A stretch of 64,000 nucleotides of DNA, taken from a marine bacterium B5-7. Its GTDB lineage: Bacteria; Pseudomonadota; Gammaproteobacteria; Arenicellales; CAJQKF01. Below the pieces are notes generated by a model, which saw nothing but the letters and a program-made list of their open reading frames with translations, was not told where the DNA came from and ran no database searches. The position numbers and the translations under genes were made by a program. The stretch covers positions 11,231 through 75,230 of the forward strand of contig BQJD01000017.1 of NCBI GenBank assembly GCA_021604525.1. Reading direction: 5' to 3'. This document shows, piece by piece, positions 1 through 64,000 of this stretch (its first letter is position 1; the number at the start of each line of letters is the position of its first letter).

Positions 1-1599
1 GTCAGTAACAATGGTGGCAGGGGTAAATCCACCAGCGTGTTCATGCGCGGTACCGAATCGGATCACGTGCTGGTTCTGATTGATGGAATCAAGGTGGGCT
101 CGGCGACACTTGGCACCACGCCTTTTCAGGATCTGCCGATCGATGAGGTCGAGCGAGTCGAGATTGTTCGCGGGCCGCGTGCGCAACTTTATGGTTCCGA
201 GGCAATCGGCGGTGTCATCCAGATCTTCACTCGTCGCGGTGGTGGAGAGCTGACCCCTTCGGTGAGTTTTGGTGGCGGTAGTTACGGTACGGTTGAAGGA
301 TCACTGGGTCTGTCGGGTGGTGGTAACGACGCCTGGTTCAACATCCATTTGAGCGGTGAAGACACCGACGGCTTCAATGCCTGTAACGGTGAGCCGGGGG
401 TCGGTGGATGTTTTGCCAATGAGCCCGATGACGACGGTTATAGTAATACTGCCGGCAGTGTTCGCGCCGGATACCATTTTGGAAACGGTACTGAGTTGGA
501 TTTCCACTGGTTGCAGTCCGACAGTGAATCCGAGTTCGACGGCGCCTTCCAGAACGAAGGGGAAAGCACCCAGGAAGTTCTTGGCTCGAGCCTTCGCCTG
601 ATGCCCACCGACAACAGCCTGGTCACAGTGAATCTGGGAGTTTCTGAAGATCGCACCGAGAATTTCAAGGATGGCGTATTCGCCAGCCGTTTCGATACCG
701 ACCGGGATAGCGCCAGTTTGCAGGGTGATTATTTCGGTGCATCTGACAGTATTTTCAGTCTCGGACTCGACTACATCGATGACAACGTTTCAGGCTCAAC
801 GGATTTCGAGGTGACCAGTCGCGATAATACGGGTGTATTCGCACAGTATCAGGCAAGCATAGCCAGGACAGATGTGTTGTTGGGACTTCGTCACGATGAC
901 AACGAACAGTTTGGCGGAAATACCACCGGTGGCATCACGCTCGGCCGCGCCACGGATAATGGTGTGCGTTATACGTTTTCCTATGCTACGGCGTTCAAGG
1001 CACCGAGTTTCAATGAGCTGTATTTTCCGGGGTTCGGTAATCCGGATCTTGGTCCCGAGGAATCGGACAGTATCGAATTCGGCATCACAGGAGTTGGTGG
1101 TCGTTGGTCGGTGAACCTTTTTCAGACCGATATCAACGATCTGATCAGCTTTGACGCGGCTGCCTCAAAACCGGTCAATGTCGACGAGGCGCGAATTCGC
1201 GGAGTCGAGTTGGTCACCAACATCAGTTTGCATGAATGGAACATCATCGCCGCCCTGACCTTGCTCGATCCCGAAAGTCGTGCTGCCGCAACACGCGGTA
1301 ATCAATTGCCACGTCGCGCGAAGGAATCGCTGCGCATCGATGCTGATCGTGACTATGGCCGATATAGTGCCGGCGCCACTGTACATGCCGAAGGTCGCAA
1401 GTACGACAATCTTGGAAATACCCTCGAAATCGACAGCTACATCACGCTGGATCTGCGTGCGGCAATGGACATTGCGTCTGGCTGGTCCGCCGAGCTCAGC
1501 GTCGTCAATGTTTTCGATGAAGATTATGAAACAGCGGCGTTTTACAATCAGCCCGGTCGCAGTGCCTACCTGATGTTTCGCTATCGTCCTGAGCGCTGA
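1..1599 (+). CDS. btuB: TonB-dependent cobalamin (vitamin B12) outer-membrane receptor, 5-prime end cut by window edge
   Basis: Frame 1 is open from nt 1 (VSNNGGRGKSTSVFMRGTES...). Plug-domain motifs FMRGTESDHVLVLIDGIKVG and VEIVRGPRAQLYGSEAIGGVIQIFTRRG, followed by a long Gly/Asp/Tyr-rich barrel. The stop overlaps the cobU start (TGATG at 1597-1601). Confidence 0.85.
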   Translation, partial: VSNNGGRGKSTSVFMRGTESDHVLVLIDGIKVGSATLGTTPFQDLPIDEVERVEIVRGPRAQLYGSEAIGGVIQIFTRRGGGELTPSVSFGGGSYGTVEGSLGLSGGGNDAWFNIHLSGEDTDGFNACNGEPGVGGCFANEPDDDGYSNTAGSVRAGYHFGNGTELDFHWLQSDSESEFDGAFQNEGESTQEVLGSSLRLMPTDNSLVTVNLGVSEDRTENFKDGVFASRFDTDRDSASLQGDYFGASDSIFSLGLDYIDDNVSGSTDFEVTSRDNTGVFAQYQASIARTDVLLGLRHDDNEQFGGNTTGGITLGRATDNGVRYTFSYATAFKAPSFNELYFPGFGNPDLGPEESDSIEFGITGVGGRWSVNLFQTDINDLISFDAAASKPVNVDEARIRGVELVTNISLHEWNIIAALTLLDPESRAAATRGNQLPRRAKESLRIDADRDYGRYSAGATVHAEGRKYDNLGNTLEIDSYITLDLRAAMDIASGWSAELSVVNVFDEDYETAAFYNQPGRSAYLMFRYRPER

Positions 1600-2147
1600 T
1601 GACTTTGCAGGAGACCAGTGCCAGACACGAGTTGATATTAGGCGGCATCAAGTCCGGCAAGAGTCAGTTTGGCGCCTCGCTTGCCGAAGCCAGCGGTCTT
1701 GAGGTGGTCTTCATTGCGACCGGCACGGCCGGGGATGAGGAAATGCGACAGCGGATCGAAAGGCATCGCGCAGAGCGACCCGCTCATTGGCTATCGGTTG
1801 AGGAACCGCTTCACCTGGCCCGCGAACTGTCTCGCCTGGCCAGCGATGACCGATGCCTGCTGGTCGACTGTCTCACTTTGTGGCTAACGAATCTGTTGCT
1901 TGATGATGACGATACAACGTTGTTGAAAGAGGTCGACGCGCTGCTCGATCTGCTACCGATCCTGCCCGGTAAAATAATCATGATTTCCAATGAGACAAGT
2001 ATGGGCGTAGTGCCTGCTACCCCGTTGTCGCGACGTTTCTGTGATGAGGCCGGGTTACTTCATCAGCAAATTGCCCGTCTGTGCGATCGGGTAATTCTGG
2101 TTACTGCCGGCCTGCCACTAATACTAAAAGGCGAGATATCACAATGA
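1599..2147 (+). CDS. cobU: adenosylcobinamide kinase / adenosylcobinamide-phosphate guanylyltransferase
   Basis: P-loop ILGGIKSGKS. Size of about 180 aa fits CobU/CobP. Sits between btuB and cobT with overlapping stop/start codons on both sides. Confidence 0.85.
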   Translation: MTLQETSARHELILGGIKSGKSQFGASLAEASGLEVVFIATGTAGDEEMRQRIERHRAERPAHWLSVEEPLHLARELSRLASDDRCLLVDCLTLWLTNLLLDDDDTTLLKEVDALLDLLPILPGKIIMISNETSMGVVPATPLSRRFCDEAGLLHQQIARLCDRVILVTAGLPLILKGEISQ

Positions 2148-3232
2148 ATGTCGACCCGTTTCTCGACACGTCAATAGAATGGATCGACAATCCGCTTGAA
2201 CCAATTGACGAAGACCGAATGACCAAGGCGCGGGCACGTCAAAACAGCCTGACCAAACCGCCCGGCTCACTTGGCATGCTTGAAACGATTGCCATCCGTC
2301 TTGCCGGAATGCAAGGGCTTGAAGCACCGGATATAAAGAAGCCAGCGATCACCGTGTTCGCCGCCGACCATGGGGTCGCCCGTCATGGGGTATCGGCTTT
2401 CCCTCAGTCCGTGACGGCCGAGATGGTCCGTAATTTCTCGGCCGGTGGCGCGGCGATTTCCGTATTGGCGCGATCGATCGGTGCGCGTCTTGAGGTCGTC
2501 AATGTTGGCACGATGGTTGCGCTTGAAGCCATGAACGGTGTTGTCGATCAACGGATTGCGGCTGGGACGGCCGACATGATGACAAATGAATCCATGAGCG
2601 AAGCGCAGTTCGCTGCTGCGTTGAATTCAGGACGGGCAGCAGTAGAGCGTGCCCATGACGCCGGCGCGGATCTTTTTATCGGTGGCGATATGGGGATCGC
2701 CAACACCACGTCGGCAACCGCAATTGCCTGCGCGCTGCTTGACCTGCCGGCAGGTGATTTGTCTGGTCCCGGCACCGGTTTGAATGCTGATGGTGTTCGT
2801 CATAAGGCAACAGTGATTACCCGCGCATTGGTTCGTCATCGCGAGCTACTCAAAGACCCGTTTGACGCATTACGTTGTTTGGGTGGATTCGAAATTGCTG
2901 CGCTGGCCGGTGCCTGGATACGCTGCGCTCAAGTGCGCATGCCCATGGTGATTGACGGCTTTATCAGTTCTGTCGCGGCCCTGGTTGTCAACACGCGCAA
3001 TCCGGATATTGGGGCCAGAATGTTCCACTCTCACCGTTCGGCCGAGCCGGGACATCGCAAGGTACTCGAAGCGATGTGCGTTACACCTCTCGTCGATTTC
3101 GGCATGCGCTTGGGTGAAGGTAGCGGTGCGGCCGTTGTCGTACCGCTCATGCGATTGGCATGCGAGTTACATAATCACATGGCTACGTTTTCGCAAGCGG
3201 GTGTATCCGACGGCAGCAATGACTCAACCTGA
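2144..3232 (+). CDS. cobT: nicotinate-nucleotide--dimethylbenzimidazole phosphoribosyltransferase
   Basis: Motifs LTKPPGSLGMLE, FAADHGV, GGDMGIANTT and GEGSGAA. I place the start at ATG 2144 (ATGA overlap with the cobU stop). The ORF-track start at 2081 lies inside cobU. Confidence 0.9.
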   Translation: MNVDPFLDTSIEWIDNPLEPIDEDRMTKARARQNSLTKPPGSLGMLETIAIRLAGMQGLEAPDIKKPAITVFAADHGVARHGVSAFPQSVTAEMVRNFSAGGAAISVLARSIGARLEVVNVGTMVALEAMNGVVDQRIAAGTADMMTNESMSEAQFAAALNSGRAAVERAHDAGADLFIGGDMGIANTTSATAIACALLDLPAGDLSGPGTGLNADGVRHKATVITRALVRHRELLKDPFDALRCLGGFEIAALAGAWIRCAQVRMPMVIDGFISSVAALVVNTRNPDIGARMFHSHRSAEPGHRKVLEAMCVTPLVDFGMRLGEGSGAAVVVPLMRLACELHNHMATFSQAGVSDGSNDST

Positions 3233-3770
3233 ACGATATCTGATGCGGCATGGCGAGACACAAAGTGGAAACGTCTTTCGCGGTAGTCTCGACGATGAGC
3301 TGACCACGCGAGGCTGGCAGCGTATGTGGGCCAGCGTAGCTGCATTGCCACAGTCCGATTGGGTGATCACCTCGCCACTATCGCGCTGCCGATTGTTTGC
3401 CGAAGCCTACGGCAGGCAGCATGGTATCGATGTTGAAATTGAGCCTTTGCTTGGAGAGCTTGATTTTGGCGAGTGGGAAGGGCGTTCATCAGCCGATATT
3501 TATGAAGATGATCCATTGTTACTGGAAGCCTTCTGGAACGACCCGCGCCAGCAAGCTCCACCGGGTGGTGAAGCGTTTGCGGATTTTGAACGACGTGTGT
3601 TGACAGCCTGGCATAAGATTCGTAATCGAACCGGGGAAAGAATACTGGTGGTTACCCATGCCGGCCCCATCCGCGTGATCACATTGAATGAGCGTGGCCT
3701 GCCGTTCGAGTCGCTACTTCAACTACCCATTGGACATGGGTCTGTTCACCACTTCAAAATAGTTGACTAA
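3219..3770 (+). CDS. cobC: alpha-ribazole phosphatase (histidine phosphatase family)
   Basis: RHG catalytic motif (YLMRHGETQ) and VVTHAGPIR. Follows cobT with a 14-nt overlap. The ORF-track start at 2952 is an out-of-frame extension through cobT. Confidence 0.75.
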   Translation: MTQPERYLMRHGETQSGNVFRGSLDDELTTRGWQRMWASVAALPQSDWVITSPLSRCRLFAEAYGRQHGIDVEIEPLLGELDFGEWEGRSSADIYEDDPLLLEAFWNDPRQQAPPGGEAFADFERRVLTAWHKIRNRTGERILVVTHAGPIRVITLNERGLPFESLLQLPIGHGSVHHFKIVD

Positions 3771-4056
3771 TTGTCGTCGATTGTTAGTGTGCGGATTCTA
3801 CTGCGCGATTATTACTGGCTGATAATACCGATAGTCGGTTTGTGTCTGTCGATGGACGGTGGTCGCTCGTGGATTCGTCGGCCAGGTAACCAAGTCGTAA
3901 TAATAAAAAGCCTTCAGCGAGTCGATTCAAGCACTTAAAGACCCTACTATGATTAACAGGCTTAGCTACAATTAATCGTTCGTCAACAGGGAAGGACTTC
4001 GTTTTTAGGTCGGACGATCTGATTATTTACATCACATAACATCAAGAGGAACAACA

Positions 4057-4752
4057 ATGAAAGTCATCAATCATGTAGCCAATGCAGGTATTGCTGTCGC
4101 GTTACTCGTCGCGCAGACATCGGCGTTTGCGGCCGAGGACGTATCCAAAACGTCGCTACAGGAACTCGTCGATGAATCGGCCCAGGTGGTAACCGATTTT
4201 ACCAACGCGCCGAAAATGGATACCTTTCGCGAACTCGCCAAAAAGGCCAAGGGTGTCTTCATCTCACCGAAAGTCACCACCTTGGGCTTCGTGGTTGCCG
4301 GTTCCTCAGGTAAAGGCCTCGTGATGCTGCGTGACGACGGTAACGAATGGGGCCAACCGGCATTTTATCGTTATAAGGAGGGCAGTGTGGGTCTGCAGGC
4401 AGGCGGCAAGCAGGCTGCCGTGATCTTGTTGCTTATGACCGATAAGGGCGTTGAGGCTATGCTCCAGGACAAGATCAAGTTAGGCGCCGGCTTGTCGGTG
4501 GCTGCTGGTCCCATTGGCGGCGGCACTACCCAGAGCATGAAGACCGAAGCTGACATTATCTCCTACACCATGAGCGAAGGCTTATTCGCCGGTGTCGCTC
4601 TGTCCGGTGGGCAAATGAGCTACCGCAATGGCTGGAATAACGAGTACTACGACGGTACGGTAGCGGGTGTGGAGTCGATCCTGAAATCCAACGCTCATAG
4701 CGATCCGGGAACCGCCGCGCTGCGTGAAGCCATGGGCAAACTCGGGATGTAA
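4057..4752 (+). CDS. exported SYLF (Ysc84/DUF500) lipid-binding domain protein
   Basis: Signal peptide MKVINHVANAGIAVALLVAQTSAFA-AE. SYLF-like core GFVVAGSSGKGLVMLRDDGNEWGQPAFY...GLQAGGKQ...GAGLSVAAGPIGGG. AAGAGGA ribosome-binding site upstream. Confidence 0.7.
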   Translation: MKVINHVANAGIAVALLVAQTSAFAAEDVSKTSLQELVDESAQVVTDFTNAPKMDTFRELAKKAKGVFISPKVTTLGFVVAGSSGKGLVMLRDDGNEWGQPAFYRYKEGSVGLQAGGKQAAVILLLMTDKGVEAMLQDKIKLGAGLSVAAGPIGGGTTQSMKTEADIISYTMSEGLFAGVALSGGQMSYRNGWNNEYYDGTVAGVESILKSNAHSDPGTAALREAMGKLGM

Positions 4753-4775
4753 TTTCCAGGGTTGTTAGCCTACGC

Positions 4776-4808
4776 AAAGCCCGGCCATCGTGCCGGGCTT
4801 TGTCGTTC
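4776..4808 (+). terminator. Rho-independent terminator after the SYLF gene
   Basis: Perfect 10-bp stem AAAGCCCGGC (4776-4785) / GCCGGGCTTT (4792-4801) with a 6-nt loop, followed by a T-rich tail. Confidence 0.55.
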
Positions 4809-4963
4809 AATGTTGATGAACATCCACTATCCCGAATAGATGGGGTAATGAATTTGATGACGAATCCTTTTAAGGAAATCGTGCGCATGGGATGCGATCG
4901 TAGTCACGGACGTATAGAATCAACCCGGATTGCAAGTTACCCAAAAGCCTAAGGACACGATAC

Positions 4964-7393
4964 GTGGAAGATTACGAAAAGCTTGGCGCCTTTTATCTCG
5001 GTAAATCGTTCGATTTAAAGGCCAACCGCAGCAACGACGATCTTATCCTCTATGATTCCAAAGATCTGACGACTCATGCCGTGATTATCGGCATGACTGG
5101 CAGCGGTAAAACGGGGCTTGGTATCAGCCTCATCGAAGAAGCGGCGATAGACAAGATTCCAGTGATTGCTATCGATCCGAAAGGCGATCTTGGTAATTGC
5201 CTGTTAAATTTTCCCGAACTTGCTGCCGATGATTTCAAGCCATGGGTCGATCCCAGGGAAGCCGCCAGAAAGGGTATGTCAGCGGACGACTATGCCGCTG
5301 ACCAGGCAATGACATGGGAGAAGGGTCTGGCACAGTGGGACCAGGACAAATCACGCATCAAGCGTCTCGCCGACAGTGTCGATATGGCGATCTATACACC
5401 CGGCAGCAATGCCGGCATACCGATATCTGTACTCAAGTCGTTCGACGCGCCGCCAGCCATCGTGCGTGAAGATTCAGACCTTTACCGTGAACGTATTCAG
5501 TCCACCGCCACCAGTATTCTCGCGCTTCTCGATATCGACGCCGATCCGCTGACCAGTCGTGAACACATTTTATTATCGAACATTCTGAAGCACGCCTTTG
5601 ATAGTGACAAAAACCTCGACATCGCGACCCTGATTACTGAGATTCAGAATCCGCCACTGGAGCGAATCGGCGTGGTTGACCTCGATTCATTCTTCCCGCC
5701 CAAGGATCGCTTTGCCCTGGCCATGCGCCTGAACAACCTGTTGGCAGCGCCGGGCTTTGATGTATGGATGCGCGGTGTGTCATTGAGTGCTGAGAGCCTG
5801 TTCCATACAACCGATGGCAAGCCACGGCTATCGGTCATGTCCATTGCTCATCTGGCCGACAGCGAGCGAATGTTTTTCGTGACCATGCTGCTCAATGAGA
5901 TTGTCAGTTGGATGCGGCGTCAGCCCGGCACTGGGAGTTTACGGGCGATCCTTTATATGGACGAGATCTTTGGCTATATGCCGCCAAGTGCCAATCCGCC
6001 TACCAAGATGCTCTTCCTGACGTTATTAAAACAGGCCAGGGCATATGGTCTCGGGCTTGTACTGGCAACCCAGAATCCGGTCGACCTCGACTACAAGGGG
6101 TTATCCAATACCGGTACCTGGTTTATTGGACGTCTGCAGACCGAACGTGACAAGGCGCGAGTGATGGAAGGACTCGAGGGCGCTGCTGCCGGCGGTGAGT
6201 TCGATCGTTCACGGATGGAGCAGATTCTCGCCGGACTCGGCAAACGTCGGTTCCTTTTGCATAACGTGCATGACAATGCGCCGGTCGTTTTCAGCACCCG
6301 CTGGGTGTTATCGTACCTGGCGGGCCCGCTTACCCGTGACCAGATAAAAATGCTGATGGCCGATCGCAAAACGATCGAAGAATCTGCGGCCGCGCAAGAT
6401 GAAACCAAACCAGTCAAAGCGCCGCCGGCATCCAGTGGGTCGGCATCGTCCAAGCCGCCGGTGCTGCCACCGAAACTGCGTCAATACTTCCTGCCGTTGA
6501 CCACTTCGCCAGAGGATGGTGATACGGTTGTTTACTATCCGAAACTGATTGGCGCTGCCACGGTGCCCTATCAAAGCGCACGTTACAAAATCAATAGCGA
6601 GCGGAATATCGTTTGCCTGACCGAGTTCGACGACGGCCCCGTCGGCATTGATTGGTCCGAGTCCGAACCGGCTGAAGTAGCGGTTACAGACCTTGACAAG
6701 AAAGGCCGCGATGGCGCTGAGTATGCTCCGCTGCCCGCGCTTGCAAGCAAGGCGACTTCATATACAAAATGGGAGCGCAACTTCAAGCGCTGGGTCAGGA
6801 CCGACTGTGCGTTGACCGTTTTTTATAGCCCGACTTATAAACTCGTATCGGAACCTGAAGAAACCGAGGGCGCATTTCGAGTTCGTTTACAGCAGGCCGC
6901 CCACGAGGTGCGTGATATCAACGTTGGTAAACTGCGCACGCGTTATGAGTCGAAGTTGAATACGTTAGAGAATCGACTTCAGCGCGCACGCCAGAAAGTC
7001 GCTACTGAATCCGAACAGTCATCACAAAGCAAACTTGATACGGCGGTATCGTTCGGTACGGCGATACTCGGTGCATTTTTAGGTCGCGGACGTTCCCGCA
7101 CAACCGGTGTCGGTGGCGCCATCAAAAAAGCCGGACGGATGCAGAAGCAATCCGCCGATGTGGAGCGCGCCGAGGCCATTGCCAAATCGGTTCAGGAGGA
7201 CATCGACGCTCTCAATCTTTCGTTCGATGAGGATGTCGCCAAGCTTGAAGAAACATTCGATGCGCAAAATGAGTCGCTCGAAGAACGTGTGATCCGCGCA
7301 AAGTCGACCGACATTCAGATACAGGTGGTCAGTCTTGCCTGGGCGCCGGTTATTCGAAGCTCCGATGGCAGCTCCGTATCTGCATGGGGATAA
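4964..7393 (+). CDS. HerA/FtsK-superfamily (DUF87-like) P-loop ATPase with an uncharacterised C-terminal half
   Basis: GTG start. Walker A GMTGSGKTG (aa 43-51), Walker B-like AILYMDE, and the LVLATQNPVDLD box. The C-terminal ~340 aa has a Pro/Ser linker, coiled-coil-like helices and a Gly-rich hydrophobic patch. Confidence 0.7.
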   Translation: MEDYEKLGAFYLGKSFDLKANRSNDDLILYDSKDLTTHAVIIGMTGSGKTGLGISLIEEAAIDKIPVIAIDPKGDLGNCLLNFPELAADDFKPWVDPREAARKGMSADDYAADQAMTWEKGLAQWDQDKSRIKRLADSVDMAIYTPGSNAGIPISVLKSFDAPPAIVREDSDLYRERIQSTATSILALLDIDADPLTSREHILLSNILKHAFDSDKNLDIATLITEIQNPPLERIGVVDLDSFFPPKDRFALAMRLNNLLAAPGFDVWMRGVSLSAESLFHTTDGKPRLSVMSIAHLADSERMFFVTMLLNEIVSWMRRQPGTGSLRAILYMDEIFGYMPPSANPPTKMLFLTLLKQARAYGLGLVLATQNPVDLDYKGLSNTGTWFIGRLQTERDKARVMEGLEGAAAGGEFDRSRMEQILAGLGKRRFLLHNVHDNAPVVFSTRWVLSYLAGPLTRDQIKMLMADRKTIEESAAAQDETKPVKAPPASSGSASSKPPVLPPKLRQYFLPLTTSPEDGDTVVYYPKLIGAATVPYQSARYKINSERNIVCLTEFDDGPVGIDWSESEPAEVAVTDLDKKGRDGAEYAPLPALASKATSYTKWERNFKRWVRTDCALTVFYSPTYKLVSEPEETEGAFRVRLQQAAHEVRDINVGKLRTRYESKLNTLENRLQRARQKVATESEQSSQSKLDTAVSFGTAILGAFLGRGRSRTTGVGGAIKKAGRMQKQSADVERAEAIAKSVQEDIDALNLSFDEDVAKLEETFDAQNESLEERVIRAKSTDIQIQVVSLAWAPVIRSSDGSSVSAWG

Positions 7394-7467
7394 TCCCGAT
7401 TGCATTTTCTGTTCATCGGTTGTCGACATGTGATGCTAATGCGTTACATGCAGAATCATAAAGATAT

Positions 7468-8445
7468 ATGAAGCCCCGAATCACGACGGTAGGTTTCTTA
7501 TTGATCGACGGTTTCAGCATGATGTCGTTCGCATCCGCCGTTGAAGTCCTCAGGCAGGCTAACGATCAGGCTGGCACCAAGTTGTATGACTGGTTCACCA
7601 GTTCTGTCGATGCCGGTGCGATCACGTGCTCCGCAGGTATCCGCATCGATGCATCCTGCGACTTCGATTCAGCACCGTTGCCTGATTTGTTATTGGTCGT
7701 CAGCGCCACATCATCTCGTCTTGAAAACGAACAAAGTCTTCATCGTCGCCTCCGATTCCTGGCGAGTCGCGGTGTAAGACTCGGCGCGGTGACATACGGC
7801 GCGTACCTGCTCGCCCGGGCGGGACTGCTGGATGGCCATCGTTGTACCATTCACTGGGAAAGCCTTGAGGCATTTCGCGAAGCGTTTCCAGGACTCGATG
7901 TGACCGGTGATTTATTTGAGATCGATGATAATCGCTTCACCTGTTCCGGCGGCACAGCGGCGCTCGACATGATGCTGCATTTTATCGGTCGTGAACATGG
8001 TGAGGAATTTGCATCGAAAGTGGCCGACCAGTTTCTTCATCAACGAATACGCGATCGCGATGAACATCAGCGTATGCCCCTTCGTGTCCGGCTCGGCATA
8101 TCTCACCCGAAACTTCTACGCTATATCGAATTGCTTGAACTCGATACCGACATGACCCTGTCGCAACGCGAGCTGGCCGAGGAAGTCGGGCTGTCCAGTC
8201 GACAGCTTGAGCGCTTGTTTCAACGCTATCTCAATACCACGCCAAGCCGCTATACCATGGAACATCGCCTCGGTCGGGCGCGTTCCCTGTTGCGCAATAC
8301 CAGCTTGAGTATCATTGAAGTGGCGGTTGCCTGTGGTTTTACCTCGCATTCACACTTCAGTAAAAGTTATCGCGAACATTTCGGCACCACACCGAGAGAC
8401 GAGCGTACCCCGTTGATTGGTCGGCGAGCGACTATTAGCGACTAA
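7468..8445 (+). CDS. GlxA-family transcriptional regulator (DJ-1/PfpI-like domain + AraC HTH)
   Basis: N-terminal amidotransferase-like domain (VGFLLIDGFSMMSFASAVEVL) and C-terminal AraC-type HTH (IIEVAVACGFTSHSHFSKSYREHFGTTP). Confidence 0.85.
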   Translation: MKPRITTVGFLLIDGFSMMSFASAVEVLRQANDQAGTKLYDWFTSSVDAGAITCSAGIRIDASCDFDSAPLPDLLLVVSATSSRLENEQSLHRRLRFLASRGVRLGAVTYGAYLLARAGLLDGHRCTIHWESLEAFREAFPGLDVTGDLFEIDDNRFTCSGGTAALDMMLHFIGREHGEEFASKVADQFLHQRIRDRDEHQRMPLRVRLGISHPKLLRYIELLELDTDMTLSQRELAEEVGLSSRQLERLFQRYLNTTPSRYTMEHRLGRARSLLRNTSLSIIEVAVACGFTSHSHFSKSYREHFGTTPRDERTPLIGRRATISD

Positions 8446-8527
8446 TGTTGATACCAAATTACGACATGACGAAGCCCCTGTAACGTGTGCCGGGAGATAG
8501 GGTTCGATATTCTTTTTCAACGGCCAG

Positions 8528-9280
8528 TTAAGGGACACAGGTTCGTCCGCCGTCGACGTTGATGATCTGTCCCGTGATATAGCTATCCGGTTGAACCAGG
8601 AATAAAACCGTGGAGGCGATGTCGGCCGTACTGCCAGTACGGTTGAGAGGTACCCGTGCGAGCAAGCGTTGCCGGGCTGCATCGTTGAGATTTGTCTCCG
8701 GCCACAAAATTGCACCGGGAGCAATGCCGTTGACGCGCACATCCGGAGCCAGTGCCTGTGCCAGGGCGCGCGTCATGTTAACAAGGCCAGCCTTGGTGAT
8801 GGTGTAGGGGATGTGATCGGCGAGGGGCCGGTCGGCGTAGATATCAGTGATGTTGACCACAGCACCTTTGCAACGCTTCAGCTCAATTGCAAGAGCTTGT
8901 GTCAGAAAATACGGTGCCTTGAGGTTTATGTCGAGAAGCCCATCCCACTGCGATTCCGTGGTGTCGCCGAGTGGCGTTGAATGGAATTTCGAGGCATTGT
9001 TTACAAGGACATCGAGCTGTCCCCACTGACCGATTGCCTGATTTGCCAGAGAGTCGATGGTGTTGATATCGCTGATGTCGGCTGCAATGCAGCACGCGCT
9101 GCCCGGGCGGGTTGTATTCAGTTCTGCAGCGAGATAATTGGCAGCGTCGGCCGAGGTACCGTAGTGAATGAGAACGCGATGACCCGCGTTATGCAGATGG
9201 CGAACGATCTCGGCGCCGATACGACGTGCTGACCCGGTTACCAGGGCAACACGATTGTGAATGGATTCGTCTGCTGTCAT
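8528..9280 (-). CDS. short-chain dehydrogenase, pteridine reductase / FolM-like
   Basis: Rossmann motif ALVTGSARRIG, NNAS, and catalytic YxxxK (YTITKAG). Start moved to ATG 9280 (MTADES...). The ORF-track start at 9370 adds 30 non-conserved residues. Confidence 0.75.
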   Translation of the reverse strand: MTADESIHNRVALVTGSARRIGAEIVRHLHNAGHRVLIHYGTSADAANYLAAELNTTRPGSACCIAADISDINTIDSLANQAIGQWGQLDVLVNNASKFHSTPLGDTTESQWDGLLDINLKAPYFLTQALAIELKRCKGAVVNITDIYADRPLADHIPYTITKAGLVNMTRALAQALAPDVRVNGIAPGAILWPETNLNDAARQRLLARVPLNRTGSTADIASTVLFLVQPDSYITGQIINVDGGRTCVP

Positions 9281-9487
9281 TACAAAATGTCCTGGTATCT
9301 GATTTATGGGTCCGATTAATGGACGATATTTTATGCATGCGAGGCGTTGATTTTGTCCATCGAATCGCAACCATTACCTGGTGACGATGTTATCCTCCAC
9401 CCGCCTGATATCGTACCTTATAAATTTGTGCCCGTTATCAGATAGAGAATATCCGTAACCCGCCCCGAGCAAATACTGCAAATTCCG

Positions 9488-10681
9488 ATGAGAACACGTG
9501 TTGAATCCCTGCCGTTGCCAAGCGCTGACGAATCGGCACACGCCGAGCGAGTGGCAAATCTGTTACGGCGTGCAATAGACAAGGCAGATGGTGTATTGCC
9601 GTTTGATCGATTTATGTCTCTTGCCCTGTATGCGCCAGGGCTGGGTTACTATTCAAGCGGTGCGCACAAGTTTGGGGCTGGTGGTGATTTCGTGACCGCG
9701 CCGGAGCTCGGCAGCTTGTTCACACGCTGCCTGGCGGGTCAGTGTGCTGAGATTCTCGAGCATCTGGGTGAAGCTTGCATTGTTGAGTTCGGTGCCGGCA
9801 GCGGAGCGCTGTGCGTACAACTTCTCGAATCGCTTGATGTCATGGGTCGGTTGCCGCAACGCTACCTGATACTTGAGCCAAGTGCCGAGTTGAGGGCGCG
9901 TCAGATGGCAGCCGTTGGACAGCTTCGTGATGACCTTGCAAGCAGGGTAGAGTGGCTCGGCACCCTGCCGGATAATCCTCTCATTGCCGTCGTCATTGCC
10001 AATGAAGTTCTCGATGCCATGCCGGTAACGCGCTTTCGCTCAAACGGTGTTGGCGGTGATGTGGAGAGTCTGGCTGTTGGCCATGAAGATGGAAAATTTA
10101 TCTGGCGATCTGTCGAGCCACAACGAGAGACAAAAGACCTGCAGGCTATTGTCGATCGTTATGAACTGCCGAAAGACTATGTCAGTGAATACAATGGTCG
10201 TGCCCGGGCCTGGGTGGGGCAGATCGGTGACTGGCTGGAACGTGGCGTTGCCCTGTTGATTGACTACGGCTATCCCCAGGCAGAGTATTATCACGCCGAG
10301 CGTGATACCGGTACATTGAAATGCTTTTTTCACCACCATAGTCACGACGATCCATTAATTCTAACCGGTATCCAGGATATCACTGCACATGTCGATTTTA
10401 GCGCCCTGGCCACTGTTGCCGAGGCATCGGGACTGGATGTCCTTGGATACACTAGCCAGGGATCGTTTCTGCTTGGCGCCGGCTTGATGGACGTTATTTC
10501 CAGCGGCGCACGCGGCATCGCCGAAGAATTGACCCTGGCTGCCGAAGTGAAGCGCCTGACACTGCCCTCGGAGATGGGCGAACTGTTCAAGGTGATGGCG
10601 TTGGGGCGGGATGTCAGCATTACGCCAAGTGCTTTCAAATCGACAGATCGCAGCGGTCTGTTGCACCGGGGTGTGTCATGA
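9488..10681 (+). CDS. class I SAM-dependent methyltransferase, MidA/NDUFAF7 (DUF185) family
   Basis: Motifs YYSSGAHKFGAGGDFVTAPE, VEFGAGSGAL and ANEVLDAMP, typical of the family. Confidence 0.7.
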   Translation: MRTRVESLPLPSADESAHAERVANLLRRAIDKADGVLPFDRFMSLALYAPGLGYYSSGAHKFGAGGDFVTAPELGSLFTRCLAGQCAEILEHLGEACIVEFGAGSGALCVQLLESLDVMGRLPQRYLILEPSAELRARQMAAVGQLRDDLASRVEWLGTLPDNPLIAVVIANEVLDAMPVTRFRSNGVGGDVESLAVGHEDGKFIWRSVEPQRETKDLQAIVDRYELPKDYVSEYNGRARAWVGQIGDWLERGVALLIDYGYPQAEYYHAERDTGTLKCFFHHHSHDDPLILTGIQDITAHVDFSALATVAEASGLDVLGYTSQGSFLLGAGLMDVISSGARGIAEELTLAAEVKRLTLPSEMGELFKVMALGRDVSITPSAFKSTDRSGLLHRGVS

Positions 10682-11475
10682 TCGACGCTTGGCAGGCATT
10701 CTGGCTGGCCCTGGTACAGGGGCTCACCGAGTTTTTACCGATATCAAGCTCCGGGCATCTGGCACTGGTGCCGGTGATGCTCGGCTGGCCTGATCAGGGA
10801 CTCGCCTTCGATGTGGCGGTCCACGTCGGTTCGTTGGTTGCGATACTGGCCTATTTTCGTGCCGATGTGTGGAAATTGATTATGGCCATACCACGTGCCC
10901 TGCGATTTTCTGACGACGCCGATAGCCGCATGTTGTGGTATCTGGTTCTGGCAACCGCACCGATTATTATTTTCGGTGCCCTGCTGGCCGATACGGTTGA
11001 AACCTATCTTCGCGACCCGCGCGTTATCGCCTGGGCAAGTATCATATTTGGCGTGGTCCTGCTGATTGCCGATCAAGCCGGCCGGCGCAGCCAGAGTCTT
11101 GATCGTCTTAACTGGAGACACGCGCTGTGGGTCGGCTGTGCACAGGTGTTGGCGTTGATTCCCGGCGCGTCACGTTCCGGCGTTACCTTGAGTGCCGGGC
11201 TGTTGCTAGGCTACACACGTACCGAAGCGGCGAGATTCGCATTCCTGTTGTCCATACCAACCATTCTTGCCGCCGGTGTCTACAAGGGTATGGGTCTTAT
11301 AAAACACGCAGTGGATATCGATTCAAGTCTTTTTGCTCTTGGTATCGTGGTTTCGGCCGTGAGTGCGTTTCTGTGTGTGGCATTGTTTATCCGGCTCATA
11401 GAGCGAGTCGGATTGCTGCCGTTTGTAATCTACCGTGTATTGCTGGGTGTAGTGTTGCTGATCGTTTATCGTTGA
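10678..11475 (+). CDS. uppP: undecaprenyl-diphosphate phosphatase
   Basis: Signature LTEFLPISSSGHL and PGASRSGVT. Polytopic membrane protein of 265 aa. 4-nt overlap with the upstream gene. Confidence 0.9.
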   Translation: MIDAWQAFWLALVQGLTEFLPISSSGHLALVPVMLGWPDQGLAFDVAVHVGSLVAILAYFRADVWKLIMAIPRALRFSDDADSRMLWYLVLATAPIIIFGALLADTVETYLRDPRVIAWASIIFGVVLLIADQAGRRSQSLDRLNWRHALWVGCAQVLALIPGASRSGVTLSAGLLLGYTRTEAARFAFLLSIPTILAAGVYKGMGLIKHAVDIDSSLFALGIVVSAVSAFLCVALFIRLIERVGLLPFVIYRVLLGVVLLIVYR

Positions 11476-11501
11476 TGCTAACGATAAGCAACGGGCTCAA
11501 T

Positions 11502-13295
11502 TTAATCGTTCGATCTGACCGACCGTAAGGTTCGTTCTACTACCGTTCGAAGACGCGCCGGTTTGAGCGGCTTGAACAACAGGGGTATCCCACTAGCGCT
11601 TACTTCGGCAATATGCTGGGGATCGGTTTCGCCGGTGAGTATGACGACACCGATGCGCCTCTCTTTCATGTCGACGATATGTTGCGCCAACCCCAAACCG
11701 TCGATCTCTCCCGGCAGCCTGAGGTCGGTAATCACCAGGTCCGCGGTAAAAGCATTCTCTTCGATACATGCCAACGCTTGTGATGCGTCAATTTCAGCGC
11801 GTATCTCGCAGCCCCAGCCGTCGAGAAGCTCCACCAGTGCATCTGCCACCAGAATATCGTCTTCGACGACCAGTACATTCAACCCTTCAAGTGATCGCGG
11901 CGCCAGTTCCGGCGCCGGTGATGCTGGCTCGTTGGTTGCCAGTGTTGCGTCCGCCAGTGGGCCGAGGTTGAGAACGGCCACTGTGCCCACTGCGGAGCCG
12001 GGTTCGAGATGCATCTGGTGACCAAGCAGACTGGAAATACGCCGACAAATCGACAGGCCAAGACCGATACCACGGGACCTGTCGCGCTGTGGATTTTGTT
12101 CCTGGAAAAATTCATCGAAGACCCGTTCAAGATTGTCAGGGTCGATGCCGGAGCCGGAATCGGTTACCTTCAGTATCACACGGTCGTCGATTAATTCAGC
12201 CGACACGCGGATAAATCCCTGCTCGGTAAACTTGATTGCATTGGACAGCAGATTGGCGATGATGCGACCGAGCAACGCCGGATCGCTGCGAACCCGGAAG
12301 TCGAGGTCGTCGGTTTGAAGCGTGAGGCTTTTACCCTTAATTTCCTCGGCGTACTGACGAAGCAATGGTTCGATCAGATTATTCAGATTCACCACCTGTT
12401 TATGGCTTTTCACGGCGCCGGCGTCGAGTTTTGATATATCGAGAAGTGAGCTGAGAAGATCCGACAAAGCATCGATGGCGGTTTCCAGTTTATCGATAAT
12501 GCGCTGACGCTGGGCGTCATCCACAACATGCTTGAGGCTGTCGAGCAACAGGTTGATGGCGTGAATCGGTTGCCTCAGGTCGTGACTGGCAGCAGCCAGA
12601 AAGCGGGTCTTGGCACCGCTGGCACGATTGGCACGATTGCGTTCCAGGGTCAATGTAGAGACCAGTTCGCGATTCTCGATCTCAAGCATGATCTGCGCAA
12701 TGATGCGTTGATTCAAAGTACGCGTAAGCAGCAGCGACAATATCAGGAACAACATTAACAGCACGCCAAGCAGTGGCGGCAACCAACCGCTTTCGAACAG
12801 CAGACGTACTCCAGGCAGCAGGGTCGTGGGTACGGCGAAAGCCGCCTGAGCAGGCACCCAGTAAGATGAAAGATTGAGATTTGCCGACATCAGGCCGACT
12901 ACAAATGCCACCGCGAAAACAAAGATCCCGGGGGTGGCTACGTCAAACAACATGATCACCGAAAATCCCGTCAACAATCCGGCTACCAAGCTCGAAAATG
13001 TGAAGGCGCGTGCCCAGCCGCGATAGTCTGCAAAGCGTTTCGATCCCATGCGGTGTTCCTGATACAGCACCAGTCGGATGCAGATCAGAATGTAGACCAC
13101 CACGCTCCATGCGCCGGTGAGCGTGAATTCCTCCGTGCCCTGGGTTACGTATAGAAGCACCAGCGGATAGAACAGGTAGAACAAGCTGTCCTGAGGGATC
13201 AGGTTATACAGACGATCAACCAGGGTCTGGTCGATCTCGCGACGGTAGCGCTGGTACCGATCGGGATCAAATACCGGCTGGGATGTGGGGCTCAT
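11502..13295 (-). CDS. hybrid sensor histidine kinase / response regulator
   Basis: N-terminal multi-TM region, H-box AAASHDLRQP, ATPase boxes LSNAIKFT, DSGSGI and GIGLGLSI, and a C-terminal receiver (VLVVEDD...DLVITDLRLPG). Confidence 0.9.
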   Translation of the reverse strand: MSPTSQPVFDPDRYQRYRREIDQTLVDRLYNLIPQDSLFYLFYPLVLLYVTQGTEEFTLTGAWSVVVYILICIRLVLYQEHRMGSKRFADYRGWARAFTFSSLVAGLLTGFSVIMLFDVATPGIFVFAVAFVVGLMSANLNLSSYWVPAQAAFAVPTTLLPGVRLLFESGWLPPLLGVLLMLFLILSLLLTRTLNQRIIAQIMLEIENRELVSTLTLERNRANRASGAKTRFLAAASHDLRQPIHAINLLLDSLKHVVDDAQRQRIIDKLETAIDALSDLLSSLLDISKLDAGAVKSHKQVVNLNNLIEPLLRQYAEEIKGKSLTLQTDDLDFRVRSDPALLGRIIANLLSNAIKFTEQGFIRVSAELIDDRVILKVTDSGSGIDPDNLERVFDEFFQEQNPQRDRSRGIGLGLSICRRISSLLGHQMHLEPGSAVGTVAVLNLGPLADATLATNEPASPAPELAPRSLEGLNVLVVEDDILVADALVELLDGWGCEIRAEIDASQALACIEENAFTADLVITDLRLPGEIDGLGLAQHIVDMKERRIGVVILTGETDPQHIAEVSASGIPLLFKPLKPARLRTVVERTLRSVRSND

Positions 13296-13313
13296 CGGCG
13301 AGAGTAAGGTAAG

Positions 13314-13949
13314 TCAGGTAGGTGGCAGCAGGCCAAGACGCACTGCCTCGTTAACGCAAGTAGTGCGGTTACGTACGCCGAGTTTTTTCATCACCGCACT
13401 GACATGAATCTTGATGGTGTGCTCGCTGGTGCCGAGTCGCTCGGCGATTTGCTTGTTCAGTAATCCCTCGGCAAGCAGGGTCAGCACATCATGCTGACGG
13501 CGGGTAAGGTGACCGCCATCCGGCAGGGTAAAGGGAGTGTGGCCTTGTCGTGATGTTTCTTCGGCAGATTTTGAAGTGTAAAGATTACCGGCAAGCACTT
13601 GTTCCACGGCCATTTTAAGTTCATTGCGATCGACTGATTTGTGAATAAAACCGAGTGCACCGGCATCCATGGCCTGACGAATGTCGACGGCATTGCTGGA
13701 AGCGGAAATAATGACAACCGGTGTGGAGACATCACTGTCTCGGAGGGACTCGAGTACCGAGATACCACTCATGTCCGACAGCCGCAAATCCAGTAATACC
13801 AGATCGTAAGCATGTTCACCATTCAGGCATTCAAGGGCTCTGGAGCCGCTTGTGAGGGTTTCGACATGGGCATCGTCGAAGACGTCGCACAAGAGATTTC
13901 CGAGTCCATCCGAGAACAGTGCATGATCGTCAACAATAAGAATGTCCAT
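13314..13949 (-). CDS. LuxR/NarL-family response regulator
   Basis: Receiver domain (ILIVDDH, DLVLLDLRLSDMSG) plus LuxR HTH (LTRRQHDVLTLLAEGLLNKQIAERLGTSEHTIKIH). Lies 18 nt upstream of the kinase on the same strand. Confidence 0.9.
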   Translation of the reverse strand: MDILIVDDHALFSDGLGNLLCDVFDDAHVETLTSGSRALECLNGEHAYDLVLLDLRLSDMSGISVLESLRDSDVSTPVVIISASSNAVDIRQAMDAGALGFIHKSVDRNELKMAVEQVLAGNLYTSKSAEETSRQGHTPFTLPDGGHLTRRQHDVLTLLAEGLLNKQIAERLGTSEHTIKIHVSAVMKKLGVRNRTTCVNEAVRLGLLPPT

Positions 13950-14119
13950 GATAACAATCCCCCCTTCGCCAATGCCTGTGTCTTTCGTGTGAGTTGGCAG
14001 TTAGTCCGCCCGGTCAGTTCGGGGTTAGTGTAGCGTAAGATCACGGTGATGCCCTATCCTTCGGTAATCTACGAGCCAATCATTGTCACTGGTTGTATGA
14101 TGACGGATGCAGGATTGCA

Positions 14120-15361
14120 TCAGTTATGCGTTGCTTGTTGTTTTACTTTCAGGAGCGCGTTGAGTTGACGACGTTCGACTTCACGCGGAATATCATCGGC
14201 CATGCGGCCATCGGCAACATCGCCGAGGTCCACATCACACAGCGCGTCGCGATAGCGCAGCAGTAACGCCCGTTGCGGGTAATCGATCTCCTCACGACCA
14301 GTGCGTCCACGGCTATCGGCTTCGCAAGCCAGTGCAAACCAATCGACGAATTGCGGATTACGCAGTGCATCGAGATGTTTTAAAACGCGCAACACGGCTC
14401 CTGGCCTCATGTCCATCAGGCGGTGCATTTTCAAATGATCGCGGCACACCATAACGGCGATTCGTTGACAGCGTTTGGGCACACGCAAGCGTTCACACAC
14501 AGCATTAACCGGTGCGACGCCGCGTGCTTCATGACCAACATGACGCGGCAGTTCTTCTTTGGACGTTAGTCCCTTGCCAAGGTCGTGCAGTAACGCGCTG
14601 AAGCGAACTTCAAGATCGTTAGACAGTAACGCAGCCTGGCGAATGGCCATGATGGTATGAATACCGGTGTCGATCTCCGGATGATAGCGGGGATGTTGCG
14701 GCACGCCAAACAGTGCGTCGACTTCAGGCAATACCCACTTCAGTGCATCGCAGTCGCGCAGTGTTTGAATGAATGCATCGGGACGAGGTTCACCCAGGGC
14801 TCGGGAAATTTCCATCCACACGCGTTCACCATTCAAGGCATCGAGCTCACCCGCATGACTCATGCGGGTCATTAATGCAAAGGTTTCGGGTGCAATGGTA
14901 AAACCGCGATTGGCAAATCTCGCCATGAAACGAGCAACACGCAGGACCCGCAAGGGGTCTTCGGTAAAGGCCTCGCTAACGTGTCGAAGAATACCGGCAG
15001 CCAGATCTCCGCGACCGTTGAATGGATCGATCAGCCGACCGTCGGGTGATCTGGCAATCGCATTGATGGTGAGATCGCGGCGCTTGAGATCCTGTTCGAG
15101 GGTTACCTTCGGATCCGCCCAGACGGTAAATCCGCCATAGCCCCTGCCACTCTTGCGCTCGGTGCGTGCCAGCGCATATTCGTCGTTCGAGCGGGGATGC
15201 AAAAATACAGGGAAATCGCGACCAACCTGGCGAAATCCCTGATCCACAAGCTGTTCCGCTGTCGCGCCAACGACCACGTAGTCCCGGTCCTTGACTGTGA
15301 TGCCGAGCAGGGCATCGCGCACTGCACCCCCAACGAGATAATATTCGAACTCCTGTGACAT
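14120..15361 (-). CDS. cca: multifunctional CCA-adding tRNA nucleotidyltransferase with HD domain
   Basis: [29 protein letters not shown] and the HD motif LLHDLGK. Start placed at ATG 15361 ([12 protein letters not shown]), matching the usual Cca N-terminus. Confidence 0.9.
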
Positions 15362-15392
15362 GATTTCAGGCTTTATTAAAACGGCAACACTG

Positions 15393-16511
15393 GTGAAACT
15401 GAACGCCCCAATCATACTGCTGCTGTGCATTCTCGCCAACGCCGGTTGCAGTAACCTGTTTTACTACGGTCAGGCGATCGCGGGTCAAACCGCAATCATG
15501 GTTAAAAGCCGTGATATTGATCATCTGGTAGCGGACACAAAAACATCCGGTGAATTGATCGCGCAACTTGGTCGAATCGTCGCGATTCGAAATTTTGCAG
15601 TTAATCAATTAGGCCTGGATGATGGCGGGGCTTATCGTCGTTATGTCGATCTTGGCCGCGAGCATGTTGTCTGGAATGTATTTGCAGCCGGAGAGTTTTC
15701 TTTATCGCCAGTTACCTGGTGTTTCCCGATAGCAGGTTGCGTCGGCTATCGCGGATATTTCTCAAAGGATGCCGCATACCGATTCGCTGACCGGATTGAC
15801 TCGAGAGGCCACGATGTTTTTACCTCAGGTGTTGATGCTTACTCGACACTCGGCTGGTTGCCGGATCCGGTATTGAGCAGCTTCGTCAATTATTCACCGA
15901 CCGAACTCGCGGCGCTCATTTTTCACGAGCTCGCGCATCAGGTGGTTTACGTCAAGGATGATATGGTATTCAATGAATCCTTCGCCACCGCTGTTGAAGA
16001 GGTCGGCGTGATGCGCTGGCTCAAATCCCAAGGTGATTCAACCACCGTTGGACATCACCTTAAACCTTTGGGTATACAACGTTACCAACGCAATCGTCGC
16101 TACATTGATCAGTTGACTGCAATGATGTTGTCTTATCGATCACGACTGGCTGAGGTATATGGTGAGTCAGGTGACGGCGATGAGTTGTCTGATGAGGAAC
16201 GGGATTCGCTCAGTCAGCGCAAACAGGCGATCCTGGATGAGTTGTATGCACAATACCTTGTGTTATCCGCTGATTACGATGTTCAGCCGGGATCGGAAAG
16301 ATTTCAACGCAGCGATTTCAACAATGCTCTGTTATCCTCCTTTGACAATTATTATCGTTATGTACCGGCATTCAAACACATGCTTGAATCAAATAACGGC
16401 GATCTGACGGCTTTCTATGAGGCGGTTCGTCAACTGGCCAAACAACCTCGCGATGCACGACGGTTAAACCTCGACCTCATTGTTGTTGCCGTTGCTGGAG
16501 ACACGTCTTGA
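15393..16511 (+). CDS. putative zinc aminopeptidase lipoprotein (DUF2265 family)
   Basis: HExxH motif (FHELAHQV). GTG 15393 gives a canonical lipoprotein signal [19 protein letters not shown]. The alternative ATG at 15360 would overlap the cca start codon. Confidence 0.6.
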
Positions 16512-17488
16512 TCTTCCAGCTTCGGACAGAGCGTATGTTGGTAACGGCATTTATGCTGTGTCTTGTGCTGGTGCCGTGCATTCTTAGTGCAGCAGAAGCC
16601 GGGACGGATTCGGTGGATGATCCGGGGGTCAGGCAGGAGAGTCTCGATCAATCAGCCACGCGGCTTCTTGCCGTGTACGACAAATCGTTTCGACTGCAGG
16701 ACGGAGTAAAAGAGCGATTACCCTTCGACGTGAGTGCGAGTGATGCGGGTGATACTATTCGGTCGCATACGTATTTTTTCCTTGCAGATATCAACTTTGA
16801 TGAGTTTGTCGATGTGCTCGGTAAATCATCCGGGTGGTGTGATTCACTGCTGTTACATCTCAACGTAAAGGGCTGTGTTTATTTTAATGAGGAAAACCCA
16901 CGGCTGGTTTTGTATCTGGGTCGCAAGTACTACCAGACACCATCCGAATCCGTCGGCATCACATTTCGTTTCCATCACCAACGACAAGCGGAGGTTATGA
17001 GAACCACGCTTAAAGCTGATAAGGGACCGTATGGAACATCGGATTATAATTTTGTAGTCAACGCCGTGAATGTCGATAACGGGGTATTTGTCGAACTGCG
17101 ATTTGAAAACAGCAAAGGTTATGCCGGACAGTTGGTGGATCTCTATTTGAATACGCTGGGTCGTTCGAAAATCGGGTTCACTGTAGTCGGCGAATCGTTG
17201 TTCGGCAATCCGATGTATGTACATGGCACGATTGGTGCAGCAGAACGTAACGTGGTTCGTTACATGTTCGCGCTACGGGTATCGTTGGAGCACCGCAACG
17301 AACCGTTTGAAAAGCGAGCCGAGGCGTGGTTCGATGCCACCGAACGTTATGCAGATCAGCTTCACGAGTACAGCCGTGAACGGTATCTGGATATCAAGGC
17401 AAAGGAACATGCCAACCAGGTGAAATACCAGCAGGCCGCTGAACGTGGTGAGTCTGTAGAGATTCCGGTCAAACGAAGGAATCGCTAG
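16508..17488 (+). CDS. hypothetical exported protein
   Basis: N-terminal signal-like segment LVTAFMLCLVLVPCILSAAEA. TTG start overlaps the upstream stop; an alternative ATG is at 16535. No motif recognised. Confidence 0.5.
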   Translation: MIFQLRTERMLVTAFMLCLVLVPCILSAAEAGTDSVDDPGVRQESLDQSATRLLAVYDKSFRLQDGVKERLPFDVSASDAGDTIRSHTYFFLADINFDEFVDVLGKSSGWCDSLLLHLNVKGCVYFNEENPRLVLYLGRKYYQTPSESVGITFRFHHQRQAEVMRTTLKADKGPYGTSDYNFVVNAVNVDNGVFVELRFENSKGYAGQLVDLYLNTLGRSKIGFTVVGESLFGNPMYVHGTIGAAERNVVRYMFALRVSLEHRNEPFEKRAEAWFDATERYADQLHEYSRERYLDIKAKEHANQVKYQQAAERGESVEIPVKRRNR

Positions 17489-17601
17489 GCGGGCTGTATG
17501 TGGTTCGCCAGTTCAGCAGGATTGTTATCGCATCAATTACCTGCAATTACCTGCAACTATTGGCGTTGATTAACCGTTAACGCATAACCAAGGTCTGCAC
17601 T

Positions 17602-18828
17602 ATGTCGCAATCTTCAAAATCAGTTACCTGGCGATCACCTTTGGTGGTCCTGGTGGCCGGTTCAATCATATCCATGGTTGGCTTTGGTGTTCGCTCCTCA
17701 TTCGGTCTGTTTCTCGATCCGATGACCACGAGCCTCGGCTGGAGTCGCGAGACCTTTGCCCTTGCAATGGCAATCCAGAATCTGTTGTGGGGTATTGGCT
17801 TGCCATTTGCCGGCGCTCTGGCGGATCGCTACGGACCTGTCAGCGTGATTATAGTTGGCGCGATAATCTACGCCCTTGGCGTGTTCGGAATGACAGTCTC
17901 GGGCGATCCACTGGTGTTCCAGTTTACGGCGGGATTGATCGCCGGTATCGGTGTTGCCTTTACCTCATTTTCTATCGCCATGGCTTCCATGGTGCGGGTG
18001 GTTGGAGTTGAGCGGCGCTCGCTGGTGCTTGGCGTAGGTACGGCGGCGGGGTCTTGCGGGCAGGTTTTATTCTCGCCCTTGGCGCAAGGGTTCATCAGTA
18101 ACTTCGGCTGGTCTTCGGCGCTGATCTGGCTGGCGTTGATTATATTGGTGCTTATTCCGTTGGCCATTGCCATGCCAAACGATCCAGATCTGGCGGCAGA
18201 ATCTCACTTACAACAAACCTTAAGGCAGGCGATTCGGGAAGCGACCGGTCACCGCGGATTCGTGTTATTGACTACCGGCTTTTTCGTTTGCGGCTTTCAT
18301 GTGGCATTCATCACCGTGCACTTTCCTGCTTATGTCAAGGATTTGGGACTCGATCCGTTAGTCGGGGCATGGTCCATATCTTTGATCGGGCTGTTTAATA
18401 TCGCCGGTTCCCTGTTGTCCGGTTTGTTTGGTCAGAACCACAGCAAGAAGGTGGGTCTTGCGACCATCTATTTCACTCGCGCAGTGGTCATCTTGCTGCT
18501 GTTGCTGGCGCCGAAAACCGAATTAACGATCTATCTGTTTGCCGCAGCCATGGGCTTATTGTGGCTATCAACGGTGCCCTTGACCAACGGTATCGTCGCC
18601 CAGGTATTTGGCGTGCGTTATCTTGCCACCCTGTTCGGTATCGTATTCCTGTCTCACCAGCTTGGCAGTTTTCTCGGTGTCTGGCTCGGTGGGGTTATTT
18701 ATGATCGCACCGGTTCATACAATGGCATGTGGATAGCGGGAATCGTACTTGGCCTGATGGCTGCCATCATCCATGTGCCGATCGATGAAAAACCTCTGTC
18801 ACGACTCGCGCCTCGCGAGAATGCCTGA
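17602..18828 (+). CDS. MFS transporter
   Basis: About 12 hydrophobic segments and an MFS loop motif (GALADRYGP). Confidence 0.8.
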   Translation: MSQSSKSVTWRSPLVVLVAGSIISMVGFGVRSSFGLFLDPMTTSLGWSRETFALAMAIQNLLWGIGLPFAGALADRYGPVSVIIVGAIIYALGVFGMTVSGDPLVFQFTAGLIAGIGVAFTSFSIAMASMVRVVGVERRSLVLGVGTAAGSCGQVLFSPLAQGFISNFGWSSALIWLALIILVLIPLAIAMPNDPDLAAESHLQQTLRQAIREATGHRGFVLLTTGFFVCGFHVAFITVHFPAYVKDLGLDPLVGAWSISLIGLFNIAGSLLSGLFGQNHSKKVGLATIYFTRAVVILLLLLAPKTELTIYLFAAAMGLLWLSTVPLTNGIVAQVFGVRYLATLFGIVFLSHQLGSFLGVWLGGVIYDRTGSYNGMWIAGIVLGLMAAIIHVPIDEKPLSRLAPRENA

Positions 18829-18971
18829 TTCAGCCGGGAACAAATTTATGTCGTTAAATGCATCCCGAATCATTATCAATATTAGATGTATCGTTACAAC
18901 GGTACTGTCAGTATTGGCAGTGACTGTATTTCCGATATTCTCGGGCACTCGCAGCCGTTTTGAGTCAGGTT

Positions 18972-20537
18972 CTAGTTACCTTGCAGTGCTTCACCATCGC
19001 TGCGATGATCGCTGGCGACTTCGAGGTGACCGTCACTACCGATGGATATCAATCCCGCGTGTCCCATCAGATCGTTTCGATCATCTATAAGAACAGGATC
19101 GTGGCCGCGCTCATTCATGGTCTCGCCAATCTCAACTGATAGTCCGCGTTCCAGTTTCAAGCTGGTGGATTCATCGCCCCAGGTTCGTCCTAAAAGCCAG
19201 CGTGGGGCATTCACTGCGCTGACTGCATCCAGACCCTCGACAACATATCGCCACCACATCGCCGATTGGGTTTGTGGCTGACCTTCACCGCCCATGGTCC
19301 CGTAAACCATGCGGCGCCCGTCATCAAGAATTCCCGCCGCTGGATTCAACGTATGCCGTGGCACCTTGCATGGGCCAATCGCATTCGGCCCGCGCAAATC
19401 CTGGTCGAAACACAGGCCCCGGTTATTCCATAACATGCCGGTTTCGGGAATAACGACACCGCTACCGAACTCCCAGTAAACGCTCTGAATATAGCTCACC
19501 ATATTGCCAGAGCGATCAAGAGCGCCCATCCAGACGGTATCGGCATGCAGGCCGGGATCAGGCCAGGGCGCGGCTTGCGACCAATCGACTGACTTCGCTA
19601 ATTTGTCGATGTTTTCATCTGACAGACAGGCTGCATAGTCAATCGAAGTAGTATGTGGATCACCGATGTGTCGATCTCGAATAGTGAAGGCATGCTTTGT
19701 TGCTTCCACCAGCAAATGAACATGGTCGCCTGGTGAGGTACAGCGTGAACGCAGCTTGTCGTAGATCGCCAGAATTAATATGGAAGCGAGTCCCTGTGTC
19801 GGCGCAGGCAGATTCAACACCGTCCCGGTGGACAGTTGCGTCGACAACGGCGTCACGCGCTCGGCATGATAGGAAGCCAGATCGTTCCTGTCGATGGGCG
19901 CATCGAAAGACTTGAGCGCCTTGCCGATATGCTGGCCGATATCCCCTCGATAGAAGTCATCCAGACCGGCCGCGGCGAGTTGTTCCAGCAGGCCTGCGAA
20001 GTCAGTGTTCTTTAAGGTGTCACCCTGTGCCAACGTTCCATTGGCAAGAAACAGATCGGCAAAACCCGGTGCCGATATCAACTCGTCCTGCTTGGCGGCC
20101 AGCGTCTCGGCAAGGCTGCGCGAAACCGTGATACCCGATCGTGCCAGATCGATGGCGTGGGTCAGTAATTCAGGTAATGGACGTTTCGATGTGGTCCCAA
20201 CCAGGTCAACATCAAGTGCGCTTTGCCAACCCGCCACTGCGCCAGGCACTGTCAGCATCGCCCCAACTCCACGCTCGGTCCGGCCGTTGGTCCATATATG
20301 CGGCCCGACATTCTGACCCGATGTTCCGCCCGCCAATATACCGACCGGCTGCGCATCGCGTGGCAGTATCAACCAGAAGCCGTCACCGCCAATTGAATTC
20401 ATGTGTGGATAGCTGACCGCAATAGCGGCTGCGGCTGCAACCATCGCCTCGATTGCGTTGGCGCCATCTTTAAGTAATTCTGCGCCAGCCTGGGTTGCTT
20501 CGGCACTTGGAGCTGTGAAAGCCCATTGGTTAATCAT
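18972..20537 (-). CDS. gamma-glutamyltransferase family protein
   Basis: Motifs NSIGGDGFWLI, HADTVWMGALD, PRHTLNPA and YGTMGGEGQPQTQ, typical of the GGT / Ntn-hydrolase family. Confidence 0.85.
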   Translation of the reverse strand: MINQWAFTAPSAEATQAGAELLKDGANAIEAMVAAAAAIAVSYPHMNSIGGDGFWLILPRDAQPVGILAGGTSGQNVGPHIWTNGRTERGVGAMLTVPGAVAGWQSALDVDLVGTTSKRPLPELLTHAIDLARSGITVSRSLAETLAAKQDELISAPGFADLFLANGTLAQGDTLKNTDFAGLLEQLAAAGLDDFYRGDIGQHIGKALKSFDAPIDRNDLASYHAERVTPLSTQLSTGTVLNLPAPTQGLASILILAIYDKLRSRCTSPGDHVHLLVEATKHAFTIRDRHIGDPHTTSIDYAACLSDENIDKLAKSVDWSQAAPWPDPGLHADTVWMGALDRSGNMVSYIQSVYWEFGSGVVIPETGMLWNNRGLCFDQDLRGPNAIGPCKVPRHTLNPAAGILDDGRRMVYGTMGGEGQPQTQSAMWWRYVVEGLDAVSAVNAPRWLLGRTWGDESTSLKLERGLSVEIGETMNERGHDPVLIDDRNDLMGHAGLISIGSDGHLEVASDHRSDGEALQGN

Positions 20538-20644
20538 GATGTGTGACTCGTTAATTGTGCGCCGTTAGTATCTGGAACCTGTCTTGAAAAGGGGGTGCAA
20601 CCCACCAATACGGTGATAAATACTTGCCCAGTGTGAGACAGGTT

Positions 20645-21313
20645 CTAAGCCGTGGCTTCGCGTTCCTGGATTTGCGATTTCAGGTACTCGACAACATTAA
20701 CGCTTGAACTGATGACGTGATTTCGGGTTTCAATGTATGCCCGGTCGGCGTCCGAAGCTAAAATTGCATCGATAATCTTGCAGTGCTCATTGAAGGATTC
20801 CTGTACGCGGCCCTTTGCCTTGAAGAATATCGACGTGCGAAACGGTGCCAGTCGACGCCTGAAGGAAACCGTCAGATCGGTGATGCTGTCATTATGGGTT
20901 CCACGATAAATCAGGTTGTGAAGCTCTTCATTCAGGGTTGAGTAACGGTCGGTATCGCTGTTTTCAATTGCCTGCCTTGCCTGTTCGTGAAGAGACTCAA
21001 GCTGGTGACGTTCCATCGCGGTCATTCGACGCGCCGAAAGCCGCGCACACAACCCTTCCAGCTCACTTTGAACTTCATACATTTCCAACAGTTTTTCAAC
21101 ACCAATATTGGCAACGGTTGCCCCTCTGCGGGGACGAAACTCTACCAGCCCGGTTGATTCCAGTTGTCTGAGTGCATCGCGCACGGGCGTGCGTGATACG
21201 TTGTATTGATCGGCTAACGCTTTTTCCTCAAGCTTCATGCCCGGTGCAATTACACCCGTTACGATGTCTTTGGAAATTCGTTCGCGAATGGTTTCGGCTA
21301 TCGTTGAACTCAT
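20645..21313 (-). CDS. GntR-family transcriptional regulator (FadR/FCD subfamily)
   Basis: Winged HTH LADQYNVSRTPVRDALRQLESTGLVE plus a helical FCD-type C-terminal domain. Confidence 0.9.
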   Translation of the reverse strand: MSSTIAETIRERISKDIVTGVIAPGMKLEEKALADQYNVSRTPVRDALRQLESTGLVEFRPRRGATVANIGVEKLLEMYEVQSELEGLCARLSARRMTAMERHQLESLHEQARQAIENSDTDRYSTLNEELHNLIYRGTHNDSITDLTVSFRRRLAPFRTSIFFKAKGRVQESFNEHCKIIDAILASDADRAYIETRNHVISSSVNVVEYLKSQIQEREATA

Positions 21314-21442
21314 GAATCCTTATCTCCTTGAGGGCGAAGCCAATATGGAAGTGTCTGAACGTTGAAATAACATGAGGCATAACGATATCAGAAGTTGTGC
21401 TTCTTGTTCACTGTGGCTGCGGCTCGCGATTTGATGACGCAT

Positions 21443-22093
21443 TTATAACACCCGGCAGACTGCATCGAACTCGAATCTTGGCAGTCGCGGAAACACACGA
21501 GTGCTGTCACCGTAGCCCATTGCGCAGAGGAAATTCGATTTTATCCGGGTACCAGTAAAATAGATTCGGTCAACTGCATCGCGGTCAAAGCCTGAAATGG
21601 GTCCGCAGTCAAGGCCCATGGCCCGTGCCGCCATCATAAAATAGGCGCCTTGCAATGTACCGTTACGAATAGTGGTTTCCGATTCAAGTTCTGCATTGTC
21701 GTTGAACAAATGGCGGATTTTTCGATGAGGAAACAACATCTCCAAGTGATCTGCAAAGGCGAAGTCATAGGCAATAATCGCCACCACCGGTGCAGTACGT
21801 ATCTTCTCCTGATTACCTTCGCTTATTGCCGGGAGAAGGCGTGTTTTCTCTTCGATGGAATTAACAAACACGATTCGCATGGGACAGCAGTTCATGCTGG
21901 TCGGTCCCATCCTGGCGAGATTGTATATGTCCTTTAAGGTATCGGTTTCGATCGGTTTATCCAGCCAACCATTCTGGCTTCTTGCGTTGCGAAATAATAC
22001 GTCCAGCGAGCGGTCGTCGATCTGCTGTCCTTGACATGGATCATTCACTGAGCTGTGGACACATGATGATGTTGTTGGGCTTGATGGTTTCAT
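21443..22093 (-). CDS. nitroreductase-family protein, RutE-like (malonic semialdehyde reductase-like)
   Basis: LDVLFRNARSQNGWLDKPI...LKDIYNLARMGPTSMNCCPMRIVFV matches the RutE/YdjA-type nitroreductase fold pattern. Confidence 0.7.
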   Translation of the reverse strand: MKPSSPTTSSCVHSSVNDPCQGQQIDDRSLDVLFRNARSQNGWLDKPIETDTLKDIYNLARMGPTSMNCCPMRIVFVNSIEEKTRLLPAISEGNQEKIRTAPVVAIIAYDFAFADHLEMLFPHRKIRHLFNDNAELESETTIRNGTLQGAYFMMAARAMGLDCGPISGFDRDAVDRIYFTGTRIKSNFLCAMGYGDSTRVFPRLPRFEFDAVCRVL

Positions 22094-22866
22094 GGCTTGT
22101 TAAAAATCTCCTTCAAACGCTCAATCGCATCGGCATCGGGGGTCGGCAGTCGAGTGCCAGGGGGCGGGACACTCGATTTGTATGAACTACGGTTCATGAG
22201 TCGATCTGCCCAGTCCCTCACCGATGGACGCCGGTCAATCAGAAACGCCAGACCGAGATGGGTGATGCGGTCGATGAATGACATTGCCATCACGTCGGCC
22301 AGGGAGAACTGGTCGGCAACGAGCCAGTCACCCTCTTTAAGGCTCGCCTCCATCCGCGCAAAGGCAGTATTGGCGATTACCACGGTATTATTGACCTGAT
22401 CAAAATCAATGTCCTCCGCTGCGGCCTTGCGAAAGGCTTGGGCTCTGGCCGGCTGTGGATGATGTGCGATCAAGGCTTCAAGTTCCTGTTTACTGAATCG
22501 CTTGAGACGTTGTTTGATCATCATTTCGAACGTTGCCGGTCTGACACCGTGATGCAACACGTCATCCCCGTACTTTACCCATGCGCGCATATGGGCGCGC
22601 GCCACCGGGTCGGTCGGTCGCAGTGACGGTTCCTGAAAAACCTCATCCAGATACTCGTTTATCACCGATGACTCGATGACCACATGGCCGTCGTGCACCA
22701 GCGTCGGTACGACGCCGTTTGGGTTCAGCCTAAGGTATTCTGCTTCCAGATGCTTGAACTCGGTGAGTTCGATGAGATGCGGCGTCCAGTCCAGTTGCTT
22801 TTCAGCCAGGCAGGCTCGCACCTTGAACGACATCAATGAGTCCCAGTCATGGTAGAGCTCAAGCAT
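22090..22866 (-). CDS. glutathione S-transferase family protein
   Basis: N-terminal thioredoxin-like GST motif (SFKVRACLAEKQL...LNPNGVVPTLVHDG..VIESSVINEYLDE). 4-nt overlap with the downstream nitroreductase gene. Confidence 0.8.
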   Translation of the reverse strand: MLELYHDWDSLMSFKVRACLAEKQLDWTPHLIELTEFKHLEAEYLRLNPNGVVPTLVHDGHVVIESSVINEYLDEVFQEPSLRPTDPVARAHMRAWVKYGDDVLHHGVRPATFEMMIKQRLKRFSKQELEALIAHHPQPARAQAFRKAAAEDIDFDQVNNTVVIANTAFARMEASLKEGDWLVADQFSLADVMAMSFIDRITHLGLAFLIDRRPSVRDWADRLMNRSSYKSSVPPPGTRLPTPDADAIERLKEIFNKP

Positions 22867-22930
22867 TGATTAATCCTCACGGGTTGCCCGGGTCCAAACC
22901 CGCAAGCGGGTATTGTGGGGTTTCAAAATT

Positions 22931-22992
22931 TATACTTGACAAGTATACACAAGATTGTCAAAGTATACACAACGAATATGCAGTATACATAT
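22931..22992. promoter_or_regulatory. candidate GntR-type operator array in a divergent promoter
   Basis: GTATAC cores at 22943-22948, 22963-22968 and 22983-22988, exactly 20 bp apart. AAGTATACACAA occurs twice. A 17-bp palindrome TATACTTG-A-CAAGTATA lies at 22931-22947. A TTGACA hexamer at 22936-22941 overlaps the first site. Confidence 0.5.
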
Positions 22993-23071
22993 TATTTGTC
23001 ATCGCAGACTAAAGTGTTCGGTTCGAGAATTGATCAAAGTCTGCGCAAACTAACGCGAAAAGAGGAATCCC

Positions 23072-24016
23072 ATGAGTAGTTACGGATTAGCGACCTACCT
23101 GAGTACAGCTCAATCAAGAGCCGCCCTGGTGTTTGATCAGCGACTCGTTGACCTGTCGGATGCTGCCAAGGCGGTGAATGGCGATGCAGAACCGGGATGG
23201 CTGGCAGGTGGGCTCGATGGAATATTCCGACAATGGGAGGATGTTCGAGACGAAATCGATGCTCTCGCCAACAGCGCGGCCAAACTGGTTGCCGATGGCA
23301 CATTGAAACTGTTACCCGAAGGTACCCGTGTGGCGCCGCCGCTGCGTCCCGAGAGAATGTTTTGTGCGGCATCCAACTACATCGAACATGCCGAAGAGAT
23401 GGGTACGGTATTGGCTGCCAAGGCCAACAGCAATCCGTTTATCTTCATGAAAGCGCCATCATGCATCGTCGGCAATGGCGATGCGGTCGTAAAGCCAACT
23501 CGCACCGAGATGCTCGACTGGGAAGTGGAGCTTGGCGTCGTGATCGGTCGACGTTGCCGATACGTTTCAATTGACAATGCACTGGATGTCATCGCCGGTT
23601 ACACCATAGTAAATGATGTAACAGCGCGTGATCTGAATGTCCGCGATGACTTTCCATTCAAGTTCGATTGGTTTCAGGGAAAGAGCTGGGATACTTTCGG
23701 GCCGATTGGTCCGTGGGTTATTCCGGCATCGGTATTCGGCGATCCACATGATGTCAGCCTGAAGCTGTCTGTTAACGACGAACTCATGCAGGACGGAAAT
23801 ACCAACAAGCTCATATTCAACATCGCCGAACAAATTGCCTACTTGAGCGACATACTCACCTTGCTGCCGGGCGATGTAATCGCAACCGGTACCCCCGACG
23901 GTGTCGGTATGGGACGAGGTGTTTATCTGCATAAAGGCGATGTCATGAAAGCGACCATAGCGGGCATCGGTTCGCTGACCAATCCCATAACGGACGAGGC
24001 GGATAGCCGGTCGTAA
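23072..24016 (+). CDS. fumarylacetoacetate hydrolase (FAH) family protein
   Basis: Motifs DWEVELGVVIG, GYTIVNDVTARD, KSWDTFGPIGPW and PGDVIATGTPDGVG. Confidence 0.9.
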   Translation: MSSYGLATYLSTAQSRAALVFDQRLVDLSDAAKAVNGDAEPGWLAGGLDGIFRQWEDVRDEIDALANSAAKLVADGTLKLLPEGTRVAPPLRPERMFCAASNYIEHAEEMGTVLAAKANSNPFIFMKAPSCIVGNGDAVVKPTRTEMLDWEVELGVVIGRRCRYVSIDNALDVIAGYTIVNDVTARDLNVRDDFPFKFDWFQGKSWDTFGPIGPWVIPASVFGDPHDVSLKLSVNDELMQDGNTNKLIFNIAEQIAYLSDILTLLPGDVIATGTPDGVGMGRGVYLHKGDVMKATIAGIGSLTNPITDEADSRS

Positions 24017-24102
24017 CGATCGCGATATTCGCCTTTATCCAGATTTCTGAAGTAACGATTCAGACGTTGGCCATACGGCCGCAATATAAACCGGAGGATG
24101 TG

Positions 24103-25101
24103 ATGAAGTACCAAAGTAAGACACTGAAACTGGCAGCCGCGCTTGCAGCAACGTTTGCCGTAGCTGGCATGACAATGACCCATGAGGCTGAAGCAGCCGA
24201 TAAGGTCACGTTTAACATGGCATGGCTGCCGCAGGGCAGCATGAGTGGTATCGCAGTTGCTATCGGTAAAGGTTTCTATGAAGAAGCCGGACTTGAAGTA
24301 GAAGCGGTACGCGGGTTTGGCGGGATCAGAACGACCAATGAGATTGATCAGGGCCTGTTCGAATTCGGATACGGTAACCCGCTCGGCGTAATTCTAAACC
24401 GCTCGAAAGGCGGCAAGACCCGACTGGTCGGTGCTATCAACGATCGCTGGCCTGCTGGTCTGTGTTTCGTCAAGGAGCACCACGATCTCAAAACCCCGGC
24501 GGACCTGGCTGGTCTGACCATCGGCGGTGGCCAGTATTCACCGGTGCAGGTAATGATGCCTGCGTGGCTTGAGCGCAATGGTGTCAGCAGGGATTCGGTA
24601 AAGCTTCTGCAAATGGATCCGGCAGTGGTCGATGCTTCGCTTATCGAAGGCAAAATCGACGCGGCTGAATGCTGGGAAGGCTCGAACAAGGCGTTGATAG
24701 AAAAACGCGCAAGGGAAGCCGGTCTGACCATCGACTGGGTCGAGTATGAGCAGCACAATCTGGATATCTACGGTAGTGGGCTTGTTACATCGGACAAACT
24801 TATCGATGAGAACCCGGATCTTGTTCAGCGTTTTGTAACAGCGACCTATCGTGGATACGCGTACGCCAACGAACACCCGCAGGAAGCCACTGATATTCTG
24901 GTGAAACTGTTTCCGGTACTGGCACCTGATGTGACAATGCAGCAGGTTAAGGAGACAACCGACCTCCTCAAGGGTCCGGGACCGATGGGCGATATGACTG
25001 AAGAGAAAATGGCCAGTACGCTTGAGTTTCTGAAAAGCGCATATAGTGTGACCGAAGATATCAATGTGGCGGACATCTACACGACGCGTTTTGTGAAGTA
25101 A
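24103..25101 (+). CDS. ABC transporter substrate-binding protein (NMT1/THI5-like, NitT/TauT family)
   Basis: Signal peptide MKYQSKTLKLAAALAATFAVAGMTMTHEAEA. GGAGG ribosome-binding site before ATG 24103. Followed by the matching permease and ATPase. Confidence 0.75.
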   Translation: MKYQSKTLKLAAALAATFAVAGMTMTHEAEAADKVTFNMAWLPQGSMSGIAVAIGKGFYEEAGLEVEAVRGFGGIRTTNEIDQGLFEFGYGNPLGVILNRSKGGKTRLVGAINDRWPAGLCFVKEHHDLKTPADLAGLTIGGGQYSPVQVMMPAWLERNGVSRDSVKLLQMDPAVVDASLIEGKIDAAECWEGSNKALIEKRAREAGLTIDWVEYEQHNLDIYGSGLVTSDKLIDENPDLVQRFVTATYRGYAYANEHPQEATDILVKLFPVLAPDVTMQQVKETTDLLKGPGPMGDMTEEKMASTLEFLKSAYSVTEDINVADIYTTRFVK

Positions 25102-25141
25102 GTTCGAGCATTCATCATTTCATACACCAGGGGGAAGTACC

Positions 25142-25690
25142 ATGTTTAATCCGAGACCCAAAAAACTTGGTCATCTTGTTCTCAAGGTGCGGGATATCCA
25201 CGAGTCGGTACGCTTTTACACCGAAATAGTCGGGCTTGAAGTATCCGACTGGATAGAAGACAAAATGGTTTTCTTGCGGTGTGGATCGGATCATCACGAT
25301 CTTGGACTATTCCAGCTTCCCCCAGAGGCGCTTGAACAAGCGCGAATTGCAGGCGAGGGTGATCCTGGTCTCGAACATTTCTCCTACGAGGTTGAGGATT
25401 ACTCCGTCGTCGAGAAGACGGTTGAAATGCTCAAAGAACGTTCCGTGGAAATTGTCCGCGGCCCCGGCAAGCATGGTCCTGGTGAAAACATATTCCTGGT
25501 GTTCAAGGACCCAGACGGGAACTTTGTGGAGTTCTACTGTGAGATGGTTCAGGTCACCGATGAAGAACCTTATAAAGCCAGCGTCTGGAAGGACAATCTC
25601 GATGCATTCGACCAATGGCACTTTAAAGAGTTTGCGGTTGAACCACCGGCTCTTTACAAGGATCGCGCTGCCCGTAACGATGACGATTGA
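25142..25690 (+). CDS. VOC-family protein (glyoxalase / extradiol dioxygenase fold)
   Basis: LGHLVLKVRDIHESVRFYTEIVGLEV, GLEHFSYEV and FKDPDGNFVEFY are typical VOC beta-alpha-beta-beta-beta modules. Confidence 0.75.
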   Translation: MFNPRPKKLGHLVLKVRDIHESVRFYTEIVGLEVSDWIEDKMVFLRCGSDHHDLGLFQLPPEALEQARIAGEGDPGLEHFSYEVEDYSVVEKTVEMLKERSVEIVRGPGKHGPGENIFLVFKDPDGNFVEFYCEMVQVTDEEPYKASVWKDNLDAFDQWHFKEFAVEPPALYKDRAARNDDD

Positions 25691-25710
25691 GTACGAACTG
25701 GAGTAATTGC

Positions 25711-26496
25711 ATGACGAATATCTTCGGCTATCTGACATCATCCTTGTCACGGATTCCATACCGGACAATACGTGATGCAGGGCTGTTCTTTTTGTTGCTT
25801 GCGGTGATTTGGGAAGCTGCGGTACGGATCTTTAAAATCAAGTCGTATCTGCTGCCAACACCGACGGAAATAATCAAAGAGATGTTTCAATCATCGCCAT
25901 TACTCTGGCAGCATTCTCTGGTCACACTCAATGAGGTGTTGCTGGGTTTTGTCGCTGCGATGGTATTCGGCTTGCTGATTGCGCTGGCGGTGTTTTTTAT
26001 TCCGCTATTCCGTCGTACGCTGTATCCACTGGTGATCGCGATGCAGGGTGTGCCGAAAGTTGCGCTCGCACCGCTCATCATCGTGTGGTTTGGTTACGGC
26101 GTATCATCGAAAGTCATCATGGCATTTCTGTTCGCCTTCTTTCCGGTTGTCATATCGACGCTTGGCGGGTTGGCGACTACACCCGCGCACCTTATCGAAC
26201 ATTTTCGCGCGCTCAAGATGAGCGCATGGGATACGTTCTGGAAGCTTCGTGTTCCGAGCGCGCTACCGAATTTTATCGATGGTTGCAAGGTGGCGATGCC
26301 ACTGGCAGTTATCGGTGCAGTGGTTGGTGAGTTTGTCGGATCGAGTGATGGGCTTGGAAATCTGATATTACTGGCCAGTGGTTCATCACGCACCGCGCTG
26401 ATGTTTGCAACATTGTTTGCGATTACCTTTTTGTCACTTCTGCTATACCTGATTGTCGAGCTATGCGGATCATTCGTATGGTGGCGGGCGAGATAA
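25711..26496 (+). CDS. ABC transporter permease (NitT/TauT family)
   Basis: Six hydrophobic segments and an EAA-like loop (HFRALKMSAWDTFWKLRVPSALP). ATG 25711 is preceded by GGAG. Confidence 0.85.
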   Translation: MTNIFGYLTSSLSRIPYRTIRDAGLFFLLLAVIWEAAVRIFKIKSYLLPTPTEIIKEMFQSSPLLWQHSLVTLNEVLLGFVAAMVFGLLIALAVFFIPLFRRTLYPLVIAMQGVPKVALAPLIIVWFGYGVSSKVIMAFLFAFFPVVISTLGGLATTPAHLIEHFRALKMSAWDTFWKLRVPSALPNFIDGCKVAMPLAVIGAVVGEFVGSSDGLGNLILLASGSSRTALMFATLFAITFLSLLLYLIVELCGSFVWWRAR

Positions 26497-26500
26497 AACC

Positions 26501-27310
26501 ATGAGTATCATTCCCTTGATGAAACAAACCGAAGACATCGCATCTACTCAATCAATGACCGAAACGTCAATTATTGTCGATAACGTCAACAAGGTTTTCG
26601 GTGGAACCGGTGGCGTACACGTACTCGATAACGTCAGTGCCCGCGTAGCCGATTGCGAGTTCGTCTCACTGCTTGGACCAAGCGGCTGTGGCAAGAGTAC
26701 CTTGCTACGAATCATCGCTGGCCTTGAATCCTGTGATTCAGGATCTGTCGAAGTGCTTGGCAGGAATGTTGTCGAGCCGGGTGAAGAAGTCGGTATTGTC
26801 TTCCAGACACATAATTTGCTGCCGTGGCGTAATGTCGAAGGTAATCTTGCCCTCAGTATCGAGAAGACCCTGGATGCTGGCGAAGTGCGTGAACTGGTCC
26901 AGAAGATGATCGGTACGCTCGGGCTTCAAGGCTTCGAGAAAAGTTTTCCCCACGAATTGTCGGGTGGCATGCGTCAGCGCGTGGCAATTGGCCAGGCACT
27001 GGTTCGCAATCCGCGCATCCTGCTCATGGATGAACCGTTTGGCGCCCTGGATGCCTTGACACGGGACCGACTCAACCTCGAGTTGCTACGTATCTGGCAG
27101 GCGGAAAGGAAAACAGTCGTCCTGGTGACCCATAGTGTGGTCGAGGCTGTTGTGTTGTCGGATCGTGTATTGGTGATGTCGGATCGACCGAGCCGTGTCA
27201 TTGAAGCAGTGGATATCGATCTGCCGAGACCTCGCGATCCGCAATCAATCAGGGAGGCACCCGAATTCGGTGAATGCGTTGTTAATCTCAACCGCATCAT
27301 GGGCCTGTAG
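26501..27310 (+). CDS. ABC transporter ATP-binding protein
   Basis: Walker A GPSGCGKST, signature LSGGMRQR, Walker B ILLMDEP and H-loop VTHS. Confidence 0.9.
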   Translation: MSIIPLMKQTEDIASTQSMTETSIIVDNVNKVFGGTGGVHVLDNVSARVADCEFVSLLGPSGCGKSTLLRIIAGLESCDSGSVEVLGRNVVEPGEEVGIVFQTHNLLPWRNVEGNLALSIEKTLDAGEVRELVQKMIGTLGLQGFEKSFPHELSGGMRQRVAIGQALVRNPRILLMDEPFGALDALTRDRLNLELLRIWQAERKTVVLVTHSVVEAVVLSDRVLVMSDRPSRVIEAVDIDLPRPRDPQSIREAPEFGECVVNLNRIMGL

Positions 27311-27379
27311 TTTTTATCACTTCGCCCGGTGTCTAAATCGGGCGACATTCATTACTTGAAATATGGAGGCGTTATAGTC

Positions 27380-27781
27380 ATGGCAAAATTACGACACGTG
27401 GCGATGTCGGTATCAGATCCGGAAGCATCGGCACGGTTTTATCAGGAAGCATTTGGTATGGAGAGGGTCGGCGATACCGATTCTGAACTGGCAAGTGGTG
27501 TTTACCTTTCAGACGGTGTCATGTCATTGGCACTGCTGAAGTACAAGAGTGACAAATGGGCGGGTGAGCGTTACGGCAAGGACTTTCTCGGTGTTCACCA
27601 TGTTGGCTTCTGGGTCGATGATCTGGCCGAATCCGAGAAGACGGCATCCGCTGCCGGCGCGACCTACTTTGCCGACCTGCCGGTAGAGAAGACCTCCCTG
27701 TATTATGAGAAGAAATATTGTGATCCCGATGGAATCATCTTCGACATGACACCGAACGGCTGGGCCGGCACAACCAAGTAA
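27380..27781 (+). CDS. VOC-family (glyoxalase-like) protein
   Basis: LRHVAMSVSDPEASARFYQEAFGM, GVHHVGFWVDD and DPDGIIFD. GGAGG ribosome-binding site before ATG 27380. Confidence 0.7.
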   Translation: MAKLRHVAMSVSDPEASARFYQEAFGMERVGDTDSELASGVYLSDGVMSLALLKYKSDKWAGERYGKDFLGVHHVGFWVDDLAESEKTASAAGATYFADLPVEKTSLYYEKKYCDPDGIIFDMTPNGWAGTTK

Positions 27782-28007
27782 GGAATTGGGTGAGCATGCG
27801 TGCGTCGATTCGTCGATGTTTGAGTGTGCGTAGTAATGGCCAAGTGCCCGTCAGTGTTTTCGCATTGACTCGTAGTAATCAGTCTTTCGGTTAATGACAT
27901 GAAGCTGTTAATTATCTGAACCATAAGCTGGCAGATTTGGTGTTGGCTTTAAGGTTTGCATGACAGTTTGGCGTGTGTGACGCGGGGACAATAATGGAGA
28001 CAATTAA

Positions 28008-28916
28008 ATGAACCAGGAACTGGGTCGATTGACCGGCGTGATACCGGCAGTCGCTACTCCCTTTTGTGAAAACGAGGACATCGACGAGAAAACCCTGCGT
28101 GAACTGCTCAACTGGTATATCGATGCCGGTGTTCACGGAATCTCAGTCGGTGGAAGCCAGGGCGAATTCTTCTCGCTTGATGCTGACGAGCGTTCGAAAG
28201 TACTGAAGATCACCATGGAGGTGGTTGAAGGTCGGGTGCCGGTATATGCCGGCACCGGCGCGATTACCACGCGTGAATCCATTCGGATAACGCGTGAGGC
28301 AGAGGCAATGGGCGTCGATGTCGCCATGCTCATCACACCCTATTTCATTCAACCACGACCGGATGAGCTGGTGTCTCATTTCACCGATATCGCACGATCA
28401 ACCAGGCTTCCGGTTTTGCTTTATAACAATCCGCCACGCACCAGCGTGAATGTATCGCCCGACGTCTTTGCCCGCTGCTATGAAGTGGACAATATCATCG
28501 GCGTAAAGGATTCAAGTGGCGATATGACCCAGATCATCGAGTACCTGCGAGTATCCGGTCGACGCGCGATGGTCTACTCTGGTCGCGATACACTGATCCT
28601 TGATATCATCCTGCACGGCGGGGCAGGAGCAATATCGCCAGCAGCTAATGTGTTCCCCAGACTTGTCATTCGCTTGTATGATGCAGTCAAGTCGGGTGAT
28701 CTGGATACTGCAAAAGAAATTGGTGATGTCCTGGCACCCCTGCGAATGGCGTGGGAATGGGCTTCATTTCCTGTTGTCATCAAAGAGGCGATGGCACTGG
28801 TCGGTCGCGGTAACGGTATTGCCAGGGCGCCGATTCAAGGTCTGAGTGCCGAGAAACGTTCGGCTCTGGCCAAGGTAATCGAGACTATTTCAAAATACGA
28901 AGCTGCTGGCGCATAA
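28008..28916 (+). CDS. dihydrodipicolinate synthase / N-acetylneuraminate lyase family aldolase
   Basis: Class I aldolase motifs GISVGGSQGEF, LLYNNPPRT and the Schiff-base lysine context IIGVKDSSG. Confidence 0.85.
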   Translation: MNQELGRLTGVIPAVATPFCENEDIDEKTLRELLNWYIDAGVHGISVGGSQGEFFSLDADERSKVLKITMEVVEGRVPVYAGTGAITTRESIRITREAEAMGVDVAMLITPYFIQPRPDELVSHFTDIARSTRLPVLLYNNPPRTSVNVSPDVFARCYEVDNIIGVKDSSGDMTQIIEYLRVSGRRAMVYSGRDTLILDIILHGGAGAISPAANVFPRLVIRLYDAVKSGDLDTAKEIGDVLAPLRMAWEWASFPVVIKEAMALVGRGNGIARAPIQGLSAEKRSALAKVIETISKYEAAGA

Positions 28917-29017
28917 CCTGTCGATATGTAGCAGGCCGTCGTTATGTAGCAGGCGATCGTTCGGTCGTTGCCGAAGTCGGTTTCACACTAATGGATCATT
29001 GAATCACCACAAGTCCC

Positions 29018-30544
29018 ATGTCCAACGATATTACACTTGTTCAATTAATGGCCACGGGTGCGGACAATAGTCCCGCACTCTCTGCCCCGGACCTTGAACC
29101 ACTCGACTTTGCAGGGCTTCGATCACTGCAACTCGATACAGTCGCAGAGCTGAACGCACGCGGTATCGGCCGCGACGACCGGGTGGCCATCGTGCTGCCC
29201 AATGGTCCGATGATGGCGGCAAGCTTTATCTGTATCGCATGTGGTGCAACGACTGCGCCGCTCAATCCGGCATATCGCCAGGAAGAGTTTGAATTTTATC
29301 TCGAAGACTTGAATGCCCGTGCGCTGATCGTTGAGCGCGGTAGTGAATCCCCCGCTATTGACGCTGCCAGGGCTAAGGGTGTTGAGATTCTATTTATAGA
29401 TCGTCACGCGGACGATCCAGCGGGTAAGTTTCATTTTTGCGATCAACCGGGTGATGCCAAAGCAGCTCTCCCCGGTCTGGCACAGGCCAGCGATGTCGCC
29501 CTTATCCTGCATACTTCAGGGACCACATCGCGACCGAAAATTGTACCGCTTTCACATGCAAACCTGAGTCAATCGGCAAACAACATCCAGCAGTCACTTG
29601 GGCTCACGCAAACTGATTGCTGTATGAACATCATGCCGCTATTTCATATTCATGGATTGGTCGCGGCGATCCTTGCATCCCTTGGCGCGGGTGGTTCGAC
29701 CTACTGCACACCGGGATTTAGCGCGCTGGCATTTTTCTCATGGCTCGATGATGCAGCGCCCACCTGGTACACGGCAGTACCGACAATGCATCAGGCGATA
29801 TTGCAACGGTCGAGCAGAAACCTTGATGTGATCAAACGACGACCGTTACGGTTTATCAGATCCTGTTCATCGGCTTTACCGACACAGGTTATGGCGGCAG
29901 TTGAAAGCTGTTTTAATGTGCCTGTTATCGAAGCCTATGCGATGACTGAATCGGCACATCAGATGACCAGTAATCCATTACCGCCGAAAAAGCGAAAGCC
30001 CGGCACGGTCGGTATCGCCGCCGGACCCGAGGTCGCGGTGATGGATGACGCAGGGAATATACTCGCAGCCGGGGAAACCGGAGAGGTTGTGATCCGCGGA
30101 CCAAACGTAACCAGCGGGTATGAAAATAATCCGAAGGCAAACGCCGAAAATTTCACTCACGGCTGGTTCCGAACCGGTGACCAGGGCGTCATGGATGAGG
30201 ACGGATATCTAACCATCACCGGGCGATTGAAAGAGATTATCAATCGTGCCGGTGAGAAGATATCACCACGAGAGATCGACGATGTGTTGATGGATCATCC
30301 AGCGGTGGAGCAAGTGGTGACGTTTGCCATGCCCCATGAAAAACTGGGTGAAGAAGTGGCTGCTGCAGTCGTTCTTCGTCAAGATATGAATGCCGACGAG
30401 CAGGAGTTGAGGGCGTTTGTTGCATCTCGAATTGCGGGATTCAAAGTACCGAAGAAAATTCTGCTGCTGGACGAGATACCCAAAGGTGCCACCGGCAAGT
30501 TGCAACGCATCGGACTGGCTCGCACGCTGGGCCTTGGCGGATGA
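29018..30544 (+). CDS. AMP-dependent acyl-CoA synthetase (AAE3/Pcs60-like, possible oxalate--CoA ligase)
   Basis: AMP-binding motifs LHTSGTTSRPKIVPLSH, EAYAMTE, TGDQG and GKLQR. Confidence 0.8.
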   Translation: MSNDITLVQLMATGADNSPALSAPDLEPLDFAGLRSLQLDTVAELNARGIGRDDRVAIVLPNGPMMAASFICIACGATTAPLNPAYRQEEFEFYLEDLNARALIVERGSESPAIDAARAKGVEILFIDRHADDPAGKFHFCDQPGDAKAALPGLAQASDVALILHTSGTTSRPKIVPLSHANLSQSANNIQQSLGLTQTDCCMNIMPLFHIHGLVAAILASLGAGGSTYCTPGFSALAFFSWLDDAAPTWYTAVPTMHQAILQRSSRNLDVIKRRPLRFIRSCSSALPTQVMAAVESCFNVPVIEAYAMTESAHQMTSNPLPPKKRKPGTVGIAAGPEVAVMDDAGNILAAGETGEVVIRGPNVTSGYENNPKANAENFTHGWFRTGDQGVMDEDGYLTITGRLKEIINRAGEKISPREIDDVLMDHPAVEQVVTFAMPHEKLGEEVAAAVVLRQDMNADEQELRAFVASRIAGFKVPKKILLLDEIPKGATGKLQRIGLARTLGLGG

Positions 30545-31506
30545 AAATTTGTATTTTCGGTGCCGGTGCAATTGGCGGATATTTTGCCGTTTCACTGGCA
30601 CGAAGCGGACAGGATATATCCGTAGTTGCACGGGGTCCGCATTTGCAGGCAATACAACAGCATGGCCTGAAGCTGAAAATAGAAGGTGAGGAACGTGTCG
30701 CCCACGTGATGGCTACTGACGACCCGACCGAGTTGGGTCCGCAGGATTATGTCATCGTCACCTTGAAAGCGCATTCGGCCGTTTCAACGGTTGATTCGTT
30801 ACTGCCATTACTCGGACCGCATACCGCGGTGGTAACAGCGATGAACGGCATTCCGTGGTGGTACTTCCATGGTCTCGATTGCCCCTGGCAGGATCAGATG
30901 CTTGAGAGTGTCGATCCGGGTGGGCGGCAATGGCGCATGATCGGACCCGAGCGTGCTATTGGATGCGTGGTGTATCCGGCTACCGAGGTTATTGAGCCTG
31001 GAGTCGTTGAGCATATCAGCGGCAATCGTATGGTTGTCGGTGAGCCCGATCAAAGCGATAGCCCCCGATTGAAAGCACTGCGAACCGTACTGATTGATGC
31101 CGGATTTAAATCACCGGTCCGCCGCATACGTGATGAAATCTGGGTCAAGCTATGGGGAAACCTGTGCTTTAATCCGATCAGTGCACTGACACGGGCAACG
31201 CTTGACACTATCGTTGCTGATCCGAATACTCGCGAAGTCGCCCGGCGCATGATGACGGAAGCTCAGGTCATTGGTGAAAAACTCGGTGTGCGCTTTGGCG
31301 TCGATATCGACAAGCGTATCGATGGCGCGGGAGCGGTCGGTACCCACAAGACCTCGATGTTGCAGGATCTGGAGCGTGGGCGTCCTATGGAGATTGATGC
31401 ACTGGTCACATCGGTTCAGGAGCTTGGCTCGATCACCGGCACACCAACACCGACGATTGATACGATACTTGCGCTTATCAAACTGCTTGAAAAATCTGTG
31501 CGCTGA
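30541..31506 (+). CDS. 2-dehydropantoate 2-reductase (PanE/ApbA) family oxidoreductase
   Basis: N-terminal Rossmann motif ICIFGAGAIGGYF and C-terminal KTSMLQDLERGRPMEID. 4-nt overlap with the ligase gene. Confidence 0.85.
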   Translation: MKICIFGAGAIGGYFAVSLARSGQDISVVARGPHLQAIQQHGLKLKIEGEERVAHVMATDDPTELGPQDYVIVTLKAHSAVSTVDSLLPLLGPHTAVVTAMNGIPWWYFHGLDCPWQDQMLESVDPGGRQWRMIGPERAIGCVVYPATEVIEPGVVEHISGNRMVVGEPDQSDSPRLKALRTVLIDAGFKSPVRRIRDEIWVKLWGNLCFNPISALTRATLDTIVADPNTREVARRMMTEAQVIGEKLGVRFGVDIDKRIDGAGAVGTHKTSMLQDLERGRPMEIDALVTSVQELGSITGTPTPTIDTILALIKLLEKSVR

Positions 31507-31512
31507 AAGCCC

Positions 31513-34500
31513 TCAGGATGGGGTTGCGATTGTATTGAGAGGTGCTACATATTCAATCTCACGCACATACCGGTCCCACATGGTTGAGTAAGCGTCTTCC
31601 AACTCCTTGGCGATACGCCCAGGTTGCATCAACGATGAGTTTTTCATTCGCTGCCGCATGGTGAGTTTCAAATCGATGAGGTGCTCGGGCTGTTGGGCAA
31701 ACTTGATCGCCTTGTCGATATAGTCGGTTGTGTCCCTCGCGATCCAGTCGTTAAGTCCCAGCCGGGTCAGAATACTGGCACCCACTCGCGCGGCATGACG
31801 ATCACCGGCAAGAGCCAGCACGGGTACACCCATCCATAATGCGTCACAGGTGGTTGTCGTACCGTTATAGGGAAACGGATCAAGCGCAATGTCGATCTGA
31901 TTATATAAATTCAAATGCTCGGCGTTGTCGATCGTGTTCATCAGGTGAATTCGTTGTGGTTCGATACCCTGTTTTGAGAATTTATTCTGGTAACGTTCGA
32001 CAATCTCACGATTATTGAGGTTGTGTGCCTTGATGAGTAACGTGGACTCCGGTAACTGACGCAGTATTCCTGACCAACATGCGATGACATCGTCATTGAC
32101 TTTATTGATGTTGTTGCAACAGGCAAACGTGTAGTGGCGATGATTCTGAGTATTGTTGTTCAGCGTGATAGGGACAGCGACAGCATGTCTTGAGTAACCT
32201 AAAAAACCGTTCGGTAAACGAATCAGCTGTTCGCTATGCAGCGAATCCGATACACCCGGTGGATCGGCCTCGGTATCGGTAATTCGATAGTCGATCTCCC
32301 CAAGGCCGGTGGTATTTGCATATCCAAGGTAGGTGCACTGTATCGGCGCCGGCTTGCGAGCGAACAAGGGGAGCCGGCCACCTCCCGTATGACCACTCAA
32401 GTCCACCAGTATATCGATGCCGTCGTGTCGTATCTGCTTTTCGACGGTCGCATCGTCAATATGCTTTATCTCCCGCCAGTAGTCACTGAACAGACGTAAC
32501 TTGGTTGTCATAACGTCACTACCGCCAGTAGCAGAATAGCAGTACACCTCGAAGCGATCACTATTGCGGAACTTCAGGACGTTGTAGAAGAACATGGCGA
32601 CCGAGTGCATCTTGAAGTCCGCCGACACATAACCGATGCGAATTTTCGATTTGTTTCGCCTTGTCAAGTTATGTGAACGGCAAACATCAATCAAGGAAGC
32701 AGATACCGCGTTGCCCCATTGCTGGTGGAGCATGAAGTTTTGTTCCGGACGGAGTCTTTGGTTGTAGTTAGAGAAGAACAGCCGGTTACTCCAGTTCGGA
32801 TTTTTCGCCTCAATCCTTGAAGTGGCATATCGCCACAGGCGATGCGCCGTGTCGAGCTTTCCACGAGACGCACTTATGCTGGCGAGATATGTCCAGTAAA
32901 TTGAGTTTTCAGGATTGATCCGAATTGCTTTTTGAACGGAATCAATCGCTGCGGTCATATCACCGGATTTCTCTCGCAGACGGGCTTCAATGAACAACAA
33001 GTCTTCCGCATTAGCCCCCGTGGTTCTCAACGATTCAAGCAGTCTCTCGGCGCGCTGTAGAAATTTCTTTTCCAGCGCGTGTTCGAACTGTGCCCTGAAC
33101 CACTCCTCGGAGTCGAGGAATTTTATTAAATGTTGAGAGATGGGATCGTCAGGTTTTATCGAAATTTGTTGTTTAAAAGCACTCAATAAATGATCAATGC
33201 CCAAGGGGTTGAGCATCATAAGCTGATGCATTACCTTCCACGTCGATTCGGCATTGGATTGACGGGAATAAAGACCGATCAGGTTCTGAAGCGCCGCTGG
33301 GTATCCCGGCATGTATTTCAGACACTTGACATAGGCATGCACAACAAGCTTCTCGCTTCGTCCGCATTGCTGGTACACCGCGCCAATTTGAAACCAGGTA
33401 AGTGCGTTACCCCGATGGTATGCCAACGACCGTCTGTAAAAATGCAGCGCCTGGTCGAATTGCTGCAAGCTTTGTGCATGTAAGCCAAGGTTAAACATGG
33501 CTTCGCTGGATCCTGGATAAGCTTGTGCGACTTCCAGCGTGAGATCCTTGCAATGGGAATAATTTTGCGTTTTGAGTAGCTGGCCTGCCTGAATCAGCTG
33601 GTTGGCGAGACGTTCGCTTTCATGCACCGGATTCTTGTCATTATCCGACGGTGCAGGTTCATCGAGCGGCGTGCTGCTTACAATCCAGATATTTTGATCT
33701 GTTGCACCCAGTGTGAGCTGATAACGATTGTTACTGCCACATAGCTGGTCGATGTAGACTTTAATTTCGTCTATATAACCTGCATTTTTTTTCTCGGCGA
33801 TGTAGAAGACACAGCCCGGTTGCACAATATCAATCAAGTCGTCGAGAATATCTCGCACGGGACGATCAAAACCGAGAACACCAGACAACACAATAACGTC
33901 TGCTGTGCTTATGACACGCCGGGAAATGTCGGCACGGATATCTTCACACAGCAAAGTGTCGTAGCCACAACCGGCATTGGCGACGCGAATGCTTTCAGTC
34001 GAATGGTCGATACCCGTCAGTGTCAGGGCAGCTTCATGTTTCGCAAGCTCGCGGGCAAGGCGTCCGGTGCCGCAACCAATATCGACGACATGTGTCAGGA
34101 CATTTTCTTTGACACAGGCACGCGTCGCAATATCTTTTGCGATAACGGCCATGGCTTCATTCTCGGCAGCGCTGGCAATGTAGTTGGCAAGTTGTGCGCG
34201 ACGATCGAAAAATGCATGCCAGTCCCATGTTGCCGATCGATTATTCAGATGGTGCTGTATGCTTTTCGAAATCTCGTTATCAACAGAGCTATCGGAACAG
34301 GACAGATCCATGATGACGAGTTCATTGGGGGAGAACAATTGCAGCAGTGCATCGACAACACGTTCAAGGAATGTGTCGATCTCTGCCGCATCCCATAGAC
34401 TCAACAACCGCTTGAATCCACTCGCATCTTTTGCACATATGCTGCAACACGCAAAACGGATTATTTCTTCATCTGTAAGCTGGCCTTGGGTAGCTGCAAC

Positions 34501-34893
34501 GTAGGCGAAATGTATGAGGGCGTCGTCGAATCGATGACATTCCATTAACCGGTTGGCAAAGTGTATCCGCGCGTCTTTATTGGAAAAATCGAGTGCCAGG
34601 CAGTGGGAAAAATCGTTCAGCGCATCCTCGATATTGAGTAACTGCCATTTCAAATGCCCGGATTGCATCCAGACATCCGGATCATCGGGAGTCAAAATCA
34701 TTGCGTAGCGGAGGTGGTCCTGGGCGGCGGGCAGGAAGCCGAGCTTCTCGTCGATGGTCGAGAGGATTATCCAGTTGTCGCTATTGGATGGATCAAGTTC
34801 GCATAGCTCCGACCAGAGTGGGCGGGCAAGATCGAGACGGCCACTTTCAATAGCGGCTATGGCCGATGCGTGTAACGTTGATTGAGAATCCAT
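31513..34893 (-). CDS. multidomain TPR - class I SAM methyltransferase - TPR - GT41 (OGT/SPINDLY-like) glycosyltransferase
   Basis: Methyltransferase motif I VVDIGCGTGRLA (coded near nt 34080). TPR-like helices on both sides of it. C-terminal GT41-type region IRIGYVSADFKMHSV, LSGHTGGGRLPLFARKPAPIQ, FACCNNINK and DPFPYNGTTTTCDALWMGVPV. ATG 34893 preferred over the TTG at 34926. Confidence 0.8.
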   Translation of the reverse strand: MDSQSTLHASAIAAIESGRLDLARPLWSELCELDPSNSDNWIILSTIDEKLGFLPAAQDHLRYAMILTPDDPDVWMQSGHLKWQLLNIEDALNDFSHCLALDFSNKDARIHFANRLMECHRFDDALIHFAYVAATQGQLTDEEIIRFACCSICAKDASGFKRLLSLWDAAEIDTFLERVVDALLQLFSPNELVIMDLSCSDSSVDNEISKSIQHHLNNRSATWDWHAFFDRRAQLANYIASAAENEAMAVIAKDIATRACVKENVLTHVVDIGCGTGRLARELAKHEAALTLTGIDHSTESIRVANAGCGYDTLLCEDIRADISRRVISTADVIVLSGVLGFDRPVRDILDDLIDIVQPGCVFYIAEKKNAGYIDEIKVYIDQLCGSNNRYQLTLGATDQNIWIVSSTPLDEPAPSDNDKNPVHESERLANQLIQAGQLLKTQNYSHCKDLTLEVAQAYPGSSEAMFNLGLHAQSLQQFDQALHFYRRSLAYHRGNALTWFQIGAVYQQCGRSEKLVVHAYVKCLKYMPGYPAALQNLIGLYSRQSNAESTWKVMHQLMMLNPLGIDHLLSAFKQQISIKPDDPISQHLIKFLDSEEWFRAQFEHALEKKFLQRAERLLESLRTTGANAEDLLFIEARLREKSGDMTAAIDSVQKAIRINPENSIYWTYLASISASRGKLDTAHRLWRYATSRIEAKNPNWSNRLFFSNYNQRLRPEQNFMLHQQWGNAVSASLIDVCRSHNLTRRNKSKIRIGYVSADFKMHSVAMFFYNVLKFRNSDRFEVYCYSATGGSDVMTTKLRLFSDYWREIKHIDDATVEKQIRHDGIDILVDLSGHTGGGRLPLFARKPAPIQCTYLGYANTTGLGEIDYRITDTEADPPGVSDSLHSEQLIRLPNGFLGYSRHAVAVPITLNNNTQNHRHYTFACCNNINKVNDDVIACWSGILRQLPESTLLIKAHNLNNREIVERYQNKFSKQGIEPQRIHLMNTIDNAEHLNLYNQIDIALDPFPYNGTTTTCDALWMGVPVLALAGDRHAARVGASILTRLGLNDWIARDTTDYIDKAIKFAQQPEHLIDLKLTMRQRMKNSSLMQPGRIAKELEDAYSTMWDRYVREIEYVAPLNTIATPS

Positions 34894-35225
34894 GCGAAGC
34901 TTTTTTCTGTTTAATTGTAATGGCAATTCGCTGATGAATCATCAAGACTAGTGTATGAATGATTATGTCACCTGCGAAAACATATACGGTTGTATTCCTC
35001 ATCCAGGATAAACAACCGACCATATATGGACTATAGAAACTAGTTTCCAGAATACACCAATCATGCAGTAAGCCTGAATTCCTGAAACGGTAACAATAAA
35101 CGTGAAGAAATTACATTCAGGGTTTACTCGTACCAAATCGCGAATGATATGGCGTTATGTGGTCAGGTACAATAAGTGCTATCAGAGAAATGTACGAACT
35201 ACACAGGTGGGCGAGATGTCGGCTT

Positions 35226-36353
35226 TTAGCTGATTGTGGAATTGACCCGAGGATTTGACTTTGGCGCATCGACCAGCGTACCTTCCATCAGTTTTTTGAA
35301 CGCGTAGTAGGACGGCATTTTGCGCAACGTGCCACCACGATGATCCACCAATCCATAACCGGGATTAATGAGCTGCCACCAGTAAACTCGTTCCACCAGT
35401 TGGCTGCGCCAGGCAATCTTGAAGTAGTGTGTCAGATAATCGGCCTGGGTTGCCTCATCCACCGTCGATCGGGGATGGCCTGAATTCGGTGTGTACGGTT
35501 TAGTGTCAAGCAACGGCCAGTTGGTTTCACTGATCCAAAGACGCCGTCCGCTGACGTTGGAGACCGCGAGCATTGCTGCGATGAGGCGAATCTTGCGTTC
35601 GAGATTGAACACACCGTACTGTCGGCCATCGGGTGAGCCGCGACGATTGATATAAAGCAACGAGGCGCAAATATCGAATTGCTGAGGGTGAAAATTAAAT
35701 AACGTTCGAAGCGTGACCAGCGGCTCGAAATCGATCACTGATGAGCCGGCTACTTCAATAGGATTCGAGGCATTTTTAATTTCGTTGATTGCCCGCATCG
35801 CCCGATCCATCAGGTCAAGCCATTGGCCGCTGTGCCGGCAGCCCCACTTGCTGCGATTGATGGCATTGCCTATCTGGTAGGTCCGAGCCCGAGGCGACAG
35901 GCCGGCGACGATTTGGCTCACCTGCCGCTGCCAGTTGTCCGGGTCACGAATGCTATCGCGGCTTTGCAAAATATTGATCGCAAAGTCGCGATCCGGCAGA
36001 CGATTCATCAGCTCAAGGTAGGGTTCAAGCTGATCTGCTTCCCAACAGGGTACTCGCACCATCAGGTTCCTGACATTGAGGTCGTCGACCATGTCGACGA
36101 TAGCGTCGTTAAAGCGAGTATCGGGTGTAACGCTCAGGCCGACAAAATCATGCGCATCGGCAGGCGCCGATAAGAATGGTTTCATGAACGAATAACGAAG
36201 TGCCACGAATGGACCTAAAGCCAAAACGCTGACCGCTATCTTCATGTACTCGATAATATTGCCAACGGAAGTTCGCGGCTTGTCGGACTCTTGCAGCTTG
36301 TAGGGCTGACTGGAGTACGGGTCCCACCAGTCGGGCAGGAGATCCGGATTCAC
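35226..36353 (-). CDS. hypothetical protein, TIM-barrel glycoside-hydrolase-like
   Basis: One N-terminal hydrophobic segment. Clan GH-A-like strands YQIGNAINRSKWG and RLWISETNWP, and a C-terminal YWWQLINPGYGLVD. Assignment rests on motif resemblance only. Confidence 0.45.
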   Translation of the reverse strand: MNPDLLPDWWDPYSSQPYKLQESDKPRTSVGNIIEYMKIAVSVLALGPFVALRYSFMKPFLSAPADAHDFVGLSVTPDTRFNDAIVDMVDDLNVRNLMVRVPCWEADQLEPYLELMNRLPDRDFAINILQSRDSIRDPDNWQRQVSQIVAGLSPRARTYQIGNAINRSKWGCRHSGQWLDLMDRAMRAINEIKNASNPIEVAGSSVIDFEPLVTLRTLFNFHPQQFDICASLLYINRRGSPDGRQYGVFNLERKIRLIAAMLAVSNVSGRRLWISETNWPLLDTKPYTPNSGHPRSTVDEATQADYLTHYFKIAWRSQLVERVYWWQLINPGYGLVDHRGGTLRKMPSYYAFKKLMEGTLVDAPKSNPRVNSTIS

Positions 36354-37057
36354 GGTATGCGAACCGTGACGATGTCGAAGACTTCGTGACCGAGCCGTTG
36401 GCCACGCTGTTCAAATCGGGTTAACGGTCGACTGGATGGCCGCGGCGCAAAGTTTCCTGTACCGCAGGTGTTGCAAAGCAGTGGTTCCTGCGACACGTTT
36501 TGCATGATGAATTCGGCATATTCTTGCCAGTCGGTGGCGATGTGCAACTGTTCATCCGGTTCGAGACGTTCGGCAACCAGACCGATGAAGGAGGAATTCA
36601 AAAGACGGCGTTTGTGGTGACGTTTTTTCGGCCATGGGTCGGGAAAATAAACCATCACCCGCTTGATCGACGTGGGTGCAATGCGTTCGCCGATAAATTC
36701 GACCGCGTCGTGGTTTACGATTCGTACATTATCGAGCTCAGCCTCTGCGATCCCCTTCAACAGTTTGCCGACGCCAGGCCGATAAACTTCGATACCGATG
36801 AAATCGTGTTCAGGTCGCGCTGTCGCCATCTCGATCAAGGCATCGCCGTTGCCACAGCCAATCTCAAGTTCGAGAGGCGCATGACGTCCGAATACGGCCA
36901 CTCGGTCGATTGCATCACCGTGGCCGTCCAGTCCGTACTGTGGCCACAGTACATCGAGTGCGTGTCGTTGCGCTGATGTAATACGGCCTTCGCGCCGCAC
37001 GAAACTTCGTGACGAGCGACGATCGTCGGCTGGTTCTTTTGAGGCGAGTGTGTTCAT
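36350..37057 (-). CDS. trmB: tRNA (guanine-N7)-methyltransferase
   Basis: FVRREGRITSAQ, LELEIGCGNGDALIEMA, GIEVYRPGV and FPDPWPKKRHHKRR. ATG 37057 preferred; an alternative GTG is at 37084. Confidence 0.85.
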   Translation of the reverse strand: MNTLASKEPADDRRSSRSFVRREGRITSAQRHALDVLWPQYGLDGHGDAIDRVAVFGRHAPLELEIGCGNGDALIEMATARPEHDFIGIEVYRPGVGKLLKGIAEAELDNVRIVNHDAVEFIGERIAPTSIKRVMVYFPDPWPKKRHHKRRLLNSSFIGLVAERLEPDEQLHIATDWQEYAEFIMQNVSQEPLLCNTCGTGNFAPRPSSRPLTRFEQRGQRLGHEVFDIVTVRIP

Positions 37058-37130
37058 ACAGGTCAGGCGCGATTCTAACAGCACAGCGCATCAAATACGC
37101 TTTGCGTGTATCTGGAAGGGAGGCAATCAT

Positions 37131-37262
37131 GTGCTGCCCCTTGGTGGGCCGGCGGAATCGGTCAAACTGGAGGAGATTGAGCAAGATCCGGAACGGTTAA
37201 GAACATTGTGGGAAGCGGCGGCGCAGCGAACCGCGGAACGTACCTTGCAGCAATTGGAGTAG
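37131..37262 (+). CDS. possible small protein (43 aa), unverified
   Basis: GTG start 7 nt after a GGGAGG ribosome-binding site. Product MLPLGGPAESVKLEEIEQDPERLRTLWEAAAQRTAERTLQQLE looks helical and charged. Lies in an otherwise empty 209-nt gap. Confidence 0.2.
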   Translation: MLPLGGPAESVKLEEIEQDPERLRTLWEAAAQRTAERTLQQLE

Positions 37263-37293
37263 CTGCCGGTACCATTAGATAGCACAACAGTCA

Positions 37294-38511
37294 TCACGAT
37301 AATAATCGCTGGCGGGCGATGACGCGTCGCGAAATGTGGAGCATTACCACACAGGCAACCAGACAGTAAGCACCCATGACGCCAATCTGAACAGGGTAGG
37401 AAACCCCGATATCAATCAGGTAGCCTGTCAACCCTGGCCCCAGGGCGGTTGCAAAAACCATCGTTGCAACAATCACCGACCGAATCGCGCCGAGATGATG
37501 AACGCCGTAAATTTCCGGCCATACCGCACCAAGCAATGTCGACGAAAATCCGTAAGACACGCCAAGCAGTGCCATGAATACAAACACGGTCCATTGTTGC
37601 TCAAACAGCGCCAGAGAAAAGCAGGCGAGCGCCAGGGGAATCAAATAACCGGGCAACAGGCGAATGGCCGAGTAGCGATCGATCAGCCCACCGGAACCGA
37701 GCGCACAGATAAGGGTCATCAACGACATCACTGCAAATGAGCTGGCGAATGTCTGCATCGACCAGCCACGCAGTTCCACCAGATACACCTGATGAAAGAA
37801 TATTGTCGTGCCGATGAAACCAGGCGCCAGTACGCCCATCAATGTGAAATAGAACAAGGGATCGCGCAGGACTTCGCCTCGGGTCCAGTGACGCACCACA
37901 GGCCGTCGCTCCGCCGCATCGGTTGATCGAGGCTGACGTTCGCTGTGCATCAATAACCACAATACCGGCAGCGCCAGTATGATCGTCACCGCCGCCATCA
38001 GCCAGGTATAACGCCAGCCGACAGTTGCAACTACGGCGACAAAAATCAACGGGAAAACCGCTTCACCCACCTGGTGACCGATGGTGGCGATCGATAGTGC
38101 ACGCCCACGTTCGGCGCTGAACCATCGCCCCATGGCAGTCATGGAGATATGCGTCATCATGCCCTGGCCAAACAATCGCAGAGCATACAGGGTCAATACC
38201 AGTATCCACAGATGCGATACCCGGGACATCGACGCTGCTGCCAATGCCAGTAGTGGCGCGACAATCAATATGGTACGGGCCACGCTCATCTCATCGACGA
38301 TACGGCCAAGACGCGGTAACGTCAGGGCGCTCGCCAGTGTCGCCATCATATAGAGGCTGCCGAAGTCGCCGTGAGACAAATTGAACTCAGCGCGAACATG
38401 ACCTGAGGACAGGGCGATAAAAAAGGTTTGGCCGTAAGATGAAAAAAACGTTAGTAGAAAACCGCCGAATACCCAGCGTAAATTATCTTTTAAGAAGGTC
38501 AGAAATGACAT
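37294..38511 (-). CDS. MFS transporter
   Basis: About 12 hydrophobic segments and MFS loop motifs (LPRLGRIVDE). Confidence 0.8.
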   Translation of the reverse strand: MSFLTFLKDNLRWVFGGFLLTFFSSYGQTFFIALSSGHVRAEFNLSHGDFGSLYMMATLASALTLPRLGRIVDEMSVARTILIVAPLLALAAASMSRVSHLWILVLTLYALRLFGQGMMTHISMTAMGRWFSAERGRALSIATIGHQVGEAVFPLIFVAVVATVGWRYTWLMAAVTIILALPVLWLLMHSERQPRSTDAAERRPVVRHWTRGEVLRDPLFYFTLMGVLAPGFIGTTIFFHQVYLVELRGWSMQTFASSFAVMSLMTLICALGSGGLIDRYSAIRLLPGYLIPLALACFSLALFEQQWTVFVFMALLGVSYGFSSTLLGAVWPEIYGVHHLGAIRSVIVATMVFATALGPGLTGYLIDIGVSYPVQIGVMGAYCLVACVVMLHISRRVIARQRLLS

Positions 38512-38752
38512 GCCGGATTGTCGTCGTTATAAAGTATATAAAATTAAGGATTCATGGATTAACGGTGTTCCATTCACACCCATGATGCGAGGCAATAGAT
38601 GACTGTGCCGCTTACCTGTCTTGCCCTGAATCTTGCGGTTGGGTATGAAAGCTGTAAAACTACTCTTGCATCATACGGTGAATTGGATTGATTCTCCGGA
38701 CGGAATAATGACGCAAGTAACACCAACCAAAAATTTCAGGGAGACGATATCA

Positions 38753-39409
38753 ATGACTCAAGAGCAACAACCATCAGCCACGAATCGACGCAAACTGATT
38801 AAGGCGCTTACGATTGGCGGCGTTGCTGCTGGTACGGCTAAACTTCCCGAGCAGTGGGCGAAGCCTGTGGTCGAATCTATTGTACTGCCAGCTCACGCCC
38901 AGACTACGCAACCAGAAGCACCCCCGGGTCCAGATCTCGGTGACGGATATTTTCTGGCACAAGGTAGCGGCATAGCTTTGCAGCAACCTGACGATTCGAT
39001 TTTGGACTATTTTGCTCGTCCGGCACATGCGCAAGACGACATTGACGCTGATCAATTCGTGGTAGGTTGTGTGTCGCTGAAAGACGGAAAGTTGTACATC
39101 GACTCACTTTATAACGACATCACTGGTGACGGCGTATTTTGTCTTCTGGACAACCTCATGGAAGTCAGCGGTGTACCACTCGGTGGCAGCCAGTCTCTCA
39201 ATATTGGTTCAGAGTTTGATCTTCCCGCCGAAACCGAAGACTGCGACAACGATTTCTATCCGGCTACCGTGCATTTCGATAGTATTTCCGGGCAGGCGCC
39301 CAATCGCATGGTGACAATACGTCTGGTTACCGCTGCGACCAACGATATCGTTGTCTGTCAGGAAACCGACAAGCCTACCTGTGAGAGCGCGGTTACTTTA
39401 CCGGAGTAA
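38753..39409 (+). CDS. exported hypothetical protein, member 1 of the RR...LPxQWxxPVV...LPAHAQTT presequence family
   Basis: GGGAGA ribosome-binding site 8 nt before ATG 38753. Twin-arginine TNRRKLIKALTIGGVAAG followed by LPEQWAKPVVESIVLPAHAQTT. Acidic mature part with 5 Cys and a second ARPAHAQDD motif. Confidence 0.6.
   Translation: MTQEQQPSATNRRKLIKALTIGGVAAGTAKLPEQWAKPVVESIVLPAHAQTTQPEAPPGPDLGDGYFLAQGSGIALQQPDDSILDYFARPAHAQDDIDADQFVVGCVSLKDGKLYIDSLYNDITGDGVFCLLDNLMEVSGVPLGGSQSLNIGSEFDLPAETEDCDNDFYPATVHFDSISGQAPNRMVTIRLVTAATNDIVVCQETDKPTCESAVTLPE
38786..38908 (+). other. conserved presequence block, copy in member 1
   Basis: Encodes RRKLIKALTIGGVAAGTAKLPEQWAKPVVESIVLPAHAQTT. The LP...AHAQTT part matches members 2 and 3 at 15 of 22 residues. 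Confidence 0.6.
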
Positions 39410-39426
39410 TGTTTCTTTTTTGGCAC

Positions 39427-40530
39427 TCATCCCGGGTTAATTGGCTGCATCATAAGGTCGAGACGTTCATAACCTGAAGATAGGCCGTTACCCGGGAGAT
39501 TGGTTTTTCCCTCGCCACAAACGAGGTCGATCGTGTCGCGAATCAGCACCTGCTTGATACTTTTTGAAGATAGTGCGGCGATCTCCGGCGTTCGGTTGCA
39601 TTCGATCAACCACGGATTGCCGTGTACGTCGATTTCAATATCGAGGCCGAGTAATTCGAAGCAATTGTTGCGATGCTGTAAATGTGACCCGATATCGTTT
39701 TCCATAGCAGAGGTTATTCTCCCGGCAACGTCTCCCACCATGGTTTTGATGCGTGCCCATAACAGACCGAAGTCGCTATGGTGATACTTGAAGGTTGCCG
39801 CCCAGCGACTTAACGAAACCGAACATTCCGTCGCCGGTTTGTCGGTCAGTGCCGTCTGTATGTGGGTATTGGTGTTGTAAGCCGCCGGGTCGGTCAGGTT
39901 GCGGAGCGCTTGTGGAAACGGCGCACTCGCCAGATCCACATAACCTTCGTTATAAATATAGGCTTCACCGGGTTTAATCGCCGTGATCAGCAGATACAGA
40001 CGCAAGTTGAACTTGCAGCCGTCGTGCAGCATCGGCGTGTGCAAATATTGCTGGACGATAGTTCTGGGCTTTGGTTTTACTTGTCCTGGATCTAAAACAA
40101 CTTCGATACCCTGACCGCATGCGCCTAAAACCGGTTTGATAATCCATGCCATATCCGGATGTTGCGCAGCATAGGACTTGAACGACTCCAGTTCATCCGC
40201 CAACCGCCAGGTCCGCGGATAGTATCGGGGCGCATTCGAATCGGCAGGCTGGTCCAGGGTTTTATCGAGTGCATGTTTACCGATGTAGTCGGATATCCCC
40301 GGAAAATGGCAAATTCGCTGATGCTCTTTGAGGTCGTATAAAACGGCCGGAGGCGGATCTTTCGCCACATACCACAATAAATCCCAATCCGGTTTATAGG
40401 TCCGCTGCCAGCCACGCCGCTCGAACTCCGCTTCGAGCAGGCTCAAGTCAGTTCGGCGAGAAGTGGGAACCAATCCGTATTTCTTCACAACCATTCCAAG
40501 CGCAAAATCCCTCTCCCTATCGTGGCCCAA
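39427..40530 (-). CDS. tubulin-tyrosine ligase (TTL) family ATP-grasp protein
   Basis: TTL-family blocks WIIKPVLGACGQGIEV, QQYLHTPMLHDGCKFNLRLYLLITAIKPGEAYIYNEGYVDLA, and CFELLGLDIEIDVHGNPWLIECNRTPE. TTG start at 40530; an alternative ATG is at 40494. Confidence 0.8.
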   Translation of the reverse strand: MGHDRERDFALGMVVKKYGLVPTSRRTDLSLLEAEFERRGWQRTYKPDWDLLWYVAKDPPPAVLYDLKEHQRICHFPGISDYIGKHALDKTLDQPADSNAPRYYPRTWRLADELESFKSYAAQHPDMAWIIKPVLGACGQGIEVVLDPGQVKPKPRTIVQQYLHTPMLHDGCKFNLRLYLLITAIKPGEAYIYNEGYVDLASAPFPQALRNLTDPAAYNTNTHIQTALTDKPATECSVSLSRWAATFKYHHSDFGLLWARIKTMVGDVAGRITSAMENDIGSHLQHRNNCFELLGLDIEIDVHGNPWLIECNRTPEIAALSSKSIKQVLIRDTIDLVCGEGKTNLPGNGLSSGYERLDLMMQPINPG

Positions 40531-40563
40531 GCCTGGCTTTGCCGATTTCCACAGGGAACATTT

Positions 40564-42003
40564 TTAAGCCGCTTGCTCACTGATCGCCTTTACCTCGAGA
40601 AATTCCTCGATACCCCAGGCGCCACCCTCACGACCGTTACCGGACTGCTTGTAACCACCAAACGGGCTGCCGGGGACACGCTGCGCACCGTTGATCTGCA
40701 CCATGCCGGCGCGTAATTGACGCGAGACGCGGCGCGCGCGATCAGCGTCACCCGTTTGCAGATAAGCAGCCAGACCGTAAGGTGTATCGTTAGCCATGGC
40801 AACAGCTTCGTCTTCGGAATCGAACGGAGTGATGGACAGTACCGGACCAAATATTTCTTCGCGGTATATGGTCATCTCGGGGGTCACATCAGCAAAAACC
40901 GTGGGCTTGACGAAGTAACCGCGGTTAAATCCATCAGCCCGGCCAGGGCCGCCGACAACCAGTCGCGCGCCTTCAGCGACGCCGGTTTCAAGTAACTTCT
41001 GCACCCGATCATACTGCAACTGCGAGACCAGCGGACCGATGTGTTTGCCCGGATTCGAGGCGAGATCAATCTTGGTGGAGGCAGCAACTTCAGCGGCAGC
41101 TTTTACCGCGGTATCGTAAGCAGAACGTTCCACCAGCATTCGTGTCGGAGCGTTGCAGGATTGGCCTGTGTTGTTAAAGCAAAAGGCCGCGCCATGGCGC
41201 GACGCGCGTTTTACATCGCAGTCGGCAAATATCAAATTGGGCGATTTCCCACCCAACTCCAGCGATACTCGCTTGACCTGATCCGCTGCTGCATGGCTGA
41301 CTGAAATCCCCGCGCGGGTGGAACCGGTGAACGAGACCACGTCGATCAGCGGATGCGATGACAAAGCCGAGCCGACTCCAGGGCCATCGCCATTGACCAG
41401 ATTGAAGACGCCTGCCGGTACGCCGGCTGCATCGATGATCTCGGCAAACAGCATGGATGACAGCGGCGCCACTTCGGCCGGTTTCAATATCATGGTACAA
41501 CCGGCAGCCAGCGCCGCGCCCACCTTCAGCGTGACCTGGTTCATCGGCCAGTTCCACGGGGTGATCAACGCGGCGACACCGATGGGTTCATGGATAATAA
41601 CCTGACCCGGCGCGTCGTCGCGCAACGGTTGTTCGAACTTGAAAGTCTTAAGAGTCCTGGCAAATGCCCGCAGGTGACTCAATCCGGAACCAGCCTGGGA
41701 GGTTCTTGCCATGTCTATGGGTGCGCCCATCTCCGTCGAAATGGCCTCAGCCATGTCGTCCATGCGCTTTTCATACTCCGAGGCGATATTCTCAATCACC
41801 TCGACACGCTCGCCGGAATCGGTCCAACCCCATGACGCGAAGGCACTTCTTGCTGCGTTAACAGCCCGATCGACGTCGGCTTCGGAACCGAGGGTGATGG
41901 TAGCCACCTGTTCCTCGCTGGATGGATCAATCACCGGGAAATCGTTGGCGGTTGTCGGCGCTACCCATGCGCCGTTGATGTAGAAATTGGTCAATGTTTG
42001 CAT
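40564..42003 (-). CDS. NAD(P)-dependent aldehyde dehydrogenase
   Basis: ELGGKSP, catalytic Cys context FNNTGQSCNAPTR, and PFGGYKQSGNGRE. Ends 33 nt upstream of the TTL-family gene on the same strand. Confidence 0.9.
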   Translation of the reverse strand: MQTLTNFYINGAWVAPTTANDFPVIDPSSEEQVATITLGSEADVDRAVNAARSAFASWGWTDSGERVEVIENIASEYEKRMDDMAEAISTEMGAPIDMARTSQAGSGLSHLRAFARTLKTFKFEQPLRDDAPGQVIIHEPIGVAALITPWNWPMNQVTLKVGAALAAGCTMILKPAEVAPLSSMLFAEIIDAAGVPAGVFNLVNGDGPGVGSALSSHPLIDVVSFTGSTRAGISVSHAAADQVKRVSLELGGKSPNLIFADCDVKRASRHGAAFCFNNTGQSCNAPTRMLVERSAYDTAVKAAAEVAASTKIDLASNPGKHIGPLVSQLQYDRVQKLLETGVAEGARLVVGGPGRADGFNRGYFVKPTVFADVTPEMTIYREEIFGPVLSITPFDSEDEAVAMANDTPYGLAAYLQTGDADRARRVSRQLRAGMVQINGAQRVPGSPFGGYKQSGNGREGGAWGIEEFLEVKAISEQAA

Positions 42004-42218
42004 GATATCAACAAGTTCCCATGGTTTAATGGTTAATGGCTTCGATGAAAAAGCGATTCGAACAATACAAGTTTATATATTCCTTGAACATTGGGTTGAC
42101 CTTCAGGCTATACAAGGGTGAATCTGGACAATTCAATTGATAATCGATGTCCTGTAGCAATAATTGGTGCGCACGACCACCATCTTGATTCGCTACAATC
42201 GGCCATCACCTAATCTAC

Positions 42219-42668
42219 ATGCAATCCACGATGACACCCAATCAACACGAACAGGCCGATCTTATTGTCGAGACATTCGAAATGCTCGGCGAATGGGACG
42301 AGAAGTATCGATTCATCATCGATCTCGGCCGCCAGATGCCGCCCATGGACCCGGCGGATAAAACCGACGCTACCAAGGTGAACGGTTGCCTTTCAAGTGT
42401 CTGGGTGGTTGCCGATAGCCGCGAGGTTGATGGCCACACTGCCATCGACTTTACAGCCGACAGCGATTCGGCCATCGTCAAGGGACTGGTTGCCATCCTG
42501 CGTATGGTGTACTCCGGCCAGACGCCGCAAGCTATTGTTTCCTTCGATATAGACGAATTGTTTTCAAAAATTGATCTCGGCCAGCATCTGTCCATGGGGC
42601 GTCGAAATGGGTTGTCGGAGATGGTGCGAAAGATCAAGTCGCTGGCAGCAGAGAAGGCGGCTGCCTGA
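42219..42668 (+). CDS. sufE: SufE-family cysteine desulfuration (sulfur acceptor) protein
   Basis: KYRFIIDLG and the active-site context VNGCLSSVWV, typical of SufE/CsdE. Confidence 0.8.
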   Translation: MQSTMTPNQHEQADLIVETFEMLGEWDEKYRFIIDLGRQMPPMDPADKTDATKVNGCLSSVWVVADSREVDGHTAIDFTADSDSAIVKGLVAILRMVYSGQTPQAIVSFDIDELFSKIDLGQHLSMGRRNGLSEMVRKIKSLAAEKAAA

Positions 42669-42705
42669 ACTCGTTTATGTTGTCGACTACTGTTGAGTGA
42701 TATGC

Positions 42706-43167
42706 ATGTCGACCTTACTGATCATATCTCATGCACCCTCGCCTAATACACGGCGGCTGAATAAGGCGGTGGCGATTGGTGCTCGCCATGAATCTATTGA
42801 GGGCGTCATAGTCGATCTTCGTTCACCTTTCGAAACCAACGCCGAACACGTTCTTGATGCCGATGCCATCATTCTCGGTACCACAGAAAATTTCGGTTAC
42901 ATGAATGGGGCGCTCAAGGATTTCTTCGAACGAATCTACTATCCGTGTCTGGAAAAAACCGAAGGCCTACCTTATGCGCTGTTCGTTAAAGGTGGGTTAG
43001 ATGGTACTGGTGCGCGAATCAGCGTTGAAAAAATTGTCGGCGGATTGAGGTGGAAGGCGGTACAGGAACCGCTGGTGATGACAGGTGACTTTCAGGAGAC
43101 TTGGCTGGAGCCGTTGTCGGATCTCGGCATGGCCATGGCAGCGGGCCTTGAAGCCGGAATATTTTAA
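42706..43167 (+). CDS. flavodoxin-like fold NAD(P)H-dependent oxidoreductase
   Basis: LLIISHAPSPNTRRL and AIILGTTENFGYMNGALKDFFER resemble FMN-dependent flavodoxin-like reductases. ATG 42706 preferred over GTG 42697. Confidence 0.6.
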   Translation: MSTLLIISHAPSPNTRRLNKAVAIGARHESIEGVIVDLRSPFETNAEHVLDADAIILGTTENFGYMNGALKDFFERIYYPCLEKTEGLPYALFVKGGLDGTGARISVEKIVGGLRWKAVQEPLVMTGDFQETWLEPLSDLGMAMAAGLEAGIF

Positions 43168-43178
43168 AAAGTCCAGAT

Positions 43179-43214
43179 CCGCCCTACGAGAACAGTGAGG
43201 CTCTGGTAGGGCGG
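43179..43214. terminator. GC-rich hairpin between convergent genes (possible bidirectional terminator)
   Basis: Stem CCGCCCTAC (43179-43187) / GTAGGGCGG (43206-43214) with an 18-nt loop. On the minus strand a T-run follows within about 10 nt. Confidence 0.4.
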
Positions 43215-43288
43215 GCATAACCGAAAGGTTCCAGCCATCGACTCAGAAGCCATCAGACAAATGAATGGTTTGAGTCGTATCAACGATC

Positions 43289-43867
43289 CTAGCTAAAATC
43301 GGTGATACAGGAATCGGTGAATGACGTTTCCGATATGACAGTTATAGTTGTACTTCCACCAGATATGGTTCCTACACCGGGGAAAGTTGACAGCGCACCC
43401 AGTGTCGACTCAGTCCCTGGATAGGTTGTAAAGAAAATAAGATTTACAATGTAAGAAGTGAAGCTGGTGCTGATTGTTGAAATAATGCTACCGCTAGGTG
43501 CCGTAAGACATTGAGTGAAAGTTGTTGCTGAGAGACCGATATAATTGTAATCGGTGCCGTCTGAAGATAAATCGAGTGCGTGAAGCTGTTCGATACCGGA
43601 TGTACATGATATCTCGCAAGGCGGTTCAGAGGTGCTGGACGTTGTAGTAGTACTAGTTGTTGTTTGGGCGTGAGCCGGCAACAACACATGGTCGACGACC
43701 GGGCGCGACCACTGTTTTGGCAGTTGGGTGGCACCGCTGACACCGACGGCGGAAATGGCTGCGACCAAGGCTCGCCGACGCTCTTTGTTGGTATCCGAAT
43801 CGTTTTGATCCGCAGCTAACGGAGTGGTATTTGAGCCCGATACGCTCGGTCTAATTTTATCAGTCAT
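43289..43867 (-). CDS. exported Ser/Thr/Cys-rich hypothetical protein, member 2 of the presequence family
   Basis: GGGAG ribosome-binding site upstream. RRRALVAAISAVGVSGATQLPKQWSRPVVDHVLLPAHAQTTT, then a poly-Thr/Ser linker and a 4-Cys domain (EPPCEISCTSG...TQCLTAPSG...DSC). Confidence 0.65.
   Translation of the reverse strand: MTDKIRPSVSGSNTTPLAADQNDSDTNKERRRALVAAISAVGVSGATQLPKQWSRPVVDHVLLPAHAQTTTSTTTTSSTSEPPCEISCTSGIEQLHALDLSSDGTDYNYIGLSATTFTQCLTAPSGSIISTISTSFTSYIVNLIFFTTYPGTESTLGALSTFPGVGTISGGSTTITVISETSFTDSCITDFS
43655..43780 (-). other. conserved presequence block, copy in member 2
   Basis: Codons 30-71. The protein sequence is identical to codons 30-71 of member 3. Confidence 0.7.
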
Positions 43868-44293
43868 TGTTCTGCTCCCTCGCCTTCCTTATTATGGCTT
43901 AACAATAAATTATTGTATTTTATGGTTATTTGTCAGGTTCGTTATTCTTTTCCGTAATGCTTGAATTCACGGGTAAATAATTACAGCCGGGTATGCTAAG
44001 AACCCCCTGCATGTGCTCGTAAACACCCTCCATATTACCGAGACTACGACGATAATAGTCAAACTGCACACATTATTCAATTTATATTAAATTTCGGTTG
44101 ATAAATGAAAACATCCCGAATTTATTGAACGACGGGAAGAATGTTTAAAACAAATGCTGTGAGGGGGGTGATGACGGGTGTCTTCAGACATCTTGACTCG
44201 ATCTGTCGAAACTCGTGAGGAGCCCGAATAACAATAAATCGGTTTTGAAGAAGTGGTATTGCTGTATTAACGAAGCAATAAGTGGGTAAGGCT

Positions 44294-44334
44294 TATCCGC
44301 CCCACGCTTTTGTGGCGACCGTAAGGGGCGGATA
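44294..44334 (-). terminator. GC-rich hairpin downstream of member 3
   Basis: Stem TATCCGCCCC (44294-44303) / GGGGCGGATA (44325-44334) with a 21-nt loop. No clear T-run, so the terminator call is tentative. Confidence 0.3.
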
Positions 44335-44377
44335 TGAGGTACTAAATGCCAGATAACGGATTCACGATCCGTGAGGT

Positions 44378-44932
44378 TCAGTTACAGGGGGTATTAAATG
44401 AGGTTGATGCAGAGAGAAAGATCTCGGTTGCAACATTCACTTCGGTACCTAGAGGGTAAGTTGTCAGAGCGCCATAACTCGAGAAAGATCCCGTTTCGGT
44501 TGCCAGTAAGTTGAAATAGCCTGCAAATGCGGTGTCGAAGACACTAATTGTTGTAGATGTCACGTCACCACCAGGTTCCGAAATACAATTCGTGTAAGTC
44601 GTAACGGCGAAACGGGCCAGAAAATGAGTGCTGAGGAAATCATCGTAATAAACCTCAAGATCCTCAATGATGCCGGAGGTGCACGATATCAGGCAGGCCG
44701 GCTCCGAGGTGCTGACCGGCGTGGTTGTCTGAGCGTGTGCCGGCAACAACACATGGTCGACGACCGGACGCGACCACTGTTTCGGCAGTTGGGTGGCACC
44801 ACTGACGCCAACGGCAGAAATGGCAGCTACCAATGCGCGTCGGCGTTGTTTGTTTAGATCTGCCTCACCATGATCTGCAGAATGCTCAGTGGCATTCGAA
44901 TCCGATACATTCGGCCTGGTTTTTTCTTCCAT
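44378..44932 (-). CDS. exported Ser/Thr/Cys-rich hypothetical protein, member 3 of the presequence family
   Basis: Same 42-aa block as member 2. Mature part is homologous but diverged (EPACLISCTSG...TNCISEPGG...YGALTTYP...TPCN). Confidence 0.65.
   Translation of the reverse strand: MEEKTRPNVSDSNATEHSADHGEADLNKQRRRALVAAISAVGVSGATQLPKQWSRPVVDHVLLPAHAQTTTPVSTSEPACLISCTSGIIEDLEVYYDDFLSTHFLARFAVTTYTNCISEPGGDVTSTTISVFDTAFAGYFNLLATETGSFSSYGALTTYPLGTEVNVATEIFLSASTSFNTPCN
44720..44845 (-). other. conserved presequence block, copy in member 3
   Basis: Codons 30-71. Hand alignment against 43655-43780 gives 17 differences, all at third codon positions and all synonymous. Confidence 0.7.
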
Positions 44933-45379
44933 AATTATTCTCTCGATATCTAAAGTTGTAACGAAATTTAATAAGTCCTTGTTAATACCAGCCCGATTCG
45001 CTATTTAATTTGCGAGTTTTCAAAAAATGTGTATGTGACTTCAATTCAGGTGTACATGAGTTGCCCTGATATTTGTGCGAACCTTGCCCTGTTTGTCCGG
45101 ACTGGACTTGACTATATTCCAGGTCACCCGACAATTTGCCCTTTCAGGTAAAGAGTTACCAATAAATCCAGGGGTTTACAGATTCTGGAGTTAGTTAAAA
45201 GCACTATCAGCAAGAGATATCGGGACGCTTGATCGACGATTTCAATCAACCTGTAGGCATCCCTGATATCATTGAGCGACTAGATGTAAGAGTCCGTACA
45301 ACCAGCAAACCCGCCGCTTGATTCTGGTGCTTGCGACTCACATATTCACAGGCCGTTGCACAATGGTTTACAAATCAAT

Positions 45380-46045
45380 ATGACGCACAACCTGTTCACG
45401 CCAAAATTCGAAAACCTCCCCGATGTGATACCGGTCTTCCCACTACCAGGCGCCATCCTGATGCCGGGAACACAGTTGCCGCTGAATATCTTCGAACCAC
45501 GCTACTTACGCATGCTGAATGATGTACTCTCAAACGACCGCATAATCGGGATCGTGCAGCCCGATAGTCGATCTCGCGACGATGAGGTGGTGTGTAATAC
45601 AGGCTGTGCAGGACGGATCACATCATTCAACGAAACTGATGACGGCCGTTTCATCGTGTTGTTGTCGGGGTTGTGCCGATTTGATCTGGTCGCGGAGACA
45701 ACCGATGGCACCGACTATCGAACTTTCCGTGTCGACTGGTCACGCTTTCAATCCGACTACGATCTGGAGCAATCCCTCGATGGATTGTCAACCTCGCGGG
45801 ATGCCTTGCTGAAGTGGGTCAGGGAATTTGGCTCGACTCGCAACGCAGAAGTGGATTTCGACAGTCTCGGCAAGCTCAATGATCTGCAGGTGGTTAATGT
45901 GCTGATCTGTGGTTTGGGATTCGAGCCGCCTTCCGTACAGGGGCTGATTGAATCGGTGTCACTGACCGATCGCGCCGATTTGCTCTCCGGGCTTTTAAGG
46001 ATAGCCTCAATGAATTCCAGCGATCCCGGCCATCACACCCATTAG
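45380..46045 (+). CDS. LON peptidase N-terminal (substrate-binding) domain protein
   Basis: IPVFPLPGAILMPGTQLPLNIFEPRYLRMLNDVL is the Lon-N/PUA-like signature. ATG 45380 preferred over TTG 45356. Confidence 0.8.
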   Translation: MTHNLFTPKFENLPDVIPVFPLPGAILMPGTQLPLNIFEPRYLRMLNDVLSNDRIIGIVQPDSRSRDDEVVCNTGCAGRITSFNETDDGRFIVLLSGLCRFDLVAETTDGTDYRTFRVDWSRFQSDYDLEQSLDGLSTSRDALLKWVREFGSTRNAEVDFDSLGKLNDLQVVNVLICGLGFEPPSVQGLIESVSLTDRADLLSGLLRIASMNSSDPGHHTH

Positions 46046-48174
46046 CGGAATTTTCCCCGATCCGGTTTGAAACCAGCGACTGCGCGTCGCAGCCCGATCA
46101 AACCCATCTCATTGGGTGATCTGCTGTATCGCAGGCAGATATAGGTCTTGCCGATAGTTTCGATGGTCTCGGCATGGTCGGGTAACGCTTCGGCAGCACG
46201 CTTACTTAAGGATAGCGGACCTTCACTTGGCATTACGCGTATGCCCGCGCGTGCCAGCTTCGATTTGAATCTTCGATAGTGCTTAAGCGGTGTTTCAGCT
46301 TGCCGGCTCGTTGCAGAGAGCAGCAGGTAGGTTGCGATCATGAATACTGCGAACGCGGCAGTCAGTGTCATTACCAGCCAGGGCCAGTCGGGAGTCGCCA
46401 CACCCAGGCGCTTCATTAACTGCTGCTGGCGTTGTGGCCCATAGGCCATGACCCAGTTATTCCACTGGTAAACGAATGCATCGGACAGGTGGCGTATGCG
46501 TCTCAGATTATCGCCAAGCCAGCCGCTACGTAGCATATTGCGAATACCACTCGTGCCAAAGCCCGAATTAAAACCGGCCAGCGAATCGCCTCTTCGCAGT
46601 GCATCGACACCGATCTCGACACGTTCCGGTGCTACCGCGGCGGTTGGATCGATGCGCCTCCAGCCACGCCCGTCAACCCAGATCTCGGCCCACGCATGCG
46701 CATTGGATTGACGCACGATTGTGTAGTCGCCGGTAGGGTTGTATTCACCACCCTGATAGCCAACGACCAATCGCGCGGGTATGCCGGCGGCCCGCATCAG
46801 TGTCGCGAAGGCGCTGGCATAGTGCTCGCAGTAGCCGTTCCTGGTATTGAACAGGAACTGGTAAACCGGTTCGCCGTCGAGTAGCGGTGGTTGAAGCGAA
46901 TAACGAAACGGGCTTTGAGTGAACAATTCAAGCGCGCGAGCCGCGATCATTTCAGCGTTGGGGTTGTCGGCGGGATCGCCGGCAAGATCCTGTGCAAGCG
47001 CTATGATTTTCTTGTTGATGCCGGGATAAAGATCGGTGAGATGGTCATCCGGCGGTCCGGTGGCCATATAGCGTGCCGTGACCGAGGCGGCCTTGAAACG
47101 GATGCGTTCACGAATCGGTTGGCGGGTTTCGCCGAGTGCGAGATTCGATAAAGGATTGCCGATGGATACCGAAACCGGTGTTTCAAGAAGAGGTAGCCAG
47201 GTTTTATCGGTCGCCTCCAACGTCATGTCATAGGCCACAAGCTTCGGGTTGGTATCAGCCGGGAAAACTTCGTGGCGACGTTCGGCCCGGCTCCAGGTGC
47301 GACCATCGAACCTATCCAGCACCAATGTCCGCCAATAAAGCTGGTCATGGTGTGGTCGATCCTGATTGAACTCGACACGAAAGGCGACCGCATCGTTCAG
47401 ACTCAACTCACTGATCGAGCCCGGCGCGACTTGCTCGCTAAGGCCGCTTATGGCGCGGGGCTTATCATCAGCCATGCCCCATAAACTGCCTTCTATACGC
47501 GGGAATAATACATAGGCGACGATGGCCAGCGGAATACCGTGCAAAATGATACGCGAGGTTAATAACATCGCCCCTTTGATTGTGAAGCTTCCCGGCGCCA
47601 CCAGCAGGACAAAATTGCTGATGACCAGGGCAAGACAGAAGAATCCAATGGCGGCCGTTGAGGGTGATTGGTCGAACAGGAATGCTGCCAGCACCACAAT
47701 GGCGGTGAGTATGTTCAAGAACATGGCATCGCGAAGCGAATCGGTTTCGATCACCTTGAGCGCAGTAAAGGCAATTAACATGGCACTGCCGGCGGTGCGC
47801 CCGAATATAGTTCGATACTCCGTTAATAGCAGGACGAGCATGGCGAGCGTCAGAATCCAGCGCAAAAGCTTTCCTGGTACCAGCAATCCTCGCGCAAGGG
47901 TAATCAGGCGTACGGCAACAAGGGTCATGACGACTACACCAAGCCATAGCGGTTGGTACATGACATGCAGACCGAGTGCCAGTGGTACGGTCATAACCGT
48001 TGTGGCCAGTGCAGCACGTGTTGGCGCTTCAAGCGGTGCGGATGGCGGTTGCGGAAATTGCCACCTGCGAGGCTTTACGGGACGAAATTCCGACTCAACA
48101 CGATCATGTGTTTTATGTCCACCTGGCGTGCTCACGGGTTGTCGTCTTGTGTAATATTCGCCGGATCGGGACAA
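46042..48174 (-). CDS. transglutaminase-like membrane protein (TgpA / DUF3488 family)
   Basis: N-terminal polytopic region and transglutaminase core GYCEHYASAFATLMRAAGIPARLVVGY...NAHAWAEIWVDGRGWRRIDPT. The true start may lie downstream, because the ORF overlaps the DUF58 gene by 43 nt. Confidence 0.85.
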   Translation of the reverse strand: MSRSGEYYTRRQPVSTPGGHKTHDRVESEFRPVKPRRWQFPQPPSAPLEAPTRAALATTVMTVPLALGLHVMYQPLWLGVVVMTLVAVRLITLARGLLVPGKLLRWILTLAMLVLLLTEYRTIFGRTAGSAMLIAFTALKVIETDSLRDAMFLNILTAIVVLAAFLFDQSPSTAAIGFFCLALVISNFVLLVAPGSFTIKGAMLLTSRIILHGIPLAIVAYVLFPRIEGSLWGMADDKPRAISGLSEQVAPGSISELSLNDAVAFRVEFNQDRPHHDQLYWRTLVLDRFDGRTWSRAERRHEVFPADTNPKLVAYDMTLEATDKTWLPLLETPVSVSIGNPLSNLALGETRQPIRERIRFKAASVTARYMATGPPDDHLTDLYPGINKKIIALAQDLAGDPADNPNAEMIAARALELFTQSPFRYSLQPPLLDGEPVYQFLFNTRNGYCEHYASAFATLMRAAGIPARLVVGYQGGEYNPTGDYTIVRQSNAHAWAEIWVDGRGWRRIDPTAAVAPERVEIGVDALRRGDSLAGFNSGFGTSGIRNMLRSGWLGDNLRRIRHLSDAFVYQWNNWVMAYGPQRQQQLMKRLGVATPDWPWLVMTLTAAFAVFMIATYLLLSATSRQAETPLKHYRRFKSKLARAGIRVMPSEGPLSLSKRAAEALPDHAETIETIGKTYICLRYSRSPNEMGLIGLRRAVAGFKPDRGKFR

Positions 48175-49100
48175 AGTGCCAATGCCTTAAGACAGCGCGC
48201 CCGGTGTCGCCCGCCCTGGTCGGCAGCAATTGATAAGCCTGGCAGTCTCAGCGCATAACTTGTGCCGGCGCTGTCGGCATCGAGTATCCATCGGCACAAT
48301 TCGGACAGTCGTGACTCGTGGTCGGTGTTGCGGGTGTCGGCGTAGTCAAGGCATATCCCGGCACTGCCTGTGCCCTCGAACTGTTTGCTTACGAGACCGC
48401 TGCCGCGTGCGCTGTTGCGCCAGTGAATTCGGCTCGGCGGGTCCTCTTTGCGGTGACCCCTCAGGCCACGAAAATCGCCATCATCTGCATGGCTACCGTT
48501 ACCGGCCCCGTGTGCCTGGCTGTCAAATGAGATGGGTGAAGACCACACAGCAGCAGGTCGTGGATAAACAAGTTGGCTGACTTCATTGTCTGGCCCCTGA
48601 ACCAAACGCTTGCTCCAGGCACACAACAAGCCCACAGGAAAGATACTGACAAAATATATCTCGGGGAGCGGCTGCCAACCACGCGATCCGGTTTTAAAAT
48701 TCAGCTCAATACGGGTGTGACCATCTGCTGGAAGATCAAAACGCGATTGCGAATCGCCGCCGCGAAGCCACAGCGCGTATCGCGACCTGTGGCGGGTTTC
48801 ATGGACGCGAACGGAACCTTGGGCCATATCACCTGAGAATACCGGTTTGCCGGGATGTATCGATACCGATAATCCAACCAGGTTGCGCTGGGTGTAGTGC
48901 ATGGCGACGATGCCGATAGCCACCAGCATGAAGGTGAACAAGTGACCGAGACCATTGTTGTAGTTGACCGACACCAGCAGCATCATCAGGATCGCACCAG
49001 CATAAAGCATGCCGAAACGGGTCGGCAGGATATACACCTTGCGGGAGTCGGTACCAAGCGCAGGATTGCCGATATCGTCGAGGCTGTCTGCAGTTGTCAT
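48132..49100 (-). CDS. DUF58 domain-containing protein
   Basis: DUF58 signature DFRGLRGHRKEDPPSRIHWRNSARGSGLVSKQFE and two N-terminal TM helices. Sits between the MoxR and TgpA genes. Confidence 0.75.
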   Translation of the reverse strand: MTTADSLDDIGNPALGTDSRKVYILPTRFGMLYAGAILMMLLVSVNYNNGLGHLFTFMLVAIGIVAMHYTQRNLVGLSVSIHPGKPVFSGDMAQGSVRVHETRHRSRYALWLRGGDSQSRFDLPADGHTRIELNFKTGSRGWQPLPEIYFVSIFPVGLLCAWSKRLVQGPDNEVSQLVYPRPAAVWSSPISFDSQAHGAGNGSHADDGDFRGLRGHRKEDPPSRIHWRNSARGSGLVSKQFEGTGSAGICLDYADTRNTDHESRLSELCRWILDADSAGTSYALRLPGLSIAADQGGRHRARCLKALALCPDPANITQDDNP

Positions 49101-49150
49101 TTACCCAGGTCTCATGGCTGGGCGGTCGATTGACATGGCTTCAGACGGCC

Positions 49151-50107
49151 TCAATCAACGGCTACGGATTCGATCAATCGCCGGGTCAGTGCATCACGCT
49201 CAGCAGATGCCAGACCCTGAGCCAGGCGGTGTCCGATAATGGCCGGTGCGACGGCCTGAACATCCTCGGGTAACACCGCATCGCGATTATCCAGCAGTGT
49301 AAAAGCGCGCGCCGCACGCAGCAATGCAAGACCGGCGCGGGGTGACAGGCCGTTATCGATCCATGTCAGATTACGACTGGCTTCAACCAGATCGAGGACG
49401 TAACCAGTCAAAGCGTCGCTGGCGAATACGCCCTCAGCCTGACGTTGCAGTTCGATCACCTCATTGGCATCCAGAACGGCTTCAAGTTCGCGTAGCAGCG
49501 TGGTGCGATCGTCGCCCTTCAACAAGGCCTGTTCGAAGACACGCGATGGAAAGCCGATGGATAGTGTCATCATGAAACGATCGAGCTGACTTTCCGGAAG
49601 CGGGAATGTACCCGATTGCTCGTGGGGATTTTGCGTGGCGATAACAAAGAACGGCGTCGGCAGATCGTAGCTGTGACCATCGACCGAGACCTGATGCTCT
49701 TCCATCGCCTCAAGCAGGGCGCTCTGGGCACGCGGGCTGGCGCGGTTGATCTCGTCGGCCAGCACCACTTCCTTGAACAGCGGCCCTTGATGAAACTTGA
49801 ACCCTGCCCGTTCGGAATCATAGACCGATACGCCGATGACATCCGCCGGGAGCATATCGCTGGTGAACTGGATACGGTTGAAGGCAAGGCCCAGCACTCT
49901 CGCCAAGGAGTGTGCCAGGGTCGTCTTGCCGACTCCGGGATGGTCTTCAATCAACAGATGACCGCGGGCGAGGATGCAGGTCAGGCACAATCTCACCACT
50001 TCCTGCTTGCCGAGGATAAGTTCATTTATCAGAGATTCGGCGTCCGCAAGACGACTCAATGCAGATCGCTGTCGATCCGCAAGCACGTTGACCATGTCAC
50101 TCTCCAT
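49151..50107 (-). CDS. MoxR-family AAA+ ATPase
   Basis: Walker A EDHPGVGKT, Walker B VVLADEINRA and ATQNPHEQSGTFPLPESQLDRF. Confidence 0.9.
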   Translation of the reverse strand: MESDMVNVLADRQRSALSRLADAESLINELILGKQEVVRLCLTCILARGHLLIEDHPGVGKTTLAHSLARVLGLAFNRIQFTSDMLPADVIGVSVYDSERAGFKFHQGPLFKEVVLADEINRASPRAQSALLEAMEEHQVSVDGHSYDLPTPFFVIATQNPHEQSGTFPLPESQLDRFMMTLSIGFPSRVFEQALLKGDDRTTLLRELEAVLDANEVIELQRQAEGVFASDALTGYVLDLVEASRNLTWIDNGLSPRAGLALLRAARAFTLLDNRDAVLPEDVQAVAPAIIGHRLAQGLASAERDALTRRLIESVAVD

Positions 50108-50339
50108 ATGGTTATTCTATATTCACACCTTGCCACGGAACCCGTAGATCGGACAACATCCGTTATGGCAACCAGGCGGATAGAAAGGTCCCGTGCATTG
50201 TGCGGCGAATGCTGGCACGATTAACAAGATTAAATGTGCTGTAATAAAAGCTGGTGAACCAGTATCCATAATAATCTCCAGCCCGATGATAGATTGATTC
50301 AACATCAAGTATTCGGGCAACTCACCCAAGGTAGAGAAC

Positions 50340-51707
50340 ATGCAAGCGTCAGAGGTCAAGAATAAATCGGATGCCAAAAAGATCGTCCAGGAACGCGAAC
50401 TCGACTATGTAAAGGTCGCGGTATCCGATATCGACGGTATCCTGCGTGGCAAGTATATGCAGCGCGACAAATTTTTCTCAGCACTGGACGGTGGCTTCGG
50501 ATTTTGCGAAGTGGTACTCGGTTGGGATTCCAACGACAAGCTCTACGACAATGTTTCCTATACCGGCTGGCACACCGGATACGGCGACTCGATGGTCAGA
50601 GTAATTCCCGAAAGCTGTCGGGAGTTACCCCTTGAAGACAATATGTTGCTGTTTCTTTGCGAGTTTGAGGAAAAGGCCGAGGCTGTTTGTCCACGTGGGC
50701 TGCTGCGGCGGGTACTGGCCAGGGCGAACGACATGAATCTTAAGGCGACGGCCGCCTGCGAGTTTGAGTTCTTTGTTTTTGACGAAACCTCTGACAGTGT
50801 TCGAGAGAAAAATTATCGCGATCTAAAAAACATTACCCCCGGATTTTTCGGTTATTCAATGTTGCGTAATTCCGTTTACTCTGAGTTCTATGAAGATTTA
50901 CTTAAGCTGTCTACCGACATGGAATTTCCAATAGAAGGACTACATACAGAAACCGGACCCGGTGTGCTCGAAGCGGCAATTGCCCACTGCGACGCACTGA
51001 CCGCCGCGGATCGTGCGGTGCTCTTTAAAACCTATACCAAAGTTCTGGCTCAGCGAAATGGCTGGATGGCCACATTCATGGCCAAGTGGTCGCCGGATTA
51101 TCCGGGGCAGAGTGGACACATCCATATCTCGCTGTGCGACACCAAAGGCAAGCCGGTTTTCCATGACAAGAAAGATGAGCATGGAATCTCGGAAACCATG
51201 CGCCATTTCATTGGCGGTCAGCAGGCATTGATGCCCGAGTTGTTGTCCATGATAGCGCCAACGGTGAACAGCTTCACCCGCCTGATTCCCGGGTTCTGGG
51301 CGCCCACAACAGCGAGTTGGGGAGTTGAGAACCGTACCTGCGCACTGCGTGCCATTCCCGGAAAACCAAAAGCCCAGCGGGTTGAATACCGTATTGCCGC
51401 TGCCGACATCAATCCCTATGTAGCACTGGCCGCCGCGCTTGGTTCAGGGCTCTGGGGAATCGAAAATGCAATCGAACCAGGCAAGCCGGTGGTCGGTAAT
51501 GCCTACGACGTCAAAGTCCCGAGCAAGTACGAGCTGCCGGCCACTCTGTTTGAAGCCGCCGGGCGTTTGCGAAACTCATCAGCCGCCAAGGCGCTGTTTG
51601 GAGAGCCTTTCGTCGAGCACTATGCGGCGACACGTGAGTGGGAGGAGCGGGAGTTTCGTAAGCATATTACAGACTGGGAGTTGAATCGGTATCTGGAAAT
51701 CATTTAA
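50340..51707 (+). CDS. glutamine synthetase family protein (gamma-glutamyl-amine synthetase type, PuuA/IpuC/GlnA4-like)
   Basis: GS catalytic-domain blocks HTETGPGVLE, KWSPDYPGQSGHIHISL, NSFTRL and VEYRIAAADINPY. Confidence 0.85.
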   Translation: MQASEVKNKSDAKKIVQERELDYVKVAVSDIDGILRGKYMQRDKFFSALDGGFGFCEVVLGWDSNDKLYDNVSYTGWHTGYGDSMVRVIPESCRELPLEDNMLLFLCEFEEKAEAVCPRGLLRRVLARANDMNLKATAACEFEFFVFDETSDSVREKNYRDLKNITPGFFGYSMLRNSVYSEFYEDLLKLSTDMEFPIEGLHTETGPGVLEAAIAHCDALTAADRAVLFKTYTKVLAQRNGWMATFMAKWSPDYPGQSGHIHISLCDTKGKPVFHDKKDEHGISETMRHFIGGQQALMPELLSMIAPTVNSFTRLIPGFWAPTTASWGVENRTCALRAIPGKPKAQRVEYRIAAADINPYVALAAALGSGLWGIENAIEPGKPVVGNAYDVKVPSKYELPATLFEAAGRLRNSSAAKALFGEPFVEHYAATREWEEREFRKHITDWELNRYLEII

Positions 51708-51713
51708 CCAATG

Positions 51714-51910
51714 AAAAAGCCTTCAGGCGGCACACTACGGCGTTGAAGACCGATTCCAAAAAGCTCATGTACTCCATGTACACTACGCTTTTTATCATCG
51801 ACCTTCGCCTTGTATTGCACTCACCTGAAGGCTTTTTACGATGGTTACTTGCGGCACATTACGGCGTTGAATGCTTATTCAAAAATGCCCATGTATTCAA
51901 AATACACTCC
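51714..51910. repeat. composite intergenic repeat: 14-bp inverted repeat plus two 60-nt direct repeats
   Basis: AAAAAGCCTTCAGG (51714-51727) pairs with CCTGAAGGCTTTTT (51824-51837). Direct copies at 51727-51786 and 51851-51910 match at 47 of 60 positions without gaps (hand count). Confidence 0.7.
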
Positions 51911-52051
51911 ATAAAGTGAATGTGTTTATTAAAAGTATTAGTGGGTGGGAGATATGCTCACCCACCTTGCCTGGAACGGAGTCCAAAACAGGGTGGAGAA
52001 GGCTGCGCGTCATCTCCACCATTTGAATAATTTCATATAGCAGAGAAGATT

Positions 52052-53440
52052 ATGAGGACGTTTTCCGTAACATCGCCGGTCGACGGTAGTACCTATATTG
52101 AGCGCCCGTATGCCGAGGCTGCTGATATTGCCGCCGCGCTTGAACGGGCTGCTGCGGCCAGTGCCGACTGGCGACAACTGGGCATTGCCAAACGTGCCGA
52201 GCTGGTCAACCGTGCCACTGACATTTTCGTATCCCGCAAGTCCGAGATCAGTGAAGAGCTGAGCTGGCAGATGGGTCGTCCAATCCGCTACGGCGCAGGC
52301 GAGGTAGGCGGGTTCGAGGAACGTGCCCGCTACATGGCGTCCATAGCTGAATCGTCGTTGGCCGATGTGGTGCCGGCAGAGAAAAGCGGATTCAATCGTT
52401 TTATCAAGCGCGTACCGCTCGGACAAGTGTTCGTTATTGCACCGTGGAATTATCCCTACCTGACTGCGGTGAATGCCGTGGTGCCGGCGCTGTTGGCAGG
52501 AAATACAGTGATACTGAAACATTCTGCACAAACGCCCCTATGTGCTGAGCGATTCGTTCAGGCTTTCGTCGAGGCGGGGGTTCCACAAGGCGTGTTTCAA
52601 TTCCTGCATCTCGATCATGATGCAACTTCGCGCCTGGTGAAGGCGCCCGAGATCGATTTTGTGGCGTTCACCGGATCAGTTGCCGGTGGCGAAGTCGTCG
52701 AGCGCGCGGCCGCCGGTCTGTTCAAGGGTATCGGACTGGAATTGGGTGGCAAGGATCCCGCTTATATTCGCGCAGATGCCGATATCGAGCAGGCGGTTGA
52801 AACAGTTGTCGACGGCGCATTCTTTAACTCCGGACAGTCGTGCTGCGGCATTGAGCGTATCTATGTACAACGTCCAATATTCGATGACTTCGTCGAGCGC
52901 GCGGTCGCATTGGTGAACCAATACACATTGGCGCCGCCGCAACTTGAAACCACGACACTCGGACCCATGGTGCGTGCCGATGCGGCAGATTTTGTGCGCG
53001 AACAGGTCAAGGATGCCATCAATGCCGGCGCCGTCGCTCACATCGATGCAAAGGCATTTGAACACGATGCCAAAGGTACCGCGTATCTGGCACCGCAACT
53101 CCTCAGCGGGGTGGATCACAGCATGCGGGTGATGACTGAGGAGACATTTGGTCCAGTTGTGGGCGTGCAGGCAGTCGATAGCGATGACGAAGCCATTGCC
53201 TTGATGAATGACAGCGAATACGGTTTGACTGCGTCGGTGTTTACCCGTGATGAAGACGCTGCACTTAAAATTGGCGAAGCGGTCGATACCGGTACGTTTT
53301 TTATGAATCGCTGCGACTACCTCGATCCGGCTCTTGCCTGGACCGGAGTCAAGCATTCCGGTCGTGGTTGCACCTTATCCAGCATTGGTTTCGAGCAATT
53401 GAGCCGACCAAAATCCTTTCACTTCAAGACCGGTGTGTAA
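52052..53440 (+). CDS. NAD(P)-dependent aldehyde dehydrogenase
   Basis: ELGGKDP, catalytic Cys context FFNSGQSCCGIERIYV, and EETFGPV. Confidence 0.9.
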   Translation: MRTFSVTSPVDGSTYIERPYAEAADIAAALERAAAASADWRQLGIAKRAELVNRATDIFVSRKSEISEELSWQMGRPIRYGAGEVGGFEERARYMASIAESSLADVVPAEKSGFNRFIKRVPLGQVFVIAPWNYPYLTAVNAVVPALLAGNTVILKHSAQTPLCAERFVQAFVEAGVPQGVFQFLHLDHDATSRLVKAPEIDFVAFTGSVAGGEVVERAAAGLFKGIGLELGGKDPAYIRADADIEQAVETVVDGAFFNSGQSCCGIERIYVQRPIFDDFVERAVALVNQYTLAPPQLETTTLGPMVRADAADFVREQVKDAINAGAVAHIDAKAFEHDAKGTAYLAPQLLSGVDHSMRVMTEETFGPVVGVQAVDSDDEAIALMNDSEYGLTASVFTRDEDAALKIGEAVDTGTFFMNRCDYLDPALAWTGVKHSGRGCTLSSIGFEQLSRPKSFHFKTGV

Positions 53441-53447
53441 ACCTGCC

Positions 53448-54602
53448 ATGAAAGCCAACTGGAATTATCCTACATCCATTCGTGCCGGTGCTGGCCGTAT
53501 CTGTGAGCTGGCCGACTGCTGCAAGCAGCTCGGCATGAAACATCCGTTATTAATTACCGATCCGGGACTGGCACGCCTGCCGATGGTTGAAGAAGCCATC
53601 GCCGGATGTCGTCGTGAAGGACTTGAGGCCGGTCTGTTCAGTGAGATCAAGCCCAACCCCAGCGGTACCAACGTTGCTGCCGGTGTCGCTGTGTTTAACG
53701 ATGGCGGACACGACGGCGTCATAGCCTTCGGCGGCGGTAGCGGGCTCGATGCCGCCAAGGCGGTCGCACTGGTGGCGCGTCAGTCACTGTCGGTATTCGA
53801 TTTTGAAGATGTCGGCGATAACTGGAGCCGAGCCGACAGCGATGCCATTGCTCCCATCGTAGCGGTGCCGACCACAGCAGGTACCGGTTCGGAAGTAGGT
53901 CGTGCTTCGGTCATCGTGGATGAATCGGCCCATGTTAAAAAAATCATCTTTCATCCAAAAATGTTACCCGCCATTGTCATTCTCGATCCTGAATTGACAA
54001 CCGGTTTACCACGGTCGCTGACTGCTGCCACCGGCATGGATGCGTTGTCGCATAATCTCGAGGCATTGTGCTCGCCATTGTTTCATCCGCTGGCTGAAGG
54101 TATCGGTATGGAAGGGACGCGCCTGGTACAGCAATATCTGCCACGTGCGGTTGCCGATGGCAGCGATATCGAAGCACGCATGCAGATGCTGGTGGCGTCG
54201 TCCATGGGTGCGACGGCGTTTCAGCGCGGCCTCGGTGCGATGCATGCGTTGTCTCATCCATTGGGTGCGTTGTACGATGCCCATCACGGCACATTGAATG
54301 CAATCGTTATGCCCTATGTGTTACGCGCCAATGCCGACGTCATCAAACCGGTGGCCGAACGCCTGACACGATATGTCGGATTGGATAAAACCGGTCTGGA
54401 TGCATTGATCGACTGGGTACTGGCATTGCGCGCCGAAATCGGTATTCCGGCGACCCTCGCCGACATTGGCATCGATACCGCACGGGCACACGAGGTGGCG
54501 ACCATGGCAGTGGCCGATCCGACGGCGGCCACCAATCCGATCAATTTTAGCGTTGATCAATATGCCGCGATTTTCGATAACGCGGTAAATGGCAATCTGT
54601 AA
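53448..54602 (+). CDS. iron-containing (group III) alcohol dehydrogenase
   Basis: GGGSGLDAAKA, PTTAGTGSE and metal-binding His contexts LSHNLEAL and HALSHPLGALYDAHHG. Confidence 0.9.
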   Translation: MKANWNYPTSIRAGAGRICELADCCKQLGMKHPLLITDPGLARLPMVEEAIAGCRREGLEAGLFSEIKPNPSGTNVAAGVAVFNDGGHDGVIAFGGGSGLDAAKAVALVARQSLSVFDFEDVGDNWSRADSDAIAPIVAVPTTAGTGSEVGRASVIVDESAHVKKIIFHPKMLPAIVILDPELTTGLPRSLTAATGMDALSHNLEALCSPLFHPLAEGIGMEGTRLVQQYLPRAVADGSDIEARMQMLVASSMGATAFQRGLGAMHALSHPLGALYDAHHGTLNAIVMPYVLRANADVIKPVAERLTRYVGLDKTGLDALIDWVLALRAEIGIPATLADIGIDTARAHEVATMAVADPTAATNPINFSVDQYAAIFDNAVNGNL

Positions 54603-54626
54603 CGAGTACACGTTCAGGAACAACTT

Positions 54627-55397
54627 ATGAAAATCGGAATATTGCAATGTGACGATGTGCGCGAGGAACTGCGTGAGCAGGGATTCGACAACTATCCGCA
54701 AATGTTCAAGCAGCGTCTGCATGAGGTTGACCCGGATCTCGAATTTACAGTGTATCGATGTCTGGACGGCGAGATTCCTGAGCGTGTTGATGAGTGTGAT
54801 GCCTTTATCACGACCGGATCTCGTTACAGCGCCCTGGATGACGATCCGTGGATCGATGCCTTGGGTAAGTTCATGGTTAAACTGGTAGAGGCGCGTGTGC
54901 CATTGGTCTGTATCTGCTTTGGCCATCAGTTGCTGGCCAAGGCCATGGGCGGCAAAGTGGAGAAGGCATCGGTCGGCTGGGGTGTTGGCGTATCACAAAA
55001 TACCGTCAATCAAAAGGCAGGCTGGATGGGCGATGAGGCAATGACGAATGTGAATCTCATCGTCTCGCATCAGGATCAGGTTACCGAAGTACCGGAAGGC
55101 ATGACGGTAATGGGCGGCAGTGATTTCTGCCCGGTATATTTTTGTCTGGCAGGCGATTCGGCACTCACTATTCAAGGTCATCCCGAGTTCAGCCGTGCCT
55201 ATTCAAAAGCCCTGATGGAGATGCGTCGCGGGTTGATTGCAGATGATGTTATCGACGCGGGCATGAAGTCGCTCGATTTACGCGTCGATGATTGCGAGGT
55301 TTTCCGTTGGATTGTTCAATTCATGAAACAGCCGACCGGTGAGCATATGAATTCGTCATCTCAACCGGAACAAAGCAAAAGCGCGTCATCGGCCTGA
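54627..55397 (+). CDS. class I glutamine amidotransferase-like protein (possible gamma-glutamyl-amide hydrolase)
   Basis: Nucleophile elbow ICFGHQLLA and the His context QGHPEF. Confidence 0.8.
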   Translation: MKIGILQCDDVREELREQGFDNYPQMFKQRLHEVDPDLEFTVYRCLDGEIPERVDECDAFITTGSRYSALDDDPWIDALGKFMVKLVEARVPLVCICFGHQLLAKAMGGKVEKASVGWGVGVSQNTVNQKAGWMGDEAMTNVNLIVSHQDQVTEVPEGMTVMGGSDFCPVYFCLAGDSALTIQGHPEFSRAYSKALMEMRRGLIADDVIDAGMKSLDLRVDDCEVFRWIVQFMKQPTGEHMNSSSQPEQSKSASSA

Positions 55398-55422
55398 AGA
55401 CGCGCTTGTCGCTGCGGTACTG

Positions 55423-55905
55423 TTATTGAGTCGTTGATTCAGAACTTGTCGATCCGGCAGGCGCCGATTCTACGGGCGCCGATTCGCTGCCGCTGTATGT
55501 TTCCTTGACGGCCTTGGTTAATTTTTCGGTTGTCTCGGTGGTTTTATCCCATACCTTGCCGGAAACGTCCTTGGTCTTGTCCCAGGCTTCACCCGATACT
55601 TCCTTGGTCTTATTCCAGGCCTGACCCGATACCTCGACGGTTTTATCCAACGTTTTGCCGGATATTTCCTTGGTTTTATCCCAGGCCTGACCCGAAACCT
55701 CAGTGGTCTTGTCCCAGGCCTTGCCGGAAACATCCTTGGTTTTTTCGATCACGGCGTCAACTTTAGAGCCAACTGTCGATTCGCCGGTTTCCGTTGTGGT
55801 CGCGGTTGCCGTGGCCTCATCTGCCATCGCCGGCAGCGTCATGGTTAACAACAGGCCAACGCCAAATACTGCAATGGTGCGAGTGAGAATATTCTTGAAA
55901 ATCAT
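55423..55905 (-). CDS. exported protein made of 11-residue amphipathic repeats (LEA / apolipoprotein-like)
   Basis: ATG 55905 preceded by AAAGAGGA. Signal peptide MIFKNILTRTIAVFGVGLLLTMTLPAMA-DE. Six to seven DKTKEVSGxAW units. The ORF-track start at 56058 adds 51 residues with no signal peptide. Confidence 0.7.
   Translation of the reverse strand: MIFKNILTRTIAVFGVGLLLTMTLPAMADEATATATTTETGESTVGSKVDAVIEKTKDVSGKAWDKTTEVSGQAWDKTKEISGKTLDKTVEVSGQAWNKTKEVSGEAWDKTKDVSGKVWDKTTETTEKLTKAVKETYSGSESAPVESAPAGSTSSESTTQ
55516..55746 (-). repeat. coding tandem repeat, 33-nt unit, about 7 copies
   Basis: Encodes EKTKDVSGKAW DKTTEVSGQAW DKTKEISGKTL DKTVEVSGQAW NKTKEVSGEAW DKTKDVSGKVW DKTTETTEKLT. Confidence 0.8.
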
Positions 55906-56113
55906 CGATAAGTCCTCTTTTATAAGTTCGTGTTTGTCATGGTTACGCGTGTGGCGATTTAAAAGACCATTGGTAATTTTTTGCCTTTTTGACATGTCAT
56001 TTGGGCGCAACTGATAAACGGTCCTTGAGTCTGCGAGCGGTTCGTTGCTAGAGTCCATGGCCCACGACGCGATATGTCATTATCGACAATAATTCCGTTT
56101 GTATGAATGCACC

Positions 56114-57040
56114 ATGAATTTGATCAAAATCGGTACCAGGGCGAGCCAGCTTGCACTCTGGCAGGCCCATTACGTGGCCAACAACTTGCGGCGAATCCAT
56201 TCAGGAATTCAAGTTGAACTCGTTGAGATTACAAGCCAGGGAGACAAGACCCTCGACGTACCGTTGTCGGCGGTGGGTGGCAAGGGTCTGTTTTTAAAAG
56301 AGCTTGAAGAAGCGTTGCTGGATGACTCAATCGACCTCGCTGTGCATTCGATGAAAGACGTAACGGTGACTTTACCCGACGGGCTGCATATCCCCATAAT
56401 CTGCAAACGCGATGACCCGCGAGATGCCTTCGTGTCGAATCGTTATGCGTCGCTCAAGGAAATGCCCGAAGGCGCGGTGGTCGGAAGTTGCAGCTTGCGT
56501 CGACGAAGTATTCTGCGTCATCATTATCCCCATCTGCGGGTTGAGAATCTGCGTGGTAACGTCAACACCCGTCTCAAGCGGCTTGATGACGGCGACTACG
56601 ATGCCATCATTCTTGCCTGCGCCGGACTTAAGCGTCTTGATATGGCAGAGCGAATTCGCACACCGCTCGATACGGATGTATTTCTGCCGGCGGTTGGTCA
56701 GGGTGCTGTCGGAATTGAATGTCGTATCAATGATGCGCGTGTTAACCAACTCATCGCGCCACTTTCACATGACAAGACTGCGCGCTGTGTCGCCGCAGAA
56801 CGAATAGTCAACGAAGCGCTGGATGGGGGTTGTCATGTTCCCATTGCCGCTTTCGCGACCATTGATAAAAATCAGCTTGCGCTACGCGCACTCGTCGGCG
56901 ATCCCGACGGTGGTCAGCTACTGACCGCCAGAGGTGTCGCTGAGATCGACAAAGCCAATGATCTGGCGAGGAACGTCGCAGAACAATTACTTGAAAAAGG
57001 CGCGGGCGACATTCTTCGTGATGTCTACGCCACAGCCTGA
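56114..57040 (+). CDS. hemC: hydroxymethylbilane synthase (porphobilinogen deaminase)
   Basis: IKIGTRASQLALWQA, GDK, GKGLFLKELE, VHSMKD, RGNVNTRL and the dipyrromethane Cys context DGGCHVPIA. Confidence 0.92.
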   Translation: MNLIKIGTRASQLALWQAHYVANNLRRIHSGIQVELVEITSQGDKTLDVPLSAVGGKGLFLKELEEALLDDSIDLAVHSMKDVTVTLPDGLHIPIICKRDDPRDAFVSNRYASLKEMPEGAVVGSCSLRRRSILRHHYPHLRVENLRGNVNTRLKRLDDGDYDAIILACAGLKRLDMAERIRTPLDTDVFLPAVGQGAVGIECRINDARVNQLIAPLSHDKTARCVAAERIVNEALDGGCHVPIAAFATIDKNQLALRALVGDPDGGQLLTARGVAEIDKANDLARNVAEQLLEKGAGDILRDVYATA

Positions 57041-57060
57041 TCAGCCCCGTCAGTCTCGCA

Positions 57061-57876
57061 GTGATGCAGTCAGATATTCCTGGTAGAGATTCTTTAGCTA
57101 GCGCAACGATACTGGTGACTCGACCCAAGGCACAGGCTGCTCGTCTGGTGACACTGGTCGAACAGTGTGGTGGGCAGGCGGTCGTGCTGCCGCTAATTGA
57201 TATCGTCGCAGCGCCGCAAAGTATCGAGCTCGATCGGCTACTCAATGAAATCAATCGCTTCGATATATTGATTTTTGTCAGTCGCAATGCGGTTGACCAT
57301 GGGATGATGTTGATGCGCAGGCTTGTGGCGACGCCATCGCCCCGGGCAATCATTTTAGCGGTGGGTTCCGCTACTGCTGCGGCACTTGAGAATCTGGATT
57401 TCAAAAATGTAATTCGTCCCGAAGGCCGGTCGAACAGCGAAGAGCTGTTAAAATGTGAAGCACTAAAGCATGTTGCCGGTCGCTCTGTATTGATATTCCG
57501 TGGTCAGGAAGGTCGCGAGTTGATAGCCGATAGCCTGCGTCGGCGTGGCGCTGTAGTGGAATATGCGTCGGTGTATCAACGCGTTGCCACACATCTTGAT
57601 ATTCGGATATCGTTGAAGGCCTGGCTAAAATGTGATCAACCCATGCTGGTACTGACCAGTGCCGCTGCTGCCGAGGTTTTAATGGAGCGCACGCCCGAGG
57701 ACCTGGCGACACAAATGCGTCGAATACCGTTGGTTGTATTTAGCGAACGCCTCGGCGAGCGCTTACGGCACGCCGGCTGGAAGGGTCCCATCGGCGTATC
57801 GGAGCGCACCAGCGACGCCGGCATCGTGGCAACTTTAGGCGCGCTACACCAACTTAACTTGAAGCACATGAGCTGA
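57061..57876 (+). CDS. hemD: uroporphyrinogen-III synthase
   Basis: Position between hemC and hemX, length of about 270 aa, and HemD-like blocks (ILVTRP, FVSRNAV, SAAAA). Confidence 0.8.
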   Translation: MMQSDIPGRDSLASATILVTRPKAQAARLVTLVEQCGGQAVVLPLIDIVAAPQSIELDRLLNEINRFDILIFVSRNAVDHGMMLMRRLVATPSPRAIILAVGSATAAALENLDFKNVIRPEGRSNSEELLKCEALKHVAGRSVLIFRGQEGRELIADSLRRRGAVVEYASVYQRVATHLDIRISLKAWLKCDQPMLVLTSAAAAEVLMERTPEDLATQMRRIPLVVFSERLGERLRHAGWKGPIGVSERTSDAGIVATLGALHQLNLKHMS

Positions 57877-59054
57877 TGGCCAATAACACCTCATCCTCCG
57901 GCAAAGACGAATCTGTATCAGACCAGCCCGGTAACGTCGAATCGCCGGCTGTACCGCCAACTACGACCTCCAGTAGCACAAAGGCTCCGCAGCGTTCCCC
58001 AACAGGGTTCAACTGGCTGTCCATCGCCGCGCTCGCTGTTGCCATCATTGCACTGGTCGCAGCAATTTTTGCCTGGTATCAGGTGGCCGTAACTGGCCGT
58101 CTGGAAGTCGGCGCCCAGCGCTCCAGCGTGGATCGCGTGGTGTCGGAATTCACTGATATGAAGTCACACCAAACCGGCCAGGACGAGGCCATTGCAGCGC
58201 TTCGCGGAGAAGTGGCCAAGGTTGCAGATGAAACTCGTGACGCTGTCGATAAAGGGATGCGTTTGCAGGACGAAAATCTGGATCGTTTCCGCGAGGAGTT
58301 CAATACGCTAAAGCGATCGGTCGAGAAGGTTTATGAGGACTTTGGTCGTTCAGTGGACACCTGGTCCCTTGAAGAGACCGAACAACTTTTATTGTTGGCC
58401 AATCAACGGCTGTCGTTGGTTCGCGATGTCCACCTGGCGAGTACCGCGTTACGATTGGCCGACAGCAAGCTCGAGGAGATCGGTGATCCTGCCTTGCTGC
58501 CGGTTCGTCGACAAATCGCTGATGAACTGGCGGCCCTGGCTGAAGTGCCCGGGATTGATGTGGCTGGCAATGTATTGGCGCTCGACGCATTGGCCAAGAG
58601 AGTGCCGCGACTGCCGCTGTCGGAGGATATGAATCGACCCGAATGGCAGACCGGCGAAGCAAGTACTGACGATACCGCTGACACCGGCCTCAGCGAAGTG
58701 GGTCGCCAGATCCTCGATGATCTCCAAAAACTGGTGCGAGTCCGCAAGGTTGAGGAAACCCGCCTGCCAAAACTCAAGCCCGTGCAACGTTTCCTGGTAG
58801 ATGAAAATCTGCGTGTCATGTTGAATGCCGCCCAGTACGCATTGCTGAGAGGAGACATCGAAGTCTTTAAAAATCGAATTGATGCCGCCCGTCAGTGGCT
58901 CGACCGTTATTTTGATGTCGGTGACGATGCGGTGATCAAGTTTGCTGGTGAACTTGATCACCTGGCAAGTCAGCCCATGGCGGTCGAGTTACCTTCAATC
59001 AGCGCATCGTTAGAGCTCCTGCGTCGCCACATCGATGAGCGCACCAGCCAGTGA
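57876..59054 (+). CDS. hemX: HemX-like membrane protein (uroporphyrinogen-III C-methyltransferase-annotated family)
   Basis: Single TM helix (LSIAALAVAIIALVAAIFAWY) followed by a long coiled-coil periplasmic part. Canonical position in hemCDXY. Confidence 0.7.
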   Translation: MANNTSSSGKDESVSDQPGNVESPAVPPTTTSSSTKAPQRSPTGFNWLSIAALAVAIIALVAAIFAWYQVAVTGRLEVGAQRSSVDRVVSEFTDMKSHQTGQDEAIAALRGEVAKVADETRDAVDKGMRLQDENLDRFREEFNTLKRSVEKVYEDFGRSVDTWSLEETEQLLLLANQRLSLVRDVHLASTALRLADSKLEEIGDPALLPVRRQIADELAALAEVPGIDVAGNVLALDALAKRVPRLPLSEDMNRPEWQTGEASTDDTADTGLSEVGRQILDDLQKLVRVRKVEETRLPKLKPVQRFLVDENLRVMLNAAQYALLRGDIEVFKNRIDAARQWLDRYFDVGDDAVIKFAGELDHLASQPMAVELPSISASLELLRRHIDERTSQ

Positions 59055-60289
59055 ATACGTTGATATTTATTCTGGTCACTCTGGCCGTTGCCCTGGGACT
59101 TGGCCTGGTTGCAATGCAAGACCCTGGCTATGTGTTGATCTCGCGTTCGCCCTACGAGATCGAAATTTCCCTGGCGCTGTTTTTGTTGCTGACGGTATTG
59201 CTGTTCGCTGGTCTGTACCTGCTGGTTCGAATGTTGTTGCGAACTTTTTCTGCGAAGCGAGACTTGCACCGCTGGCGTGTACGACGCCAACGTGATCGTG
59301 CCGGCCGCGATATGCTTAAAGGGTATACGCGTCTTATCGAGGGCGACTTTGCTGAAGCCGAGCGCGAGTTGACGCTGCATGTGGAGAATAGCGATACGCC
59401 TTTGCTCAATCATTTGGGCGCGGCTTATGCCGCCCAGCAACAGGGTGATTATGTGCGCCGTGATCGCTACCTGGATCAGGCCGCTGCCAGCGGACGCGGA
59501 TATCGCGATGCCATTGCCCTGACCCGTGCGCGTCTTGAATATCAGGCGGGTCAACTCGGTGATGCACGCGCGACCATTGATTCAATGCCATCGTCACTCA
59601 AAAAACGTCGTGTGGTGGAACGCATGGAGGCCGAGGTACTGCGCTCTCAGAATGATTTCGATACCCTGCAAAAACGTCTGCCGCTATATCGTCGACACAA
59701 CTCATTCGAAAAAAGCGAATTGGCCGATCTGGAACGACAAACCTTCGCTGGATTGATTTCACATGACTCGCCACCGGCGCGAGATTCGAAACAACTGGGT
59801 CGTGTGTGGTCGTCGCTGCCCAAATCACAACGCGCGGATTCCTCGATGGTATTGGCTTATGCCGGTAAATTGGCGGAGGTTGGCAACGCCAAACAAGCAG
59901 CAGATCAAATCCTGGTCACGTTGCACCATCACTGGGATTCCGAACTGGTGCCACGCTACGCTGCATTATCTATTGATCGGTCCGAGCGAATCCGTCAGCT
60001 CAAGGTGTGGCTGGAGCAGCATCCGGACGACGCCCGGCTGCTTTACTGTCTGGCACATCTGGAAAACGAAGTCGGTGAACGTGAGGTTGCGCAGAAGCAC
60101 TATGCCGAGGCGATCCGCCATGGCGCGCCTCAAGAGGCTTATCTGGAACTGGGCGCGCTACTGGAACGTGCCGGTGAATCCGCCGAGGCGATGCGTTGCT
60201 ATCGTCGCGGACTCGAGGTACGTGCCGGCCGTACTGGCAACGTCAAGCGGGCTGTTCAATCATCGACGGCAAATTCGAAGGAATCATAG
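59051..60289 (+). CDS. hemY: HemY-like TPR membrane protein
   Basis: Two N-terminal TM helices followed by TPR-like repeats. 4-nt overlap with hemX. Confidence 0.8.
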   Translation: MNTLIFILVTLAVALGLGLVAMQDPGYVLISRSPYEIEISLALFLLLTVLLFAGLYLLVRMLLRTFSAKRDLHRWRVRRQRDRAGRDMLKGYTRLIEGDFAEAERELTLHVENSDTPLLNHLGAAYAAQQQGDYVRRDRYLDQAAASGRGYRDAIALTRARLEYQAGQLGDARATIDSMPSSLKKRRVVERMEAEVLRSQNDFDTLQKRLPLYRRHNSFEKSELADLERQTFAGLISHDSPPARDSKQLGRVWSSLPKSQRADSSMVLAYAGKLAEVGNAKQAADQILVTLHHHWDSELVPRYAALSIDRSERIRQLKVWLEQHPDDARLLYCLAHLENEVGEREVAQKHYAEAIRHGAPQEAYLELGALLERAGESAEAMRCYRRGLEVRAGRTGNVKRAVQSSTANSKES

Positions 60290-61269
60290 AACACACGTTC
60301 CGGGTCCAGCCCGGCAGCGGTGAAGTTGATTTTGCCGGCATCGATCATAACCGGTGGGCCGCAGGCATACACCTCGAAACCGCTCAGATCCGGATAGGCG
60401 CGGAGTACGGACTCGTGAACAAAGCCGGTTTCGCCGCTCCATTCATCCACCGGATCAGGTTCTGACAGAACCGGCGTGTAGGTGAGGTTGGGATACTCAT
60501 TTGCCCATTGTTTTAGCGTTGCGTCCAGATACAGGTCGCGAACGCTGCGAACACCCCAGAACAAGTGAAAATCGCGCTCCACGCCGTTGTGAAGCGCCCG
60601 TTCCAGTAATGCCTTGATGGGCGCGAGGCCGGTGCCACCGGCCATGAGTATGGCTGGCCGATTCGAATCCTCACGTAGAAAGAAGATCCCGAATGGACCT
60701 TGAAATCGCAGCAGATCTTTTTCCTTGATTGATTCGAATACGCGCGAGGAAAAATGGCCGTCAGGAACATGGCGGATATGCAGTTCGAGTTCCTGTCCGG
60801 GTGTCGGACGACTCGCCATGGAAAAACTGCGCCGGCGGCCATCACGCAAAAGAATGTCGATATACTGCCCGGCGAAGTATTCGAAGCGCTGACTGGCGGG
60901 CAGCTTGAGATGCATGATCATTACGTCATGGGCGGCTCTTTCAAGGCGGCTGACTCGACACGGCAGGATCTTTATCTGGATCTCGCCGCTGGCGGCGAGT
61001 TCGGCTGCATCGAATTCAACATCGCTCATGGGGAGCGCCTGGCATAGCAGTACCTTGCCTTGAGCCAGTTCTTCCTCGCTGAGTGCCTTGGGTGGATGGG
61101 CGTAGTCGACCTGACCCGATATGAGCGTTGCCTTGCAGGTGCCACAAGTGCCGCCACGGCAACTGTAAGGGAATACAATACTGTTTCGTAATCCCGCATC
61201 GAGCAGCGTTTCGTCGGGGTTGACCTCGAATTGCTTGCCGGTCTTGCGATTGGTTGCGTTAAAGCTCAT
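60256..61269 (-). CDS. 2Fe-2S ferredoxin / FAD / NAD(P)H oxidoreductase (Fre/AscD-like, CDP-6-deoxy-delta-3,4-glucoseen reductase family)
   Basis: Plant-type ferredoxin cysteines CRGGTCGTCK...C, FAD motif RRSFSMAS and NAD motif AGGTGLAPI. Confidence 0.85.
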   Translation of the reverse strand: MSFNATNRKTGKQFEVNPDETLLDAGLRNSIVFPYSCRGGTCGTCKATLISGQVDYAHPPKALSEEELAQGKVLLCQALPMSDVEFDAAELAASGEIQIKILPCRVSRLERAAHDVMIMHLKLPASQRFEYFAGQYIDILLRDGRRRSFSMASRPTPGQELELHIRHVPDGHFSSRVFESIKEKDLLRFQGPFGIFFLREDSNRPAILMAGGTGLAPIKALLERALHNGVERDFHLFWGVRSVRDLYLDATLKQWANEYPNLTYTPVLSEPDPVDEWSGETGFVHESVLRAYPDLSGFEVYACGPPVMIDAGKINFTAAGLDPERVFYDSFEFAVDD

Positions 61270-61361
61270 GAGTAACGTGTCGGTGACATTAAAAGGATCG
61301 CGAATTCTGCCATGGTTATGGATGCTTAACCAGTTTAAAACGCGCCCTCAAAGAGTGCAGC

Positions 61362-62177
61362 ATGCCTGAACTGCCGGAAGTAGAAACAACGCGTCGGGGC
61401 ATCGCGCCCTATCTTGAGGGGCGGCGCATCAAGACAGTGGTGGTTCGCGATCGGCGTCTGCGCTGGCCGGTGCCAGCCGGGATCGAGACACGGCTTGCCG
61501 GTGATCATGTTGAGTCAATCGATCGGCGTGCAAAATATCTGCTGATGCGTACCAGGCGCGGTTGTTTGATGATCCATCTCGGCATGTCCGGCAGCTTGCG
61601 GGTTTTGACAGTGCCTGTCGTGCCACGGCCCCATGACCATGTCGATCTTGTGATGGCCGACGGTGTGATTATCCGCTATCACGATCCTCGGCGTTTCGGC
61701 TCATTTCTGTGGGTCGAGGGAGATCCCCTGATGCATCCGCTACTTAAATTCCTCGGGCCGGAGCCGCTGTCTGACGAATTCGATGCCGATCATCTCTTCG
61801 CATTGAGCAGACGACGTTCGGTTGCGGTCAAGTCGTTTATCATGAACGCCCGCATAGTCGTTGGCGTTGGCAATATCTATGCCAGCGAATCTTTATCCCT
61901 TGCAGCGATTCATCCCCTGCGCGCCGCCGGTCGAATATCGCACAGGCGATATGAGATGTTGGTGCAAGCCATACGCAGCGTGCTGAACCGATCCATCGAA
62001 ATGGGCGGGACAACCCTGCGCGACTTCGTCAATCCGGGCGGCGATCCCGGCTACTTTGAGCAAACTTTAAGGGTGTACGGTCGAGGTGGACTGCCATGTC
62101 TCGACTGCGGACGACCCGTGCGTCAGGTTGTGATCGGTCAGCGAGCGACTTTCTACTGTCCAGGCTGCCAGCGATGA
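61362..62177 (+). CDS. mutM: formamidopyrimidine-DNA glycosylase
   Basis: N-terminal MPELPEVET, H2TH region, and C-terminal zinc finger CLDCGRPV...FYCPGCQ. Confidence 0.92.
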   Translation: MPELPEVETTRRGIAPYLEGRRIKTVVVRDRRLRWPVPAGIETRLAGDHVESIDRRAKYLLMRTRRGCLMIHLGMSGSLRVLTVPVVPRPHDHVDLVMADGVIIRYHDPRRFGSFLWVEGDPLMHPLLKFLGPEPLSDEFDADHLFALSRRRSVAVKSFIMNARIVVGVGNIYASESLSLAAIHPLRAAGRISHRRYEMLVQAIRSVLNRSIEMGGTTLRDFVNPGGDPGYFEQTLRVYGRGGLPCLDCGRPVRQVVIGQRATFYCPGCQR

Positions 62178-62229
62178 CAGTTGATGGGATTGCCGGTTGG
62201 TGACTTTGTTTTATAAGATCTTTACGTCA

Positions 62230-63444
62230 CTAGATCACGCCGTCGTTGGCGAGTCTTTCGATATCGGCATCGTCAAGACCAAGCAGCGTCATCAGTACTT
62301 CGTGGGTGTGCTCGCCAAGGTCAGGGCCGGGCCAGCGGGTCGTGCCGGCCTGTTGTTCAAGTCGTGGCGCAATGGCTGGAATCTTCAGCGGCTCACCGTT
62401 GATCTCTACTTGCTCGAATAAACCGCGGGCAATGAACTGCGGATCGGTCATCATTTCACGCACGCTGTAGATCGGACCCGACGGTACTCGCGCTGCTTCA
62501 AGTATGACAAGTGCCTCGGCGCTGTCCATGGCGGTGGTCCAGGCGGCCAACGCGGCGTCGATCAATCCCTGATGCTCAACCCGTCCATCGTTGCCGGCAA
62601 GTCGCGGATCGGCACCGAGATCGGTACGTCCTATGGCCTCCATCAAACGCTTGAAGATGGAGTCGCCATTGCCACCGATGATGATGTACTTACCATCGCG
62701 ACATGGATAGGTATTACTGGGCACGATTCCAGTCAGGGTCGATCCGGACGGCTCACGCACTACCCCGGCGCCATCATATTCCGGGATAACAGCCTCCATC
62801 AGGTTAAAGATGGATTCGAACAACGAGGCGTCTACCACGTCACCAACACCACTTTTTTTACGTCCGATGATTGCCAGTAAAACGCCCAGTGCGGCATGCA
62901 ATCCGGCGAGGGAATCGCCCATGCTGAGATTCGGCCGAACCGGCGCCTTACCCGGAAATCCGTTGATATAGCGAAATCCGCTGAAGCCTTCGCAAACCGA
63001 CGCGAACCCCGGCCTCGAGGCATACGGGCCGGTTTGACCATAGCCGGATATGCGCGCATACACGAGGCCGGGATTAATGGCCCGCAGTTCTTTCGGCCCA
63101 AGCCCCCACTTTTCTACGGTACCGGGCCTGAAGTTCTCGATTACCACGTCGCAATCGGTTGCCAGCTTTTTGACCAGCGCCTGACCTTGCGGGTTTTTGA
63201 GATCCACCGTAATACACTTTTTGTTACGTGCCAGACTGCGCCACCATAACGACGTGTCGTCCTTCATTACTCGCCAGGTGCGAATCGGATCACCAGACGG
63301 CGGTTCGACCTTGATGACTTCAGCACCGAAATAACCAAGGATCGTGCCGCAAAAAGGTCCTGCCAGCAGTTGCCCCAATTCGAGTACGCGTATGCCTTGC
63401 AATGGGAGGATGGCAGGCGATGACCTGGAGGCGTCCTGATTCAT
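62230..63444 (-). CDS. CoA-transferase family III (CaiB/BaiF) protein
   Basis: LQGIRVLELGQLLAGPFCGTILGYFGAEVIKVEPP, and GD context typical of family III CoA-transferases. Confidence 0.85.
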   Translation of the reverse strand: MNQDASRSSPAILPLQGIRVLELGQLLAGPFCGTILGYFGAEVIKVEPPSGDPIRTWRVMKDDTSLWWRSLARNKKCITVDLKNPQGQALVKKLATDCDVVIENFRPGTVEKWGLGPKELRAINPGLVYARISGYGQTGPYASRPGFASVCEGFSGFRYINGFPGKAPVRPNLSMGDSLAGLHAALGVLLAIIGRKKSGVGDVVDASLFESIFNLMEAVIPEYDGAGVVREPSGSTLTGIVPSNTYPCRDGKYIIIGGNGDSIFKRLMEAIGRTDLGADPRLAGNDGRVEHQGLIDAALAAWTTAMDSAEALVILEAARVPSGPIYSVREMMTDPQFIARGLFEQVEINGEPLKIPAIAPRLEQQAGTTRWPGPDLGEHTHEVLMTLLGLDDADIERLANDGVI

Positions 63445-63508
63445 GGAGTGACGATCTCATGGTGGTGGTTAAGCAACCCGATTATGGTACGTATCGTCGT
63501 CATGCACC

Positions 63509-63536
63509 AAGAAAATGCCGGCCATGAGGCCGGCAA
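63509..63536 (-). terminator. Rho-independent terminator after the USP gene
   Basis: Stem TGCCGGCC (63516-63523) / GGCCGGCA (63528-63535) with a 4-nt loop, followed on the minus strand by TTTTC. Confidence 0.55.
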
Positions 63537-63560
63537 AAAGAGGAGTGGTGATGAAGAAGG

Positions 63561-64000
63561 TTAGTGCGACATTAATACCGGTACTGTCATGTGGTTTAGC
63601 AAATGCCGGGTGACGCCGCCGAGTATCAGCTCGCGGATACGTGAATGACCATAGCCGCCCATGACGATCAGATCGACCCCTTCGTCAGCGGCACGCGATA
63701 GCAAAGTATCGCCAATATCGATATCGCGGGATACGGTGCTGTTAACTACTGTATTCACATCATGGCGCGCCAGGTGAAGACTGATGTCAGAGCCGGCAAT
63801 GCGCTCGTTATCGTCGTCGGGCGGATTAACCGCCATTACAACGACTTTGTCGGCGGTTCGTAACAGCGGCATGGCATCGTGCAGGGCGCGAACCGATTCA
63901 CGCGAACCATTCCACGCCAGCAGTATCTTCTTGCCGATCGTGTCGGCAGTACCCACGTAGGGAACAACAAGAACCGGCCGGCCAACGCCCATGACGACGT
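63561..64000 (-). CDS. universal stress protein (UspA family), N-terminus beyond window edge
   Basis: C-terminal USP domain with the ATP-binding-type motif LIVMGGYGHSRIRELILGGVTRHLL. The frame stays open to nt 64000. Confidence 0.75.
   Translation of the reverse strand, partial: VVMGVGRPVLVVPYVGTADTIGKKILLAWNGSRESVRALHDAMPLLRTADKVVVMAVNPPDDDNERIAGSDISLHLARHDVNTVVNSTVSRDIDIGDTLLSRAADEGVDLIVMGGYGHSRIRELILGGVTRHLLNHMTVPVLMSH

What the first reader, a model, noticed from the sequence alone, without database searches (positions are those of the whole stretch)
38753..44932. Three exported proteins share a long bipartite presequence (twin-arginine + LPxQWxxPVVxxxxLPAHAQTT) joined to unrelated cargo: candidate new specialised signal or leader class
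The three members are M1 (38753-39409), M2 (43289-43867) and M3 (44378-44932).
- **Shared presequence.** Each begins with a polar n-region of 11-29 aa. This is followed by RR(K/A)L(I/V), a short Gly/Ala/Val-rich h-region, and then a conserved 22-aa block. The block reads LPEQWAKPVVESIVLPAHAQTT in M1 and LPKQWSRPVVDHVLLPAHAQTT in M2 and M3. These match at 15 of 22 residues.
- **Length.** The distance from RR to AHA is about 38 aa. That is much longer than an ordinary Tat or Sec signal, and the extra block contains charged residues.
- **Cargo.** The cargo domains differ. M1 has an acidic ~165-aa domain with 5 Cys. M2 and M3 have a poly-Ser/Thr linker plus a 4-Cys beta-rich domain.
- **Interpretation.** A conserved N-terminal module on unrelated cargo is how specialised signal classes (YSIRK, KxYKxGKxW, SipW-cognate) and RiPP or bacteriocin leaders behave. 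I cannot match this motif to any class I know.
- **Context.** The family brackets a 4-kb block encoding a TTL-family ATP-grasp, an ALDH, SufE and a flavodoxin-like protein. No dedicated peptidase or transporter is obvious beyond an adjacent MFS gene.
Basis: partly seen in the sequence, partly recalled or inferred. Interest (0 to 1): 0.75.

Follow-up and report, generated by a model that had tools for sequence, protein, structure and literature searches.

The report
Export signal with built-in modification tag
Three small secreted proteins here start with the same two-part leader, a twin-arginine export signal plus a conserved box, which also heads over a thousand unrelated proteins in many bacterial phyla and often sits beside lasso-peptide-type modification genes, pointing to an undescribed "modify, then export" pathway.

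Summary
M1, M2 and M3 share only their first ~50 residues: RR, a Gly/Ala-rich h-region, then LPxQWxxPVVxxxxLPAHA-QTT.

The module is widespread. A 45-column profile finds 1,615 protein clusters (50% identity, E<=1e-10). Members occur in Desulfobulbales (including cable bacteria), Chloroflexota, Gamma-, Alpha- and Betaproteobacteria, Acidobacteriota and Verrucomicrobia. RR is present in 283/285 members, and RR-to-AHA spacing is 36-40 residues. Conservation runs to +3, which is Ser/Thr in 97-100%, then stops. Cargo is unrelated (106 BLAST clusters among 261) and usually has an even number of Cys.

Pfam and NCBIfam recognise only the Tat part.

In 41 of 116 genome loci the gene lies next to a PqqD-family peptide chaperone, an HprK-type kinase and/or an NTP_transf_5 nucleotidyltransferase. 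These often form one operon. This set is known from phosphorylated or glycosylated lasso peptides, where the kinase BsfK phosphorylates core Ser3 in a leader- and chaperone-dependent way. The window's own genome carries PqqD, the kinase, a sulfotransferase and a fourth member on another contig.

Best reading (inferred): a composite leader that combines Tat targeting with a docking box for cytoplasmic Ser/Thr modification before export. Binding, modification and the cleavage site are all untested.

The parts
38753..39409 (+). M1: 218-aa precursor. Composite leader (residues 1-49) plus an acidic 5-Cys cargo.
   Evidence: ORF. Identical to NCBI protein DHS20C01_21700. A 39%-identical orthologue exists in L088.
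38783..38842 (+). M1 Tat part: NRRKLIK twin-arginine motif plus Gly/Ala-rich h-region (residues 11-30).
   Evidence: TIGR01409 TAT_signal_seq scores 18.9 bits against a cut-off of 16.7.
38843..38899 (+). M1 conserved box LPEQWAKPVVESIVLPAHA (residues 31-49). Proposed docking site for the PqqD-family chaperone; ends in an AxA-type site.
   Evidence: Regex scan; alignments; family-wide position frequencies.
38900..38908 (+). M1 positions +1 to +3 (Q-T-T). Last conserved positions of the module; +3 is the candidate phosphorylation site.
   Evidence: +3 is Ser/Thr in 97-100% of members; conservation collapses from +4.
38999..39031 (+). M1 second copy of the leader tail (ILDYFARPAHA). Possible second processing or docking site that delimits a ~40-aa pro-region.
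   Evidence: Regex. A PSSM scan finds a second site in 34/261 cargos against 1% in shuffles.
43289..43867 (-). M2: 192-aa precursor. Long polar n-region, composite leader (to residue 67), Ser/Thr-rich linker and 4-Cys beta-rich cargo.
   Evidence: The AF2 model is beta-rich but low confidence.
43724..43780 (-). M2 Tat part: RRRALVAAISAVGVSGATQ (residues 30-48).
   Evidence: There is only a weak hit to a Tat-signal Pfam family.
43667..43723 (-). M2 conserved box LPKQWSRPVVDHVLLPAHA (residues 49-67).
43658..43666 (-). M2 positions +1 to +3 (Q-T-T).
44378..44932 (-). M3: 184-aa precursor. Tandem paralogue of M2 (52% identity overall, leader identical from RRR to QTTT).
   Evidence: Identical to NCBI protein DHS20C01_21750.
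44789..44845 (-). M3 Tat part (residues 30-48).
44732..44788 (-). M3 conserved box LPKQWSRPVVDHVLLPAHA (residues 49-67).
   Evidence: The DNA of the box and adjacent codons (70 alignment columns) differs from M2 at only 3 of 70 nt.
44723..44731 (-). M3 positions +1 to +3 (Q-T-T).
39427..40530 (-). TTL-family ATP-grasp, convergent with M1. A possible M1-specific partner, on weak evidence.
   Evidence: PF03133 TTL at 157 bits. The same convergent pair occurs in L088 without other shared synteny.

Best explanation
M1, M2 and M3 belong to a large, uncurated family of small exported proteins whose presequence is a composite leader with three parts.

- Part 1 is a genuine twin-arginine (Tat) signal: (S/T/N)RRx-hydrophobic-hydrophobic-K plus a weakly hydrophobic Gly/Ala h-region.
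- Part 2 is a 19-residue box, LPxxWx(K/R)P-hydrophobic-hydrophobic-(D/E)xxxLPAHA. I propose it works like a RiPP leader.
- Part 3 is x-T-(S/T) at +1 to +3.

Proposed mechanism:
1. In the cytoplasm the box is bound by a small PqqD-family recognition protein.
2. That protein recruits an HprK-type Ser/Thr kinase. Depending on the genome it also recruits an NTP_transf_5 nucleotidyltransferase, GT2 glycosyltransferases or a sulfotransferase.
3. The most likely target is the invariant Ser/Thr at +3, or Thr at +2. The expected product is a phospho- or phosphoglycosyl-Ser/Thr.
4. Only then is the protein exported by Tat, which accepts finished proteins, and the leader is removed at or near AHA|Q.

The leader is therefore a portable 'modify first, then export' tag that has been grafted onto many unrelated, hypervariable, mostly disulfide-type cargo domains.

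Shown: the module, its spread, its sharp conservation boundary, the cargo diversity, the gene linkage, and the intact kinase motifs.

Inferred: PqqD-box binding, the modified residue and its chemistry, Tat dependence, and the cleavage site.
For: Family size and spread:
- 4,502 clusters at E<=1e-3 and 1,615 at E<=1e-10.
- 117 or more genomic stretches in GTDB genomes, every one with RR and an h-region upstream.

Tat features:
- RR is present in 283/285 members.
- RR followed by x and two hydrophobic residues occurs in 268 members.
- RR-to-AHA spacing is 36-40 residues in 276 members.
- TAT_signal_seq scores above its cut-off on M1, L047, L074, L075 and the fourth member in L124.

Extracytoplasmic cargo: Cys counts are strongly biased to even numbers (2: 69, 4: 76, 6: 45, against 1: 9, 3: 10, 5: 12).

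Module boundary: P(-4), H(-2) and A(-1) are invariant and +3 is Ser/Thr in 161/161 profile hits. Conservation collapses at +4. His at -2 is not something signal peptidase I requires (established knowledge).

Gene linkage:
- 41/116 GTDB loci (8 kb or shorter) hold at least one of PqqD (PF05402), HprK-like kinase or NTP_transf_5 (PF14907). 23 loci hold two or more kinds and 12 hold all three.
- The genes are on the same strand. PqqD, kinase and NTP5 overlap by 4 nt in six loci. The precursor lies 10-11 nt from PqqD in L102 and L108.
- Starting from the kinase instead, 3 of 5 loci contain a precursor.

Kinase competence: the motif H-x14-[GAS]-x2-G-x-G-K-[ST] plus D-E 17 residues after the Lys is present in 25/25 kinases that match the P-loop motif, and in the window genome's P0200. 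Its spacing is the same as BsfK H148/G163/G166/G168/K169/S170/D186 (PMC10368454).

This genome: contig L124 carries the kinase (DHS20C01_12360), PqqD, a sulfotransferase and a fourth leader-bearing gene.

Experimental precedent:
- In the Bradymonas lasso cluster, the kinase BsfK phosphorylates strictly the third core residue. The core starts G-T-S, and S3T is tolerated.
- This needs the leader (YxxPxL at -17 to -12) and is stimulated by the PqqD-type protein BsfB1 (PMC10368454).
- A nucleotidyltransferase adds hexoses to the phosphate in pseudomycoidin (PMC8498205).
- The same gene set (HPr kinase, PqqD, 'uncharacterized nucleotidyltransferase', GT2) accompanies rumen lasso clusters (PMC7533575).
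- The family here has W(-15)xxP(-12)x-aliphatic(-10) and x-T-S at +1 to +3.
Against: - There is no direct evidence of binding, modification or Tat dependence.
- None of the three partner genes is in the 64-kb window or in the ~10 kb and ~5 kb of contig recovered beyond its two ends.
- 75 of 116 loci show no partner within the block fetched, and 2 of 5 kinase loci have no precursor nearby.
- No NTP_transf_5 was found near the kinase in this genome.
- The kinases and PqqD proteins score below the curated cut-offs of every named subfamily.
- AHA lies about 20 residues beyond the h-region. That is unusually far for signal peptidase I. A small-x-small site just before the box exists in 238/285 members, so the box may stay on the mature protein.
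- Disulfide-type cargo is more typical of Sec than Tat substrates.
- The substrates are 60-340-aa proteins, not peptides.
- The W-x-x-P resemblance to the lasso YxxPxL motif is motif-level only, and its register is 2 residues shorter.
- That the lasso N proteins belong to PF14907 rests on my memory plus the matching Pfam name. It was not tested by sequence.
Confidence: 0.55

Rival explanations
1. The presequence is simply an unusually long Tat signal peptide lineage. The conserved c-region reflects a requirement of export or signal-peptidase processing, or a Sec-avoidance or spacer function. The neighbouring PqqD/kinase/NTP5 genes act on some other substrate.
For: The Tat motif and h-region are canonical. 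PAHA is an AxA-type site with Pro at -4. The window has no partner genes. Most loci show none within 8 kb.
Against: - A purely export-related c-region would not need an invariant W, two invariant Pro, an invariant His at -2 and Ser/Thr at +3 across seven phyla on unrelated cargo.
- Linkage to three rare gene families in 35% of loci, in translationally coupled operons that begin or end with the precursor, is far above chance. For a single-copy gene in an 8-kb block, chance is roughly 0.2%.
- PqqD-family proteins are peptide-binding chaperones, and no other candidate peptide is encoded in those operons.
Confidence: 0.15
2. The signal is cleaved at the small-x-small site at the end of the h-region. 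The box LPxxWxxPVVDxxxLPAHAQTS is then the N-terminus of the mature protein. There it acts after export as a sorting, anchoring or strand-donating tag, for example for attachment to an envelope partner or for a second, periplasmic proteolytic maturation at AHA.
For: A small-x-small motif lies within 6 residues before the box in 238/285 members. The distance from the h-region to AHA is too long for typical signal peptidase I sites. A second AHA-type site about 44 residues downstream in 34/261 cargos, including M1, cannot be a membrane-proximal signal-peptidase site and suggests a soluble protease that recognises ...LPxAHA.
Against: No periplasmic protease, sortase-like enzyme, usher or transporter is conserved in the neighbourhoods. 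The only recurrent neighbours are cytoplasmic enzymes. The module also occurs in Chloroflexota as well as classical diderms, which argues against an outer-membrane-specific role. This reading is compatible with cytoplasmic recognition of the same box before export, so it is only partly a rival.
Confidence: 0.15
3. The family consists of polymorphic secreted effectors or bacteriocin-like toxins. The conserved leader serves mainly as a recombination or secretion handle for rapidly diversifying cargo. The kinase/PqqD set is an accessory or immunity-related function.
For: The leader is nearly invariant while the cargo is hypervariable (150 top hits, all in different 50%-identity clusters). Tandem paralogue arrays occur (M2/M3; four copies in L001; three in L014). 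The box DNA is nearly identical between M2 and M3 while flanks diverge. The family is enriched in sponge-associated and sediment lineages.
Against: No toxin or immunity domains, C39 peptidase or ABC exporter were seen. This explains the diversity but not why the box is conserved or why it is linked to a peptide chaperone and kinase.
Confidence: 0.1

Closest known systems
Twin-arginine (Tat) signal peptides (SRRxFLK motif, TIGR01409 / PF10518)
   Same: There is an invariant RR followed by x and two hydrophobic residues, often then K. The h-region is weakly hydrophobic and Gly/Ala-rich, with basic residues after it. An AxA-type site is present. The HMM passes its cut-off on M1 and several relatives.
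   Different: RR-to-AxA is 36-40 residues, against roughly 21-27 in textbook E. coli Tat signals (my knowledge). The extra 19-residue box has invariant L, P, W, P, P, H. Conservation continues to +3. The module is shared by unrelated cargo across phyla.
Lasso-peptide tailoring module: PqqD-type recognition protein B1 + HPr-kinase homologue K + nucleotidyltransferase N (BsfB1/BsfK/BsfN, PadeK, PsmK/PsmN)
   Same: The same three protein families occur as neighbours, with GT2 and sulfotransferase extras. The kinase catalytic motif has identical spacing. The leader carries aromatic-x-x-P-x-aliphatic about 15 residues before the junction. x-T-S lies directly after the junction, and BsfK phosphorylates exactly the third residue.
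   Different: No lasso cyclase (C) or B2 protease appears in any annotated locus. The substrates are 100-340-aa proteins with a Tat signal, not ~40-aa peptides. Position -2 is His, not Thr, Ile or Val. The motif register is 2 residues shorter. Homology of the kinases to BsfK was not tested directly.
HPr-rel-A system (TIGR04352 HprK-related kinase A + TIGR04353 PqqD) and SynChlorMet cassette (ScmC/ScmD)
   Same: These are the best NCBIfam hits for the neighbouring kinase and PqqD. Pfam PF27840 ScmC is pre-computed on many kinase homologues. All pair an HprK-like kinase with a PqqD-like protein.
   Different: Scores are far below the curated cut-offs: 81-116 against 200, and 23-25 against 35. 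No radical SAM/SPASM partner is present. This is a sister system, not a member.
Tat proofreading chaperones (REMPs: TorD, DmsD, NapD) that bind Tat signal peptides
   Same: The concept matches: a cytoplasmic protein binds the signal peptide of a Tat substrate so that maturation finishes before export (PMC3316669, PMC3712460).
   Different: REMPs are unrelated in sequence. They serve single cofactor-containing redox enzymes and bind the RR/h-region. Here the proposed binder is PqqD-like, the bound segment would be a separate box, and the maturation step is a covalent side-chain modification.
Conserved-leader, hypervariable-core RiPP families served by one enzyme (prochlorosins with Nif11-type leaders, NHLP leaders)
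   Same: Many scattered or tandem precursor genes per genome share a near-identical leader with unrelated C-terminal parts, while the enzyme genes are encoded once and elsewhere (this genome). The comparison itself rests on my knowledge of those systems.
   Different: Those leaders are removed by C39-peptidase ABC exporters at a GG site and the products are short peptides. Here export would be by Tat and the products are small proteins.
   Same: Each is a conserved extra motif in the presequence shared by unrelated cargo.
   Different: 13 members produced no hits to any such model. Those are Sec signals of Gram-positive bacteria with the motif in the n-region. Here the motif follows the h-region of a Tat signal.

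Membership tests
Tat signal peptide | Twin-arginine motif (S/T)-R-R-x-F-L-K before the h-region | tested here: met
   M1 has NRRKLIK; M2 and M3 have ERRRALV / QRRRALV. Family-wide, RR is present in 283/285 members, and RR followed by x and two hydrophobic residues in 268.
Tat signal peptide | Curated HMM (TIGR01409, cut-off 16.7 bits) is matched | tested here: inconclusive
   M1 scores 18.9 (met). M2 and M3 give no hit. Relatives score 12.5-23.1 bits, and four are above the cut-off.
Tat signal peptide | Signal-peptidase AxA site a few residues after the h-region | tested here: not met
   The conserved AHA lies about 20 residues after the h-region ends. RR-to-AHA is 36-40 residues. An alternative small-x-small site before the box is present in 238/285 members.
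Tat signal peptide | Export depends on TatABC | not testable with these tools
   This needs RR-to-KK and tat-mutant export assays.
RiPP-type leader recognised by a PqqD-family RRE | Conserved leader joined to a variable C-terminal part | tested here: met
   Leader columns are near-invariant. The cargo forms 106 BLAST clusters among 261 members.
RiPP-type leader recognised by a PqqD-family RRE | PqqD-family gene co-located with the precursor | tested here: met
   PF05402 proteins (41.8-61.6 bits) are adjacent in 22 of 116 loci, and any member of the trio in 41 of 116. In this genome the PqqD gene is on another contig (L124) beside a fourth precursor, not in the window.
RiPP-type leader recognised by a PqqD-family RRE | Physical binding of the leader by the RRE | not testable with these tools
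It needs AF-Multimer or ITC/FP.
RiPP-type leader recognised by a PqqD-family RRE | Product is a peptide (core usually under ~60 residues) | tested here: not met
   The part after AHA is 61-342 residues, median 138. These are proteins.
Lasso peptide biosynthetic cluster | B2 transglutaminase-like leader peptidase and asparagine-synthetase-like cyclase C | tested here: not met
   Neither appears among the pre-computed Pfam annotations of L001, L124 and L126-L129. No such family appears among recurrent neighbours.
Lasso peptide biosynthetic cluster | Leader YxxPxL at -17 to -12 and Thr (or Ile/Val) at -2 | tested here: not met
   The family has W(-15)xxP(-12)x-aliphatic(-10) and an invariant His at -2. 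The pattern is similar but not the same motif.
HPr-rel-A system (NCBIfam TIGR04352 / TIGR04353) | Scores above curated cut-offs (200 and 35 bits) | tested here: not met
   Kinases score 81-116 bits. PqqD proteins score 22.8-25.4 bits.
HprK/lasso-precursor kinase fold | Catalytic motif H...G..G.GK[ST]...D[DE] with BsfK-like spacing | tested here: met
   The motif is present in 25/25 kinases from the loci that match the P-loop regex, and in P0200 of this genome. Reference motif from PMC10368454.
YSIRK / KxYKxGKxW / other curated specialised signal motifs | Match to the curated model | tested here: not met
   13 members gave no such hit at E<=1 in NCBIfam or Pfam.

The most novel reading that the evidence does not exclude
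A phylum-spanning, so far unnamed pathway treats whole secretory proteins as RiPP-style precursors. A composite Tat/recognition leader docks a PqqD-family protein. That protein recruits a lasso-type kinase and nucleotidyltransferase to build a phospho(glycosyl)-Ser/Thr at position +3. It also acts as the hold-back chaperone that times Tat export. The leader has been spread as a portable 'modify-then-export' tag over more than a thousand unrelated, hypervariable cargo families, including clade-specific ones in cable bacteria and sponge symbionts.
Probability: 0.35. Interest if true: 0.9.

Novelty: new variant of a known kind. Interest (0 to 1): 0.8.

Why it matters
If the model holds, it joins two fields that have not met.

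- **Tat export.** The known signal-binding chaperones serve only cofactor enzymes. This would add a different kind of binder and a different kind of maturation step.
- **RiPP biosynthesis.** Leader-guided enzymes are thought of as peptide tailoring tools. Here they would act on whole proteins.

It would define a new kind of bacterial protein modification, an N-terminal phospho- or phosphoglycosyl-Ser/Thr installed before export.

It would give a function to a lasso-less PqqD/HprK/NTP_transf_5 gene set found in many genomes.

It would annotate over a thousand 'hypothetical' secreted protein families in ecologically important groups: cable bacteria, marine Arenicellales-like Gammaproteobacteria, sponge symbionts and Anaerolineae.

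The leader could also be a ready-made tag for making site-specifically modified, exported proteins. An earlier phage-display study speculated about such a design and reported unsuccessful preliminary attempts (PMC5686179).

Cultured carriers exist, so the hypothesis is directly testable.

Tried and rejected
- **Curated families.** Pfam and NCBIfam scans of 13 members returned only Tat-signal hits.
- **Literature.** Searches for the motif strings, for PqqD + HPr kinase + twin-arginine, for RRE + twin-arginine, and for cable bacteria + PqqD found nothing describing this family.
- **Locus retrieval.** I replaced it with a degenerate DNA pattern.
- **Structure prediction.** AlphaFold2 models of M1 (mean pLDDT 38.7) and M2 (50.7) were too poor for fold comparison, so no fold search was run.
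- **Solved structures.** PDB sequence searches with the PqqD, kinase and NTP_transf_5 proteins gave nothing meaningful.
- **Partner genes in the window.** tblastn of the PqqD/kinase and NTP5 neighbour clusters found none in the window. None lie in the contig recovered beyond either end. One look-up found no record.
- **Correction of an earlier count.** My first figure of 53/106 loci with partners included an unrelated response-regulator cluster. The corrected figure is 41/116.
- **TgpA transglutaminase (46042-48174).** I considered it as a lasso-B2-like peptidase. I rejected this because it has the ordinary TgpA_N + Transglut_core + DUF4129 architecture and no relative recurs near other members.
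- **ALDH, SufE and FMN-reductase genes between M1 and M2.** I considered them as partners. I rejected this because they do not recur in other loci.
- **162-aa ORF in L124 with 'PPDVWTKP'.** It has no homologues in any fetched locus, so I left it unexplained.

Full report
**1. The observation**

The three ORFs are real and lie where stated: M1 38753-39409 (+), M2 43289-43867 (-), M3 44378-44932 (-). Other gene callers produced identical products. M1 is NCBI DHS20C01_21700 and M3 is DHS20C01_21750, both from the MAG 'marine bacterium B5-7'.

A six-frame scan finds the LP..W..P...PAHAQ block exactly three times in the window. The three proteins align only over the presequence. BLASTP of M1 against M2 covers residues 1-50 of M1 (E = 2e-12) and nothing beyond.

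- n-regions of 11 and 29 residues;
- RR-to-AHA of 38 residues;
- 15/22 identities in the block;
- 5 Cys in M1 cargo and 4 Cys in M2 and M3.

**2. The presequence is a widespread module**

Two homologue searches returned about 20 proteins from other genomes. They share only the presequence and have dissimilar C-terminal parts.

I built a 45-column profile of 17 presequences (A2) and searched it exhaustively against 1.84 billion 50%-identity representatives. It gave 4,502 hits at E<=1e-3 and 1,615 at E<=1e-10. The weaker tail may include ordinary Tat signals.

The top 150 hits are mostly 140-230 aa. They carry an almost invariant MSDKSRRKLLKSIAAGSGAIVAGKSLPESWSRPVVDSVMLPAHA-QTS, followed by unrelated sequence.

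Every hit translates to a protein with RR and an h-region upstream. Hosts include:
- Desulfobulbales, including the cable bacteria Electrothrix and Electronema, and cultured Desulforhopalus singaporensis and Desulfobulbus alkaliphilus;
- Chloroflexota (Anaerolineae, Caldilineae);
- Gammaproteobacteria (Arenicellales, Thiocystis, Thiohalocapsa marina, sponge-associated Candidatus Spongiihabitans and Poriferihabitaceae);
- Alpha- and Betaproteobacteria;
- Vicinamibacteria;
- Verrucomicrobia and Lentisphaerae.

Several genomes carry three to five or more scattered or tandem copies.

**3. Anatomy of the module**

- RR is present in 283 of 285 non-redundant members. The other two look truncated.
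- RR is followed by x and two hydrophobic residues in 268 members.
- RR-to-AHA is 36-40 residues in 276 members.
- The invariant or near-invariant positions are L(-19), P(-18), W(-15), [KR](-13), P(-12), aliphatic (-11, -10), D/E(-9), L(-5), P(-4), A(-3), H(-2), A(-1).
- These are followed by Q/A/T(+1), T(+2) and S/T(+3).
- From +4 onward there is no conservation.
- In the profile-derived set, where these columns were not imposed by my regex, H(-2) and S/T(+3) are 161/161. That set is biased toward the consensus.

Cargo after +3 falls into 106 BLAST clusters among 261 members, of which 81 are singletons. Median cargo length is 138 residues. Cys counts are strongly even (2, 4, 6), as expected for disulfide-bonded extracytoplasmic proteins. 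Many cargos begin with Ser/Thr/Pro-rich linkers, as M2 does.

**4. Not a curated family**

Across 13 members from different phyla, Pfam-A and NCBIfam 20.0 report only Tat-signal models. TIGR01409 is above its cut-off on M1 and, in later scans, on four relatives. Nothing covers the box. The strings LPAHAQ and PAHAQTS do not occur in the searchable literature.

**5. Conserved neighbours**

I clustered all ORFs of the fetched loci. Besides the precursors themselves, two families recur across phyla.

- The first family merges two kinds of protein: ~90-aa PqqD proteins (PF05402, 60.8-61.6 bits) and ~280-aa HprK-related kinases. The best kinase hit is TIGR04352 at 81-92 bits against a cut-off of 200. 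Some kinases are fused to GT2 glycosyltransferases.
- The second family is NTP_transf_5 (PF14907, 144-154 bits).

After removing an unrelated response-regulator cluster from my first tally, the counts among 116 GTDB loci are:

| Neighbour | Loci |
|---|---|
| At least one of the three | 41 |
| Kinase with full P-loop motif | 24 |
| PqqD-sized protein | 22 |
| NTP_transf_5 | 27 |
| Two or more kinds | 23 |
| All three | 12 |

These are lower bounds. The loci are arbitrary blocks of 8 kb or less, and one enzyme set can serve several scattered precursors.

The genes are co-directional. PqqD, kinase and NTP5 overlap by 4 nt in L023, L061, L075, L090, L102 and L108. The precursor sits 10-11 nt from PqqD in L102 and L108 (coordinates).

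For a reverse test I started from kinase homologues on long contigs. Three of five loci (L124, L127, L128) contain a leader-bearing gene within 8-10 kb. L126 and L129 do not.

No lasso cyclase, B2 peptidase, C39 exporter or periplasmic protease appears in the annotated loci.

**6. The window's own genome**

None of the three partner families has a tblastn hit in the window. None lies in the contig recovered beyond either end of the window.

A kinase search returned DHS20C01_12360 (P0200) from the same MAG. Its contig (L124, same sequencing run) carries:
- the kinase (TIGR04352 at 115.8 bits, below the cut-off);
- a PqqD gene (PF05402 at 41.8 bits);
- a sulfotransferase;
- a fourth leader-bearing gene, SRRKLLKALTAGGAVAAVAPSEWTKPALKSVMLPAHAQST... 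(TAT_signal_seq at 23.1 bits).

P0200 has the complete catalytic motif. M1-M3 are therefore members of a family of at least four genes whose candidate enzymes are encoded elsewhere in the genome.

**7. What the partners are known to do**

The set of HPr-kinase homologue, PqqD and 'uncharacterized nucleotidyltransferase', with GT2 and sulfotransferase extras, is the known tailoring set of phosphorylated lasso peptides (PMC8498205; PMC7533575).

- The kinases phosphorylate a Ser hydroxyl of the linear precursor.
- In pseudomycoidin, the nucleotidyltransferase adds one or two hexoses to that phosphate.

The most relevant case is the Bradymonas bsf cluster (PMC10368454):
- BsfK phosphorylates strictly the third residue of the core.
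- The core begins G-T-S, and S3T is accepted.
- Phosphorylation requires the leader, which carries YxxPxL at -17 to -12.
- It is strongly stimulated by the PqqD-type protein BsfB1.

The family here has W-x-x-P-x-aliphatic at -15 to -10 and x-T-(S/T) at +1 to +3. Its kinases share the BsfK motif spacing: His to Lys is 21 residues and Lys to Asp is 17.

**8. Proposed mechanism**

The presequence is a composite leader. The first half is a Tat signal. The second half is a docking box for the PqqD-family protein. That protein presents the adjacent Thr/Ser (+2/+3) to the kinase and, where present, to NTP_transf_5, GT2 or sulfotransferase enzymes in the cytoplasm.

Tat accepts finished proteins, so it is the logical export route for a protein that must be modified first. 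The bound PqqD could also delay export, as TorD and DmsD do for cofactor enzymes.

- *Shown:* module, spread, conservation boundary, cargo diversity, gene linkage, intact kinase motifs.
- *Inferred:* binding, modified residue and chemistry, Tat dependence, cleavage at AHA|Q.

**9. Open points and rivals**

AHA lies about 20 residues beyond the h-region. A small-x-small site just before the box is present in 238/285 members. Signal peptidase may therefore cut earlier and leave the box on the mature protein.

M1 and 33 other cargos of 261 carry a second copy of the leader tail, a hydrophobic-hydrophobic-D-x-hydrophobic-hydrophobic-x-P-A-H-A pattern. It ends a median of 43.5 residues after the first AHA, against 1% in shuffled controls. 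This hints at a soluble protease or a second docking site.

Disulfide-type cargo is unusual for Tat. About two thirds of loci show no partner in the block fetched.

The rival readings are:
- a long Tat signal with no modification link;
- a post-export sorting tag;
- a polymorphic-effector leader.

All are scored lower, mainly because none explains the operon-level coupling to a peptide chaperone and a kinase.

**10. Comparison and novelty**

The Tat part qualifies as a Tat signal by motif and, for M1, by HMM. The position of the cleavage site does not fit the Tat pattern.

The system works like leader-guided lasso tailoring but is not a lasso cluster. It has no cyclase or B2 peptidase, has His at -2, and acts on protein-sized substrates. 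It is not a member of the curated HPr-rel-A or SynChlorMet systems, because all scores fall below the cut-offs.

No paper in the library combines an RRE with a twin-arginine signal. The closest is a speculative remark in an engineering study (PMC5686179).

I rate it a new variant of known kinds, namely a Tat signal combined with RRE-guided tailoring, with high interest. Structure prediction of the cargo failed, so cargo function remains unknown.

Noticed in passing
window 38999-39031 (M1 residues 83-93): M1 carries a second copy of the leader tail (ILDYFARPAHA, followed by QDD). A PSSM of leader positions -11 to -1 finds such a second site in 34/261 cargos, against 1% of shuffles. It ends a median of 43.5 residues after the first AHA. 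The -2 residue is more variable here and no T-S follows. It may be a pro-region boundary or a second docking site.
   Followed up: partly
window 39427-40530 (-) with M1; L088 4635-5735 (+) with 5724-6599 (-): The TTL-family ATP-grasp is convergent with M1. The same convergent pair occurs in another gammaproteobacterial MAG (M1 39% identical, TTL 47%) with no other shared synteny. M1 ends in ...TLPE. A C-terminal ligase acting on M1-type proteins is conceivable, but this rests on two genomes.
   Followed up: partly
window 43667-43736 vs 44732-44801 (M2/M3 box and adjacent codons): Between the tandem paralogues, the DNA across the box and adjacent codons differs at 3 of 70 nt. The preceding RR/h-region has about 10 differences in 46 nt, at least some of them synonymous, and the cargo is about 50% identical. 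This suggests gene conversion or selection at the nucleotide level on the box.
   Followed up: no
window 31513-34926 (-): A 1,137-aa protein combines TPR repeats, a SAM methyltransferase domain and a GT41 (O-GlcNAc-transferase-like) domain. It lies 4 kb upstream of M1. It is a possible protein Ser/Thr glycosyltransferase, given the Ser/Thr-rich linkers of M2 and M3. No recurrence elsewhere was seen.
   Followed up: no
window 35226-36353 (-) and 48132-49100 (-): Two ORFs of 375 aa and 322 aa have no Pfam hit. The 375-aa ORF also has no NCBIfam hit; the 322-aa ORF was not scanned against NCBIfam.
   Followed up: no
window 46042-50107 (-): A TgpA-type transglutaminase (TgpA_N + Transglut_core + DUF4129) is followed by two ~320-aa ORFs. 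This looks like an ordinary MoxR/DUF58/TgpA-style set and appears unrelated to the leader family.
   Followed up: partly
L124 (same genome, other contig) 4816-18795: Next to the PqqD/kinase/sulfotransferase genes lie two 850-aa AMP-binding + PP-binding proteins, an Asp/Glu racemase, a second sulfotransferase and a weak Pkinase-like protein. A 162-aa ORF (8529-9017, -) between PqqD and the kinase contains 'PPDVWTKP' but has no RR, h-region or AHA, and has no homologues in the fetched loci.
   Followed up: partly
L001 / L103 (Arenicellales MAG OZ244198.1) 7357-18967: Four tandem M1-like paralogues, all with the leader and the second AHA-type site, sit between NTP_transf_5 plus a LuxR-type regulator and a GMC oxidoreductase/gluconate-2-DH subunit pair. 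Beyond these lie a kinase-GT2 fusion, PqqD, a sulfotransferase and a fifth precursor.
   Followed up: partly
L008, L023, L049, L093, L100, L118 (cable bacteria and relatives): A Desulfobulbales-specific cargo family has a leader variant LPxKWTTP(L/I)(V/M)EFGxLPAHA(T/I)TSG and a conserved CxSCGIWFDSAxLV motif. In L023 and L118 it sits next to NTP_transf_5 and, in L023, also the kinase and PqqD. It may be of interest for cable-bacteria envelope biology.
   Followed up: no
L011, L044, L060, L063, L067, L070, L072, L094, L110: In several phyla the kinase-cluster protein beside the precursor is a 550-1,100-aa fusion or partner carrying GT2 (and GT25) glycosyltransferase domains. This is consistent with a glycosylation branch of the pathway.
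   Followed up: partly

Follow-up and report, generated by a model that had tools for sequence, protein, structure and literature searches.

Leader-family breadth and GT41-methyltransferase synteny point to a candidate glycosylate-then-export pathway in a marine gammaproteobacterium

Results

Tandem genes share a leader block that diverges only at silent sites

The window analysed here, a 64 kb stretch of DNA from the uncultured gammaproteobacterium marine bacterium B5-7, carries a tandem pair of genes, M2 and M3, that lie in one orientation 1,065 bp apart and encode preproteins with 52% identity overall. The features of the pair, as read from open reading frames, translations and a hairpin search, are:

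43289 to 43867, minus strand: M2, a 192-aa preprotein
43655 to 43780, minus strand: M2 leader block, codons 30-71
43721 to 43780, minus strand: RRR and hydrophobic stretch of M2, ALVAAISAVGVSGATQL
43667 to 43720, minus strand: spacer of M2, PKQWSRPVVDHVLLPAHA
43179 to 43214, minus strand: GC-rich hairpin, 75 nt beyond the M2 stop codon, with a CUUUUUA run after it on the M2 strand
44378 to 44932, minus strand: M3, a 184-aa paralogue of M2 with equal architecture
44720 to 44845, minus strand: M3 leader block, codons 30-71
44297 to 44331, minus strand: GC-rich hairpin, 47 nt beyond the M3 stop codon, with no U-run

In M2, residues 1-29 form a polar n-region, residues 30-71 the leader block and residues 68-192 a Ser/Thr-rich cargo with four cysteines at positions 84, 88, 120 and 187; the cysteines of M3 are at positions 80, 84, 116 and 183. 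M3 corresponds to the public protein record 'hypothetical protein DHS20C01_21750 [marine bacterium B5-7]', and in the protein collection M2 and M3 are two separate entries on public contigs. Each gene probably forms its own transcription unit. The hairpin downstream of M2 (RNA fold -27 kcal/mol, z -4.9) is a probable terminator common to M2 and a convergent FMN-reductase-like gene, and the hairpin downstream of M3 folds at -21.1 kcal/mol (z -2.4); a pattern search found only these two such hairpins in the window, compared to 0.21 expected. No promoter or upstream element was conserved between M2 and M3, the DNA repeat that they share ends ~10 nt upstream of the start codons, promoter-like matches were near background, and Rfam and tRNA scans of the whole window were empty.

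Both leader blocks encode RRRALVAAISAVGVSGATQLPKQWSRPVVDHVLLPAHAQTTT. A first-pass annotation of this DNA had described the blocks as identical in protein despite 17 silent third-position differences, and recomputation returned the same coordinates, sequences and counts: 17 of 126 nt differ, and each of these differences is a synonymous change at codon position 3. In a Nei-Gojobori analysis the block had 17 differences at 35.2 synonymous sites (dS=0.78) and 0 at 90.8 non-synonymous sites (dN 0), and 17 substitutions placed at random in the block would all be silent with a probability of 4e-10 (2e-9 if kappa=3). The same analysis of the 29-codon n-region gave 14/29 identical residues (about half, as previously noted), dN 0.39 and dS 1.25, while the 112 aligned codons of the mature part gave 39 identical residues, dN 0.63 and dS 1.26. 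Omega is therefore <~0.04 in the block (95% upper bound 0.043) versus ~0.5 in the mature domains. An ordinary dN/dS or a non-synonymous change in the block would have undercut the proposal of very strong purifying selection next to a much freer n-region and cargo, and recomputation revealed neither.

M2 and M3 are old tandem duplicates. That their leader identity arose instead by assembly duplication, or by recent gene conversion limited to the leader, is next to impossible on the evidence, even though the close tandem arrangement in one orientation would favour conversion. Leader-restricted conversion was rejected, in agreement with the first-pass annotation, based on the block dS of 0.78 and on codon usage: identical residues are encoded by different codons at 17/42 positions in the block (40%) and at 19/39 in the mature part (49%), similar shares that make the synonymous divergence of the block as old as that of the rest of the gene. 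Assembly duplication was rejected since 17/126 nt differ, the best DNA repeat between M2 and M3 (222 nt) is just 77% identical, and the two proteins have separate public records.

Paralogue pairs from other genomes showed how far the M2/M3 pair departs from its family. Close pairs (leader dS 0.7-1.2) had a leader dN of 0.04-0.05, corresponding to ~4 replacements, and a leader omega of 0.03-0.07, more distant pairs had a leader dN of 0.13-0.28, and paralogues overall differed at 4-20 leader positions. Compared to these pairs, zero replacements in M2/M3 (P ~0.01-0.06) is the low tail of a family-wide constraint and no unique anomaly. The earlier term "invariant" thus fits only the M2/M3 pair, as the leader of the third gene in the window, M1, is identical to theirs at 22/41 positions. 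The earlier suggestion of diversifying selection on the cargo was not borne out either, since an omega of ~0.5 with dS near saturation looks like relaxed constraint and not omega >1.

The M2/M3 cargo class comprises domains of ~100-125 aa (117-125 aa for the mature parts of M2 and M3) with four cysteines and 30-42% Ser/Thr. Serine and threonine make up 42% of mature M2 and 30% of mature M3, compared to 12.3% in ten large ORFs of the window. Neither mature protein contains an N-x-S/T sequon, which favours O-linkage over N-linkage if the cargo is glycosylated and rules out N-glycosylation of the HMW1C type. An AF2 model of M2 from a 25-sequence alignment was weak (mean pLDDT 61.5) and placed a helix at residues 23-44, which falls on the hydrophobic stretch, and four long strands in the cargo, so that the cargo is predicted to be beta-rich. 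A Foldseek search of PDB with this weak model gave no match (best E 0.17).

The leader defines a large family with Tat-like features

The leader module opens with a twin-arginine motif, continues with a hydrophobic stretch rich in Gly and Ala, and ends in the spacer LPxxWxxPVVxxVxLPAHA|Q, for which a fuller consensus is LPxxW-x-[RK]-P-V-V-[DE]-x-V-x-L-P-A-H-A. Cleavage at AHA|Q is predicted after nt 43667 in M2, where QTTT follows, and after nt 44732 in M3. The M2 block matched a 44-position leader profile end to end with 93 bits, and residues 28-71 of M3 matched it with 93.7 bits. With a deliberately simple, narrow leader pattern, a scan of genomes yielded only 10 loci. The profile search found at least 3,554 cluster representatives (50% identity clusters) at E<=1e-3, 384 of them at E<=1e-10, mostly from uncultured Gammaproteobacteria and Arenicellales and with mutually unrelated cargos; thousands of small proteins of marine and sediment Gammaproteobacteria use this leader. 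Across 150 leader-family members, RR, LP, W, P and PAHA were invariant or nearly so: the RR pair was kept in at least 90% (consensus RRxLLK), the His at -2 of the AxA site was invariant, and the A-x-A with Pro before and Q-T-[ST] after was nearly universal. A second copy of the motif, phi-L-D-x-phi-phi-x-P-A-x-A, was present ~44 aa into the cargo in 32/136 cargos, M1 included, compared to 1.2 expected.

Profile searches connected the family to twin-arginine translocation (Tat) signals, with TIGR01409 TAT_signal matching 73/150 members and TIGR02811 matching 51/150 (both at E<=0.1). Pfam and NCBIfam searches of M2, M3 and the 150 members found no model for the spacer or the cargo, and the only other matches among the 150 were scattered Peptidase_S74 hits (4/150). 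M2 and M3 themselves reached no Tat profile, as no NCBIfam model matched either at E<=1, and the only Pfam match was UCR_Fe-S_N, a Rieske Tat signal, at E 0.093. Their twin arginines lie in ERRRALV (M2) and QRRRALV (M3), both lacking the F/L-L-K part of the motif. By direct reading of the sequence, the AHA|Q site comes 18 residues after the hydrophobic stretch has ended (L49 to A67), far longer than the 3-7 residues usual for a signal peptidase I c-region. Among the window ORFs that were scanned, none could be identified as a tat gene. The spacer element did not turn up in full-text searches of PMC and bioRxiv, and searches for motif strings likewise returned nothing relevant. The leader family therefore marks a gap in how secretion signals are annotated in uncultured marine Gammaproteobacteria.

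A tblastn search of the window with M2 and M3 located a third leader gene:

38753 to 39409, plus strand: M1, a leader-bearing protein of 218 aa

The M1 leader is NRRKLIKALTIGGVAAGTAKLPEQWAKPVVESIVLPAHAQTT, and an AGGGAGA element lies 8 nt upstream of its ATG at 38753. M1 passes the TIGR01409 TAT_signal cut-off (18.9 vs 16.7 bits). Its cargo is unrelated to those of M2 and M3 and carries a second ILDYFARPAHAQ motif 44 aa past the first AHA. M1 adjoins a TTL-family ATP-grasp gene, but a connection between the two was considered and dropped, as the TTL gene has no homologue in 13 loci (L001-L013).

A GT41-methyltransferase is repeatedly encoded beside the M2/M3 class

A candidate modifying enzyme is also encoded in the window, with its start assigned from start-codon context:

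31513 to 34926, minus strand: ORF of the candidate modifying enzyme, probable start ATG at 34893, 1126 aa

The protein combines N-terminal TPRs, a class-I SAM methyltransferase (~aa 270-380), further TPRs (~aa 440-700) and a SPINDLY-type GT41 domain (~aa 750-1120). Pfam identified Glyco_transf_41 (PF13844, 6.6e-53), TPR families and Methyltransf_12/25/23, and a PDB search matched Arabidopsis SPINDLY (SPY) at 7e-90 over aa 654-1122, with the GT41 domain aligning end to end with SPY residues 376-846. HMW1C-like structures in PDB matched at ~1e-9 to 1e-10. Residues D491, H495, S496, K665, Y744 and T748 form the active site and nucleotide-binding site of SPY (PMC9715652), and all six equivalents are kept in the enzyme, where DFKMHSV, NNINKVN and FPYNGTTTT align. 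By the reasoning of PMC9715652, a Tyr at the SPY-Y744 position suggests a small donor sugar, e.g. a deoxyhexose, rather than GlcNAc. Methyltransferase motif I, D-x-G-C-G-T-G, is invariant in four enzyme orthologues, and the N-terminal TPRs resemble SycD/LcrH peptide-binding chaperones, below cut-off. The enzyme is presumed to be cytoplasmic since it has no signal peptide. In NCBIfam it reached no equivalog, and a protein search with its N-terminal half gave one irrelevant match, swamped by generic TPR and methyltransferase words.

Orthologues of the enzyme adjoin M2/M3-class genes, co-oriented, on seven independent contigs (loci L002, L012, L013, L014, L018, L021/L022 and L023). In all of these except L002, the orthologue is preceded by a co-oriented class gene at a distance of 100-400 bp, and in L002 seven class genes flank it. 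L014 was located from the enzyme and not from the leader, and is the single locus of the metagenome scan from the enzyme side. The orthologues share only 34-42% identity, full length where the contig holds the whole gene, and 44% over 160 aa on the truncated L022, showing that the linkage has outlived long divergence. In the window itself, the enzyme gene lies 8.4 kb from M2 with unrelated or housekeeping genes between and is not operonic, and no orthologue was found in the available flanks of three other contexts (L015, L016/L017 and L024).

The same leader occurs on thousands of cargos without a GT41 neighbour, and is therefore not specific to the GT41-methyltransferase. At L001 and L020, four or five leader genes are surrounded by PqqD, ScmC with GT2, Sulfotransfer_2 and NTP_transf_5 genes, and at L011 a PqqD-like ORF adjoins a leader gene. 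The PqqD association was seen only in Arenicellales loci, two of them syntenic, and only with other cargo classes. Literature searches for ScmC/PqqD, and for GT41 together with twin-arginine signals, found nothing relevant.

Discussion

A model for modification before export, and its alternatives

What the sequences show is the silent-only divergence of the block, a broad leader family, its similarity to Tat profiles, the synteny and a GT41 domain with its active site intact. That genes of this class usually adjoin one for a large SPINDLY-like glycosyltransferase points to an undescribed glycosylate-then-export pathway. In the proposed mechanism, each preprotein would have three modules: a freely evolving polar n-region, a leader of ~45 aa and a fast-diverging cargo. 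The first half of the leader would act as a Tat-type signal, with RR followed by a Gly/Ala/Ser-rich helix, and the second half as a conserved spacer leading to the Ala-x-Ala site, where the leader would be removed at AHA|QT. The M2/M3 cargo class would be the client of the cytoplasmic multidomain enzyme, which pairs putative peptide-binding TPR arrays with a SAM methyltransferase and a SPINDLY-like GT41 O-glycosyltransferase and may O-glycosylate, and possibly methylate, cargo Ser/Thr residues using a small sugar such as a deoxyhexose. The modified protein would then leave via Tat, which accepts folded or bulky substrates, and after export the leader would be cut off and disulfides form between the Cys pairs outside the cytoplasm, the presumed final location. 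The leader protein sequence would be frozen because it meets several partners at once (translocase, processing protease, and possibly the enzyme TPRs or a proofreading chaperone), whereas the cargo would be free to vary.

On sequence grounds, we judge the chances to be about even that M2 and M3 are O-glycosylated, perhaps methylated, in the cytoplasm by the GT41-methyltransferase, then exported by Tat and cut at AHA|Q. The first-pass annotation had seen in the conserved leader and variable cargo the mark of dedicated processing or export substrates, and that idea is strengthened by the family-wide leader profile and the GT41-methyltransferase synteny. Its advice to check the Thr/Ser tract for glycosylation also agrees with this synteny, although it had noticed neither the twin arginines of the leader nor the enzyme gene at a distance of 8.4 kb. 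As to what sits less easily with the client model, the four cysteines suggest post-export disulfides, which are awkward to combine with export of a pre-folded domain. The same is true of the 8.4 kb gap in the window and the three contexts without enzyme in available flanks, as well as of an AHA site 18 residues past the hydrophobic stretch and M2/M3 scores below all Tat profiles.

The recurring arrays could also reflect a RiPP-like maturation, in which the spacer mainly docks class-specific cytoplasmic tailoring enzymes (the TPRs of the GT41-methyltransferase for M2/M3; for other classes GT2, sulfotransferase and nucleotidyltransferase together with a PqqD-type recognition element) and offers a dedicated-protease site, while the RR/hydrophobic part only exports. 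One leader family does serve many cargo classes in multi-copy arrays beside different modifying enzymes (L001, L020 and L011), the second motif in 32/136 cargos is not a membrane-proximal signal peptidase site and so implies another recogniser, signal peptidase I does not require the invariant His at -2, and the SycD/LcrH-like TPRs, though below cut-off, fit a docking role. We nevertheless regard this alternative as unlikely, as cargos of 100-125 aa greatly exceed typical RiPP cores, Sec or Tat signals do not normally serve as RiPP leaders, the L002 leaders (DS, DA and DV variants) differ from the window leaders (DH) yet accompany the same enzyme family, and the PqqD association is restricted to Arenicellales loci, two of them syntenic.

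Other readings leave out modification or cleavage. M2 and M3 could be secreted or periplasmic proteins of an ordinary kind whose long Tat or Sec signal is lineage-specific, next to a glycosyltransferase through shared envelope or surface function or co-regulation, with a leader identity in the low tail of normal purifying selection. This would agree with the leader omega of 0.03-0.07 in other genomes, at which zero replacements have a P of ~0.01-0.06, and with the non-operonic window arrangement and the contexts without enzyme. Class gene-enzyme adjacency on seven contigs at 34-42% identity is hard to explain without functional coupling, however, a Ser/Thr O-glycosyltransferase beside proteins with 30-42% Ser/Thr is a specific match, and a 20-aa spacer nearly invariant over thousands of clusters is unexpected when signal peptides are normally among the least conserved segments, making this reading quite improbable. 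We give still less credence to an uncleaved signal anchor, with the RR/hydrophobic helix tethering the protein to the inner membrane, the Pro-rich spacer serving as a stalk or interaction motif in the periplasm, and no cleavage at AHA. Some Tat substrates, e.g. Rieske proteins, do retain the signal as an anchor, the sole Pfam hint for M2 is the Rieske-type match, and the position of AHA is atypical for signal peptidase I. The nearly universal A-x-A with its preceding Pro and following Q-T-[ST] is what a processing site would show, though, the motif recurs inside cargos, and the short, Gly/Ala/Ser-rich hydrophobic stretch would be weak as a stable anchor.

Returning to the client model, a broader form of it is a speculation that we consider unlikely: the leader may be a hitherto unrecognised modular "modify, then export by Tat" tag, in which a Tat signal is joined to a portable motif for recognition and cleavage, phi-phi-D-x-phi-phi-x-P-A-H-A. 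Such a tag would send small hypervariable proteins, numbering hundreds to thousands, to cytoplasmic tailoring enzymes specific to each class (the SPINDLY-like GT41-methyltransferase for M2/M3, and PqqD, GT2 and sulfotransferase sets for others), then to Tat and removal by a dedicated protease. If true, it would apply RiPP logic to whole protein domains and provide the first defined client set of a bacterial SPINDLY-type enzyme. Independently of this broader form, if glycosylation does come before Tat export, cells would have a further, new reason to use Tat, and the multi-copy, hypervariable cargos would be candidates for a repertoire that acts at the surface, in adhesion or in antagonism.

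Comparison with known systems

The leader resembles Tat signals (TIGR01409/PF10518; TorA-TorD, DmsA-DmsD and NapA-NapD type) in its RR, weakly hydrophobic Gly/Ala-rich stretch, following basic residues and terminal A-x-A. As in Tat leaders bound by proofreading chaperones, it would be conserved because a cytoplasmic partner acts before export. It differs in the nearly invariant 18-20-aa spacer between the hydrophobic stretch and A-x-A, and in M2 and M3 RRRALV replaces S/T-RRxFLK and the profiles miss them. The cargo is small, Cys-containing and hypervariable, in contrast to the cofactor-containing redox enzymes that Tat leaders carry.

Multi-precursor RiPPs (prochlorosins, Nif11/NHLP leaders, and glycocins such as sublancin) likewise pair paralogous precursors that have a near-identical leader and divergent cargo with one modifying enzyme, and glycocins combine glycosylation with two disulfides. 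However, M2/M3-class cargos are 100-125 aa vs 20-40, and the leader is Tat-like and ends in A-x-A, vs a double-glycine leader removed by a C39 ABC exporter. LanM, SunS and rSAM enzymes are all absent, and no RiPP model scored above cut-off. A RiPP precursor has a short core and a non-secretion leader; here the cargo is 117-125 aa and the leader is Tat-like.

In the serine-rich repeat glycoproteins of Gram-positive bacteria (GtfA/GtfB, accessory Sec), a long conserved N-terminal signal also precedes a Ser/Thr-rich cargo that is glycosylated in the cytoplasm before specialised export. That system differs in its KxYKxGKxW signal, GT4/GT8 enzymes, SecA2/SecY2 and very large, repetitive cargos; M2 and M3 contain no KxYKxGKxW motif or SRR repeats, TIGR04224 matches just 2/150 leader-family members (E 0.046), and no GtfA/B or SecA2/Y2 genes are found among their neighbours. 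HMW1/HMW1C of Haemophilus and relatives offers a cytoplasmic GT41-family enzyme (NGT) that is encoded beside its exported client and acts before export. NGTs N-glycosylate N-x-S/T sequons, however, which mature M2 and M3 lack, the enzyme scores 52.9 on NF049992 vs a cut-off of 1000, and HMW1 is a large, Sec-exported two-partner-secretion adhesin.

To our knowledge, bacterial SPINDLY/OGT-like GT41 enzymes are widespread and their physiological substrates are largely unknown, a question that operon-level pairing with a Ser/Thr-rich exported client family would make directly testable. The enzyme shares with SPINDLY/OGT proteins (the Arabidopsis O-fucosyltransferase SPY, 7y4i and 8dtf; Thermobaculum TtOGT, 5djs; Xanthomonas XcOGT, 2jlb) a TPR array, a GT41 catalytic domain and, for its putative clients, Ser/Thr-rich acceptors, and with SPY the six active-site residues. 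It differs from them in that a SAM-methyltransferase and one more TPR block at the N-terminus are fused to it. SPY and OGT act on many proteins of the nucleus and cytoplasm, whereas orthologues of the enzyme described here adjoin genes for putative exported clients in an operon.

Constraint on the leader block of M2 and M3

The window holds two tandem paralogues and a third leader gene, the last found by tblastn:

43289-43867, minus strand: M2, ORF of 192 aa
44378-44932, minus strand: M3, ORF of 184 aa
38753-39409, plus strand: M1, third leader gene

Codons 30-71 of M2 and M3 alike translate to RRRALVAAISAVGVSGATQLPKQWSRPVVDHVLLPAHAQTTT. A recount confirmed the claim of the first-pass annotation that this 42-aa block is identical despite 17 silent differences: 17 of 126 nt differ, all at third codon positions and all silently, an outcome with a probability of 4e-10 for random substitutions. 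Recomputing dN/dS by region also bore out the proposed extreme purifying selection on the leader (95% upper bound on block omega, 0.043). Diversifying selection on the cargo, which had also been suggested, is not shown: omega in the mature part is ~0.5 with dS near saturation.

Nei-Gojobori divergence between M2 and M3
Leader block, 42 codons: dS 0.78 (17 differences/35.2 sites); dN 0 (0/90.8 sites)
n-region, 29 codons: dS 1.25; dN 0.39
Mature part, 112 aligned codons: dS 1.26; dN 0.63

Neither an artefact nor gene conversion accounts for the identity. The longest DNA repeat between the genes is 222 nt at only 77% identity, which rules out an assembly duplication, and the 17 silent differences at a dS of 0.78 refute recent gene conversion, as previously argued. 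Conserved residues use different codons in 40% of cases in the block vs 49% in the cargo, so the block is as old as the remaining gene and has not been homogenised.

Close paralogue pairs elsewhere (L002 pair 1/2, L001 pair 0/2 and L001 pair 2/3, from comparison loci in other genomes) carry ~4 leader replacements at a leader dS of 0.7-1.2 (dN 0.04-0.05), and more distant pairs in other genomes carry 10-20. At an omega of 0.04-0.065, 2.8-4.6 replacements would be expected between the M2 and M3 leaders and none is observed (P ~0.01-0.06). Their identity is the extreme of the constraint seen across the leader family, and no separate phenomenon. The M1 leader, in the same genome, is only 22/41 identical, so leader function in the B5-7 cell does not require identity. 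Across paralogues, dN is 0.5-1.0 in cargos vs 0-0.3 in leaders.

Upstream of M2 and M3 lie separate gaps of 510 and 423 bp, which share no repeat. On reading the sequence, a plausible ribosome-binding site of GGAG type precedes M2; promoter-like matches are near background. Each gene is followed by a hairpin:

43179-43214: GC-rich hairpin, 75 nt after the M2 stop, -27 kcal/mol
44297-44331: GC-rich hairpin, 47 nt after the M3 stop, -21 kcal/mol

These are the only CCGCCC...GGGCGG hairpins in the 64-kb window (0.21 expected) and appear to belong to the duplicated unit; the one after M2 may be a bidirectional terminator with a convergent FMN-reductase-like gene. G+C of the M2-M3 segment (43200-45400) is 0.44-0.49 vs 0.51-0.58 in its flanks, largely because of the two long AT-rich intergenic gaps. 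On the minus strand at 46042-50107 lie a MoxR-type AAA ATPase (49151-50107), a 322-aa ORF without a family match (48132-49100) and a TgpA-like transglutaminase carrying DUF4129 (46042-48174), three genes that form a conserved trio of a known type and have no relation to the M2/M3 finding.

A large family of Tat-like leaders

The M1 N-terminus, NRRKLIKALTIGGVAAGTAKLPEQWAKPVVESIVLPAHAQTT, is of the same kind as those of M2 and M3, on an unrelated cargo. Only six relatives turned up in a word-indexed search of 5.8 billion proteins; a leader-only profile run exhaustively against 1.84 billion cluster representatives gave 3,554 matches with E<=1e-3, of which 384 reached E<=1e-10. Nearly all of them lie close to the N-terminus, in proteins that mostly span 60-350 aa and whose cargos show no relation to one another; the genomic matches are to uncultured Gammaproteobacteria, Arenicellales and 'Pseudomonadota' MAGs. 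The consensus of a 150-member alignment is RRxLLKxLxxGG....A..LPxxWxRPVVDSVxLPAHAQTS, with P, W, P, H and A of LPxxW...LPAHA invariant and RR, L, P, V, V, L and A conserved in >=90%; the 42-aa block coincides with this module (residues 28-71 of the M3 protein). Four of the 150 proteins carry a Peptidase_S74 domain, the intramolecular chaperone of endosialidase (best E 4e-9), and the leader therefore also serves self-processing fibre-like proteins; one carries Gly_rich_2.

The first half of the leader resembles a twin-arginine signal. Of the 150 members, 73 match TIGR01409 and 51 match TIGR02811 (E<=0.1), and M1 exceeds the curated TIGR01409 cut-off; no Tat profile in Pfam or NCBIfam matched M2 or M3 (RRRALV). 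AF2 places a helix on M2 residues 23-44. No Pfam or NCBIfam model covers the second half, the spacer LPxxWxxPVVxxVxLPAHA, and its motif strings had no relevant occurrence in the searchable literature. The spacer ends in A-x-A|Q, a textbook site form, 18 residues past the hydrophobic stretch, a distance unusual for signal peptidase I.

Among M1 and the leader-family proteins P0006-P0149, a related motif, phi-L-D-x-phi-phi-x-P-A-x-A, recurs within 32/136 cargos, a median of 44 residues after the first AHA, vs 1.2 expected by shuffling; M1 is among the 32, with the copy ILDYFARPAHAQ. Because of this recurrence, the motif may be a portable recognition or cleavage element, beyond a mere signal-peptide tail. 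The segment between the first AHA and the second copy is often Gly/Pro-rich, suggestive of a pro-segment taken off by a second cleavage.

A tubulin-tyrosine-ligase-family ATP-grasp gene (39427-40530, minus strand; PF03133, 7.5e-46) converges on M1, whose product ends in ...TLPE; the stop codons are 18 bp apart. The 13 loci L001-L013 yielded no homologue, leaving a functional link to M1 unsupported.

Genetic coupling of the M2/M3 cargo class to a SPINDLY-like enzyme

The cargos of M2 and M3 fall into a class of ~90-125 aa with 26-42% Ser+Thr (M2 42% and M3 30%, vs 12.3% in ten large window ORFs) and four conserved Cys: a C-x3-C pair close to the start, a third in mid-domain that x-x-P-x-G-G usually follows, and a fourth close to the C-terminus. 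Mature M2 and M3 contain no N-x-S/T sequons. AF2 models four long beta-strands at moderate confidence, and a PDB fold search with the model gave no match.

Genes of this class recur beside homologues of the first of these two window genes:

31513-34926, minus strand: glycosyltransferase/methyltransferase (GT41-MTase), probable start ATG 34893
35226-36353, minus strand: 375-aa ORF, 300 bp upstream of the GT41-MTase gene

By Pfam, the enzyme combines TPR repeats, a class-I SAM methyltransferase (about aa 270-380) and Glyco_transf_41; no NCBIfam equivalog was reached. The last 470 residues can be aligned over their full length with the Arabidopsis SPINDLY catalytic domain (E 7e-90); among structure matches, TtOGT, human OGT and XcOGT come next. 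SPINDLY is a protein O-fucosyltransferase with named residues D491, H495, S496, K665, Y744 and T748, and Y744 has been argued to set pocket size and donor choice (PMC9715652). All six are conserved (DFKMHSV, NNINKVN, FPYNGTTTT), leaving the active site intact, and the Tyr at the Y744 position would disfavour GlcNAc as donor. Methyltransferase motif I is invariant across four orthologues. The enzyme is presumably cytoplasmic, since its N-terminus is not hydrophobic.

At locus L002, seven class genes flank a 1,211-aa ORF that is 41% identical to the enzyme across 1,143 residues. The pairing recurs as follows:

L012, L013: class gene and enzyme
L014: class gene and enzyme, locus reached from the enzyme side
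L018: class gene and enzyme
L021/L022, L023: class gene and enzyme

With L002 this makes seven independent contigs (enzyme identity 34-42%, or 44% on the 160-aa L022 fragment), and in the recurring order a class gene comes first and the enzyme gene follows 100-400 bp downstream, both on one strand. The available flanks of L015, L016/L017 and L024 showed no enzyme, and in the window 8.4 kb separate the enzyme gene from M2 and 3.7 kb from M1. The M2/M3 cargo class and a SPINDLY-like glycosyltransferase/methyltransferase are genetically coupled; together with the large Tat-like family, this supports the earlier proposal that the leader marks substrates of a dedicated system.

The 375-aa ORF matched nothing in Pfam, NCBIfam or PDB sequences and had no counterpart at the other enzyme loci examined ahead of L014; its LWISETNWP looks, by eye, like the motif with the catalytic Glu in TIM-barrel glycoside hydrolases. 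On the 10.5-kb contig L016 (2102-7914; also L017), four leader genes with at least three cargo classes cluster next to HigB/HTH toxin-antitoxin-like genes, with no GT41 enzyme within the contig. An Arenicellales chromosome (OZ244198; L001, identical to L003, 7357-18967) and a related contig (L020, 7360-18656) carry 3-5 leader genes with another cargo class, flanked by NTP_transf_5, a LuxR-like regulator, an ScmC+GT2 fusion, PqqD, a sulfotransferase, and a GMC oxidoreductase together with a gluconate-2-DH subunit-3-like protein. A leader gene also abuts a GMC oxidoreductase pair at L019 (10001-12964), from a third genome.

A proposed route for the cargo

What the sequences show is the divergence pattern, the breadth of the leader family, its similarity to Tat profiles, the synteny and the intact active site. 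For the biochemistry we infer a route in which the GT41-MTase would O-glycosylate, and perhaps also methylate, the Ser/Thr-rich cargo in the cytoplasm. The modified protein would then leave via Tat, the leader would be cut off at AHA|Q, and the Cys pairs would oxidise once outside the cytoplasm. Serving several partners at once would keep the leader frozen while the cargo drifts rapidly.

RiPP-like, leader-guided maturation has some support from the arrays of other cargo classes beside PqqD, ScmC-GT2, sulfotransferase and nucleotidyltransferase genes, from the motif recurring inside cargos and from the invariant His at -2 of the A-x-A site, although cargo size and Tat character count against formal membership. 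The long distance from hydrophobic stretch to AHA would also suit signal-anchor proteins, a possible reading. That these are ordinary secreted proteins in an incidental glycosyltransferase neighbourhood is weakened by the operon-like order, conserved seven-fold. The route via glycosylation and Tat export would draw on known kinds of elements, namely Tat signals and cytoplasmic glycosylation of exported proteins; the leader family itself is large and unannotated.
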